Below, piece after piece: positions 1 to 64,000 of a DNA stretch of 64,000 nucleotides; within the stretch, counting starts at the first letter, position 1, and each line of letters begins with the position of its first letter. Under the pieces are notes generated by a model. The model made no database searches, was not told the origin of the DNA, and was given only the letters and a program-made list of their open reading frames with translations. The stretch spans positions 300,551-364,550 of the forward strand of contig JAVSCE010011590.1 in assembly GCA_032199065.1 (NCBI GenBank), written 5' to 3'. The stretch is from Smutsia gigantea (Eukaryota). Made by a program: the position numbers and the translations under genes.

Positions 1-119
1 TGTAGTAACCACATTGTTTTTTCATGTGAAACCTTCATAAGAGTGTATATCAATAATACCTTAATAAAATAAAATAAAAAATAATACCTTAATAAAAAAA
101 ATCACACGGAAAAAAAAAG
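1..119 (+). mobile_element. Extreme 3' end (3' UTR tail plus A-rich tract) of an L1 copy whose body lies upstream of the window
   Basis: Near-identical to the terminal 3' UTR of the L1 copies ending at 11404-11486 and 40324-40413 (tgtagtaaccacatt...gtgaaaccttc(a/g)taaga(g/c)tgtatatcaataataccttaataaaa), followed by an A-rich tail. Confidence 0.7.
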
Positions 120-120
120 A

Positions 121-640
121 TGTGGTACATATACACAATGGAATATTATTCAGCCATAAGAAGAAAACAAATCCTACCATTTGCAACAACATGGATGGAG
201 CTAGAGGGTATTATGCTCAGTGAAATAAGCCAGGCAGAGAAAGACAAGTATCAATTGATTTCATTCATCTGTGGAGTATAAGAACAAAGAAAAAACTGAA
301 GGAACAAAACAGCAGCTGACTTACAGAACCCAAGAATGGACTAACAGTTACCAAAGGGAAAGGGACTGGGGTGGATGGGTGGGAAGGGAGGGATAAGCGG
401 AAAAGGGGCATTATGATTAGCACACATAATGTAAGGGCGGGGCACGGGGAAGGCTGATTAGCAAAAAGAAGAGACGTAGTGATTCTATAGCATCTTACTA
501 TACTGATGGACAGTGACTGTAATGGGGTATGTGGGGGGGACTTGATAATGGGGGGAATCTAGTAACCACAATGTTGTTCATGTAAGTGTACATTAATGAT
601 ACCAGAAAACAAAAACAAAAAACAATGAATAGTGGTTTGG
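121..640 (+). mobile_element. 5'-truncated L1 fragment: C-terminal end of ORF2 plus 3' UTR
   Basis: Translation from 121 gives MWYIYTMEYYSAIRRKQILPFATTWMELEGIMLSEISQAEKDKYQLISFICGV*, which is collinear with the ORF2 C-terminus of the L1 at 10978-11138. The L1-type 3' UTR follows. Confidence 0.8.
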
Positions 641-1136
641 GGATGACATGACAGCAAGGATTAGTACATTCAGAGGACCACCATGTTTCACACTTCAATC
701 CGCTAGCACATCCCATACCAATGCTTTGCCTTTCACTGGCACTTAGCTACAGAATGAGCAGCATTCATGCAGGATTCAGTAACTACAGATACCTGCCCTG
801 GCACCCCTACCCTCTGTTCTCCCCTCTCTTAGTCTGCTTAATTTTTCTCCCTAGCACTTATCACCATCTGGTCCTTTTATTGTATTCTCTTTCCCTCTGT
901 TTCAGTCTTTTTTTTTGTATCTGTCTCATTGGAACATGAGCTCCAATACACAGGTATTTTAGTCTCGCTCCATCCTATATTGCTACTGCCTAGAACGGTT
1001 CCTGGCACACAGACGTTCAATAAATTTTGCTAAATGAATTTATTCAGCACGTAATATGGGTCAGCACTATGCTAGAAGCCGAGAATACATGGCGAGCAAC
1101 ACAGATATGCTTCAGTGAAAAGCACAGAGGTGCTCA

Positions 1137-1331
<195 letters not shown>

Positions 1332-1399
1332 TTATACACAGGGAGATCCCCGCAGCTCTACCAGTCAGCCTCCTTCCCTTCCACCTTATGTCCCCTTAC

Positions 1400-1678
<279 letters not shown>

Positions 1679-3236
1679 CTAAGAGTGATGAGGATGTCCA
1701 TGAAACCTCAAGTCTGTAAAGAGGAGTATTTGGCTTTGGGGAAGAACACAGCAAAAAATCAACATGGCCACTAGAGCTTCCAATAAGAAATGGGAAAAAA
1801 GTACTTTCCTAAGCCCTGAATGGATACTCTTTCATAGCTTTCATCTGAGAAGCCTATATATATCCTGAAGATTCCCAGAGCAGATTGCTAATCTACAGAA
1901 GGAAGGCAGTCTACAACAGGACAGAAGCAAACCATCATTTCAAAAACATTTTTCTGATTGGAGGTTCCTGGTATAGCTTTTAAAAGCAGTCCTGAGAGTG
2001 ACACTAGGAGCAAGCTTTGCTGCACGGAGGCAAGGAACCGTCTTTCTAATCCTACCAGGGTAGTGGTATTTGGAAACAAGAGAAGAGGTAGGGGTGAAAA
2101 ATCTCAAAAATCCCATATTAGGTCAGATGAATGGCCCACCCAACTCAGCATTAGCAACCAACTTTTGTCCATTTTTCCTCTGTGACCAATTTCTAGCAGA
2201 GGGAATATCACCCAGTAACACATATGCTCTGAAGTACTGACAGTGAGTGCTTCCTGTAAGAAATCCCTTGCCCCTTCTGGTGCTGCTAAGGATGTCCTTC
2301 TGCTTTGATGCAGATCGTAATCTTACTCCGCTGTCAAATGGCTGGCCACAAGGCAAAGAAAAAATCCTGCCTTTTCACTTCTGTTATTCACTCCTCTCTA
2401 CCCCATCACCTCCCCATTTTTCACATCTAAGCAGGCTTCAAAAGAGAAGAGGAAAAGAAGAGAAAACTGCCACTGTTCCTCTTCATTAAGTCTTGCAAGC
2501 CGCCTACTTTCCACACCCCAAGTCCCTAACCTTGTGTGTCATCCTTCAGGCCTCAACCAGTAGTTGCTCTCTACTTGTTAAAGTCCCCACGTCTTTTTCA
2601 TGGAAATATATGCTTCAAAATAACTATTTCACAAAATGAAGTTTTAGAACATAACCCTTTCATAAGCTGGATAATGACCCCCATCATGTGTTCTGTGGGA
2701 GAAGGCGGCCGGAGTTCTTCAATCCCGACCAAACAACTTCGGCCTACCAACTTAAAATACCTTCTATCATTTATGTAGGGTTTTTAAAGTCATTTATATT
2801 TTCACACTCTTAGAGTAACAACTACTATACATTTACCACCAATAATGTAAAATGAAACACATAGTTATCATAAAGAAACAAATCAGGTAGTGCCCCTTAG
2901 TTTTAATTGCTAAGATTTACAGAAAAAGTAAGCTTCAAAATAATAAAAGTGAAAATCCTTTTGTTATTTTGAAGGCTTTAATCCTGATCATTGTTCACTT
3001 TTCCGAACTGGAAAGTCTTCACTTTCATAAGCCCAGGCATGAAAGTCATCTCCTGTTCTGATCACCCTGCTCACATCGGCAATGTTATCAATTTTGTTGT
3101 GGGTTTTCTCATTTATAAAATTTTAGATTCAGATGAGCCAGCTTTGTTCCTGGAATTCCTACCACTCAGGAAGAACATGACAATTGCTGTTACATTGCCT
3201 CAGAAATCAAGGAGGAATGATGGATACTCTAAATAC

Positions 3237-3412
3237 CTGTGTATTTCCTCCACTGACATACAGCACAGTTGGGTTGCTGGCTCCAGTGATGAGGCGGCCC
3301 ATCTCAATGTGGCCTATACAGTGGTTCACACCCAGCAATGGCTTATTCCACAGCTGGGCCAGAGTACGGGCCACAATAGCCACAGAAACCAGTGGGGCAC
3401 CCATGCCAGGGC
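3237..3412 (-). CDS. OSGEP: OSGEP coding exon ([58 protein letters not shown])
   Basis: Contains the Kae1/OSGEP metal-binding motif region [12 protein letters not shown] and matches human. Acceptor ctag and donor gtattt are present. Confidence 0.9.
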
Positions 3413-3582
3413 CTAGGGAGATAGAAATGGTGGAGTTAGAACCTATAAAGATTTGGAAAAACAGAGCTGGGGGAAGTAGGGGATGTGAGATGGTGGGGGC
3501 AGTAGTGGTACCAGAGGCAAGTTTGGTACCTGGCCATTTGCCAGGTATATTCTTCCATTGCTGACCGCTCTCCCAGCTATAC

Positions 3583-3702
3583 CTTTGGTGTAGGCAATGC
3601 AGTCAATATCCTGGTGGGTCAATCCAGCCTCGGTTAGGGCCTCCTGCAGCAGGTCCAGGATAACGGCTCGGTGGTGCCTGGCAGTATCACCTGGAAGGAA
3701 TC
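3583..3702 (-). CDS. OSGEP: OSGEP coding exon 2 ([41 protein letters not shown])
   Basis: Matches human [40 protein letters not shown]. Acceptor ctcatag and donor gtatag are present. The exon is 120 nt. Confidence 0.9.
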
Positions 3703-3924
3703 CTATGAGATGGACACAGGTCAGAGTTCATCAAATTTTTCTATAGCTAAAGTGGGCAAAAGTCAAAAACAAGTGTTTTAGTTCTTGTGAAACTGAGTAA
3801 GGGACCACATTTAAAATGGATTTGGGAGACTAGAGGAGGACTCTCATGACCTACCACTTGTTCTCATTTGTAGACCCCAATAGAGAGAGATCTACCTTGC
3901 ATTACCAACAGGAAGAAGCCTACG

Positions 3925-4240
3925 TAGTTGACCCTTGAACAACAGGAGGGTTAAGGGCCCCAAACCCATATAGTTGAAAATCTATGTATAACTTTTGACT
4001 CTCTAAAAACATAACTACTAAAAGCCTACTGTTGACCAGAAGCCTTAAAATAACATAAAGTTAATTAACACACATTTTGTATGTTATATTTATTATGTAT
4101 CTTACAATAAAGTAAGCTAAAGAAAATGTTTTTCTAATTGCCTCAAATCTCCAAAAAATTTCCAATATAGTTACTGAAAAAAATTCACATGAAAGTGAAC
4201 CTGAGCAGTTCAGACCTGTGTTGCTCAAGGGTCAACTGTA
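3925..4240 (+). mobile_element. Non-autonomous Tigger2-like (TcMar) DNA-transposon MITE with terminal inverted repeats
   Basis: The 5' end tagttgacccttgaacaacagg and the 3' end cctgtgttgctcaagggtcaactg are reverse complements of each other. They match the Tigger2-type terminus CAGTTGACCCTTGAACAAC, and the element is flanked by TA. Confidence 0.55.
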
Positions 4241-5589
4241 CTTTACTAACCCAACAGGAGGAAGAAAGATTTTCTTCTTGCCCAGCAACAGCCCAGCCAG
4301 TGAGAGCCTACTATAATTCTGCTAATGAAAAGCCACTGCACTCCCAATTTACTCCAAGGGCCTTTTGTTTATAACAACCCATCCCAATTTTCCCTTTCCC
4401 TTTGAGTGGGCTCCCTGTTTGTTTTCAGGTTCTGAACCACTCAGGAACTTGCCTGTGGTTTTGCTGTAGCTTGTATGTCCTGAATTGCAATTCTCTGCTA
4501 TTCCTGAATAAATTTGTTTTGCTGGCAAAATGACTGGCTATTTTATTTTTAACGTTAACATAACATAGGAAGAGTCCCTTTTACTCTCCTTAAGCATCCT
4601 GTCTTCCAGATTTTCAGGTTTTCTCTTGCCAGCCTGTTAAGTTTGGCTAGGCTGAACGGCGCTCAGAAATTCCGTTCTTTATACCCAACTCCTCCTACTC
4701 AGCCTTCAGGACTCAATTCAAGTCATACTTACCTCATACCTTCTGGTGATCTTCTCTGTGACCCTACAAACCCTTTGCATGGTTACATCGTTATTTTTCA
4801 TAGTGTATTTAACATATAACAACTATAGCATTGTAATTATCTGTAGTTTCCCCCGTTTAATCATGAATACCTCAGAGCATTGGCTATTTATCTTTGTATT
4901 CCTGGTGCCAAAATACCTAGAAGAGTGAGCACTAAACATAAATATATATTTTTAATGAGCAACCCGTCCCAACATAACTGGTTCAAGGAGGCTTTTCAGG
5001 AATATGCAAGTCAGTTGCCCTCTCCTATGCATTCAGGTGTTTTAGAGGAGGAGAGGCAGGATATAAAAACTTACAAATAACACTTACTGAAAGTTGTAAT
5101 GTGTCATACTTTTATATAACTACCAAGACCCAGTGATATAGGTATTATTCTCATTTTAAGAGTAAGAACCAGGACTGGATTAAAGATGGCATGAGAGGTG
5201 AGACAGAGGCTTCCTCCTAAAACTGCATATAATATGAAAATATTACTAATACAACTACTCTTGAAAGAGCAACAGGAAAGAGGACTGCAACAAACTGCAT
5301 ACACCTGGAGACAAGAGCAGCCCTCACGAAAAAGGGTGATTTACTAAGCTGTGGTCCTGCAGGATCCAAGCGCTTCCCCCACCCCAGCTTCCCCCACCCC
5401 ATCTCACCGGCAGGAGGAAGAGGAACGGAGCAGGGAGGGAGTGGAGATGTGGGACTGCTGAATACCTAACTCTGGAGATCTGCTCTGGGAGCACAAACCT
5501 ACATTTCATGGTGTTTGCATGATACTCTCGTAATTAGGGGGTTGGAAAGCTAAGACAGGCAGAATTCCTGGAGAGACTAAGATTCCAGC

Positions 5590-8500
5590 TGCTTGTGGAA
5601 AGCAGGGATCCATATCGGGCTGCTCTGGGGCAAAAGAAAGGCGGGCACTCTGAGAGACTTCCTAACAAAGAAGCCCTTAGCAAGAGGGCTGCTAAAGGGG
5701 CAAGGATTGCACAGAGCTTACTGCTCAGGAGAGAGGACAGGTAGACAAAATTGTATGGGTGCACTCTGCCCAGCAGATTGGGAGCTTTCACGATCTTCAG
5801 GTGCTCCAGCTCCCTGGCTGCCTACACAGCTCCAAGAACCCCTTCTGTGACAGGCAGACTACTGTGCCTTTCTCCTGGCAAGCCCCACTGGGCTTGCAAA
5901 CCGGGAAACCCTACCCAGGTGTTAGGCCAGCCAGAGGGAAGATCTGCCTAAAGCAACTAAAAACACAAAGCACAGAGGCTTATACCTGTGTGCTTGGCCC
6001 ACTGGTTCAGGCAGTGGAGACAGGCATAGCAGCTGGGAAGCAGGAAACAGCTCTTTCCTCCCCCCAGGCACCAATACCACTCCCCTGAGACCCCTGACAT
6101 TGCTTCAGGGGCTGAGCAGCTCCAGAGAGTAGACCTTCTGGGCACAAGAGGGTGCCATACACAAATATGAAACGCCAAAGGAACCTGGTCCAGAGTAAAA
6201 TTATTAATATAACTCCTAAGAAAGATTTAAACGATATGGACCTCATGACTCTCCCTGAAAGGGAGTTCAAAATAAAAATCATTAACGTGCTCATGAAGGT
6301 ACAGAAAGATATTCAAGAACTCAGGAATGAATTATGGTCAGAAATCCAATCATTGAAGAGCACAATGGACGGTATTAAAAGCAGTTGGACACGGTGGAGG
6401 AGACGATAAATGAAACAGAAACTAGAGAAGAGGAATACAAAGAAGCTGAGGCACAGAGAGAAAAATGGATCTCTAAGAATGAAAGAATATTGAGAGAACT
6501 GTGTGACCAATCCAAATGGAACAATATTCGCATTATAGGGGTACCAGAAGAAGAAGAGGGAGAAAAAGGGATAGAAAGTGTCTTTGAGGAGGTGATTGCT
6601 GAAAACTTCCCCAGTCTAGGGAAGGAGATAGTCTCTCAAGCCATGGAGGTGCACAGATCTCCCAACACAAGGGACCCAAGGAAGAAAACACCAAGATATA
6701 TAGTAATTAAAATGGCAAAGATCAAGGATAAGGACAGACTATTAAAAGCCAGAGAGAGAAATAAGATCACATACAAAGGAAAGCACATCAGGCTATCATC
6801 AGACTTCTCAGCAGAAACCTTACAGGCCAGAAGGGAGTGTGGCATGATGTATTTAATGCAATGAGGCAGAAGGGCCTTGGACCAAGATTACTTTATCTGG
6901 CAAGATTATCCTTTAAATTTGAAGGAGGGATTAAACAATTCCCAGATAAGCAAAAACTGAGAGAAGTTACCTCCCACAAACCATGTCTACAGTGTATTTT
7001 GGAGGGACTGCTACAGATGGAAGTGTTCCTACAGTTTAATAGCTGTCATCAGAGGCAATAAAACCACAGTAAAAAAAGTAGAACAGCTAATTATTAAGAC
7101 AATGCAAAATTAAATTAACTATCCCCAAAGTCAACCAAGGGATACACAAACAGTACAGAATATAATACCTAATATATAAAAAATGGAGGAGGAAGAAAAA
7201 GGAGGAGGAAAAAAACAAAACAGAACAAAAAAAGAACCTCTAGATTGTATTCGTAATAGCATATTAAGTGAGTTAAGTTAGACTCTTAGATAGTAAGGAA
7301 GTTAACCTTGAACCTTTGGTAACCACAAATCTGAAGCCTCAAACGCCAATAAGTACTTACCTATCCATAATATCCCTAAATGTAAATGGACTGAATGCAC
7401 CAATCAAAAGACACAGAGACACTGAATGGATAAAAGAAACAAGACCCATCTATATGCTGCCTTCAAGCGACTCAATTTAAACCCACAGACATACACAGAC
7501 TAAAAGTGAAGGGATGGAAAAAGACATTTCATGCAACTAATGAAGAAAAAAGCAGGAGTTGCCATACTTATATCAGTTAAAATAGACTTCAAAACAAAGA
7601 AAGTCACAAGAGACAAAGAAGGACATTACATAATGATAAAAGGGTCAATCCAACAAGAAGATACAACCATTATAAATATCTATGTGCTCAACACAGGAGC
7701 TCCTACATATGTGAAACAAATAATAACAGAATTAAAGGGGGAAGTAGAAATGCAATGCATTCATTCTAGGAGACTTCAACACACCAATCGCTCTGAAGGG
7801 CAGATCAACCAGACAGAAAATAAGTAAGGAGACAGAGGCACTGAACAACACATTGGAACAGATGGACCTAACAGACATCTACAGAACTCTACACCCAAAA
7901 GCAGCAGAATACACATTCTTCTCAAGTGCACATGGAACATTTTCAAGAATAGGTCATACACTAGGCACAAAAAGAGTCTCGGTAAATTCAAAAAGATTGA
8001 AATTGTACCAACCATTTTCTCAGATCACAAAGGTATGAAACTAGAAATGAATTATGCAAAGAAAATGAAAAAGCCCACAAACACATGGAGGCTTAATAAC
8101 ATGCTCCTAAATAAACAATGGATCAATGAGCAAATAAAAACAGAGATCAAGCAATATATGGAGACAAATGACAACAATAATTCAACACCACAAAATCTGT
8201 GCAACGCAGTGAAGGCCGTGCTAAGAGGAAAGTATATTGCAATACAGGCCTACCTCAGGAAAGAAGAAAAATCCCGTATGAGCAGTCTCAACTCACAATT
8301 AATGAAACTAGAAAAAGAAGAACAAATGAGACCCAAAGTCAGTAGAAGGAGGGACATAATAAAGATTAGAGCAGAAATAAATAAAATCGAGAAGAATAAA
8401 GCAATAGAAAGGATCAATGAAAGCAAGAGCTGGTTCTTCGAAGAAATTAACAAAATAGATAAACCCCTAGCCAGACTTATCAAGAAAAAAAGAGAGTCTA

Positions 8501-11486
8501 CTCACAAAGACAGAACCAGAAATGAGAAAGGAAAAATCACTACGGACAGCACAGAAATACAAAGAACTATTAGAGAATACTATGATAAATTATATGCTAA
8601 CTGGATAACCTAGAAGAAATGGAAAACTTTCAAGAAAAATACAACCTTCCAAGGCTGACCCATAAAGAAACAGAAAATCTCAACAGACCAATTACCAGCA
8701 ACGAAATTGAACTGGTAATCAAAAACCTACCTAACAACAAAATGCCTGGACCAGATGGCTTCACCGCTGAATTTTATCAAAACATTTACTGAAGACCTAA
8801 TACTCATCCTCCTTAAAGTTTTCCAAGGAGTTAGAAGAAGAGAGAATACTTTCAAACTCATTCTATGAGGCCAACATCACTCTAATACCAAAACCGGGCA
8901 AAGACACCACAAAAAAAGAAAACTAGAGACCAATATCCCTGATTAACATACACGCAAAAATACTCAACAAAATATTAGCAAACCGAATTCAAAAATACAT
9001 CAAAAGGATCATCCATCATGATCAAGTAGGATGTATTCCAGGGATGCAAGGATGGTACAACATTCGAAAATCCATCAACATCATCCACCACATCAACAAA
9101 AAGAAAGACAAAAACCACATGATCCTCTCCATAGATGCAGAAAAAGCATTTGACAGAATTCAACATCAATTCATGATAAAAACTCTCAACAAAATGGGTA
9201 TACAGGGCAAATACCTCAACATAATGAAGTCCATATACGACAAACCCACAGGTAACATTATACTAAACAGCGAGAAGCTGAAAGCTTTTCCTTTAAGATC
9301 AGGAATAAGACAAGGATGCCCACTCTCCCCACTTCTATTCAACATAGTATTGGAGGTCCTAGCCATGGCAATCAGACAACACAAAGAAATAAAAGGCATC
9401 CAGATTGGCAGGGAAGAAGTTAAACTGTCCCTGTTTGCAGATGACATGATATTGCATATAAAAACCCCTAAAGAATCTACTCCAAAACTACTAGATCTAA
9501 TATCTGAATTCAGCAAAGTTGTGGGATACAAAATTAATATGGAGAAATCTGTGGCATTCCTATACACTAACAATGACGTAGCAGAGAGAGAAATCAGGAA
9601 AACAATTCCATTCAAAGTTGCATCAAAAAGAATAAAATACCTAGAAATAAACCTAACCAGGAAGTGAAAGACCTATACTCTGAAAACTACAAGACACTCA
9701 TGAGAGAAATTAAAGAAGAAACCAATAAAGGGAAACACATCCGGTGCTCATAGATAGGAAGAATTAATATTGTGAAAATGGCCATCCTGCCTAAAGCAAT
9801 CTACAGATTCAGTGTAATTCCTATCAAAATACCAAGAGCATTTTTCAACGAACTAGAGAAAATCATTCTTAAATTCATGTGGAACCACAAAAGACCCTGA
9901 ATAGCCAAAGCAATCCTCAGAAGGAAGAATAAAGCTGGGGGGATTATGCTCCCCAACTTCAACTTCTACTACAAAGCCACAGTACTCAAGACAATTTGGT
10001 ACTGGCACAAGAACAGACCCATAGACCAATGTAACAGACTAGAGAGCCCTGATATAAACCCAACCACATATGGCCAATCAATATATGATAAAGGAGCCAT
10101 GGACATACAATGGGGAAATGACAGCCTCTTCAACAGCTGGTGTTGGCAAAACTGGACAGCTACATGTAAGAGAATGAAACCGGATTATTGTTTAACCCCA
10201 TACACAAAAGTAAACTCAAAATGGATCAAGGACCTGAATGTAAGTCATGAAACCATAAAACTCTTAGAAGAAAACATAGGCAAAAATCTCCTGAATATAA
10301 GCATGAGCGACTTCTTCCTGAACGCATCTCCTTGAGCTAGGGATGGGACTACATCAAATTAAAAAGTTTCTGTACGGCAAAGGACACCATCAACAGAACA
10401 AAAAGGCTTCCTACAGTATGGGAGAATATATTTATAAATGACATATCCGACAAGGGGTTAACATCCAAAATATATAAAGAACTTACATGCCTCTACACCC
10501 AAAAAGCAAATAACCCAATTAAAAAATGGGCAGAGGATATGAAGAGAAGTTCTCCAAAGAAGAAATTCAGATGGCTAACAGACATGAAAAGATGCTCTCC
10601 ATCACTAATCATCAGGGAAATGCAAAATAAAACCACAATGAGATATCACCTCACACTAGTAAGGATGGCCACCATCCAAAAGACTAAGAACAACAAATGA
10701 TGGTGAGGATGCAGAGAAAGGGGAACCCTCCTACACTGCTGGTGGAAATGTAAGGTAGTTGAACCGTTGTGGAAAGAATTACGGAGATTCCTCAAAAAAC
10801 TAAAAATACAAATACCATTTGACCTGGGAATCCCACTTCTTGGAATTTACCCAAAGAATACAGCTTCTCAGACTCAAAAAGATATATGCAACCCTATGTT
10901 TATTGCAGCACATTTTACAATAGCCAAGATATGGAAGCAACCTAAGTGTCCATCAGTAGATGAATGGATAAAAAAGATGTGGTACATATACACAATGGAA
11001 TACTATTCAACCATAAGAAGGAAACAAATCTTGCCGTTTGCAACAACATGGATGGAGCTGGAGGATATTATGCTCAGTGAAATAAGCCAGGTGGAGAAAG
11101 ACATGTGCCAAATGATTTCCCTCATTTGTGGAGTATAACAACGCAGCAAAACAGAAGGAACAAAATAGCAGCAGACTCAGAGACTCCAAGAAGGAACTAG
11201 TGGTTACCAAAAGGGAGGGGTGTGGGAGTGCGGGTGGGGAGGGTGGGAGAAGGGGATTGAGAGGTATTTTGTTTAGTACACATGGTGTGGGGGATCACAG
11301 GGAAAACAGTGTAGCACAGAGAAGGCAGACAGTGAATCTGTGTCATCTTACTACACTGATGGACAGTGACTAAATTGGGTTATAAGTGGGGACTTGATAA
11401 TATGGGTAAATGTAGTAACCACATTATTTCATGTGAAACCTTCGTAAGACTGTATATCAATAATACCTTAATAAAATAAAAAAAAT
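5590..11486 (+). mobile_element. Near-full-length LINE-1 (L1#1, ~5.9 kb) with 5' UTR, ORF1 and ORF2 (EN and RT domains), 3' UTR and an A-rich tail; both ORFs are broken by frameshifts and stops
   Basis: ORF1-like fragments at 6152-7061 contain the RNA-binding region …RIIGVPE…PRYIVIKMAKIKDKDRLLKA. ORF2 fragments lie at 7531-7827 (endonuclease domain), 8035-8613, 9044-9667 (RT with the FADDM motif), 9946-10335 and 10767-11138 (C-terminus). The element ends in taataaaataaaaaaaa. It sits antisense in OSGEP intron 1. Confidence 0.9.
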
Positions 11487-13753
11487 CTCAAGTACAGAGT
11501 AAGTTACTTGTTAAAAAATAACACTAGAGGCAATAAAAAGTGGACTCTTGCACCGGATTCAGGAGAAAATTAAAGCTCCACTCCCAGGAATTGAACATAT
11601 CATATTCCTAAAAAAACGAACAATTCTCATTTTATTCCAACTTCTCCGTTAAGAAGTATGATCTATGAGCCAAAAACCCTAAAATACAAGGCAAGAGAGA
11701 GAAACAGCCCCATACTGCTTGGACCTCACGTCTTCAGGACCCAGACAAACACCCCAGGGCATCAAAACTTTCACAGAAAGAAAGGGCTTGAAGCCCCTCA
11801 GAGTCTTCGAATATAAAACCCAGAAGATGGGAAATGCGCAGCTTCTTCATGCTTCTGACAAACGGTCCTCATGGGGAGGCCTTCCAGGTCACCCGACAAG
11901 AAGGAAAGCGTCATGCCTGCTGAATCAGGACAGGCACGGCTGCCGGTGTGTGCCCCACACCCCGCACCCCGCAGACCGGCAGCTGAGGGCAGCCCAGGGC
12001 CCAGGGCTCTCTGCCTGCTCTGCCCAGCCACTCCTACCACTGGAAGCACTAAGGAGATAAAATGACAGAACAGACTGCTGTGACCTTCACAGGACAGGGT
12101 GCTGAGCCAAAGCCAGCAAGGTGAAGGTGAAGCAGTGCCCACAAGGGCAGCCACAGGTGTCCTGACCAGCTTGGCAGACACACAGGGTGATGTGCCCAGC
12201 AGGATGAATAGCAGCACCTTCAGGCTGCATGAGGGAAGGGAAGGACCTGTCCAAAGGCAGATGCCCTTGCCCAAGACCTCACAGGGTCAACGCCTGGGAC
12301 TCTGGGCCCACGAGGTGCAGAGCTGAGCCACCACAGCCTTGGAGAGCCTTGGAGGGTCAGTGCTGGGGGAGGACTGGCCTGCACATAAGGGCGCACCAGG
12401 ATGAAGGGATCAGACACCAGGCACCAGGGCCACCTCGGCGGGAAGGGAAGGACTGAGCCCACTGTTGGCGTCTCACACTGCGCTCACTGCCTAGCCCTCC
12501 TACAGCCTGTGCTCGGCTCCTCCATCCTCAGGCCCCCTTTTCTGCAAGCCCTGCAGTCCTCAAAAGTGGGGCTGTGTATCTGATCCCACGGTCCTTCACT
12601 GCGGGTCCTAGGCCTGGCACTGGCTGCCTGAAGGCTCCTGCATTCTGACACTGGAGAGGAGGGAAACAGACTCATCACTTTTTAAAGACTTTCAATTCTG
12701 GAAGAAGATGATGACCTTCAAGACAGTCTGTCTCCAGGTGTGGAAGAGACCTGAGGAAGGCTGTCTTGTGCCTTGGAACCAAGGGGGCAGACCTGGGGAG
12801 GCTGCCTTCCCCAGGGAGCAGGAATACTACCTTCCCGGTGTCCCCTCTCCCTGGGGCCCCTCTTCCCTGTTATCAGGGCCGAGCACAGCAGAGAGTGTCT
12901 TAACACGCAGTGCTTCACTGGGGGAATACTTTCTTACAAGACAATCTGCAACGATAATCTTCAAGTTCAAATGGTGAGCTAACAACAACCCAGGAAAAAT
13001 AAGCATAGTAGAGCAAACTTGGATTTTAAATTAAAAAATGAAAAGCACAGGTCCAGGAAAGCCTGATGCCCAAGTTTAAAGGGGAAAAAGACACACAAAG
13101 CGGTCAACCATAGCTGTGCAGGAAAGCGGGGGCACTGGGCGAGCCCATTGAGCACAAGGCCTCCTGCCTTCCAGTCGGTGTCCTCCTACTGACAGTCTGG
13201 AACTTGCGCCTTTGCCTGACAGCCCCTGCTGAAGAAGCCTTAGCTTTACATAAAAAGAATGTACGCCATCCCATCCTAAGGCACTTGGGGTGGGGGGTAG
13301 GGGGCGGAAGAGTAAGAAACAGAAGTCCCAAAACAAACACCGAATATGAATATTGCAAAGCCGGCCAGTTCTGACACCTGAGCTGGGTCTCTTTACACTC
13401 CTCATTCTAGGATAATCTGATTGCACCTATGTTATACTGTTTATCTTGAAGTTCTGTTTATACGTCCGACGTCGGCAGGCTCGTAACAGCATCTACTTTT
13501 GTATGTAGCAGCCAACTGACTAGCATATAAAAGGCGCTCAATAAAGGCTGAAAGAACCCATAAGATCCAGATAAGTACCTGTGACTTTTCTATCCATCAG
13601 TCTTGTGACATTAATACTGTCACATAATCTGAAGCTCGGATCCAAAACACTGTGAGGGGACATTATATGCTCCACGCCTTACTGCACTAGTGTTTAGGAA
13701 AATGAAGGTGACGCTGTGCGAAGCGCGCCGCAAACTATATTCTGGTCACGCAC

Positions 13754-13868
13754 CTGTGCCGGGAGGTGTAATGTAAGTCCGCCGGGGGTTCGCCAGTACC
13801 TGGCCATCCCGCACAACTCCTACACCGACCTTGTTGGCGCTGCCTTCAAAACCCAGCACCGTCGGCAT
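13754..13868 (-). CDS. OSGEP: OSGEP exon 1, coding part ([38 protein letters not shown])
   Basis: The ATG is the reverse complement of cat at 13866-13868. The translation matches the human OSGEP N-terminus [38 protein letters not shown]. Donor gtgcgt is present. The exon is followed by a ~10 kb intron 1 that contains a 5.9 kb L1. Confidence 0.9.
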
Positions 13869-14468
13869 GGCCGGGCCAGAGAGAAAACGCCGGCAGCGCT
13901 CCTAACTACACTGGAGAAGTGCAACTTTCACCAGACCACGCTGGAGCGCAGACTCCGGAGGGCAGAAGAGTACAGGACCCCGGCGGCGGGCCGCAACGCG
14001 TAACAGGACAGACCCCAAAGAACTCACGTGGGTAGGGTGCCCCCGCCGACCCCGCCCCCGTCGTCACGGCGACTCATCAAGGCCCTTTCAGGGGCCTGTC
14101 CGCCTAACTGCCAGGGTCGCTGGGCCGGCGTCTGCTCCTGCTTTTCCTGCGTGTTCCTCTACCTCTCTCCCGTGGTCCAGCCCAGCCTTCGCCACTGAGT
14201 TTTTTCCCCCTGGCACAGCTCTGAGATCTTCGGTCAGAGTGGCAGAATGAGTTGTGCATCTGGCACACTGATAAACAGTCCGGGAATTGGAGAGTTGGGC
14301 CTTCAGGCCCTTGGAAGCACAGAGACTGGCGGAAGGCCGAGCTTCTTCGTCACGTGGCTCCAGACAGACCAATCATCCATATTCCTCCGCCGCGTGAGCG
14401 CACCCAGGTCACGTGACCACGCCAGTTACCCACGTGGGGACACTGCGTGTTCCATTCTTTGTGCTCCG
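13869..14468. promoter_or_regulatory. Bidirectional CpG-island promoter shared by OSGEP (minus) and APEX1 (plus), with a CCAAT box (14369-14373) and CACGTG E-boxes at 14351-14356, 14410-14415 and 14431-14436
   Basis: The region is CpG-dense. The OSGEP ATG sits at 13868 and the putative APEX1 5'-UTR exon ends at 14468. The motifs listed were read directly from the sequence. A TATA-less promoter with CCAAT and USF-type E-boxes agrees with what is known of the human APEX1 promoter. Confidence 0.6.
14400..14468 (+). other. APEX1: Putative APEX1 non-coding exon 1 (5' UTR); TSS not determinable from sequence
   Basis: Donor gtaagg lies at 14469, and the acceptor of the ATG-containing exon lies 315 nt downstream. 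The exon is immediately downstream of the CCAAT and E-box cluster. Only the 3' boundary is supported, and the start coordinate is a guess. Confidence 0.4.
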
Positions 14469-14851
14469 GTAAGGAGTAGCGAACCTGCGGCCCGAGTAGG
14501 TCAGGTGCAGAGTGAGGTTCTTTTGCTCAGCAAGGGGGCTTCTGTGGACGTCTGATAGGCAGACCTAAGTCGGGACCCTTCAATAAGTCCTTCGAGTGGC
14601 GGGAGGGCAGATCTCGGAGGAGGGTTCAGGCAGTATGAAACGATCTAGTGGGTGAGGGGCTGAAGGGCCTATGGTGCACGGAGGCGAGGAAAGGGTTCAG
14701 AGACAGTAGGGTTTGCACCCCCGCCCGAGGAAGGAGGCTTTTTCACAGCCTTATCTGGTTTCACGACTTATTTGCATCTGTAGGCAACCCCGTAAAAATA
14801 CTGCTGCGGTGGGCCACGTGGAACAGGTTCAGAAAGGCTTTCGTTTCCGTG

Positions 14852-14909
14852 ATGCCGAAGCGTGGGAAAAAGGGATCGGTGGCCGAAGAGGGGGAAGAAC
14901 CTAAGATTG
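14852..14909 (+). CDS. APEX1: APEX1 coding exon (MPKRGKKGSVAEEGEEPKI); exon begins at ~14784 after acceptor ctgtag
   Basis: ATG at 14852 and donor gtaag at 14910. Matches the human APE1 N-terminus MPKRGKKGAVAEDGDE. Confidence 0.9.
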
Positions 14910-15115
14910 GTAAGATAATGAAATGGGTTCCTTCGTCTAGAGGCTGCGATGGGGGTGTTTCTAATTAATAAAAAGTAAGTAAGGACCGATTCAATACATT
15001 TTTGAGGATTTTGTAAAGTCGTGGCAGCTGCAGGCCCTCTGCGGGTCTGTAGTTAAATCTGGATCAAAGTTGGATACCACCTTTTATCACTGACTATGCG
15101 TTACTTATTTTACAG

Positions 15116-15303
15116 AGCCAGAGGCCAAGAAGAGTAAATCAGGAGCAAAGAAACACGAAAAAGAGGCGGCAGGAGAGGGGCCAGCCCTGTATGAGGACCC
15201 CCCAGATAAGAAAACGTCACCAGGTGGCAAATCAGCCTCACTCAAGATCTGCTCCTGGAATGTGGATGGGCTTCGAGCCTGGATTAAGAAGAAAGGCTTG
15301 GAT
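15116..15303 (+). CDS. APEX1: APEX1 coding exon ([63 protein letters not shown])
   Basis: Acceptor ttttacag and donor gtgagt are present. The translation matches human APE1 residues ~20-82. Confidence 0.9.
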
Positions 15304-15819
15304 GTGAGTGTAATTCGAGAAAGAAGAGACATTCTTTATTGTTGAATAAGCTTGGGGTTTAATCACCTTTTCCCATTTCAGTCCTCAGCTCGTAGGTTTT
15401 ATTTTTACCTTATCTTTAGTTTTCTTTTGGGAGAGGTAGAAGGAGGGGGTCTCACCAAGTCATAACTATTCTATTTCCTAAATGTCCATTCCTTAACCTC
15501 CATTGCCATTGTCTGGTTTGAAAAAAAGTTACTGGACTTGCTCCGTTTCATGTCCAGTATATCCTCCATTTAAGTAACTACTTAAAAATCTTAGCCAGCT
15601 ATACACTGCCTATGGAAAAAAACAGTCTTGTGTTCGTTTAACACTCTGCATTCGTTGCCAGTTATATAATTTATAAATGTTTATTGTGCTGCTAGACTCT
15701 TAAATGCCTTATGCTCAGGAACTATGTCTCACCTGTGTATCTCTAGTATGAGGCACATAGATTCTTGAATAAATAATCTGCTAAACCAGTAAGTTTTCGA
15801 CCTTGCATTTCATTCACAG

Positions 15820-16012
15820 TGGGTAAAGGAAGAAGCCCCAGATATCCTGTGCCTCCAAGAGACCAAATGTTCAGAGAACAAACTGCCACCTGAACTGCAG
15901 GAGCTGCCTGGACTATCCCATCAGTACTGGTCAGCTCCCTCAGACAAGGAAGGGTACAGTGGTGTGGGCCTGCTGTCCCGCCAGTGCCCACTCAAAGTCT
16001 CCTATGGCATTG
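15820..16012 (+). CDS. APEX1: APEX1 coding exon ([64 protein letters not shown])
   Basis: Acceptor cattcacag and donor gtgag are present. The exon is 193 nt and the phases are consistent. Confidence 0.9.
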
Positions 16013-16145
16013 GTGAGATCCCGTTGATTCCTAACACTGGAGCTCTTCCAAGCTAATTGCTAATACCCCAGTCCAGCCCCTGGTTTGGATTCGTTTGTTC
16101 TTTGCTTTTTCTTTCACACTTTATGCTGGTTCTGTTTCATTTCAG

Positions 16146-16663
16146 GTGAGGAGGAACATGATCAGGAAGGCCGAGTGATTGTGGCTGAATTCGACGCATT
16201 TGTGCTGGTAACAGCCTATGTACCTAATGCAGGCCGGGGTCTGGTACGCCTGGATTACAGGCAGCGCTGGGATGAAGCTTTTCGCAAGTTCCTGAAGGGG
16301 TTGGCTTCCCGCAAGCCCCTTGTGCTATGTGGGGATCTTAATGTGGCTCATGAAGAAATTGACCTTCGCAACCCTAAGGGAAACAAAAAGAATGCTGGCT
16401 TCACTCCGCAAGAGCGTCAAGGCTTTGGGGAGTTGCTGCAGGCTGTGCCCCTGGCTGACAGTTTTCGGCATCTCTACCCCAACACGGCCTATGCCTACAC
16501 CTTCTGGACCTACATGATGAATGCTCGATCCAAAAATGTTGGTTGGCGCCTTGATTACTTTCTGTTGTCTCATTCTCTCTTACCTGCATTGTGTGATAGC
16601 AAGATCCGATCCAAGGCCCTGGGCAGTGACCACTGTCCCATCACCCTATACCTAGCACTATGA
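16146..16663 (+). CDS. APEX1: APEX1 last coding exon ([19 protein letters not shown]…[13 protein letters not shown]), including the stop codon; total CDS 318 codons
   Basis: Acceptor tttcag is present. The translation matches the exonuclease III family nuclease domain of human APE1 through the C-terminus, with the stop codon ending at 16663. Confidence 0.95.
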
Positions 16664-16901
16664 CACCTACCCCCAATCACTCAGCCTGGGAAATAAGCCC
16701 CCCAAAATTAGCTTAACCCTTAAACCCTTCCTCCACAGCTTCTTTAAAAACTGCTCTCTAGAGATCTGCACTGTATTTTCCTTCTAAAAATAATCTCTCA
16801 ACCAGGCTCCTACTGACAGATTTCTTTTAAGCCCAGTTTCCTTTTTTTTCTTTTTTTACACTAAAAACTACTGATGATTTTCTTTGAACTGTCCATGTGC
16901 A

Positions 16902-16907
16902 AATAAA
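16902..16907 (+). terminator. APEX1: APEX1 polyadenylation signal AATAAA
   Basis: This is the only AATAAA within ~250 nt downstream of the APEX1 stop codon. Confidence 0.5.
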
Positions 16908-17015
16908 GAGCCATAGTTTCATCCTTGCTGTCTTTGTATTCTACCCCCTTTTGGGCTGCAAATTCCCATCTTTTCATACATAAAGATTAACAACTGGAAG
17001 AGAGTCATGAACTTA

Positions 17016-17021
17016 TTTATT
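17016..17021 (-). terminator. PIP4P1: PIP4P1 polyadenylation signal (AATAAA on the minus strand), ~670 nt downstream of the stop codon
   Basis: The plus strand reads tttatt at 17016-17021. It converges on the APEX1 poly(A) signal, which lies about 110 nt away. Confidence 0.4.
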
Positions 17022-17683
17022 TACAAGCATAGGATGAGTCCCTAATTTCCACCAAGACAGCAACCCTACCTAGCCCAGTTAAATGGTGCAACTGGGGGGT
17101 AAAGTTGGAAGGAGGAATTAAGGGAAACAGGACTGGGGAATATACCCCACATTAAATAGTTATATACACATCAATTCCTGTGGTTCTGTACAGAGCAGCG
17201 GCTGACTCCCCCACAGGACACAATGGTGGGGGAGGAGGCTGAGGGTACTGAGATCAGAGCCGGCCCCTGGTGAAGTGCAATAGCAGCAGCAGTCCTAAGG
17301 GTACACAGCAGGAGGGGAAACCCCCAGGGCTACCCACCCCCACCCACTGGCCCTGGAATGTGTAAGGGACAGGAATGGCTCTCAGAGCATAAAGGAAGGA
17401 CAAGGCTAGAACCCTCTGGTAGGACCCAGGTTTAGGGACGTTTTGCCTACTTCACCCTAAACACAGCAACCCTTGGAGGAAGGCGGATGACCAGCAGTGG
17501 TCTTACCTACCCCTCCAAGCCTAGGTGAGGGCCTGGTTCCGTCCTACCTCTCCCCGGGGAAGAGGCAGGCAGCTGCTTGGCTCCCCTTACAGAGCTCTGG
17601 GAGCCTTTTACCATGGCTCCCTTTGTAGTGTCACTGTCCCCACCAGGGAGGGGCCAGGCACAGTCTGTGGATCATCATGGGGC

Positions 17684-17827
17684 TCAGGAAAAGTTCTGGA
17701 CAGGGTGGCTGACCTTCATACAGGCCCAATAGAAGGCCCGGCCCAAACACAGCACAGCCAACAGGATGACAAATGCCCAGGCTGCATAGATGCCTCCATA
17801 TCGCTGTGCATGCTTCCATGTGCCAAA
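17684..17827 (-). CDS. PIP4P1: PIP4P1/TMEM55B last coding exon ([47 protein letters not shown])
   Basis: Matches the human TMEM55B C-terminus, including the second transmembrane segment. Acceptor cttcatcag is present. The stop codon tga is the reverse complement of 17684-17686. Confidence 0.9.
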
Positions 17828-18287
17828 CTGATGAAGAAAAAGAATGATGAGTTACTGTTGAGTTCACCACTTTCTATAAGTCCTAGTGACAGTGACACAG
17901 AACTCAAGCTTCAGCCTCTGGTCCCTATCAAAAGGTCTCAGAGATCTTTTCAAAGACAGTTCTGCTTCCTTCCCCTGGGCCAGAACATACTCAAACAATC
18001 CCAGACATCTGTTATTCTTACTCTTTGACAATTGAGCCAGGTTTCCTAAACTCTTAGTTTAAGTCACTGTATTGTCCTATTCTCTGCATAAAGAAGATGG
18101 CAGGTTTTTACTCCTATAGTAACAGCAAAGATTATCAGTTACCTTCAACTTCAGTTCATTTGTACATTAAAAGAACAAACAAAAACCCACTGATTTCTCT
18201 CACTCCTTTTTAGCGTAGCCATTTCCCAAATCTGAGTCTATGGAGATGAAGCTGAAGAACAAAAGGTGTTGGATCACGTTTACTCAC

Positions 18288-18378
18288 AGCAAGGCCAGTG
18301 GCAGTGACTGCCAACAGTAAGCCAAGCAAGAAGCAGCAAACACATCTCTTCCGTGGATACCTACGCCCAATGGAAGAC
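18288..18378 (-). CDS. PIP4P1: PIP4P1 coding exon (SSIGRRYPRKRCVCCFLLGLLLAVTATGLA)
   Basis: Matches human VSSIGRRYPRKRCICCFLLGLLLAVTATGLA. Acceptor ccctgcag and donor gtgagta are present. Confidence 0.9.
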
Positions 18379-18481
18379 CTGCAGGGAGGCAAACAATGGA
18401 TGTTTGCAATGACCCTCTACTTTTTACTTTATACGCATCACCCAACTACCAGCTCAATGATGCCCCTCACTAATCACTTAC

Positions 18482-18534
18482 ACTTTCCTGCAGTGAGGGC
18501 AACGGGCCAAGGTTCGGTCTGTGAACTCTGTCCA
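18482..18534 (-). CDS. PIP4P1: PIP4P1 coding exon (WTEFTDRTLARCPHCRK)
   Basis: Matches the human sequence exactly. Acceptor ccttag and donor gtaagt are present. The exon is 53 nt. Confidence 0.85.
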
Positions 18535-18733
18535 CTAAGGAGAAAAAAAAACGAAGAAACCATTTAATAGTAGAAGCAAAATCATCTTTAACTGTGAGCC
18601 CTGAGGCAGAGGAGGGTGGGAAGCAAGTCCTCATAGAACAGACCTTTTTAGGATTCATAACTGTAACTCAGAAATACATCCATGATTACTCCTGGGTTTT
18701 TTTTCCCCCGGTCTTCCCAGTACTCCTCCTCAC

Positions 18734-18839
18734 CAGAAAAGTATTCTTGCAATGTCCACAGATGACCCTGACACCCACAGGTTGTGGTTCAGGACTCAGA
18801 GGTCCTGGATGCACAGGCCCCAGATTGATGATTCTTTTG
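18734..18839 (-). CDS. PIP4P1: PIP4P1 coding exon ([36 protein letters not shown])
   Basis: Matches human [36 protein letters not shown]. Acceptor ctacag and donor gtgagg are present. Confidence 0.9.
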
Positions 18840-19295
18840 CTGTAGAAGAGAAAAAAACTGTTTAAAAAATTTCCAATCCTAAGAATCCCTACACTACTCT
18901 TTCATATCCCCCACTCCTTGCCTGCTGAAGTTCCTCTACTTCCTGTACATTTAAGATACCTCACTGTCCCCCAACCCTATCCCACAGAATCCCTGAGGAA
19001 AAGCACTGCTTAAACTTCAGGTCTCTAATTTCCCTTTAGGGTAATCCACTCAGTCCCTGAGACTCTCCATTTTCCAAAAGGACAGCATTTCATCCTAATC
19101 TTTTTATTGAGAGATGAGAAAGGTGGCTGTAACATACCAGAACCACAACCATTTTTAGCTTTTTCTCCTTCTAAATAAACACCAGACTCTCTCACCTTTA
19201 CATCTCTCTCACCTTTACATTCTCTTTAAACATTCATCCTTTTTTGGCCTTCCAATTTTCCCCAATAATGCCCTTCTCCACCTTATGCCTCTTAC

Positions 19296-19402
19296 CAGTA
19301 GGGCCGAGGGCAGGCAATCCGCTGGGAAGTCACTTTGCAGATGAGGAGACAGTTACAGGGGCATCTAACGTATTTTTTCCCTGGAGGTGCATTCTTGATT
19401 GG
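19296..19402 (-). CDS. PIP4P1: PIP4P1 coding exon ([35 protein letters not shown])
   Basis: Identical to the human segment. Acceptor ctctag and donor gtaaga are present. Confidence 0.9.
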
Positions 19403-19781
19403 CTAGAGAATAATGGGGACATCAGTAAGCAAACCTCTAATTCTGATCCCTTCCATTTCCTCCAAAAAATATCTTCTGAAGAGAAATCAGACAGATGTCT
19501 TAGCCAGGGAAGAGATATGAAAGAAAGGCATACAGCATGGGATTTGCAAATAAACACAGGGCTTAAGTATCCAGGACAGGTATGAAGGTGAGGGACGGAA
19601 AACATTAGCTTTGGTGAGTGGCTTTTGGGGAAATGCTGTGTGACTCTCCTGGAACTAAAACCTGGGTTTCATGAAGAGCACTTGGCAAACACCTGCAAGT
19701 CTGGGTCTAGAATCAAGGGATCAGAAACAGGATCCAGGAAAAAAGGCCCATCTCACAGATATGTATAAATAAGTAACTCAC

Positions 19782-19972
19782 AGTGGCTTCATTGCAGACA
19801 CCACATTTGACTACATGCTGATGCATTTTGCCTTCCACGTTGATGAGAGACTGGCAAACTCGGCAGGTAATCATGGGGGCACTGCCACTGTCCGGGCTAG
19901 TCAGGGGTGAGTAGGGGGGCGGGTCCTCCCCAGGCAACACGGCTGGGTGTCCCTCTGGGAACGGGGGAAATG
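19782..19972 (-). CDS. PIP4P1: PIP4P1 coding exon ([64 protein letters not shown])
   Basis: Matches human. Acceptor ttctccag and donor gtgagt are present. The exon is 191 nt. Confidence 0.9.
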
Positions 19973-20305
19973 CTGGAGAAGAAGGTAAAAGAAGAGCTGG
20001 CATCACTTGCAGACACCCTCACTGATGCTCCACGGGGTCATGGAACGCCTTCTGGTCCTCAACCCTTCTGCCCAAGCTCGGCGGACTTCTTATAATCCGG
20101 ACTTCCATCAGCTTCCTCAGAACCCCCTCACGTTCCCAAACTCCTGTTGCGATTGCGGAGTGAAGCAACTGTCACCCAAGTGACAGCTCCGCACCTCGCG
20201 CTTGGGCCCCGCCTCTGCGCCCGGGCCCTCCCCTCTCGTCTCTCCAGGGTACCCCCGGGAACACCGCGGACCCGCCCCCGCTTATCCTGGGCGGGGCATG
20301 TTTAC

Positions 20306-20447
20306 CGGCTCCGTACGGAGGCGCGGAAGGGGTCAGGCCTCCCCCGGGCCCAGGCCCACTCCCGCCAGGCCCCACTAGTCCATTGCCGCCAGCACCACCG
20401 TCGATGGGCTCGGAGAGCAGCGGGGATCGCTCTCCATCTGCCGCCAT
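20306..20447 (-). CDS. PIP4P1: PIP4P1 exon 1, coding part (MAADGERSPLLSEPIDGGAGGNGLVGPGGSGPGPGGGLTPSAPPYGA); total CDS 277 codons
   Basis: The ATG is the reverse complement of 20445-20447 and donor gtaaac follows. Matches the human TMEM55B N-terminus. It is embedded in a CpG island. Confidence 0.9.
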
Positions 20448-21100
20448 GGCCTCCACCAGTGCCTCCCGCTTCGGCCAAGGACCCGGCTCTCTTCCCCGCT
20501 GCCGTCGCCGCAACCACCACCGCCGCCGCTACCGGGTCCTTAGGGCGCCTGCGCGCGGCGCGCACAGCTTTTCCCCGCAACCAGTGGCCTGTCCCGCCCC
20601 GGTCTGTCCCACAGCACGTGATACGCTATCCTCGCCCCCTCCGTGCTGTTATTCCCAGAAATAAACCAATCCCTGGTCTCGTGAAGGCGTCTCTTTTTTC
20701 CCATTGGGGAGGGTCGTGGTAACGTTTAGTGTCACATGACCTTCCGGAGCCCTCTGGGCCTGCAAAAACTGCACGTGACAGGAGGTTCTGCAAGCCATTG
20801 GAAGCGTAGCCCATCGCACTACCTACAGACAAGGAGGTGAGGCTGCTCTATTTCAGCTCGCTGGTCATGTGCTTCAGAAACCAGCAGGTCCTCTAGGGGG
20901 TGCGCTCCCAACGGGTGCACGATCTTTGCTCCTTATTGGTCCAACGACACCACTAAAATATTTTACTTCCCCTTTGCGTATAATTGGTTTCCCATTGGCT
21001 GGAGTCTTCCCTTTCCCGTCCTGTGATCGCTGGGGCGCAATTTTATTGGCTCGAGTGTAGGTCCGGAATCGGGCGTGGCTCAAGAGCTAGCAATGAAAGA
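20448..21100 (-). promoter_or_regulatory. PIP4P1: PIP4P1 CpG-island promoter / 5' UTR region
   Basis: A very GC- and CpG-rich block lies immediately upstream (at higher coordinates) of the minus-strand ATG. The long ORFs on both strands here are compositional artefacts. Confidence 0.55.
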
Positions 21101-21411
21101 GTGCGGGAGGAGGAAAGGTGGGCGACAATCAGTCTCTCAAACTTCCTGTTGAAAGTCAGAGTAAAGGTTATGCTCGGAGGAAACGGGTTAAATCGTTGAG
21201 GTTATTACCCCATCCTTTCTCACTGGAGTCACTTCTGGAACAGCACACAAGACTGGCTTCTCCAGGACGCTCCTCTGTAGACTCCTGCCTCCTCCCCTGG
21301 TTAGATTACGAAATTGTGTCTGCACCGCTACAAGGAGAGCTAATCGTTTTAGTTTTGTGACATCTCCCAGTCCTAAACACACATCTGTGATAAGTTTTGA
21401 TTTAGTTAACC

Positions 21412-21916
21412 AATCAAGTGTCTTGCCAATGAGTTTCAGCTCAGGCAAGCTCGCTATAGATTCACTGTGACCAAAGAAATTTACAGCAAAGGATTCTTGG
21501 GGTGAAAAGGTGATACCCAACTTTATTTCCAGGTGGCAGATCAGTCACTAAAATCCCGTTCACTCAGAGAGAGTCTGTGTTATCGCTGCTGCTTTGGATA
21601 CAGCAAGCCAGTCTCTGCCTCTGGGCCTCTCTGTTCACCCGTCCCGTACAGTTGTCCTCTGGGCCTCTCTGCACAGTCTGTACAGCCGTCTGCACAGCCG
21701 TCCTCTGGGCCTCTGTCTTCAGTGTTGCCACTACTCCAGCCTCTGCTCCGCTCTCCTACAACCTTGCAGCCCCACCACCCTGTCTCCCGCAGAGCATGGG
21801 CGGAATGCTTTATATTAACACAATAATGGCTTATTGCCTAAAGGTGTGGAAGCGGCAGCACAGCAACAGGCCAGTCACATCATCAGGTGGTTTTAAGTTC
21901 AGCGAGGATCCTGGCC
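21412..21916 (+). mobile_element. Solo-LTR-like repeat, family A copy 1 (TG…CA termini, internal ~24-bp VNTR cagccgtcctctgggcctctctg)
   Basis: Three homologous copies are present (this one, 30836-31340 on the plus strand, and 35497-35975 on the minus strand). All share the start (g)tgtcttgc(a/c)aatgagtttcag and the end ggaaccccac(t)tta(t/c)cca, and all contain a tandem repeat array. Candidate short TSDs: caagt flanks this copy. Confidence 0.5.
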
Positions 21917-22695
21917 ATAGGAACCCCCCTTTACCCACACAAGTCCAAAGATATTTTAGTCACCTTGTTAGATAGGACAGGCTTTAAACTAGTCTTAACA
22001 ACTACATCCCCAGCCACGAGATTGCTACGTAGAGGTCATTCTGACAATATTGGAAGACATGCAGCTCAGACCTTTGAACAGCCAGTCCACCTACCCACTC
22101 TCCTTTTCCTCCTCGCAGAGCAGGTAAGAGGACACCTCCTCCCATCTGAGTAAGCACAGAATTCCTCTGGAATCTTTCATAGGTGGAAATGGTGTAGGGG
22201 GAAGAAGCAATTGCCATTCATTAACATGGAAAAGTTTTCAAGCATTTCCAGACCCAAAAAATACCCTCTCCTAGACTTTTCTGATACCTTAGGACCCATC
22301 TTGCTAACAGAAGCATAAAAAATAAGAGATAAAGCATGGATGATTCCAGATATAGTTTAAAGCTATGCCAACTTAATACTTAGGTGCTTAGTGTTGTCCC
22401 CCCAGGGAAGGAACTTGGTGGGGCCACTCTTGCTGCTCTGGTGCCAGAAGCTGCTGTAATGGATTGCTGCAAAACAATTGCTGAACGCTATTTTAACTTT
22501 TCACCGTTTTTTTAAAAAAAACAAAATCCTCTTCTGGTTTCTTTCACTTAGCAAAAACAGGTACAGGCCTGCCTCATTTGATTGCCCTTCACTTTACTGA
22601 ACTTCCCACATACTGTTTCTTTTTTTTTCTGCACACACACAAAAATGGAAGGTTTGTGGCAACCCTGTATCCAGCAAGTCTATCAGTGCCATTTT

Positions 22696-25600
22696 TGAAA
22701 GGGGGGTTCTTCAGCTACCCGATTCACTCATTCAGGAAGAGAGGACACGAGAGCTCCAGCAGCGAAGTTTATTGCCTGAAAGACAGAATGCCTTTCTCTA
22801 AAGGAGAGAGCAGCAATGGCAAGGGGGAAGCTGCTTATAAAGGAATTTGAGCGGGAAGTTGGTCTCGTGACTTCTATGCATTATGAGGTTCAGGAAGAGG
22901 GGGTGCTGATTGGATGGTTTAAAACAAGTATGTCCTATACATTTTCTATAGGTTGAGCTTAGCTGGCGCCGAGTTGCCGGCTGATGTAACTTAGAAGATA
23001 TGTAGGTAAAGGGAAGTAGGTACCTTTTATGGTAAGGGCAGGTTACCTTTGCCCTTTACAGTCGGGTGGCTGGTCGTTGCTAGGGAAACTATCTAGAATG
23101 AGGGTCACTTGAACAATGGGTGGGTTTTCCAGTAACTAGAACACATTTTTCTTAGAACTAGGTTGGGGGTGAGGCTTTGGGGGATTCAAGGCTGGGGTGC
23201 AGCTGCTGCAGGTGATACAAAGAGGGGGGACTTACTATGCTCGGAGGCAGTTCTGGGTTCTAACATTCCAGCATTTTTGTTGTACTTTCTATGCCGGGTG
23301 TAGGGGCTTGGGGTTGAAGTGTTGGATCATCTGGCTGCTTCGTAAGGGAAAAGGGGCGACATGGCGATGGAAAGGGCAGTTGCAGGGGAGGGGTGGCGAA
23401 GAACGGTTGACGGCTCAGACTTCTGTTAGCACGGCGTTGTCTGCTGTCAGGATTCTTCTGTTGGGAGGCAGTGGTATTCCTGCATGATTAACTGGTTGAT
23501 AGTTTGGTTAGTGAATTTTGAAATTTGGGTTTGAATGAGGTTTCTTAGGAAATTAATTAGGCAGGGAGCGAAGAGTAGAAGGAGGCAGAAAATGATAAGA
23601 GGCATGAGGAGAGGAAGTAGGATGTCTCTCAGAGTTGGTTTAAGCTTATGGTTTCTGTTTCATTTTCTTTTTTACAGATAGAGACTTTAGCTGCTGCTAG
23701 GGAAAGAGGGCGATGACTGCTCTGGCTGCTTCATGCTGAGAGGGGGCACAGTAAGGGATGCAGCTAGGTCTCCATCAGTGGGTGGTCAGGAGGGCATCGG
23801 AAGATGGGAGTTTTTTTCTTGGGCTCTAAGGCTATCACTATTTGCAGCTTCATGGCTTTTAGGTGAGACAGAACAAATCATGTCACTAGGTTAAGCAGCA
23901 ACATCTGGAGTTGGATTCTCCATTCTGGAAGGACAAACTTGACAAGAAGATTAAAGAATGCATGGCTGAATATGAGGACTAGAAATAGTAAATTTCTAAT
24001 TGAGAATCATAGCCAGATATCTTGGGAAACTAGAATTCTGGATCTAGTCTATGTACTAATGACTAGTATTAGGACTTAGTATAAATAAGGCTGCATTATT
24101 GAAACAATACTTTTCTCTAAAATCACCCTCACTTTCATTAGAAGTAACCAGATTAAGAAAATAATTAACACTTGGCTTGATTATTTGCATAAGTGCAGCA
24201 AGAAGAGCAATTGATTACATAGGCTCTTTTAAATGTGCTTTGCTGGAACTTTTTATAAGGAACTTCAGATTGGACTTTTAAAGGCCACACAAGGCCAGAA
24301 AGCCAAGCCAGACTTGCCATCAGGTTTTGCCTGCAGTACCTGCAGATTTGGGTGAATTCCTCTCTTCTTGAGGTCCCCAAGACATTCTGAGGTTCCTGCA
24401 CCTGCCAGGAAGTGACCTTCTTTACTCACCTAGTAAGGCTGCTGGGAATTCTGTAAGCAAGGTACCAGGCCAGTTTCTTCAAGGGGCTCTGTTGGTTCCA
24501 TTGAAGTCAACTTCAGTTCCTTAAAGCTGTTCATATCTGAGTTTATGCACGTGTCTCTCAGGTATAACATTCCAGTCAAAGCCTTGGTAATATAACCAGT
24601 GTTTTTAATTGGTTTTCTTACAAGGAAAGCAGATTCTCATTGAACTTATGCAAATAAACATACTGCCATGAAATATGAAAGTAGTCACTGAGTTTTAAAT
24701 TCTGGAGGGATCAGGTAGAGAGATAAATGTTTCAATTCTGCTTATAAAGGTATTGTCATTTACTAAACTGTTGTCAGCTTAAGAGAAAAAGCTTAAAATA
24801 CTATCAGTAACATTTGAAAAAAAAGCCACAAAACTATTTTCTTTAGTTTACTTAATCCTATGTAAATACTTGTTCTGCTGAAATCTAGTTTTTTACTAGT
24901 TTAGTAGTAATAATACAGTGACTATAAATGACAAAAGACTTGTAAATGAGAGTAGCTAAAGATCTGATGAGAGCTTACTATAAGACAGTTGACATAAGGA
25001 AATTTGGATATTTTTGCAACACAAAACATCCAGCAACAAAGTTTAGCATCATTTTGTTTGACAGTATTTTCCAGGTAATTAAGCTATTTACATATCAGAT
25101 AAATAAGCTGAATTAGCCATATACTTTCTCTAATGAAGAGAAAATTCCTCTGACATTTTCCAGGGGCCCTCTGGAAAATATCAGAGTTAACTAGGGGTAA
25201 AATTACCCTTTTGAATTTGATTTTGGCAAGTTGTCAGAAGAAAGTTTCTTTGGCACTTGCTTAAATAGGATTATAGGTATTTAATTAGAATGACAATAAA
25301 AAGGCTTAAATGCAAATACAGGTTACTCAGTTGTTAACAACACTTGGCTTGCAGTCCTCCCAATACCAAGACTTCATTTTCCCAAACACTCAGAGAACTC
25401 TTTGAGACTTTAAGCATGAGAAACTGCCGTGATAAAAACAATGAGAAAGTTCTTTACAATTTGTCAACATTAAGAGCAGACTACTCAATTTAAGAAAACT
25501 GTCTTTAACTGAAAAGAAAATTCTAATTTTGCTGTGTACTTGATATCAAGATGCATTTGCTTTAATTTTACATAGCACAACCATGTCAATTTTTCCACAA

Positions 25601-28600
25601 ACTTTCTGCAACTTTCTTTTTACATCCACTGTTCTCCTTCTTTAAATAAACAGCTGTACTTCAGAACAGTTACCTTCTTTTACTCTAAATAAAATGAATC
25701 TCCATTCCTTATACCTTCTCTTGTTAAAGCACACATCTTTTCTAGCAAGCAGAGATGTTTTCTTTATTACTTTAAGTAGTTTTAATTAGAGCTTAAAACC
25801 GTTAGGAACTTTAACTTTCAGTGAACACTGAAAATAGGCTATGGTAAACTGTAACACCAGCATTCCTTAGATTGATACATTTATGAACGTATTTTATCAT
25901 TTCTGAAAATGTACCTTATAGCACAATTTTTACTGAGCACAAAACATCTTCATATAACTTAGCAAAACTCTAAGAATTTTGGTTACCACAAAAATTCTTA
26001 GGCTGTTTGCAGATATACATAGTTATACATTAATATACTATTATTATTATTAAGATATTTACTTGTTACACTTGTTTACACACTCTTTAGCAATTATGCT
26101 AGATTATTTATAAAACTTTTATTAGACATTAGACAAAGTCAAGCTTTTCTTTAAGTATCTTTTTGAAAGATTTAACAGATAACATCAACTTAAACAAATT
26201 TAAGTAAACTTAGGCAGGTGATAATTATAAGGACATGTCTGTTTCAGTTAAATTTAAATTAGCATTAATGCTTAATATTTTTATTAGAATTTTTTTGGAA
26301 GTTTTAGAATGCCCAATTTTCACAAGTACTTGTTTTTAAATTAATTTGTATTAATACCATCCGGAGGTAGAAAAACATTTTTCTTTACACACTTAGACAC
26401 AGAAACATACAGATTGAGATGCAATGACTACAGTTAGCAACACTTTTCATGAAAGAACATATACACAGACAAACTGGTATAAAGATTTGAGTTGCTGATA
26501 TTTAATTGCTTTCTTTCCTTTTAGCTTATTTCACTAAAAGTATCTCAGTTTTCAAGAATACACTCTAAAGGCAAGCAGTTTACATAACTGGGTTAAGGTT
26601 TAGATGGCTCCAGGCTAACAGGGCCGATGAAGGCTCTAAACTGATAGGGACTTGTGTGTGCCCAGGGGGCTAGAAGTTGAGGTGTCAGCAGGGAAGGGAG
26701 TAGGGAAGCAAATGTTGCTAAGGGTGCATGTAGCAAAGGAAATGGAGGGATCTTCTAGAAAGGTGACTTGCAGGACTAGGATTTGGCTAGGGGGAAGGAT
26801 TTTCAGACTTCTGTATGTTAAGAGTTCTGACAGGTGGTGGGGTGAAAGGATGGTGGTGGGTGTGCCAAAGGTGAGCTTTCTTGCCTCTTGGTGGAGAATA
26901 GCTGCAGCTGCTAAGGTGCGGAGGCATGGTGCCCACCCTCGGGTTGTGTTGTCTAGTTGTTTTGACAGATAAGCTATAGGAGCTGGGGAGGTTGGAGTGG
27001 CTTGGCATAGGGCTCCAAGAGTGAATCCATGAGTTTCATTAACATATAAAAGAAAGGGCTTAGTAAGGTTGGGTAGGTGTAAAGCAGGTGCCTGTAACAG
27101 AGCTTGCCGCAGGGAGGAGAAGGGGTGGCTGCTGGGCTGCTGGAGAGGTTCACAGACAGGGGCCCTTGGCTGCTGCGTAGAGGGGGCGGCGAGTAGGGAG
27201 ATGTTGGGGACCCAGTTGCAAAGAAAGTTGGCTAAACCCAGAAAGGAAAGAATCTCTTCTTTGGTAGAGAGGACTGGAATGTCCTGAAGCACTTTTTTCC
27301 TGCATAATGTGATGGCCTTTCGTCCTGGAGTCAATAGGATGCCAAGATAAGAAACTTGTGAGGTGGAGAGTTGTACCTCTTCTGGAGAAACTCGATAGCC
27401 ACAGTCAGAGAGGTGATTTAGGAGGGTGATGGTGTCTTGTTGGGAGATGGTTAAGGAAGGACTGCAAAGAAGCAGATCATCTACATACTGCAGCAGAGTG
27501 GAGTGGGCGAGTGAAAGGTTCTGAAGGTCTCATGCAAGGGCTTGTCCAAATATATGGGGGCTGTCTCTAAATCCCTGGGGAAGGACAGAGTCCAAGTCAG
27601 TTGAGTGGAGGAGCGGGATTTAGGGTCTGTCCACGTAAAAGCAAAAAGATTTTGGGAGTTGAGGTGGAGAGGTATGGTAAAGAAGACATCCCTTAAGTCT
27701 ATTACTGAAAAGTGGTGGAGCTTGGGAAGGAGGAGAGGAGAGTATATGGGTTGGGTACTACGGAATGGATGGGGATACTGCTTCATTTACAATTCGGAGA
27801 TCTTGGACTAGCCTGAAAGTGCCGTTAGGCTTTTTCACTGCAAGTATTGGAGTGTTGAACAGGGAGTGGGTTGGCTTCAAGAAGCCTTTTTTTTAACAGA
27901 TTTTGGATGATTGGCTGGAGGCCAAGTTGGCTGCGCAAGGATAGCGGGTATTGGGATTGTGATGGGAAGGAGTCTGGGTTTTTAAGACTAATCTGGACTG
28001 GGCTGCACTTAGCTAGAGATGGGTTATTTGTGTCCCACATGGAGGGATTTACAAGGTTTGGCTACTTCTCTCAGTGGGGCTAAGAAGTGAAGCTGTGAAG
28101 GGAGAAGAAGGGAGGGTGGAGGGGTGGAGACAGGCTGCGCACTTGAGGCTGCTGAGCTTTGGCCTGCTGTGCGATAAGGGGGGGTTCGTTTGCAGGGTCT
28201 GGGTCTAGGGAAGAGGAGGGAGCTGGGTCTGGAGAAGAAGAGGAAGTGTTTGGAGAGCTTGAAAGGACGGCAAGGGGATGTTTAGGGTGGCAAGAGCTAT
28301 ATAGAGAAGGAGAAGAAAGCTTGAAAATAGGGAATTTCCTTCCATTTGTCTGAACGCTCACAGAAGTTGTGGAGGTCCTGAGGGACCTTAGAATCTAAGG
28401 ATCCATATTGAGGCCAAATTGTTTGGTTGTCTAAAGGATATTGGGGCCAAATCTGGCTGCAGAGCCGAATTAACTTGGAGGGTTTTAGATCTGGATGTAG
28501 ATGAAGAGTTTGAAATTGTCTAGGAGGCAGCTGAGCGGGGAATCGGCAGAGATGGAGGGGGATGCTCCCGTTGTGACTCTTTCGTGGAGTTGCTGCAGCA

Positions 28601-29868
28601 CACCCCAGGCGTCCCTAGGGGGTTCCGAACTCCAAGAGTAGCCCAACTCCAAGTGAAAGGTCGTCACCTCTGTCACTGGAGGGACACACTTGCCCTGAGC
28701 AAGCAGTAGGTGCCTAGCGCTAGGACTTTTCGGCTGTGAGCCAATAGAACAGAAGAGTCACAATGGGGGCAGTCTCTCACCTGCTGGGGACAAGAGGGAC
28801 TGGGGCGTCACTGACCTGCTGTGGGCCTAGTTGGGGTTCAAGAGGGATGGGAGAAACTAGTGGACTGGGGCGTCACTGACCCGCTGCGGGTCTAGGGGGC
28901 AAGTATCTCGCCTGCTGGGGACGAGAGAGACTGGACTGGGGGCAAGTCTCTAGCCTGCTGGGGACGACAGAAACAGGACTGGAAGTGACTAGGGGCAGAG
29001 CCGTGGCCAACTGAAGGCCGTGGCTGGGGGCAGTCCCCCGCCTGCAGTGAGGCCATGAGGGTGCCGGACACTCAACGGTCAGCCCTCAGGCACTCACAGA
29101 GGCGTTTAAGTCACTTGATGGGGGAGGGTGACTCACCGCTCCTTTCCTGCCGGTGGTGGATGCTGGAAGTGGCGTTCGGGGAGATGGAAGGCGCTGCAGA
29201 GGTCCCGTGTCTCTGAAAGAGGTCGGGCGCTGGGGGCTGCAGGGCAGCTCAGATTCCCGGGGGAAGAGCAGGCTCCTGGGGGGGGCCCCAATCCGAGTCA
29301 CGGCACCAATGAAAGGGGGTTCTTCAGCTACCCGATTCACTCATTCACGAAGAGAGGACACGAGATCTCCAGCAGCGAAGTTTACTGCCTGAAAAACAGA
29401 ATGGCTGTCTCTAAAGGAGAGGGCAGCAATGGCAGCAAGGGGGAAGCTGCTTATAAAGGAATTTGAGCGGGAAGTTGGTCCCGTGAATTCTATGCATTAC
29501 GAGGTTTAGGAAGACGGGGTGCTGATTGGATGGTTTAAAACACGTATGTCTTGTACATTTTCCATAGGTTGAGCTCAGCTGGCACCGAGTTGCCCGCTGA
29601 TGTAACTTAGAAGATATGTAGGTGAAGGGAAGTAGGTACCTTGTATGGTAAGGGCAGGTTACCTTTGCCCTTTACGGTTGCTAGGGAAACTATCTAGAAT
29701 GAGGGTTACTAGAACAATGGGTGGGTTTTCCAGTAACTAGAACACATTTTTCTTAGAACTAGGTTGGGGGTGAGGCCTTGAGGGGATTCAAGGCTGGGGT
29801 GCAGCTGCTGCAGGTGATACAAAGGTGAGGGGGCTTGCTATGCCTGGAGGCAGTTCTGGGTTCTAACA
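22696..29868 (-). mobile_element. Full-length class I (gamma/epsilon-like, ERV-H-like) endogenous retrovirus provirus: 3' LTR 22696-23265, degenerate env/pol/pro/gag interior, PBS 29291-29308, 5' LTR 29310-29868
   Basis: The two direct repeats of 570 and 559 bp (tgaaaggggg…gggttctaaca) are about 93% identical by eye. Immediately internal to the upper LTR, the minus strand reads TGGTGCCGTGACTCGGAT, an 18-nt perfect complement to the 3' end of tRNA-His. Minus-strand ORF fragments have gammaretroviral RT motifs (27481-27786: FSVIDLRDVFFTIPLH…LFAFTW…QLTWT) and the RT thumb/connection region (26636-27334: ILSFLGLANFLCNWVP). The provirus is flanked by atttt on both sides, consistent with a 5-bp TSD. 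Confidence 0.85.
29291..29308 (-). other. Retroviral primer-binding site complementary to tRNA-His
   Basis: The plus strand reads atccgagtcacggcacca, which is the tRNA-His 3' terminus including CCA. The reverse complement is the PBS, placed 2 nt after the LTR terminal CA. Confidence 0.8.
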
Positions 29869-30361
29869 ATTTTTCCAATAGCATTTGCTCACTTCGTGTC
29901 TCTGGGTCACATTTCGATAATTCTTGATATATTTCAACTTTACATTGTTATTTGTTGTAGTGATCTTTAATCAGTGATTTACAACTTGCTGGAAACTCAG
30001 GTGAGGGTTGCATTTTTTTCTCCATCAGCAGAAATTTTTATTTCATAACTGGTTGCATCATGCAATCCATACTTCAAAAAATAACATTTTGTAATTCTCA
30101 AAATTATGAGTTACTTAGCAACAAATGAGTAAACTTCATTTCAGAAATATCTTGGGTCTGTCTGCCAAGTTCTCAAGTATTTTTTGGGTAAAAACACATC
30201 TGGGCATGCTAGGCAGGAAAATAGATACGAGCAGGGTGGAAAGAGAACAAGGTCAATAAAGCCCCCCTAGAAGGACTCAGTTAACCAGTTAAAACTAAAA
30301 TCCAGGAAAGATTCAGAGTTAATGAGTTAATCAGTTAAAGCTCAAAAGGTCAAGAGCAACT

Positions 30362-31545
30362 TGGCCTTGAATGTTTGAATATTCCCCAGATAAGGAAAAG
30401 TATCTGAGCACAGCCCATGTCTTCATTGTGTCAATTAGATCATTGTAAGATTTACTCTAGCCTGCTAAAAGATCCACCTATAAACAGCATAATAAAGACA
30501 GGGAGACCCCACCTTAAAGCCAAAATTGCATTTTGAAAAAAAAACCCCAGGAAGTTTAAGAAGATTCTTAACATACTCTTTAGCCAACAAATAACTCTGC
30601 CCGCCTTCGTGGAAGGGCAGACAGTCTTGATTGATATGCTCCCAAACCAGAAAGCTGCTGTCCTGGGAGGGGACCAGAGCAGTAAATATCTTGTGTTAAG
30701 CTAAATTTGCAGAATCCCGTAGAGGACTGATAAGAAACTTAATGTCTCATCAAAGATACTTGAGACCACTTAATAAGTCCACACCCCTAGCCTTTTGTCA
30801 CATTACTGAAAAATCCTTAAGAGGGGGTGTCTTGCAAATGAGTTTCAGCCCCAGGCAAGTTCGCTGTAAATTCACTGTGACCAAAGAAATTTACAGCAAA
30901 GGGTTCTTGGGGTGAAAAGGTTATACCCAACTTTATTTCCAGGTGGCAGGTCAGTCACTAAAATCCCGTTCACTCAGAGCGGGTCTGTATTATCACTGCT
31001 GCTTCGGATGCAGCAAGCTGGTCTCTTCCTCTGGGCCTCTCTGTCTGCACAGCCGTCCTCTGGGCCTCTCTGAACAGCCGTCCTGCACAGCTGTCCTCTG
31101 GACCTCTCTGCACAGCCATCCTCTGGGCCTCTGTCCTCGGTGCTGCCACCCCTCCAGCCACCGCTCCGCTCTCCTACAGCCTTGCAGCTCCGCCACCCAG
31201 TCTCCGGCCAAGCCCTGGGCGGAACTCCTTACATTAACACAATAATGTCTTATTGCCTAAAGGTATGGAAGTGGTAGCATAGCAACAGGCCAGTTACATT
31301 TAAGTTCAGTTAGGATCCTGGCCATAGGAACCCCACTTTATCCATGAGGGGCAACCCCCAACCTTTCAGGGCATTCCTCTCTCTGAGGAACTTTCTGAGT
31401 TCGAAACTTTAACTTTTCCCAGCCTTTCATGGCACTCCTCTCTGTCTGAGGTCACCTGCACTTTCTAAGTAACTTTAAATAAAACTTTTGCTCTGCTTCA
31501 CTACTGTGTCTCTGCTCTTCAATTTGTCGCAGCAGGGACAAGAAC
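30362..31545 (+). mobile_element. LTR (family C) carrying a nested insertion of the family A solo-LTR-like repeat at 30836-31340
   Basis: The sequence at 30362-30835 (ccccagataaggaaaagta…ctcatcaaagatacttgagaccacttaataagtccacacc) and at 31341-31545 (…taaataaaac…acaagaacc) is collinear with the solo copy at 59492-59830. That copy carries ctataaatcccc and gaataaaagcc, a TATA-like element and a poly(A) signal. The intervening 505 bp is the family A repeat, flanked by gagggg on both sides. Confidence 0.5.
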
Positions 31546-33339
31546 CAAGGAAAATACACAACGCCTCTCCCCAACAGGCATATTAAATTATTTTAGTCTC
31601 CTTGAATGCAAGTTTCAGTTGGGTTCACCTCCTCTGAATTACATCTTTCTAACTCTACCTCCCCCATTTTGTTCCATAAATATGTTTCATTTGAAATTTT
31701 ATGTCCATCTGTATTTTGTAGATTATGACGGCAAGGTGTATATCTTGGGTTTTGTTGATTTAAAAGTTAAAAGTTTGACAGATGGTTAGCATTTTTTAGC
31801 AATAAGATTCTTTTTAATTAAAATATGTACATTTTTTTCTATAGATGTAATGCTATTGATGCTGGGTTTCTTATTTGCAGAGTCGAAGAATGAACTTAGC
31901 AAACTCCCAAGGTAGGAGAGCCAGGGAGAGGCTTTTATTTAGAGATACAGTGAGAGGACCGAACTCCTGGCTCATGCCAGGAGGGGACAAGAGAGCCCGG
32001 AGTGGTGCATTGTCTAGGGGATTTATAGGCAGTTGAGGATTTGGGGGAGCTGAGGGCTTAGGGTGTGGACTTGTACCACCTGCCCTTCCCCTAAGGTGGG
32101 CTGGGTTGTTGTCTGTTTGCTAAGGCTGTTTACAGTGAAGTCACAGGTTATGTTGAGATACCCTTCTTTACTTGTGGAACACTCAAACATTCCACGCCAA
32201 GTTGCTCCTGGCCTTTTGAGCCTTAACTGATCTCACTGAAGATGTCTATATTCTTAGTCTGGTATCTTTACCCTGGAGAATTAGTGTGACCTTGACTTTG
32301 CATAATGCTTAACACAGAGTTTCGATAGGGACTTCTTTGCACACTGTTATATTGCTCTGACTGTAAATATCCTGCCTTGCTTTTTCCAGAGGCCCTCACC
32401 CTACTCTGACTACACTCATGGTCCCTGTCTCACTATTGCACATTTAATAAACTACAGGAGATTGTGAACCTTTTATATGCACTGAAAAACCAAAAAATTC
32501 ATCCAACTCACTTTATTGCAATATTCAGTTTATTGCCATCGTCTGGAACTGTTTTGGGTAGTTTGTTTTTCCTTAGTTCTAGTCCCTGCAGAAACAAAGA
32601 ATAGAAAGTCACAGACACAATAATGAAGCAGACACAAGTTTTATTTGCATACACTCCAGGGGAAGAACTAGCCAGAATCAAGGTAGACAAAGGCACCCAA
32701 CTTTTGGGGTGGGGGGGGTCTGTTTATCATGTCCTAGTTGAGAGGTGCCTCTTTGATTGACAGGGTAAGATCATTTGATTGACAGCTCTAGGTATATACC
32801 CATTCTTCCTGGTGTACATGTCTTTTCCAAAATGCATACAGAAAAGTGGGGGAGAGATGAAGGAGCCAAACCACAATTTTATTTTAATGAAATTATGATG
32901 AGGTGTGGTTTGGGCGGCTATTAGTTTGGTTTCCTTCGATAGTGCCTGCATTAGGTCCTGGTTGGGACCAGTTTGGCCTGGTCCCAATAGGCAAGGAAGT
33001 TATCTTCGAGTGGGACCCCTTAACTGCCTAACTGGGCAGTTTTTTCCTTGAACCTTATCTTCCTCTTCCCTGGCTGCTCCTGTCTATCTTTCTACCTAAC
33101 AGAACCAAACCTATAATATCTCTGAAGTAAGGCTGTACTAATGTAGATCTTTCATAAAAGCTAAGTGGTGTAACCTGAACTTGTGAAAAGTGGGGGATAG
33201 CTGTACTTCCAAACCTATCAAGGTGTGCTACTAAATGGGTACCCAGAGAGAGAAAAAAATGTGTAGGGTTGCCCCCTTAGCTGAAGGGAACTTACTTGTT
33301 TCAATGTAACTCTGGGGAGAGGAAATCCTTGGGCAAAAT

Positions 33340-33620
33340 ACCTCTAAAACAGAAATCAGTTAAAGGGAGAAATAAAGTTTAAAACCCATTTATTGCTTAC
33401 AAACTTGGGTCTGGGGCATCTCCTTCCTGCTCCGCAGAAACAAGCAAGACCCACCCCTAACCTCTCAGGTTCAGATAGGCCCTCAGTAGCCCAGGTAATT
33501 ACCCATTGATGTGGAGATGAACTACTGTCTCCACCCCTGAGGAATGCCTGTTGATGTGCAGATGCACTAAAGCCAGGCAAGATATTCTGGAAATTACAGT
33601 TTTACCCACATTCAGTTTTG
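33340..33620 (+). repeat. Interspersed repeat, family D (second copy at 58840-59120), unclassified and probably LTR-derived
   Basis: The two copies share about 280 bp of high similarity (cctctaaaa…gggagaaataaagtttaaaaccc…cccaggtaattacccattgat(a/g)tggagatgaact…gcactaaagccaggc(a/c)agatattctggaaat). Confidence 0.45.
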
Positions 33621-34174
33621 TTGGTGTTTCAGGGTAGGGTAGGGACACTCAAAGTGAAGGGCTCCTTGTTATGGAAAGAATAATTTAGGAGGATTTCCTT
33701 AATAATGTAGGTATGGGGTGAGTAGACTATTATTCTCAGATTAATGGTAGATGATAGAGTAAAAGTGAATCACCTTAAAGAGATCTTTGTTTTATAGTGT
33801 TACTGAAGTAATTTCCTTTAATTAAGCAAGGGCAAGAATGGAAAGGGCCCATTACCATAGAAGAAGGAAGCCCTGGGAAGTTGAAGAGAGATGGCTCCAG
33901 CTCATGCTCTAAGGAAGTATCTGAGGAATTAACTAGCTTAAGCCCCATTTGTACTGAGTGATATTGTCAGCCATAGTCCCAGGCAGGCTGGACATTAAGC
34001 CGGGCCACTCCAGTGTGGCTAGCATCAGTTGTTTATGACTGGCATTGGTTCTGATTGGTTGGTACCTAATACTATACAGGTAAGTAATTTCAATATTGGC
34101 CCTGGCACTAGGTACCTTACTTGTGGGATGGGGTTTTCCTCACTTAGACTGAGAAAAATCAGGCTATGGAGGTG

Positions 34175-35090
34175 TATTAGTTTGCTAGGGCTGCCATAAC
34201 AAAACACCATGCAATGGGTGGTTTAAACAACATTTATTTATTTTATTTATTTTCTCACAGTTCTGGAGGCTTGAAGTCTAAGATCAGGGTGCCAGTAGGC
34301 CTCCCTCGGCTTGTCTATAGTTGCCTCTGTCAGGGCCAAGAGCAGACTGCCCCAAGATGTGCCATTGTGACATGAGCTGAAAACAATCAAGGCCCAAGAC
34401 TCAGAAAGACACTTTGACACACACCCCACAACTGCATCAAAAGAATTCAGATGCAGGAACTGTATCCAGGAGGAGAGCTCTCACCACTGATAACTACATT
34501 ATAACGTGAACTAGGTGTGGTAGACAGGGAGGGATGTGGTTAAGTCTGTTCAAATTCCTCTCTATGGCCCATCAAGCATTTGCTTACCAAACATTTACTC
34601 TTTCCTATTCTTGTGAATTTCTTCCCTTTTCCTTTGAAGTCTCAGACTCCCTAACCCTTCTCCTTGGTTCAGGATGACATTTATACCTCTTTTCCCTATC
34701 TCTGGAACTTATGTCTATGGATTTCCCCATGGATTAGTATGTGCCAAATTAAAATTTTTTTTCTCCTGGTAATCTGTCTCATGTCAGTTTGATTCTTAGA
34801 CCAGCTGGAAGACCCTGAAGAGGTAGAGGAAATTTCTTCCTCCCCAGCACCTTCTCTGCTGTATCTTCACATCACGGTCTTTTCTCTGCGCCCGCACATC
34901 CCTGGTATCCCTTCCTCTTTTTAAAAAGCACGAGCTACACTGGATTAGGGTCTTTCATGGCCTCAATTAAGCTTAATTACCTCTTTGAAGACCCTGTCTC
35001 TAAATACATTGGGATGAGGGGCTTAGGGCTTCAACATATGAATTTTAAGGGGCTAGGCCAACAGAGTCCATAACAGGAGGGTATAAAGAG
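34175..35090 (-). mobile_element. MaLR-type (MLT1-like) LTR, inverted
   Basis: The plus strand begins tgtattagtttgctagggctgccataacaaa…ttctcacagttctggaggc, the reverse complement of the characteristic MLT/MST/THE 3' end. It ends …ggcttcaacatatgaattt(t)aagggg…cataaca. It contains the (ATTT)n microsatellite at 34233-34258. Confidence 0.55.
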
Positions 35091-35496
35091 GGAAACTGAA
35101 AATATTTGGAAGCATTTTTCCCCTAACTTCTGACTAAGTGGACTACCCTATGGCATAAATGGCACAGAATGGGGTGGGAAACTTCTGCCTGGTTTTGTGA
35201 CCCACAGTGTCCCCATTTGATCTCCCTTTCCCACATATCCTATTTCTCCTTTCCTCTTTACTGAAGTGTTAGTTTTCCACCTGTGGGAAAAGAACACACA
35301 GTCCCTTACTCCATTTTCCAGGGCAAGAATGTTTTTGGTAATGTGCGAAGTGAGTTAACCAAGATGAGGGGAGGTAGGGAGTTGGATGATTGATAGAGTA
35401 GAGTCTAATTTTAAGGAGTTAATTTCTGTTTATTATACTGAGTCTTTGCTCCCTTTCCTCCTGCCCATTGTGGATAAAGTGGGGTTCCTATGGCCA

Positions 35497-35975
35497 GGGT
35501 CCTCACTGAACTTAAATGTAACTGGCCTGTTGCTATGCTACCGCTTCCATAATACCTTTAGGCAATAAGCCATTATTGTGTTAATATAAGGAGTTCCACC
35601 CAGTGTTCTGCCGGAGACTGGGTGGCGGGGCTGCAAGGATGTAGGAGAGCGGAGCGGAGGGCTGGAGTGGTGGCAGCGCCAAGGACAGAGGCCTGGAGGA
35701 CGGCTGTGCAGGACGGCTGTGCAGAGAGGCCCGGAGGATGGCTGTGCGGGACAGCCGTGCAGAGGGGCCCAGAGGCAGAGACAGGCTTGCTGCATCCGAA
35801 GCAACAGTGATAACACAGACTCGCTCTGAGTGAACAGGATTTTAGTGACTGACCTGCCACCTGGAAATAAAGTTGGGTATAACCTTTTCACCCCAAGAAC
35901 CCTTTGCCGTAAATTTCTTTGGTCACAGTGAATGTATAGCGAGCTTGCCTGGAGCTGAAACTCATTTGCAAAACA
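35497..35975 (-). mobile_element. Solo-LTR-like repeat, family A copy 3 (inverted)
   Basis: This is the reverse complement of copies 1 and 2 and includes the VNTR array. The 190-aa and 95-aa ORFs in the track at 35538-36110 and 35573-35860 lie inside this repeat. Confidence 0.5.
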
Positions 35976-37640
35976 CCGTACATTGCCCCAGTTCTTGGCC
36001 CCCTGCCTTTGGGGTATATTAGCATCCCTGTTGGGGAAGTATTTGGTCAGTCTTTTTACTTTCATTCTGTTCCTGCCACTGGGTGAGGCGTAGACATGGA
36101 TCTCATTCACAGAAAAGAAATGAAAATGATCCCTTTAACAGGAAAAAAAAAAAGAAAGCAAAACTAAAATAATAACTTCAGGAACTGGAGAAAATGGAAG
36201 GTCAGAGATTCTTGGTGGTGGGAGGTATTTAAATAGGAGAACATCTATCTTGTGGTCTAGGGAGTATGAGAAATCTCAGCCGAGAGGGCAGGAATGAAAC
36301 AGTTCCCCTGCCTAAAGAATCCTGAGAGGTAGATCTTGCTTCTGTAAATGCTGACCTTGGGAGTCACTATCTGAAGACATCTTTCCTCTCTAAGGCAATA
36401 CTGAATGACTTAGCACCTGTCGCTTCTGGTAGTCAGTGTCCTTGATCCTGAGCATGGACGATGCTGTATGTGTCTGCACGTGGAGTCCCTCAGAAGTTAG
36501 AAGAATGGGCAATAAGGCAGTAAGGAGCTATCGTCACTCTAAGGTTGATGACTGCTTGGTTCTTGACTACAGGAACCCTGAAAGTGTAGGATAAAGCAAA
36601 GTTCCAGCTTCTTTTATCTGGATAAAGTGTAGCAGTGACTAGAAAAGGTAAGAACAGCACTATGAAAAGGTCAAATGTTCTGTGATGATGAAATGTTTCT
36701 TTCCTATGCAGTTTGGCAGCCACCAGCCACATGTGGTTTTGAGCAGTTTCAATGTGATTAGTACAACTAAGGAACGGGATTTTCAATTTTACTTCATCTT
36801 AATTAATTGTATTAAGTTAAAGTAACCACATATGGCTAATGGTGGCTGTTTAGAATAGCACAGGATTGGAGTTGGTATTGATGGGCTGGGTGTAACCCTA
36901 GCTTTCCTTCTGATCCTTTCATGGTGTGGTGGGGCTAGAGAAGTCACAAAGAAAAAAGAGACAACAAGGAATAAAAATAGCCAACATTTACTGTGTGCTT
37001 ACTCTAATCCCAGGCACTTAGTTACACACCTAATTGGCATTTTATATAATCCTTGCAGGAACAGTAAGTACTATTATTACTACCATTTTACAGATGAGAA
37101 AACTAAGCATAGTGTAATTGTACTTGCTTTGGGCCACACAGTTGGTAACTAAAGGGTGTAGAGGGAATTCATACACAGGAAGTTTGATTACAGAGTCCAC
37201 TCATCTACACTGTATAGATTCAGGAATGAAGCTACATGGAGTGACTGTGGCCAAATCTTCCAAACTCCATGTCAAGGTGCAAATTCACAGGGGTAAAATT
37301 GGATATTTTAAAATTTTAAGGGAAGAAAAGCAAAAACAGCAATATTGAACATCTCTTGTGTGCTTTGTAAACTACTAGCTCAAGGTAATTCACAATTGAA
37401 TATGTGATTGTTGCTACATTCCTTTTGATGACAAAATATCTTTGCAAAGCTGGGTTTCAGGAGATACCCCTGATTAAATAGTAAGTGCTGTGTGAAAATC
37501 AGCTGGCAACAGGAAATGAGTAGCAGAGTTGAATTCCAAGGTTTGAGAAATTGTGCAGTGCGTAACAGGCACACATATCCCATTAGTAACTATTTGTGGT
37601 TATTTAAGAAAAAAATTAAGAAGTATTTTTTTTCTTTCAA

Positions 37641-37681
37641 CTTGTGTATGTGTGTGTGTGTATATATATATATTTTTTTTT
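37641..37681. repeat. Compound microsatellite (TG)n(TA)n(T)n
   Basis: gtgtatgtgtgtgtgtgtatatatatatatttttttttt. Confidence 0.9.
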
Positions 37682-38692
37682 TCACATAGCTACTAAGTTG
37701 TTAGAAACCAATTACTTAAAAGCAAAACTGTTAGGTATTTCTTTTGACCTAGGGTCGCCATAAAAAATTGCTGGAATACTAAGTGCGTTGTAAGTGAGAA
37801 ACTGGGAACCTCTGGACCTGCAGTGTTGAAATTAGACCAGATGGTCATAAAGGAAAAGAGTATGGGGACTTGGCTTGAGATGGCCTAAAGAGAAAGAATA
37901 CATATTTAGTAGACATTTCATATACTTTACCATTAGGTATCTTCTGTTTACCAGTGTTCACAGTGCAGCAGATGCACACACAATATACCCAAATCTATAC
38001 CCTCTAAAGTAAAAAAGCTGTAAGGAAAGTCCTAAGAGATGTAAACTGACCAAGGTGAGCGGTAGCACAGGACTCAAGGTAGGGTTTGATGCAGCCTGGA
38101 GCTTGGGCCCTCCTGTTGGGTAGACCAAAAGATAAAGATGTGGTTTGAGGAGGCCTGCTGGATCTTATAGGGTTGACTCCTCTCTGGGCCATTGGTGAAT
38201 CCAGAGATTGGGAGTCCAAGTGACCATGCGAGGGTTGGTTGATGGACTTGAAATCACAATAAAGTATGTTGTGCAGTTCTGAAAGTTATGTAGCCCTGGC
38301 CAAGCTGCATTCTGATGAACTGTCCTTGCCTGTCACATTATAACAGTGCATTTCTATGTGACCAGAATGTTTTTATATACAGTACAGATGCTTCCCCTCA
38401 TGACGCTGGAGAAACACTACAGAAGATTGAGTCTTGTCCTTGGTTTTCCTTTTATAGATACATTGCAGATCATCTTTTGGTTTACATACACTTTAGAGAA
38501 AAACTGTTAAAATTAATTGACTAAACTTGTACTTTCTTAGATGTAATCACATTCTAATTTTCTCTTTTGTGTAAATTGATTGGATTTGGGTGTTTTTTTT
38601 AAATCTTTCAGCAACGAATTATTGATAGGGAGTTCCTTGGGCTGATTTTTACTTAAGCCTGGTCTTACCCATCATTTAAAATCATGCTTTTA

Positions 38693-40413
38693 GAGCAATC
38701 TACAGATTCAGTGCAATTCCTATCAAAATACCAACAGCATTCTTCAATGAACTAGAGAAAATCATTCTAAAATTCATATGGAACCACAAAAGACCCCAAA
38801 TAGCCAAAGCAATTCTGAGAAGGAAGAATAAAGCTGGGGGAATTATGCTCCCCAACTTGAAGCTCTACTACAAAGCCACAGTACTCAAGACAATTTGGTA
38901 CTGGCACAAGAACAGACCCATAGACCAATGAAACAGACTAGAGAGCCCTGATATAAACCCAACCACATATGGTCAATTAATATATGATAAAGGAGCCATG
39001 CACATACAATGGGGAAATGACAGCCTCTTCAACAGCTGGTGTTGGCAAAACTGGACCGCTACATGCAAGAGAATGAAACTGGATTATTGTTTAACCCCAT
39101 ACACAAAAGTAAACTCGAAATGGATCAAGGACCTCAATGTAAGTCAGGAAACCATAAAACTCTTAGAAGACAACATAGACAAAAATCTCCTGAATATAAG
39201 CATGAGTGACTTCTTCCTGAACGCATCTCCTCAAGCAAGGGAACCAAAAGCAAACTGAACTCATGGGACTACATCAAACTAAAAAGTTTCTGTATGGCAA
39301 AGGACACCATCAACAGAAAAAAAAAGACATCCTACAGTATGGGAGAATATATTTGTAAATGACATATCTGACAAGGGGTTAACATCCAAAATATATAAAG
39401 AACTTACATGCCTCTACACCCAAAAAGCAAATAACCCAGTTAAAAAATGGGCAGAGGGTATGAAGAGACATTCTCCAAAGAAGAAATTCAGATGGCCAAC
39501 AGACACATGAAAGATGCTCCACATCACTAATCATCAGGGGAATGCAAATTAAAACCACATGAAATATCACCTCACACCAGTAAGGATGGCCACCATCCAA
39601 AAGACTAAGAACAACAAATGCTGACGAGGATGCGGAGAAAGGGGATCCCTCCTACACTGCTGGTGGGAATGTAAGCTAGTTCAACCGTTGTGGAAAGCAA
39701 TATGGAGGTTCCTCAAAAAACTAAAAACACAAACACCATTTGACCCGGGAATCTCGCTCCTTGGAATTTAACCAAAGAATACAACTTCTCAGATTCAAAA
39801 AGACATACGCACCCCTATGTTTATTGCAGCACTTTTTACAATAGCCAAGATATAGAAGCAACCTAAGTGTCCATCAGTAGATGAATGGATAAAGAAGATG
39901 TGGTACATATACCCAATAGAATACTATTCAGCCATAAGGAGGAAACAAATACTGCCATTTGCAACAACATGGATGGAGCTGGAGGATATTATGTTCAGTG
40001 AAATAAGCCAGGTGGAGAAAGACAAGTGCCAAATGATTTCCCTCATTTGTGGAGTATAACAACGAAGCAAAACTGAAGGAATAAAGAGCAGCAGACTCAG
40101 AGACTCCAAGAAGGAACTAGTGGTACCAAAGGGGAGGTGTTTGGGAGGGCGGCGGGGTAGGGTGGGAGAAGGGGATTGAGGGGTATTTTGTTTAGTACAC
40201 ATTGTGTGGGGGAATCACGGGGAAAACAATGTAGCACAGAAAAGGCAAATAGTGAATCTGTGGCATCTTACTACACTGATGGACAGTGACTGCGTTGGGT
40301 TATGGGTGTGGAATTGATAATATGGGTAAATGTAGTAACCACATTGTTATTTCATGTGAAACCTTCATAAGAGTGTATATCAATAATACCTTAATAAAAA
40401 AATAAAATAAAAT
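38693..40413 (+). mobile_element. 5'-truncated L1 insertion (~1.7 kb: ORF2 C-terminal third plus 3' UTR plus A-rich tail) flanked by a perfect 15-bp target-site duplication
   Basis: It is collinear with L1#1 9793-11486. The TSD aaaatcatgctttta occurs at 38678-38692 and again at 40414-40428. Confidence 0.9.
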
Positions 40414-40741
40414 AAAATCATGCTTTTAGGAACAGAGAGTAGAATGGTGGTAGCCAGGGGCTGGGAGCTGGAGGAAATGAGGAGATGTTGGTCAAAGGGT
40501 CCAAACTTCCAGTTATGAGATGAATAAATTCAGGAGATCTGATATACAGCTTGGTCACTATACTTAACAATCCTGTATTTATGCTTGAAAGTTGCTAAAA
40601 CAGTAGATTCTAAATGTTCTCATCACATATATACACACAAAAAGCAATATGTGAGGTGACAGAGGTGCTAACTAACCTTATCTTGTGGCAATTGTTTTGC
40701 AATACATACATGTATTAAAACATATATTGTGTGTGAAAGGA

Positions 40742-43700
40742 AAAGAAGGGGCGCAAACTCAACCGTCCAAGCAGGTTTATTGCTAAACTTGAGAGGGACC
40801 TCTCTGTTCTGACCAGCAGAACAAAGAAGGTATCTCTTAGAGGCTGAGACTTTTTATGGCCAGGTTTTTTGATGGGCTTTTGAGGAGACAGGTCAAGGAA
40901 AAGGTGGGCTTGTGGCTTGCTGTCGTGTTCTCCGGAAAATGCTTGTAGCTTACGTAAAATGAAATCTAGGTGTCTCTGAAATGGTGGGTGGGCTTATTCA
41001 AAAAGGCAGTACTCCTGCCCAGGGTCTATTGTTCCTGTCTCTAAAAGGTATAGGAAGATGGTTGCCATTCTTTTCTTGGCTACTTCCTGCTGAGAGGGGG
41101 CGATGAAGGCGGTTTTCTGATATTTTTGAAGCAGGAAGGCTATTTGGAGGTGTTCTTGAGTAGTTGCTTGGGAGATGGCCGCCATTCGATCATGTAAAAA
41201 TCTTTGGAATTAGTTACTTAAGCAGGGATGGAAAAGAAGGAGGAAGGTGATAAAGGCTAGTGGGGCCAGGAGAGGTAGGAGCCAGTGAAGAGGAAGGGGA
41301 AGTGGGTTCTCAGAGGAGCCTTCAAGAACTTGGAAGCTCGCTCACGAAGGCGTTTTTGCCCCATCCCTGACGAGGCCAGATTTGTTGGTGTAAAAACAGC
41401 ATTGGTCTTGGAGAAGATCACATGTGCCGCCTGGGAAGCTGTCAGAAGGTCAAGGCCTCTGCAGTTCTGGAGGTCGACTGAAGCCAGGGAGTCCACTTGA
41501 TCTTGTAAGTGTCCCAGTTGGTTGGAAACCTCTGAGTCCTTCAGCAAGTTCTTTGGACAACCTGGTGAACTCTGAAAGAGAAATTCCTGGGGCCCCGATC
41601 CCTGTCCCAGTGCCTGTGGTTATACCCAAGGTGGCCATTAAGGGGACTAGCTGAATGGCACGTTGTGCCCTGACATGGGTTATGGGGGAGATGGGGATGG
41701 GTAGATCAGATGTTGCTAAGGAAAGGGTGGGAGTGAGGAGGCCCAGAGTACAGACTCCAGTCTAGTTGGTTGGTGAGCAAATGTATGCCTTGTCTCCGCA
41801 CACTCGAAAGATGCCTGTTTCCAGGGACAGGAATCCCATAAGATCAGACAGAGACAAGAGGAGGAGGTCTGGAGGCGAGTTGGAAAGTAAATGTTGGACT
41901 CCCTTGAATTTGTGCCATATATGGAAGGAGGAGCTGAAAGCTGCAGCCATCCAGGGGGAGGGGTGAGGCTGGTTGCAATAGTGTAGGACCCTCTTGGCTA
42001 AGAGCAGCAAACTTTCGGTTTAGGGAGTTTCTGCCATCAGGAGTATCTAGATGTTTGCATTCTTGTGCTAAGGGAGTGTCTTTTTAGGGGGTCTTTTCCT
42101 CTGTCTTGGCAATATCTAGATGTGGTGGTGTTTAGACTGCCTTGGAAGGAAGTGTACCCAGATACCCATAAGAGAGTTCCCAGATGGTAAGTATTGTGAT
42201 CAGAGGGTGGGAGAAGCTGAATAGTGGATTTGCAGAGGGAGGGATCTAAGGAGCCGGCTGGGGTGTAGTTATCTTGTTGGGCTCCAGAGATGCACAAAGG
42301 AGCAGGTTGGGTTAAATGGAGTCCACTTTGGGTGGGACAGGTTATGGCCTGCTGGGGAAGCCGATGAGCCTTTAAGGCCTGTATAATATCTTTTATGCCC
42401 CTGGAAGTCTGATGTCAGATCCTTCAGCCAGGGCTGCACCCCTGGGGCTGGCAGTCTTGGTGGAGTGGAGTGCTGCAGAAGTGTTGACCCATGTTCTGAT
42501 GGGAGCAGAGGGACTGAGTCTGCTGTCTGGGAAAGGTGGAGACAGACCCAGCAGGGTGGCTGGATGGTCCCATTAAAGGTTTGGATGAATTGAGCTGTGT
42601 GGAAGAGTGTCTGACTGAGGTATTTAGGAAGGCTCTGTGTTGTGGTATTAAGAGTTAAGAGGATGAGTAATATTGAGAAAGAAAGGATCGGAGCAGGAGA
42701 ACACAGGAGGCAAAAGTGGTGATTTGCCTCAGGGAGAAGTCTGAGAAGGTTCCCTGTAGCCATATGTCCTGGATTATTGTATCTAAGGAGGTGTAGGGAG
42801 AGTAATTGGAGAGTTCTTTTATTAGGACGGTCAAGAAAAGGGCAAAGTTATGAAGAGAGAGACTCACGGGACTGTTTAGCCATGGCTCTGGTCTCTTCAG
42901 CCATGGGAGACAGCTTGGTGATCTTCAGGGATGTGGGTCCGGTTGGTGTGCACTGGAAAAGGGGAGCCTTTTTCAGAGAGGAAAAGTGGACCCGGGAGGA
43001 ATGACCTTTCAATTTGGCCGCTGGTGGGGTAGTCAGGATTACTTGGAAGGGCCCCATCATCTTGGCTTTAGCCCCTGGGAGGGGCTGACGGGCTTCATAT
43101 ATACCCAGTCTCCAGATTGTAGGGATGGAGGAGTGAGGGTGTGTAGGTTGTCAGAGGGTTTTGGGAGGGTGGAGTCAGCATAGTTGCAGATAAGATGTCT
43201 AAGGGTATTAAGTAAAGAATTCGAGAGAGGAAGAGGTAGGTTTGAGCTGGAAGTGGGAAAAGTGAAGGCAATAAAGGGCCTTCCATATAGAACCTCAGAG
43301 GGCTGAGCATAAAAGGTTTGCAGGAGAGAGACCTGAGTTTAAAAAGGACTAAGGGCAGGAGCTTAGTCCATTGCAAATGAACCTGGAGGGAAAACTTGGT
43401 TTAGGCTCTGTTTGAGGTGATTGGCTTTCTGTACCTTACCTGAGGACTGGGGTCGATATGGGATGTGGAACTTCCAGGTTATATTTAGGGAAGAGGCTAC
43501 CTGTTGGGTAATTGTGAGGTGAATCTAGGTTCATTATCAGTTTGGATAGAGGTTGGGAGTCCGAAGCGGGGGATCATTTCAGTGAATAGGATATGTGCTA
43601 CTGTGGAGGATCTTTTGTTTGATGTAAGAAAGGCCTCTGTCCATCCAGAGAAGGTGTGAACCAGGACAAGGAGATATCCTTGTTTCTTTACCAGAAGCAT

Positions 43701-45963
43701 ATGGGTGAAGTCTATTTGCCGGTCAGTGCCAGGGAGGGATCCCTGGAACAGATGGGTAGGGAGGGGAGGAGGTCTGAGGTTGCTTTGATGGTTGGTGGTT
43801 TGGCATATGCAGTGTTGGGTGATAGTCTTTTGTAGGGAGGTCCTAAGACCAGGAGTCAGCTGTACGTGGGTCTATAGGAGTTGGAGCAGAGGGAATGATC
43901 CGGCATGGAACTGGTAATGGAAAGATGAAAGGAATTTATTTTGTAAGCCTTCAGGAAGAACCAATTTTCCATGGAGGAACCGCCATTGTCCTTCTTATAG
44001 TGCCCCCTGTTCTTTGAGTAGAGTTAATTCTTGGGATGAGTAGGAGGGTATAAGAGGGAACTGGAAGCAGGGAATGGAGGGAGAGCTGGTAGCTGCTTGT
44101 TTTGCTACTCTATCAGCCTCGTTATTTCCACAAGCAATGTGACTGAGATTTTTATCACGTGAGGTAGGACTTTGATGGCCCTTGAAATGAATGACAGCAG
44201 TTCTCTGGAGTAGAAGTGCTGCCTCTAGGAGATCTTGAATTAGGGGTCCATTTTGTATAGGGCTATTTTTTGCTGATAGGAATCCTCTCTTGTGCCAAAT
44301 ATGGGCATTTGAATGCAGGGTATTATATGCATATTTGCAGTCTGTATAGATGTTGATAGTTTTATCTTTTGCCAGTCTGGTGAGTGCAGTTAAGTTCTGC
44401 CTGCTGTGAGATCGTCCCCCGGAGAGGGCTGCTGCCTCGATTCCTTCTCTGGGAGAGTAGGAGGATTGGCTCTCCTAATAGCCCTCAATGATGGTGTACC
44501 CTGCCTGGGAGGGGGTGGCCTTTGAAGCCCTCCCATCAATAAACCAGTCAGGAGACCCCAGAAGTGGGTGAGAGTGAAATCAAGGAGCTCAGCGCACTCA
44601 CCGTTGGGGGGTGGAGTCTGGGCAGTTAGGTACTGGGAGGAGGGAGGCAGGGTTTAGGACAAGAACGGCAGAATTACTTTCTGAGGGTTGTAGAAGCTGA
44701 GAGTGTGAGACTTGGACTTGGGCTGGGGAGACAAGGGTTAGAGCACCCTGGCTGAGAAGGTCGCCGAGGTTGTGTGAGGAGTGCACCTGCAGGGACTGGT
44801 GGAGGGTGATTCTTTGGGCTTCAGGGAGAAGGAGTGCAGCTAACACTGGATCCGTAAACAGAGGGACCAGCTTTTTATCACAAGGTTGAGTTGTTTGGAC
44901 AAATAGTTAACAGGCTGGAGGGAATCCCTGGCTGGTTGTACAAGTAGTCCAAAATACTTGTCCCTTTTTGCTGGTTAAGAATAGAAAGAAAGGTTTATTA
45001 GGGTTAGGTAGAGTCAAAACAGGTGTCTTGAGGAGTTCTTGCTTAAGGGCCCAGAAAGAAGCAGGAATTAAATCTGTCTCTGGCACCCTTTCTTGGGGAT
45101 CCCCGTGGGAGGCCTCGTAAAGGTGTTTTGCAATGAGTGAGAAATTTGGGATCCAGAGTCTGAAATAGCTAAGAAGCCCCAGGAAGGAAAGGTCTCGTTC
45201 TGTGGTGGGGAAGGGGAGATTGTTAATAGCCTGTTTTCGGGAGTTGGGCTTGCAGCAAGTGGCAGGGGTGAGGTCAAGGCCAAGGTAGGTGACCTTTTGC
45301 TATGCTGGCTGAGCTTTGTGTTCTGAGACACAGTATCCCTTTTTTCCCAGGAATTTAAGGAGGGAGATAGTGTGGGATATAGAATCATTTTTTGAGGGGC
45401 TGCAAAGCAAGAGATCAACGTATTGGAGCAGGTGGCTAGGGGTGAGGTCGAAAGATTGGGGGTCCTTTTGTAGTGTTTGGCCAAAGAAGTGGGGGTTGTC
45501 CCAAATCCCTGGGGAAGAACTGTCCATGTGAGTTGTTGGGTGAACAGAGATATGCGGTGTGCCCAGGTGAAGAAGAAAAGTTGTTGGGTGAGGGAGGGAA
45601 GGGAGATGAGGTGAGACACAGGAGGCTGTCAGGATCTAGGAGTTAGCCCGGGACAAGCTGCTGCACCAGATAAAAGGAAAAGAAGGGATGCAAATTCAAC
45701 TGTCCAAGCAAATTTGTTGCTAAACTTGAGAGGGACCTCTCTGTTCTGGCCAACAGAACAAGGAAGGTGTCTCTTACAGGCTAAGAGGCTTTTTATGGCG
45801 AGTTTTTTGGCGGGCTTTTGAGGGGCAGGGACAGGGAAAAGGTGGGCTTGTGGTTTGCTGATGTGTCCTCCGGAAAATGCTTGTAGCCTAAGTAAAATGA
45901 AACCTAGGTCTCTCTGAGATGGTCGGTGGGTATATTAAAAAAGGCAGTACTCCTGTCCGGGCT
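40742..45963 (-). mobile_element. Internally deleted class I ERV provirus (ERV#2): ~290-bp LTRs at ~40742-41032 and ~45674-45963; pol (RT, IN) and env (SU, TM) remnants; gag/pro absent
   Basis: The direct repeats are aaaggaaaagaaggg…caaactcaac(c/t)gtccaagca…ttgctaaacttgagagggacctctctgttctg…gtgggcttgtgg…aaaaaggcagtactcctg. Minus-strand ORFs give an RT at 45068-45619 (LFFFTW…QLTWTVLPQGF), an integrase core at 43497-43700 (LVLVHTFSGWTEAF…IPRFGLPTSIQTDNEPRFTSQ), an env SU region at 42269-42763 (PPCWVC) and an env TM immunosuppressive-domain-like segment at 41257-41547 (LQNCRGLDLLTASQ). Their order is consistent with a minus-strand provirus. Confidence 0.75.
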
Positions 45964-46514
45964 CTATCACTGTGCCTTAAACTTACATATGTTATATGTC
46001 AATTATATCTCAGTAAAGCTGGGAAGAAAGAAAACAAAATCATGCTTTTAAAGTTTAAATTCTTTATAGTCTCAAAACTAAGGTGAAACTTTGCTTTTAG
46101 ATCACCCTGTTGTTACCGTTGTTAAAATTGCTGATGAATAACGGTTATAATAAGAATAAACCAGTAATAACGATGATGATAGAATAAACCATTCATTTGG
46201 CTCTGGGCTCAGTTCTTTATACATACATTTTTTTTCTTTACAGTTATTGTTACTCCTATGTCCCTAGCGCTAGAACAGTACTGATATATAGTTGGTGCTC
46301 AATAAATATTTGTTACATGAATGAGATAGAAACAGGGTTGGGAAAGAGTGGCTGGGGCCATGGCAGTGGGTACAATGGCAAGTAGGAAAGATTAGGGTTC
46401 AGGAAAGTGGATACAAGTGGAGGACTTCAATAGCTAAGCAAGGGCCACTGATTTACAATCTTTATGGGAGGTTGGTTAAGCTTATAAAAGTGGAGAGGAA
46501 ATAGCTGAATTCTT

Positions 46515-46865
46515 TTTTTTCTTTTTTCTTTTAAGATATTGTTTTTTCTTTTTTAAATTAAGGTATTATTGATATACACTTTTATGAAGGTTTCACATGA
46601 AAAAACAATGTGGTCACTACATTTACCCATATTATCAAGTCCCCACCCATACCCCATTGCAGTCACTGTCCATCAGTGTAGTAAGATGCCACAGAGTCAC
46701 TATTTGCCTTCTCTGTGCTACACTGTTTTCCCCGTGATCCCCCACACCGTGTGTGCCAATCATAATACCCCTCAATCCCCTTGTCCCTTCCTCCCCACCT
46801 GCCCTCCCACACCCCTCCCCTTCGGTAACCACTAGTTCCTTCTTGGAGTCTCTGAGTCTGCTGCT
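46515..46865 (-). mobile_element. Short L1 3'-UTR fragment (inverted, with a poly-T, i.e. poly-A on the minus strand) flanked by a perfect 19-bp TSD
   Basis: It is the reverse complement of L1#1 ~11166-11486. The TSD aggaaatagctgaattctt occurs at 46496-46514 and again at 46866-46884. Confidence 0.85.
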
Positions 46866-47249
46866 AGGAAATAGCTGAATTCTTATAAAGATACTATTGC
46901 GTAGTCTTGTTACAGATTTTCATCTTGGGAGGAATCCTCCTCTAGTTATATGAATTGCTTGGATCCAGTATTGCTGAATCAAGGGATTATCTGAGTTTCC
47001 CCATCCTGTCTCCAACCCACCTCATCCTTTCCCTGGGGAGGATCTAGGAATTCTTTCCCATAAAAACTTTTCTTCTCCCCAGCTAGTCCTGGATTTAGAC
47101 CTTTGATGTGCTCTCCCAAATTCTGCATCCTCCAGGTCAGCACTATTGCTAGGATGGATCCTGTTTTCTTTTGTCCAAGAAGCAATTTAGATGCCAGCTC
47201 ACTTAATTTTATTCTGGGGTTGCACGATCTAAGGTTTAAATCTTCTCTT

Positions 47250-47682
47250 TTCAAATCGCTAACACAACCGAGAGTGGAGTGGTTACAGATAAAGTTTTCT
47301 GGGGCTCTCCTCCCAGCTTCTAGCTCTCTCCTGCAGAGGTTTCCCGGCGGGAAGCTCCGGTCCAGCGGACAGCGAGGGGTGGGGATGAAATGCTGGATGC
47401 CCCTCCAGGGGTTGGGTGGGGCGCGAGAACCGGTTCCAGGGCTGGGAAGCACTGAAGAGGTTTAAGAGCCCAGCCTCCGGCAACGGAATTCCTGTGTGTC
47501 GCCATGGAAATGGGGCCGGCCCTGCGTGCTCGGCTGCCATTGGCTGGGCACTGCGGGCTACAAGTGAGCGCCCAGCAGCCAGTCCCGGGACTGGGTGGAC
47601 TGCACCGGCGCGGGCAGCTGTGTTCAGCTGAGCAGATCCGAGCTGAGAACGGCTGGCTACCCGAGAGAGTGTCGACGGGGCC
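47250..47682 (+). promoter_or_regulatory. PNP: PNP CpG-island promoter / 5' UTR
   Basis: A CpG-dense block lies immediately upstream of the PNP ATG. The island extends to ~48100 across exon 1. Confidence 0.5.
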
Positions 47683-47693
47683 ATGGAGGGCGG
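47683..47693 (+). CDS. PNP: PNP exon 1, coding part (ATG GAG GGC GG|, M-E-G-G…)
   Basis: The context gccATGg, followed by the donor gtgagtaagg. Spliced to exon 2 it gives [23 protein letters not shown], against human [23 protein letters not shown]. Confidence 0.75.
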
Positions 47694-49446
47694 GTGAGTA
47701 AGGGCAGCAGGCCCGGGGAACCCCGGGTGAGTCGGGCACTAGGTCTGGAAGGGAAAATAGACGTCACTGAAACCTGGAAATCCGGCGCTGTGGGCCCCGA
47801 CGGCGCCGGGAGAGGGAGCGATTCCCTGGAGATACGGAGGCCTGGCACGAGGCCCGGTGGCAGGGGCAAGGTGGCAGAGCCGGGTGGCGGCCAGCGCCCG
47901 CAGGGGCGCGAGCGGGAATCGAGCAGGGGTGGCGCCACCAGAGCAGGAAGGGGACAGTTTAGTACAGCCTAGTCTACTCGTGGGGGATCCGCCGTTTGTG
48001 TGGGTGCGCGCGCGGTGAGTGTGTAAGTGCAGAGGGAGCTTCCCCCCACCCCTCCCGCTGCAGACACACAAGACCGCCGCCTGTGCTCTACGCAGTTCCC
48101 ACTCTGCAGTGTAGGTTAAGCCGCGAGGTACTTCTGGTGCCCATATCCTAGTACCTCCTTGAGGAGAGATGTCTCGTGTCCCTTGTCAACACCGATCTTC
48201 CCTCCAATTGAGGAGGTCCAGTTAAGTTGGGGATGGAGTCTCCAAGGAGAGAAGAAAATACTTATGCATTAAACTGAGGAGCACACCCTGCCCACCCACT
48301 CGCCCAGCTCACACCCTTGAAAACCTTTCTCTCGGCTTTGGTCCTGGAAATCCCATTCTAAGAATCCAGCAGGAGGGATTGCAGTGGCTTTTGGATGCCC
48401 AGGGACCCAGGAAGTTCTTGGGGGACTGATGGCCCATGAGGAAGTCCTGTAACCCTGTCTAGATAAGCTAGGTGGCCAGGGCCTCACACCATTTTCATTT
48501 CCTTTGCACCTCTCCGGAATGCTATTTGATTAACTTTACCATTTCATTGTTTCTCTTCTCCATCACCCTGTGGCCCCAGCTTTATTGCCCACACCCTGTC
48601 CCTTTCCCAGCTACTTCCCTGAGGTTGCCTGGCATGTTGTAGAGTCATCAGGTTTCAAAGACTCTGCTTCTGAAGAAACGTTGTTCCAACGTTCTTCCTC
48701 TGTAGGCTTGGTTAGTTGTGTTCAGCTGTCAATACCTTAGTTCCACCTTCTCCTACCCCCCCCCCAACCCTTTAAATCTTTGGTTTTCTCAAATGGATAA
48801 GAGAGAATTAGACTGGAATTGTGAGAAATTCTGGGTTGCTTCTTGGGGCTGTATGGGTTCTGGGTAAGGTATGTCATTAGGTCTCTGAAGGACAAAGAGC
48901 CATGGAAGATAAGAAAATATGGGAGAAGGCAGGGAGGAGATCACAGGCCAGGCAAAGGTGAGAGAAATGTTCAAGTGTTGTGGACCTGAACCTTGATTTA
49001 TGGATTCTTAAGGTCCTTGAAGCTTGTTAATACATTTTAAATTAATTTTTAAACTGAGCTTATCAAATAAGTGGGGCTGATTTTGGTCCCTTGCTTTACA
49101 CTAAAGGAAAAAAATACGAAGCACAAGTTCCTTGCCCAAAGACAAAATGGGACTAGAATTCAAGTTGAGTTCTGTTTCCTTCTACACCAGTAATTCCTGA
49201 ACCTGGTTTTGGAAACAGAATTACTTGAGGCATTTCTTTTTTAATTTAAAAAATGTTACTTTTTATTTTGAAATAATGTTATACTTACAGATGGTTGTAA
49301 AAGTGACACAAAGTATTCCTGTTTATCTTTTAGTTTCCCCAGTAGTTAACACCTTACATAACTGCAGTACTGTGGTCAAATTTTACAACACATTGTACTA
49401 CAGTTATGCAAGGTGTTAACTCTTGGGGGCACTGAGTGAAAAATAC

Positions 49447-49700
49447 TGGATTTTTTTTTTTTGGTATCGTTAATGTACAATCACTTGAACAACATTATGG
49501 TTACTAGACCTCCTATTATCAAGTCCCCCCCCCCACATACCCCACTACAGTCACTGTCCATCAGCATAGTGAGATGCTATAGAATCATTATTTGTCTTCT
49601 CTATAAATACTACCTTTCCCATGCCCCCCGCTGCTGCATTACTTGTGCTAATCATAATGCCCCTCCCCCCCCTTATCCCTCCCTTCCAGCCATTGAGAAC
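49447..49700 (-). mobile_element. L1 3'-UTR fragment (inverted) with poly-T
   Basis: It is the reverse complement of the L1 3'-UTR variant seen at 390-650 (…ctatagcatct(c/t)actat(g/a)ctgatggacagtgactgta(g/a)tggggtatgtggggggg…). Confidence 0.7.
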
Positions 49701-50430
49701 AAAAAAGTTGCGGATGAGGTCTGATTTTTTTTCTGCAGCAGTTTGTCTAGTCTCCAGTTACGAATTACCTCTTGCAATTCCATAAGACACCGGTCTGTGT
49801 GGCTCTGGGTATCCCAGAAATAAGGACACAGGGGAACTAGCTGTCACAGCTTTCTGTTAGGAGTGTTCCCATTACTTTCTTTTTGTCAACCAAAAAATTC
49901 AGCCCTCAGTATCTGTCCGAGGGAGGAGCTAGAGGATAAGTGTCCAGAGGGAAATCGGGGTTGCTTCTGCCCCCTGGGTAGTCTGAGGTGCATTTTGGAA
50001 GTTCTTCGTGTGTTCCTTGGTCTTCATCCTCAGGCCCAGTCCTTTTACTCTCCTTCCTTTGATTATTTCACTGTGTTTCTCTATAGATCTGTGGCCCTTT
50101 CTTCTCTAAATCTTTGTCCTAAGGAGAGGTATTCAGCCTGCTGGTGGTGGCAAAACTGGAGTGGGGCTGGTGGGGGAAACAGAGGCATTGCCAGGCTCTG
50201 GAATGAAGAGTTTCGTGTCAGACTTGGCAGTGGTCTGATTGAGAAAGGAGTGGGTCCGTGGGTGACCTTAGTGTGGCCTCTCCTGAGAGCAAGGAGGCTC
50301 CCCGTCCAGTCCAGTTTCTCTGTCCCTTGCCACTTCAGTGTGCTTTACCAGCCTTTCTACACTGGAGGCCATTAGTCTATGGTGCCTTGGGCTGGGAGCA
50401 AAACTTACCTTGCTTTTCCTTTTTTCCTAG

Positions 50431-50600
50431 ATGCACATATGAAGATTATCAGAACACTGCAAAATGGCTTCTGTCCCACACCAAGCACCAACCTCAAGTG
50501 GCAGTTATCTGTGGTTCTGGGTTAGGAGCTCTGGCTGATAAAGTAACTGAGGCCCAGAGCTTTGACTACAGTGAGATACCAAACTTTCCCCAAAGTACAG
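50431..50600 (+). CDS. PNP: PNP coding exon 2 ([56 protein letters not shown])
   Basis: Acceptor tttttcctag and donor gtactg are present. Matches human PNP residues ~5-60. Confidence 0.9.
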
Positions 50601-51045
50601 GTACTGACTGGCAAGGGGGAGAGAGGGATGGGACTGAAGGGTGTTAATTGGATTCTGTTGGGAGGGCAGTGCTTCTAGCCTGGACCTGCTTAACCTCTCT
50701 AGCATTTCACTGAAGACAGATGTTGTAAGAGAGGAAAAAAGACCACCATGAATCAGAAGGACTTTCGAAGGAATTTTCTGAAGTAGAATTTTCATAACAG
50801 ATAAGGCATGTGTGTGGATATAATGACATACTGATATATATGCTATGCTTTCATGACTCAGAGCTCCTTAAAGCTCTACAGCTCCTTCCCCATGCACACT
50901 GTGGTCACCACCTACTCCCCCCCCGCCCCCCAACCGGCCTCATTTCTTTTACGTCTGCAGCCTTCCAGGACAATGTCAGGTCACCCTGTGCTGTGTCTTC
51001 CTGCCATTCCCAATCTCCCTAGCTCTAGCTCCAGTCCTGGAGACT

Positions 51046-54000
51046 AGTGGGGAGAGTGGGTATCCTTGTCTTGTTCCCGATCTTAAAGAAAAAGCTTTCA
51101 GCTTCTCGCTGTTAAGTATAATGTTGGCTGTGGGTTTGTCATATATGACCTTTATTATGTTGAGGTACTTGCCCTCTATACCCAATTTGTTGAGAGTTTT
51201 TATCATGAATGGATGTTGAATTTTGTCAAATGCTTTTTCAGCATCTATAAAGATGATCATGTGGTTTTTGTCCTTCTTTTTATTGATGTGGTGGATGATG
51301 TTGATGGATTTTCGAATGTTGTACCATCCTTGCATCCCTGGGATGAATCCCACTTGATCATGATGGATGATGTTTTTGATGTATTTTTGAATTCGGTTTG
51401 CTAATATTTTGTTGAGTATTTTTGCATCTATGTTCATCAGGGATATTGGTCTGTAATTTTTTTTTGTGGTGTCTTTGCCTGGTTTTGGTATTAGAGTGAT
51501 GTTGGCCTCATAGAATGAGTTTGGAAGTATTCCCTTCTCTTCTACTTTTTGGAAAACTTTAGTGAGGATGAGTATTAGGTCTTCACTAAATGTTTGATAA
51601 AATTCAGCAGTGAAACCATCTGGTACAGGAGTTTTGTTCTTAGGTAGTTTTCTGATTACAAATTCAATTTTGCTGGTAATTGGTCTGTTCAGATTTTCTG
51701 TTTCTTCCTGTATCAGCCTTGGAAGGTTGTATTTTTCTAGAAAGTTGTCCATTTCTTCTAGGTTATCCAGTTTGTTAGCATATAATTTTTCAAAGTATTC
51801 TTTCATAATTCTTTGTATTTCTGTGGTGTCCGTAATGATTTTTCCTTTCTCATTTCTGATTCCATTTATGCATGTAGACTTTTTTTCATGATAAGTCTGG
51901 CTAGGGGTTTATTTTGTTTATTTTCTCGAAGAACCAGCTCTTGTTTTCGTTGATTCTTTCTATTGTTTTATTCTTCTCAATTTTATTTATTTCTTCTATA
52001 ATCTTTATTATGTCCCTCCTTCTATTGACTTTGGGCCTCATTTGTTCTTCCTTTTCTAGTTTCATTAATTGTGAGTTTAGACTGTTCATTTGGGATTGTT
52101 CTTCTTTCCTGGGGTAGGCCTGTATTGCAATATATATCCCTCTTAGCCCAGCTTTTGCTACATTCCACAGATTTTGTGGTGGTGTGTTATTGTTGTCATT
52201 TGTCTCCATATATTGCTTGATCTCTGTTTTTATTTGGTCATTGATCCATTGATTATTTAGGAGCATATTATCAAGCCTCCATGTGTTTGTGGGCTTTTTC
52301 GTTTCCTTTGTGTAATTTATTTCTAGTTTTATATCTTTGTGATCTGAGAGGCTGGTTGGTACAATTTCAATCTTTTTGAATTTACTAAGGCTCTTTTTGT
52401 GGCCTAATATATGATCTATTCTTGAAAATGTTCCATGTGCACTTGAGAAGAATGTGTGTCCTGTTACTTTTGGTTGGCGTGTTCTGTAGATGTCCGTTAG
52501 ATCCATCTGTTCTAATACATTGGTGAGTGCCTCTGTCTATTTATTTTCTGTCCGGTTGACCTGTCCTTTGGAGTGAGTGGTGTGTTGAGGTCTCCTAAAA
52601 TGAATGCACTGCATTCTATTTCCCCCTTTAATTTTGTTAGTATTTGTTTCACATACGTAGGAGCTCCTGTGTTTGGCGCATAGATGTTTATAATAGTTAT
52701 ATCCTCTTGTTGGACTGACCCCTTTATCATTATGTAATGTCCTTCTTTATCTCTTGCTACTTTCTTTGTTTTGAAGTCCATTTTGTCTGATACAAGTACT
52801 GCAACTCCTACATTTTTCTCCCTATTAGTTGCATGAAATGTCTTTTTCCATCCCTTTACTTTCAGTCTGTGTATGTCTTTGGGTTTGAAGTGAGTCTCTT
52901 ATAGGCAGCATATAGATGGGTCTTGTTTTTTTATCCATTCAGTGATTCTATGTCTTTTGACTGGTGCATTCAGTCCATTTACATTTAGGGTGATTATCGA
53001 TAGGTATGTACTTATTGCCATTGCAGGCTTTAGATTTGTGGCTACCAAAGGTTCAAGGGCAATTCCCTTACTAATCTAATAGTCTAATTTAACTTATTTT
53101 GTATACTATTACAAACTTAATCTAAAGGTTCTTTTTTTTTCCCCTCCTTTTTCTTCCTCCTCCAACCTTTGTATGTTATGAATCATATTCTGTACTCTTT
53201 GTCTTCCCTTGAATGACATCTGTTTAGCCTTAGGAATACATCCATCTATAGGAGTCCCTCCAAAATGCCCTGTAGAGGTGGTTTGTGGGAGGTAAATTCT
53301 CTCAGCTTTTGCTTATCTGAAAATTGTTTAATCCCTCCTTCAAATTTAAATGTTAATCTTGCTGGATAAAGTAATCTTGGTTCAAGGCCCTTCTGCTTCA
53401 TTGCATTAAATACATCATGCCACTCCCTTCTGGCCTGTAAGGTTTCTGCTGAGAGGTCTGATGATAGCCTGATGGGCTTTCCTTTATATGTGATCTTATT
53501 TCTCTCTCTGGCTGCTTTTAATAGTCTGCCCTTATCCTTGATTTTTGCCATTTTAATTACTATATATCTTGGTGTTGTCGTCCTTGGGTCCCTTGTGTTG
53601 GGAGATCTGTGCACCTCCATGGCTTGAGAGACTATCTCCTTCCCCAGGTTGGGGAAGTTTTCAGCAATCACCTCCTCAAAGACACTTTCTAACCCTTTTT
53701 CTCTCGCTTCTTCTGGTACCCCTATAATGCGAATATTGTTCCGTTTGGATTGGTCACACAGTTCTCTCAATATTCTTTCATTCTTACAGATCCTTTTTTC
53801 TTTCTGTGCTCAGCTTCTTTGTATTCCTCTTCTCTAATTTCTATTCCATTTACCGTCTCTTCTACTACATCTAATCTGCTTTTAAATCCCTCCACTGTAT
53901 GTTATATTTCAGATACGGTATTTCTTAATGATTGAATCTCCATCTTAAATTCCTTCCTGAGGTCTTGAATATTTTTCTGTACCTCCATAAGCATGTTTAT

Positions 54001-55000
54001 AATTTTTATTTTGAACTCTCTTCCAGGAAGATTTGTGAGTTCTGTTTCATTTGACCCTTTTTCTGGGGTTTGTGAGATTTTGTTCTGGACCATGTTCTTT
54101 TGATGTTGCATATTTGTGTGTGGTGCCCACTAGTGTGAAGAAACTCCAGTCTCTGGAGCTGCTCAGCCCCTAGAGTGAGGTTGGGGGACGTAGGGGAGCG
54201 GAGCTGGTGCCTGGGAGGAGGAATGATCTGTTTCCTGATTCCCGTCTGCAGTGCCTGTCTCCGGTGTCAGAGTCCGTGGGCCACACACACACATGTAAAC
54301 CTCTGTGCTTTGGGTTTCTAGCTGTTTTAGGCGGGGCCTCACTTTCCCTGGCCTGACCCCTGCACAGTGACTGCGGGTTTGTGAGCAGGTGCCTGCAGGT
54401 CAGTAGGAAGGCTAGACAGTCTGTGTGTCCCTCTGTCACCTCTACTCTATTACAGCCTTGGAGCTGAGTAGGCCATCAGGGGGATGGAGCACCTGAAGCT
54501 CCTCAAAGTTCCCAGCCAGCTGGGCACAGCGTGCCCAGGCAACCTTGTCCAGCTCTCCCTTCTCCCACACAGCAAGCTTCTTGCAAACCCCGCCCCTTCA
54601 GCAGCCCTCTCACTGCCTGGAAGCCTCTCAGACCGCCCACCCTTCCTCTGACACAGAGTGGCCAGGTGTGGGTCCCGTCCCCCTCAAATGGCCGGAATGT
54701 CAATTTCTCAAGTACTCCATCTGTTGGAGCTCCCCAACGTCCAGAGCTCTGCACACTATAAGATTCTGCTCACAAAGCAGATGTCCAGGGCTAGGTGTCC
54801 AGCAGTCCCAGGCTTTCACCCACTCCCGTGCTCCGTTTCTCCCCCTCCTGCTGGTGAGCTGGGGTGTGGGAAGGGCTTGGGTCCCGCCAGATTAAGGCTT
54901 TCGTACGTTACCCTGTTTCTGGAGGTCTGCTCTGTTCGTGAGGTCTGTATGCAGTCTGGTTCAGCCTTCTTTCTTGTTGCTGTTTGAAGGTTAGTTGTAT
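51046..55000 (-). mobile_element. LINE-1 (L1#2), antisense in PNP intron 2: long 5' UTR, ORF1, ORF2 N-terminal half; 3'-truncated inside the RT domain; 5' boundary approximate
   Basis: The minus-strand ORFs at 53246-53770 and 53902-54111 are ORF1. Those at 52512-52781, 51901-52506 and 50976-51806 are ORF2 (EN, then RT up to …[14 protein letters not shown]). At ~51046 the homology stops abruptly and non-L1 sequence follows. The 5' UTR at 54112 to ~54990 is homologous to the L1#1 5' UTR. Confidence 0.8.
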
Positions 55001-56080
55001 TTATTAACTATATTTTTATACTGTTTGTGGTTTTGGGAGGAGCTTTCTGTCGCACCTTTCACGCCGCCATCTTGAATACTTTTAAAAGACTTTTAAAAGA
55101 TATTTTTCAAACCCTTTGGAGCAAGACTGGGAGACCAGAGTAGGGAGATGGGAATGGGGGTTGCAGAAGAAATACGAAAAAGAGGGAAAGCAAAGTTTAA
55201 TGGGAGATAGTGGAGATACTGGCTCCACCTGCCACTCCTGCCCCCAGTGAGAAGGGCACTGCTCTAAGTGATAAGTGGATTAATTTTTAAACTTTATCAA
55301 CCTGTTTTTTTATACTCCACTTGGGTTTTCCTGTCACCTGTCTCTGTCCCTCTGTCACCTCTGCTCTATTACTGCCTATTTTTCTCTTTAAGCTCCTGTG
55401 TTTCTGAGCTTTGGTTCCTCTCCCAGACCACCCATCCATAAGGGATAGGTTGGTCATGTCCTTTAAAGGAGAAGTGCCATATAATGGAAATGGTAATGGT
55501 AATTATGTTTGTGGGGAGTTACCTGCACTCCCGTGCCCTTGCATGCTCCTTTGTGGGCGTGTATTCCACAGGGCTGTTGGGTGAGTCATAATGGAGGAGA
55601 CTTGTATGTCCAAACTTTGTTCCTCTCCCCTTGTTTAGCCTCTTGAGAAGCTAGAATACACTATAAGCTCCCTTTTAGGAGTTAGGAGGCATACAGTTTA
55701 GTTAGGGTAATGAGTACACATTTTGAGAATTATGAAAATTTTGGAAAAGACATCTATAATTACTATATTCACTGCATTCATTATTACCCACTCACTGCAT
55801 TTTTTGCTCACTCTGATTCTTCTGCCAGTGTGCTTTCTCATTCTTTTGGAATTTATTCCTTCAAAAAGTCTGCCCTTCTTTCCTTTGATATATATTCTCA
55901 TTGAGCATTCTAGCTCTAATCTCAGGTGTACTTTTATGCTTGTTTTTAAGTTTATAATTTCTGTCTCTCCCAGACTTAAACTTTCTAAACATGAAGATGA
56001 TAATGTCTTCTTTTGCTTAATGATACCCATGCATGTTGAGCACAATGATATGAGGTGCTCCGTGGATATGTATTGTATGA

Positions 56081-56650
<570 letters not shown>

Positions 56651-56705
56651 TAGGCCAGAGCTTACTGTAGTACATTAATCTGAGATAATCCAACCTGTGT
56701 CCTAG

Positions 56706-56896
56706 GTTTGGAGTCCGTTTCCCTGCCATGTCTGATGCCTATGACTTGGATATGAGACAGAAGGCTCACAGTATCTGGAAACAAATGGGGGAGCAGAGAG
56801 AGCTACAGGAAGGCACCTATGTGATGTTGGCAGGCCCCAACTTTGAGACTGTGGCAGAGTGTCGCCTGCTGCATATGCTGGGTGCAGATGCTGTTG
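56706..56896 (+). CDS. PNP: PNP coding exon 5 ([64 protein letters not shown])
   Basis: Acceptor gtcctag and donor gtgaga are present. The exon is 191 nt and in phase. Confidence 0.9.
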
Positions 56897-57416
56897 GTGA
56901 GAAGGGGAACATGGCTGGAGGCTGGAAGAGGGAGGGGTCTGGTGAAATAGGGAGAGAAAGGAGTAAGAAATTATAGACCTAGATGGAAAATGGAGAGAAG
57001 GAAGTGAGGTTTGGTGTGTGTAGCATCAAACCTCCCCACCCAGCAGCAAGGACTTTACCAGCTGTAATGCTAATGACTTATCCATGATTTGATGACTTTC
57101 TCAGGATTATTCTAATAAATACCATTATAGCCACCTTCTGTACTGGTGGCTGGAAGATGGAACTGACTTCAAAATGACCACGTACAGATACATAAATAAA
57201 GCATTGCTATGGTAATATGTATAAGAAATGAGCAAGGCCCTCTGAGGCCTCACTCTTTTCAGCAATACAGAACCACATAAGCTCAACACTAATTCAATTG
57301 CTTCTTTGGATGTGTTTTTAAGATGTTGAATTGTCAGTGAGGTGATGAATGGAGATGAAGCTAATGGGTAAGGAAAAATGTGAGGCTCCTGACATCTGGT
57401 CCCCTCTTTTCGTCAG

Positions 57417-57631
57417 GCATGAGCACAGTACCAGAAGTTATAGTTGCAAGACACTGTGGACTTCGAGTCTTTGGCTTCTCCCTCATCACTAACATGGTCA
57501 TCATGGATTATGAAAGCCAGGAGAAGGCCAATCACGAGGAAGTGCTTGAGTCTGGGAGAGTAGCTGCAAAGAAATTGGAGAACTTTGTCTCCATTCTTAT
57601 GGGTAACATTTCACTGCCTGACAAGAGTTAA
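57417..57631 (+). CDS. PNP: PNP last coding exon ([71 protein letters not shown]); total CDS ~288 codons
   Basis: Acceptor ttcgtcag is present. The translation matches the human PNP C-terminus, with the stop codon ending at 57631. Confidence 0.9.
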
Positions 57632-57964
57632 CCCGTCCAGCTTCTTCCTCAGGATCCAAGTGCTAGTGCTGCTTCGGCCCCTTGCTGGGGTCTTGTGCTT
57701 CTACCCTTACACAGTAGCAGGAAGGAGAGGAAGGTCCCTATCCTTCACCTTCCCCACTTCTCCCACCATTTACCCCTCTGTGCTTCCCCAAGAGCCGGAT
57801 CGCAAGCCCTACCACACACCCATGTCTGTCCGGAATTTTTTTTTTTTAATGTCCGGAATTTGATGACACTTCTACATTCCTGGGGGCTCAGTTCTGCCTC
57901 CCCCAAAGCACCAGAGACCACTCAAGAACGACTCTGATACCTTTGTGCTACTATCATATTTGAG

Positions 57965-57970
57965 ATTAAA
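57965..57970 (+). terminator. PNP: Candidate PNP poly(A) signal (ATTAAA variant)
   Basis: This is the first poly(A)-signal-like hexamer downstream of the stop codon (~335 nt away), sitting at the edge of an old L1 fragment. It is weakly supported. Confidence 0.25.
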
Positions 57971-57989
57971 CAAAAACAGCTTTATTGAG

Positions 57990-58375
57990 GTATAATTCAC
58001 ATACAATAAAATTAATCCATTTCATGTGTGTAATGCAATGGTTTTTACTATATTCACAGACAAGTACAATCACCACAGTCAATTTCAGAACATTGCCATG
58101 AACTCAAAAGGAAACCTTGTACTTTTAGCTACAATTCTGCCCCAACCCCTACTCCCTAGCCCCAGCCACTAGTCTAACTTCTGCTCTACAGATTGAACTA
58201 TTTTGGACATTCATATGAATGGAATCATGTGGGTTTTTGTGACTGGCTTCTTTCACATAGTATAATGTTCTCAAGTTTCATCCAAGTTGTAGTAAGGATC
58301 AGTACTGTGTTCCTTTTCAAACTCAGTAGTATTCCACTGTACAGATACACCACATTTTGTTTATCAAGTGTCTTC
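57990..58375 (+). mobile_element. Ancient L1 (L1M/L1P-type) 3'-end fragment shared across mammals
   Basis: cacatacaataaaattaatcc…ggacattcatatgaatggaatcat…tggcttctttcacatagtataatgttctcaagtttcatccaagttgtagtaaggatcagtactgtgttcctttt…agtattccactgtacagatacaccacattttgtttatc matches the well-known old L1 3' region. The minus-strand 122-aa ORF at 58225-58593 ends in an L1 ORF2-tail-like peptide (TTWMKLENIILCERSQSQK) and is a repeat artefact. Confidence 0.6.
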
Positions 58376-58839
58376 CATGTCAACGTGCCAACCAACCCAG
58401 CCCAAACTGAATGTATCGGTTTAGGTGAGGAAGACAATGAAAGCAAAAAATCAAAGCAGAGACGTCTGGGAAAACCACCTAGAGAAGGGCGGTTGTGCCT
58501 GAAAACAACTGGTGATAAGACTATCCCTCTCCAGAGGGGCCTGCAGAATGGACTGATTTTCCCAAGTCCCACGATAGGTGTCAAAACGAACACACTTTGT
58601 CAAGTCAGGCTTTCTTCCATGACCCTGTCATGATCATCTTTATCAACATCAATGATGTTGTTAATCACATACTTTGCATAGAACATTGTCCTAAACACTA
58701 CTATAAACTGGCAAATGTATATTAGACAAAGTGCTTACAATCTAGATGGGAAACAGGATATATGCATAAGAAAAGAAAAATGAGGCAGAATTAGTTGTGC
58801 TTTCTGTAAGTTCAGGGAAAGGAAATCCCAGTGCAAAAA

Positions 58840-59120
58840 TACCTCTAAAAACCAAAATCAGTCAAAGGGAGAAATAAAGTTTAAAACCCGTTTTTTGCTT
58901 ACAAACTGCAGTTCAGGGCTGTCTCTCCTCTGCTTCAGAAGAAGTAAGCAAGCAAGCAAGCCCCTCCCTTTAAACTCACAGGTTCAGACACACCCTTGGT
59001 TGCCCAGGTAATTACCCATTGATATGGAGATGAACTCCACCCCCCCAAGGATATGCAAATGCACTAAAGCCAGGCCAGATATTCTGGAAATGTTACAATT
59101 TTACCCACACTTTCTATGCC
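58840..59120 (+). repeat. Interspersed repeat, family D copy 2
   Basis: Homologous to 33340-33620. Confidence 0.45.
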
Positions 59121-59491
59121 TATTTTTAGTTTTTACATGTCATTGTCTAGAAAAGTTGTTTTGAAAAGGAATACAGTAATTTGTGAAAAGTAGCCTATGA
59201 TAAGGGTCAATGGTAGTATGTGCTACAGGGGTTCAGAGAACAGAATGGACACAGGATGGGGAGTGGGAAAAGGATCGGTAAGATGTGGGCTAGGCCCTAC
59301 AGAAGACATAGGTGAAGGGGATGTGGCAGGAGGTGAGACAGGGACCATGGGCTTAGACAGAGTAGGGTGAGGGCCTCCAGAAAAAGCAAGGCAGGATATT
59401 TACAGTCAGAGCAATGTAACTACATGCAAGGAAACCCCCTACCAAAACTCTGTGTTAAACATTAAGCTCTAAAGTCATTCTTCAGTGAGAT

Positions 59492-59830
59492 CAGTTGATA
59501 CTCCCCAGATAAAGGAAAGTAGCCCATGTTTTTATTATGCTAATTGTAATCATGTGTAAGATTCACTTTAGCATGCTAAAAGGGATTTAATATCTCATCA
59601 AGGACAAACATCCTAAGGCCACTTTTAACAAGTCCACACCCTAAGCCCTTTATCAGTTCCCAAAAGTCATCAACTGCCTATAAATCCCCTAGACAACACA
59701 CCACCCTGGGCTCTCTTGTCCCCTTTTGGGGCCCTTTCCTCTCACTGTATGTCTGAATAAAAGCCTCTGTCCTGGCTTTCCTACCTTGATTGTTTGCTAA
59801 GTTCATTCTTCGACTCCTCAAACAAGAACC
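59492..59830 (+). mobile_element. Solo LTR, family C (TATA-like ctataaatcccc, poly(A) signal gaataaaagcc)
   Basis: Collinear with the LTR at 30362-31545 minus that copy's nested insertion. The termini begin tg… and end …acaagaaccc. Confidence 0.5.
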
Positions 59831-61599
59831 CCAGCATCAGAAGCACCACATGCAGGCAAATTCAGGAATGTTTAATCATTATGCAGATTGAAATGGCTAA
59901 ATAGAAGAAATCATGAATTGGAGCAGAGGAAGATATGTCTCAGAGGGGCTAGATTGTTTAAGGCTGTGATTCCAGGCTAAGAAGGGCCTATTCGCTAGGC
60001 AAGACGGCCAGCCAGAGAAGGCTTTTTATCTAAGGACTGATGGGTAAAAATCATATTGTAGTGTTTTGATGGATTAAAGCCTAACTAGAATCAGGGAGGC
60101 TTGTTTTGATGATAGAAAACTTCCACTCACAGCTGTTTAGAAGAGTATAATTAATTGGTGGTATTAAATACTTTTTTTTTTAACAGGTTGAGGTCTTTTG
60201 AGGTGTTTTAAAAGAATATGCTGCTACAAAATAAACTAAAGGCAAAAGTGCAAGCAATTGAGAAACATGCACTTAAGTCAAATTAATACTTTTCTTTTTT
60301 AAGATCAAAATTTGAAATAGGTGATACAATAACATGGTTAAAAAATTAAGCAACATGAAATGCATACCGTTAAAAGTGTTGCCTACATCCTGTCTTCCAT
60401 CTGTCCTTTGCCACCCCACTGGTAACTATAGTTTCTCGTTCATTCTTTGAGAATTTATAAAAATAGAAACAATACAAATGCATACTCTCTTTTTCCCTCT
60501 TACTATTATACACATTAAGTTAGCATGTCATATTTGCTCTTTTATCGTAATATATCTGTTTTTGCTGTTTTGCATCTTGCTGTTTTATTTTATCTTAATA
60601 TATCTTGGAAATCTTTTCACATCAGTAAATTGGCATGCTTTCTTGATGAGTTAGGTCAGTGCTGTCAAGGATGCATGTCTGTTACCTCAAATTTTTTCAA
60701 GCAAAGGAAGACAATGGTCGTAAATTTTTTTTCCAGCTGTTTTCTAGTCCTTTTGTTGATTCCTAAGAGGATTAGAGACAAAGAGATAGTGCCAACTGCT
60801 GTCCTCGAAAACATGAAGGCGGGGAGAACAGAACTGTTCGTTCCTGTTGTCTGTTCTGTTCTTGGCTTAGAATTTGCATTGCTTTTTCCTTTGTGAATAT
60901 GTCTCTGGTTTTCATAATCACTTTTTGTTTTTAAAGGAAACTTTTGAACAAACACTGGCTATCTATCTATCTGCTTTTCCTGTCATTGTAAATTTGGATT
61001 TAAAAATAGACAGAAAATTGCCTGTCTTTAAACCTCTTGCCAGATTTCTAGTTTTGGCCTAAATTAGATTTGATAGGGTTTGGGGATTAATTTGTACTTT
61101 GTTTTTAGATCAGTGAACCCTGCCCCTCCATTTGTTTTTCACTTTCATTTCCACTTACAGTGTTCATTTTCGGGAAGCTTGTTTTATCTCACTTGCCAAT
61201 CTGTCCTGGCAAAGACAAAATAAAAACTCATCAAAGTTTGCCTAAGGTCAAGTCCAACTCTCAGCATTAATTCCCACTGCTTCCCCAAATAACAATATAC
61301 AGCTATCATCATCGTTAGTATCCCACTAACTCCCACTGACTGCCAGGGGATAATGTTGACATCTGGCATAGTGGTTTCTGATATGCTAGTTTTGGAATGG
61401 GAAGGTTTCCACTCGGGACATCCATGGCTAGGATGTTAGGGAGCCTGTGAATTCTCTGAAATGCAAATTGGTGTGTGTGTGTGTCTGAATTTTGGAGGTC
61501 AAGAGAAAGTGATTTCCTTGGATGCTTACTCTGCCAGTTTTCCCTCCTCCCTCACAAATGGATAGGAAACAGCAATGTTAATAAAGACAGCCTTACCCT

Positions 61600-63518
61600 C
61601 AGCAGGAGCCTGCAGCTCTGTGCCTGCACCCGACGGCCCTCCACTCCATGCTGCAGATGCCCACTGCCCTCCTGCATCCACCGTGGCCCTGCTGCCCTCT
61701 GGCCAGGTCTTGTGTGGAGTCGCTGCCGCCTTTCACCCAGGCCTCTCTGTAGCAGCTTCTGCCAGAGCCAGCTCCTGGCGGGCCCATGTGGAGATGGGGC
61801 CTCCAGACCCCATCCTCGGAGTCACAGAAGCTTTTAAGAGATACCAACAGAGAAAATCTGGGAGTTGGTGCCTACCAGGATGATAATGGAAAACTTTAGG
61901 TGCTCCCTAGTGTCTGGAAGGTGAAGCTCAGATTGCTGCAAAAAATTTGGACGAAGAATATCTGCCCATTGTGGGACTGGCTGAATTTTGTAAGGCATCT
62001 GCAGAGCTAGCCCTGAGTGAAAACATGTGTTGAAAAGTGGCTGGTATGTCACTGTGCAGACCATTTCTGGAACCGGGGCCCTGAGGATTGGAGACAATTT
62101 TTTGCAAAGATTTTTTAAAGTTCAGCTGAGATATCTTTCTGCCCAAACCATCCTGGGAAAATCATAACACCCATCTTCAGGAATGCTGGCATGCAACAAT
62201 ATGGTTTTGGATACTTTGACCCCAAGACATACAGCTTTGACCTCACAGTCGCTATGGAGGGCATTTCAAAAATGCCAGAGCAAAGAGTTCTTCTCCTGCA
62301 TGCCTGTGCCTACAATCCCAAAGGAATGGACCCTCATCCTGAGTAGTGGTAGGCAGTAGTGGTGAAGAAAAGCAATCTCTTTGCATTCTTGGACATGGCC
62401 TGTCAGGGCTTAGCCAGTGGTGATGGTAAAAGGGGTGCCTGGGCTGTGCACCACTTCACTGAACAGGGCATTAATGTGTGTCTCTGCCAGTCTTATGCCA
62501 AAAACATGGGCTTATATGGTGAGCTCATGGGAGCCCTCACTGTGGTCTGCAAAGATGCTGATGAGGCCAAAGGGGTGGAGTCACAGTTGAAGATCTTGAT
62601 ATGTCCCAGGTATTCCAACCCTCCTCTCAATGGGCCTAGATGGCTTCCACCATTTTGACCAGCCCTGATCTACAAGAACAGTGGTTGCAAGAAGTAAAAG
62701 CCATGCCCAACCGCATCATCAGCACGTGGACTCAGGAGGGCCCACAGCTGGAGGGCTGCTCCTGCTACTGGCGGCCCATCACTGACCAGATGGGTCGGTT
62801 TGTTCACAGGACTAAAGCCTGAACAGGTGGAGGCTCACCAAGGAGTTTCCCATCTACGTGACAAAGGAAGGCCACAGCTCTGTGGCAGGGCTCACCTCGG
62901 GCAGTGTGACCTTGTCCTTGCTGTTCACCAGGTCACCTAGCAAGTTCCCTGATGACGGAGTAGAGATGACCTTCCTATCTTCAGCCTCTGCTCTTGCGAG
63001 ATTCACACAGAGGAAGAGGAAGGGTGGATGGTGGTGAGTGGATCATTTCTTTCAACCCATAGTACTTAACACGCAGCGACTGGATGTATTTCTCAGGGAA
63101 GAACATGTGTTGACATAGGGCAGAGACCTCTGTGGCTGGTGGCTGGAACTTTGGGGCTATAAACCAACTCTCCCTTATTTTTTTATTCTCCAACTTTTCC
63201 AAAAGAGTTTATGTGTATAGGAAAGATACAGTCCCCCAAAACCTGTCAGTCATGCCATTGCAATATTACAGAAGCTTTAACTGAAGCACCTTATGGTGTT
63301 GGGGGTGCCCCCATCGATCCAGCAGGAAAAGAGCGCATTCTAGAGGCTTTGTGAGAAGATTCCGTTCTAACGGTGAGAGCATTGTGCTGGAGCAAGCTTC
63401 TCAGCAGACCTTATTACAGGAATCGTGTTCTGCGAAAACCAGCGAGTCTGCTGCCTCGGCAGTGAGGGAAATAAAAGATGCTGTTTCCTGTCATATTTAA
63501 GAAAAAAAGAAAGAAGGC
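61600..63518 (+). pseudogene. GOT2: Processed (retrotransposed) pseudogene of mitochondrial aspartate aminotransferase GOT2: intronless, start codon lost, frameshifts, poly(A) signal and A-rich tail
   Basis: The overlapping plus-strand ORF fragments are collinear with the whole GOT2 protein. The pieces are …[45 protein letters not shown]…, …[43 protein letters not shown]…, …[48 protein letters not shown]…[16 protein letters not shown]…, …[25 protein letters not shown]… and …AGLTSGSVTLSLLFTRSPSK-stop. The region is about 1.9 kb with no introns. The start codon is replaced by GTG at 61683. AATAAA lies at 63470-63475, followed by aagaaaaaaagaaagaagg at 63499-63517. Confidence 0.85.
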
Positions 63519-64000
63519 TCTCCTTTTTAGTACTTGCAGGCACTTTACCATTCCTCTCTTCTTCCCATTGCTCTTCTTTTCCTTAGGCACAAAGGTCTAT
63601 AACAACCTAGATTTCATCCTATTCTACTACCACTGGCCATCAGCCCCATCCTGTAGGGCCAATTTATTTGAACAATAAAGACTGTGACTCACGCTCCCCC
63701 TGTGCCCTTACCTTCCTCCAAAGAGTGGCTGGGAGTGGGGAGCTGCACTCATTTCAGCAGCCTCTTCAGGGCTGCTTGTCTCCTGTTGGGACGTTGCCTC
63801 TGCCCGGGCGGCCCTGTTGCGTTGTCCCGTGAGGTTGTGTGGTCATTCATCTCACGGCACGAGCTGGGTAATGCAGGTAGGACCAGGACCAGGATATTCT
63901 GGGCTTTGGTTTCAAATTTTTGTGTGGGGTTGCCCGCTGGGCTTAGACTTCACCCTTTGGAAGGATAAGCACCATCTGCAGAAATCACACAGTCTTAACT

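Follow-up and report, generated by a model that had tools for sequence, protein, structure and literature searches.

The DNA analysed here (the window, 64,000 nucleotides from Smutsia gigantea) carries two similar long terminal repeats (LTRs) between the genes PIP4P1 and PNP, which raises the question of whether they bound one endogenous retrovirus (ERV), to which retroviral group it would belong, and how much of it survives. We conclude that the segment very probably derives from one germ-line integration, in a pangolin ancestor, of a class I retrovirus primed by tRNA-His or of a defective derivative, probably rearranged later and presumably now inert. Its features are listed below.

22691-22695: left copy of the target-site duplication, ATTTT, read from sequence and identical to the right copy
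22696-23265, minus strand: 3′ LTR, 570 bp, with CCAAT at 22913-22909, TATAAG at 22839-22834 and AATAAA at 22773-22768
23266-23335, minus strand: spacer from env to the 3′ LTR, with a weak polypurine tract …AGAAAGTACAACAAAAATGCTGGAA followed by TGTTAG
23336-23659, minus strand: env transmembrane remnant, with the membrane anchor LLPLLMPLIIFCLLLLFAPCLINFL and a cytoplasmic tail running to …PYEAAR*, interrupted by stop codons
23660-23899, minus strand: C-rich stretch, ERV-like in composition
about 23900-26560: foreign block, AT-rich and non-coding, about 2.7 kb long, its edges approximate to within about 100 bp
26639-28183, minus strand: pol remnant, reverse transcriptase (RT) and connection domain, with frameshifts and stops, ending just before RNase H
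28083-28316, minus strand: proline/serine-rich stretch, gag p12-like by eye only
28306-28568, minus strand: gag matrix (MA) remnant identified by tblastn, start codon lost
28569-29290, minus strand: GC-rich 5′ leader, with a 43-bp tandem duplication (two copies) at 28895-28982
29291-29308, minus strand: primer-binding site (PBS) TGGTGCCGTGACTCGGAT, followed by a one-base spacer at 29309 and then the 5′ LTR
29310-29868, minus strand: 5′ LTR, 559 bp, with CCAAT at 29529-29525, TATAAG at 29455-29450 and, at 29386-29381, a poly(A) signal mutated to AGTAAA
29869-29873: right copy of the target-site duplication, ATTTT

LTR pair and primer-binding site

The LTRs align at 94.0% identity, with 33 substitutions in 553 aligned positions (23 transitions and 10 transversions) and indels of 15, 3, 1 and 1 bp, the longest being an insertion in the 3′ LTR relative to the 5′ LTR at 23063-23077. 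The K2P distance between them is 0.0626, or 0.0496 without CpG sites. Read on the minus strand, both start with TGTTAG and end with CCTTTCA, giving TG…CA termini. The original prediction had placed between PIP4P1 and PNP a provirus with two LTRs of about 560 bp, roughly 93% identical and differing by a 15-bp indel, with atttt on both sides and the LTR, PBS and target-site duplication architecture of one insertion; the alignment, the PBS adjoining one LTR, the identical 5-bp flanks and the exons of both genes mapped on either side all agree with it. If the element is taken out together with one ATTTT, what is left on either side joins into what we take to be continuous Tigger1-like sequence; the uninterrupted site would read …CAGTGCC ATTTT TCCAATAGCATTTGC…. 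A joined-flank query for a paralogous empty site found no other copy in the sequences compared. The polypurine tract 5′ of the 3′ LTR is a weak purine-rich run and counts against the reading as a single provirus. The junction of GGAA with TGTTAG, together with the start of U3, is common to this element and the ERV-Fc1-like locus L006.

The PBS corresponds to the tRNA-His 3′ end at 18 of 18 positions and to tRNA-Phe at 13 of 18 (the latter counted by eye), and is the sole match in the window with up to three mismatches, 0.02 being expected by chance. The claim of an exact 18-nt tRNA-His site is thus upheld, and Phe does not offer a better fit. No tRNA genes were found in the window. The reverse complement of the human tRNA-His-GTG-1-1 3′ end is the same sequence (primer in PMC12217144), as is the HERV-H PBS primer in PMC3253121; PBS typing is, however, inconsistent across ERV groups (PMC1224870).

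Surviving genes and the AT-rich block

A search with 120 homologues and with reference proteins (the complete gag, pol, integrase and env of two relatives) matches the element in three places only, MA, RT with its connection domain, and the env C-terminus, and these remnants are co-linear on one strand in the order gag, pol, env. In tblastn the MA remnant matches residues 3-90 of the Gag proteins P0305 and P0306, both with Pfam Gag_MA and Gag_p30, at 49% identity (E=8e-20). The neighbouring p12-like stretch found no database support.

The RT N-terminus lies at about 28040 and the YVDD motif within 27455-27529, and Pfam reports RVT_1 (E=1.9e-12) and RT_RNaseH_2 (E=7.6e-11) in this region, RT being the only Pfam domain found. 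Coverage by the 120 pol-region homologues in tblastn is confined to about 26600-28150. The longest open reading frame, of 232 aa (26636-27334, minus strand), is part of this remnant, in keeping with the earlier observation that RT motifs are recognisable and that no ORF exceeds 232 aa.

Of env, the last ~110 codons survive, with a reference-protein match at 23453-23575; translation of 23450-23659 gives 18 matches at E<=1e-3 (best 2.2e-9), several of them bearing the C-terminus of Pfam TLV_coat, and the tail also aligns with the L006 env C-terminus. Only the anchor and tail are left, the immunosuppressive domain and CX6CC motif being absent. A second copy of the env-terminus motif is present at 23721-23747, where blastn aligns 27 nt to L006 7161-7187 at 89% identity (E=3.7e-5).

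Capsid, nucleocapsid, protease, RNase H, integrase and the env surface subunit gave no match with Pfam, the 120 homologues or the full reference proteins. The element has no coding capacity today. The description of a full-length provirus with 6 kb of gag-pro-pol-env accordingly fails, as the interior holds an MA stub, RT with the connection domain and an env tail, and about 2.7 kb of it is foreign.

This foreign block occupies the expected place of RNase H, integrase and the env surface subunit. Its composition (A 34%, T 34%, C 16%, G 17%, without strand skew, and with a CpG observed/expected ratio of 0.07) contrasts with that of the ERV parts (C 31-36%, G 14-17%). We found no similarity to the rest of the window or to L001 by blastn and tblastx, no Rfam match, and no Pfam match in six frames other than a sub-threshold chance match to RNA_pol_Rpb1_4; a chimeric protein query joining the block ORFs to the matrix-like stretch likewise returned nothing. 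Neither inverted nor direct terminal repeats were found at the block edges, and a second copy is absent from the window and from every locus fetched for comparison.

Retroviral class and relatives

The closest solved RT structures are those of MLV/XMRV (E=1e-88, 301 bits), compared with 103 bits for foamy virus and at most 45 for HIV, which supports the predicted class I assignment; by its RT sequence the element is classed as a class I (gamma-type) ERV, and the env transmembrane remnant is likewise gamma type by sequence. Across the RT core its identity is 52% with L006, 44% with a HERV-W-like element and 43% with MLV, these three being the RT anchors compared. The RT cluster P0174 (high-membership and human-derived), tried as a HERV-H anchor, was rejected on its gag sequence, from which we take it to be HERV-W-like.

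HERV-H proper is a primate family, and in most of its copies internal deletions have removed env and part of pol. The pangolin element shares with it the identical 18-nt tRNA-His PBS, a class I RT and a C-over-G bias (C 36% and G 17% on the sense strand, C/G 2.1), and differs in its host, its 2.7-kb foreign block and its deleted nucleocapsid. Membership of HERV-H sensu stricto is rejected, a pangolin host falling outside the primate range. Both a strong C-over-G bias and two nucleocapsid zinc fingers have been described by Jern et al. as typical of HERV-H-like elements (PMC1224870), and an "ERV-H-like" label would here be drawn from the PBS and the bias. The His priming, the C/G bias, and an env tail and RT that are nearer to the ERV-Fc1-like L006 than to MLV or the HERV-W-like element fit an affinity with the HERV-H/F supergroup, in which the element may be HERV-H-like.

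Similarity to ERV-Fc/HERV-Fc1 is seen in the env tail, whose layout LLLL(I/F)APC…NQ…LPTxE…EAAR* is common to this element and L006, and one env-tail homologue carries the NCBI name 'ERV-BabFcenv … Env-like'. L006 is probably HERV-Fc1, judging from its Phe site, intact gag and env, and human-derived samples. Its gag matrix is 49% identical to that of the pangolin element and its RT core 52%, and with RT no closer than this the two do not belong to the same family. The L006 PBS is of the Phe type (17/18), unlike the His site here, and the 18/18 match to His against 13/18 to Phe excludes the element from ERV-Fc.

The closest relatives found are the Logan contig L012, the JGI contig L013 and Manis pentadactyla L005, with RT 60-64% identical and C/G of 2.0-2.1; the L012 MA is 75% identical in nucleotides to that of this element. 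In contrast to the element, all three keep RNase H and integrase ORFs. None of the three contigs contains a PBS. The C/G bias is not exclusive to HERV-H-like elements, and M. pentadactyla L005 has it too. The best RT matches in the protein search are only 57-64% identical, and L004, L005, L006, L011, L012 and L013 were each rejected as same-family copies, representing different families without a His PBS. A further copy of this family was not recovered among the RT homologues and loci compared.

Pangolin ERVs described previously include MPERV1 and ERV-Gamma.a-e/Alpha/Beta-Mpen, with LTR-dated ages of 0-18 My (PMC12584738; PMC4643047), and the Manis pentadactyla families have Pro, Phe or Lys sites, none His (PMC12584738). 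These studies picked intact elements. The published elements share the host order, include class I members and overlap in LTR age with the one described here. The closest M. pentadactyla RT (P0169, L005) is about 60% identical in protein and 66-68% in nucleotide sequence, and at this distance it represents a separate family; the His PBS and this RT distance lead us to reject membership of the described M. pentadactyla lineages (MPERVs). Pangolins thus contain C-rich class I ERVs primed by tRNA-His, whereas the survey of intact M. pentadactyla ERVs reported only Pro, Phe and Lys.

Origin, age and gene context

In the reading that we favour, a class I (gamma-type) retrovirus or a defective derivative would have entered the germ line of a pangolin ancestor, with tRNA-His priming minus-strand DNA synthesis and integration duplicating 5 bp of target (ATTTT); the internal deletions and the foreign block would then have arisen by DNA-level rearrangement after integration, leaving an element that is presumably functionally inert today.

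A possible but rather unlikely alternative is that the RNA which was reverse-transcribed already had both the deletions and the 2.7-kb block, such that the element was a non-autonomous recombinant ERV, primed by tRNA-His, carrying captured sequence of non-viral origin and mobilised in trans by a competent relative. The parts retained (LTRs, PBS, leader and env/3′ end) are the cis elements for such mobilisation, and movement in trans has likewise been proposed for the deleted forms of HERV-H. A marmot ORF (XP_071465310/312) joins the same RT-connection end straight to the env transmembrane tail, showing that this group of ERVs has repeatedly lost the stretch between the end of pol and the transmembrane subunit, and the duplicate env-terminus motif (23721-23747) points to recombination or a template switch. 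'Midwife' complementation has also been discussed for the ERV-Fc/H groups (PMC3093408). Against this, no second copy carrying the block occurs in the window or at any fetched locus, and the block has the look of genomic DNA, unspliced and depleted in CpG, and not of a processed transcript. An extension of the same idea, which we think improbable, is an undescribed non-autonomous tRNA-His-primed family of African pangolins whose genome had already been stripped of the segments from capsid through protease and from RNase H through env surface, had picked up about 2.7 kb of non-coding DNA from the host, and spread in trans with an ERV-Fc-like helper; such a family would be a non-primate parallel to the expansion of deleted HERV-H, with a transduced non-coding insert.

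An assembly mis-join, by which the block would not be genuine sequence at this locus, could account for the abrupt shift in composition at both block edges; we give it very little credence, as the edges are free of Ns and of repeat collapse, and ERV sequence picks up again beyond the block in the right orientation and order. Still harder to credit is an origin of the LTRs in independent insertions (two solo LTRs or two proviruses) enclosing a mosaic interior, for which only the heterogeneous interior speaks (the block of foreign DNA and the env-end motif present twice), against the identical outer 5-bp flanks, the PBS adjoining one LTR and the env end the other, the co-linear remnants on a single strand, LTR identity of 94% over the whole length, and flanks that presumably form one continuous Tigger1-like sequence.

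For a single provirus, the LTR distance would place the insertion at roughly 14 My at the mammalian average rate of 2.2e-9 per site per year, consistent with the earlier suggestion that it is millions of years old. PIP4P1 introns differ from those of Manis javanica by 0.074 (0.068 without CpG sites), such that LTR divergence is 0.73-0.84 of the local divergence between the species; with this local calibration the age is possibly 25-30 My, and at its upper end the insertion may predate the split from Asian pangolins.

PIP4P1 exons lie at 17687-20447 on the minus strand and PNP exons at 50435-57628 on the plus strand. The protein encoded by the spliced PIP4P1 exons matches Smutsia gigantea KAK2498924.1 at every residue, with 7 differences from its M. 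javanica counterpart, and marks the host as a pangolin, probably an African one; the assignment to species draws on this one conserved protein, since the APEX1 protein spliced from the window has no exact entry in the protein collection searched. The 3′ LTR precedes the PIP4P1 ATG by 2.25 kb, close to the distance of about 2 kb from the promoter region given originally, and the orientations agree; a separate solo LTR lies between the two.

Co-option of the provirus, and of the 3′ LTR above all, as a PIP4P1 enhancer or alternative promoter is speculation and seems to us very unlikely. The position and matching orientation of the 3′ LTR, and its retained CCAAT and TATAAG motifs, would suit such a role, but the LTRs have diverged about as fast as neighbouring introns, the intact AATAAA in the 3′ LTR would terminate transcripts initiated there, and the solo LTR stands between it and the gene. 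The ERV layout at this promoter also differs in M. javanica, and the arrangement is therefore not conserved. Every mammalian genome contains many class I proviruses that are old and defective, and the locus alone matters little, being an ordinary, heavily deleted genomic fossil.

When PIP4P1 of M. javanica, with 10 kb on either side, is aligned to the window, the alignment ends at 22053, short of the insertion site at 22696, because in that species another ERV, His-like and in the opposite orientation, begins there and fills the first 9 kb above the gene. African and Asian pangolins have thus each acquired ERVs of their own upstream of PIP4P1, and these independent insertions could serve as presence/absence markers for pangolin phylogeny.

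Structure and retroviral content of the provirus

Between PIP4P1 and PNP lies a true class I provirus with clean boundaries; it is old and defective, and its primer-binding site matches tRNA-His perfectly.

Features of the provirus (window positions)
22696-23265, minus: 3' LTR, 570 bp (direct-repeat search and alignment)
23453-23575, minus: Env residues 515-551 (tblastn)
26735-28183, minus: Pol residues ~59-551, RT and connection (tblastn)
28306-28568, minus: Gag residues 3-90, matrix (tblastn, 49% identity, E=8e-20)
29291-29308, minus: primer-binding site TGGTGCCGTGACTCGGAT, 1 base inside the 5' LTR
29310-29868, minus: 5' LTR, 559 bp (direct-repeat search and alignment)

The original prediction of two ~560-bp LTRs, ~93% identical by eye and differing by a 15-bp indel, agrees well with the global alignment, in which the pair shares 94.0% identity (K2P 0.0626; 23 transitions and 10 transversions over 553 positions) with indels of 15, 3, 1 and 1 bp. 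The proposed boundaries hold overall, with two edges (29310 and 23265) shifting by 1 base. Read on the minus strand, both LTRs start with TGTTAG and finish with CCTTTCA, and each contains CCAAT and TATAAG with a poly(A) signal ~65 nt beyond (AATAAA in the 3' LTR, AGTAAA in the 5' LTR). As anticipated, ATTTT directly adjoins the outer edge of each LTR. Removal of the element and one ATTTT leaves the outer flanks (22560-22695 and 29874-30030) as one continuous old repeat, which we take to resemble Tigger1, a DNA transposon, in its 5' part.

The sequence TGGTGCCGTGACTCGGAT is unique in the window even at ≤3 mismatches (chance expectation 0.02), and is perfectly complementary to the 3' end of human tRNA-His-GTG-1-1 (primer table of PMC12217144), confirming the 18-nt match reported initially; the HERV-H primer-binding-site primer in PMC3253121 has the same sequence. 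The next closest tRNA, tRNA-Phe, matches at 13/18, counted by hand.

Pfam searches of the three sense frames recovered two domains alone, RVT_1 (E=1.9e-12) and RT connection, and the longest ORF is 232 aa, in line with the recognisable RT motifs and limited ORF length noted beforehand. We also used tblastn with 120 pol-region homologues (several also with Gag_p30, protease, RNase H or integrase), with the complete Gag, Pol, integrase and Env proteins of an inferred ERV-Fc1-like provirus (L006), and with the RT, RNase H and integrase ORFs of the nearest relative, an unnamed class I ERV on a Logan contig (L012). Significant matches are confined to three places: matrix, RT plus connection, and the env end. 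The translation of 23450-23659 has 18 matches (best E=2.2e-9), several of which bear the C-terminal end of Pfam TLV_coat, and a proline-rich p12-like stretch was recognised by eye. The interior thus comprises a matrix stub, the p12-like stretch, RT and connection, and an env anchor with cytoplasmic tail. Capsid, nucleocapsid, protease, RNase H, integrase and the env surface subunit were undetected in the Pfam sense-frame searches and with all three tblastn sets, such that the provirus is full-length from LTR to LTR only and not in its gag-pro-pol-env content. The proviral leader includes a 43-bp sequence tandemly duplicated at 28895-28982.

An AT-rich block within the provirus

The single unexplained feature of the provirus is a foreign 2.7-kb segment, ~23900 to 26560, over which the composition shifts abruptly and the strand skew of the retroviral parts is absent.

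Base composition
Retroviral parts, sense strand: A 23-30%, T 23-26%, C 31-36%, G 14-17%; CpG obs/exp 0.33-0.40
Block, 23900-26560: A 34%, T 34%, C 16%, G 17%; CpG obs/exp 0.07

The block has no Pfam domain in six frames and no Rfam match, does not resemble other parts of the window, the Manis javanica locus or related ERVs, and lacks terminal repeats. Adjoining it on the downstream side is a second copy of an env-terminus motif (23721-23747, GAAGCAGCCAGA…TCGCCC…; 89% to L006 7161-7187), which is out of order, upstream of the transmembrane anchor, and may be a scar of recombination or rearrangement. An event at the DNA level that followed integration seems somewhat likelier, as the block resembles unspliced, CpG-depleted genomic DNA. 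Alternatively, the block and deletions together could reflect trans-mobilisation of a recombinant genome that was already defective; in its favor, a marmot ORF has the same RT-connection end fused directly to an env transmembrane tail, indicating that a pol-end-to-transmembrane deletion recurs in this ERV group. The ORF is encoded by an annotated Marmota flaviventris 'gene' (P0294/P0301, XP_071465312/XP_071465310; locus L004), apparently a deleted ERV that has been taken for a host protein.

Relatives and classification

The RT is gamma-type, its best solved-structure matches by far being the MLV/XMRV RTs.

Identity to the 361-aa RT core
58-64%: unnamed class I ERVs (L012, the JGI contig L013, M. 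pentadactyla, dog, vole)
52%: ERV-Fc1-like provirus L006
44%: presumed HERV-W-like element, recognised from its gag sequence
43%: MLV

L006, which derives from human-derived samples and has a Phe primer-binding site (17/18) with gag and env intact, is alike in the env tail and env-LTR junction, and one env-tail homologue carries an NCBI name after ERV-BabFc env. The sense strand C/G is 2.1; a comparable bias is described for HERV-H-like elements by Jern et al. (PMC1224870), in which primer-binding-site typing is reported to be inconsistent. The env tail, env-LTR junction, C/G bias and His primer-binding site would fit the HERV-H/F supergroup. 'ERV-H-like' is a reasonable label rather than demonstrated membership, because HERV-H proper is a primate family; the pol comparison covers the elements listed above, and the nucleocapsid marker is deleted. 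A survey of M. pentadactyla ERVs reports Pro, Phe and Lys primer-binding sites only (PMC12584738), and the His-primed lineage therefore appears to be undescribed in the pangolin ERV survey literature, although Dfam may already hold it.

A near-intact ERV-Fc1-like provirus, whose primer-binding site is Phe and whose gag, pol, integrase and env frames are open, turns up across dozens of sequencing runs (Logan and ENA contigs L006-L010, among them a human gut metagenome), presumably as human DNA carryover.

Age, neighboring genes and other repeats

The LTR K2P corresponds to ~14 My at the rate applied to pangolin ERVs in PMC12584738 (2.2e-9 per site per year), consistent with the predicted age of millions of years. 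The LTR pair divergence (K2P 0.063; 0.050 without CpG sites) is 0.73-0.84 of the species divergence from M. javanica in PIP4P1 introns (0.074; 0.068 without CpG sites). With the African-Asian pangolin split taken as near 38 My, a published estimate, the insertion would be ~25-30 My old, with wide uncertainty from only 33 differences. The site is predicted to be empty in Manis. At the M. javanica PIP4P1 locus (L001) a different ERV lies immediately upstream of the gene, oriented opposite to it, and fills all of the 5' flank covered (L001 8658-8919 and upstream, minus; the orthologous position in the window is ~22053). Its LTR is 262 bp long and its primer-binding site, TGGTGCCGTGACTTCAGAT, is His-like. 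Two 250-bp direct repeats inside it (L001 1700-1949 and 8054-8303) suggest a nested element.

Genes were placed by tblastn with human protein sequences:
17687-20447, minus: PIP4P1 exons
50435-57628, plus: PNP exons

This placement bears out the location of the provirus between the two genes, in the same orientation as PIP4P1 and with the 3' LTR upstream, 2.25 kb before the ATG (the original prediction put the LTRs ~2 kb upstream of the promoter region). PIP4P1, once spliced, encodes the same protein as Smutsia gigantea KAK2498924.1, with 7 residue differences from that of M. javanica; the M. javanica locus is 91.5% identical to 13308-21413, gaps counted. These comparisons place the window in a pangolin, most likely an African one; the assignment to species is less firm, as the window's APEX1 protein has no counterpart in the protein collection. 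The donor of the M. javanica 284-aa isoform is …CCCCAG/GGTAAG, and 20300-20315 (minus; exon 1/intron 1) reads …CCCAGGATAAG, with a 1-bp deletion and a G>A change. From these sequences the 277-aa isoform seems the only possible one, consistent with the single S. gigantea product.

Nothing suggests a present function for the provirus: it has no coding capacity, the LTRs evolve at about the rate of neighboring introns, another solo LTR separates the provirus from PIP4P1, and the Asian pangolin arrangement at the PIP4P1 promoter is different. Use of the LTR as a PIP4P1 promoter or enhancer would be possible in principle, with TATA and CCAAT kept and a matching orientation.

Three copies of a ~520-bp solo-LTR-like element with TG…CA ends are 86-94% alike:
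21414-21939: copy A
30826-31353: copy B
35460-35977: third copy, inverted

Copies A and B sit either side of the provirus and are independent of it. Copy A, flanked by a 4-bp target-site duplication (CTTG), is missing at the orthologous M. javanica site and therefore postdates the split from that species. Between the provirus and PNP, two direct repeats at 40736-41029 and 45673-45967 (77-86% identical, 4.9 kb apart) are possibly the LTR pair of an older LTR element. A co-linear inverted repeat series of ~3.7 kb (5683-9333 and 51046-54610; 75-97% identity), with one arm near OSGEP and the other within a PNP intron, probably represents oppositely oriented copies of one interspersed repeat, perhaps L1. 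L1-like 3' ends recur at 1-575, 9792-11488, 38691-40411 and 46522-46866.
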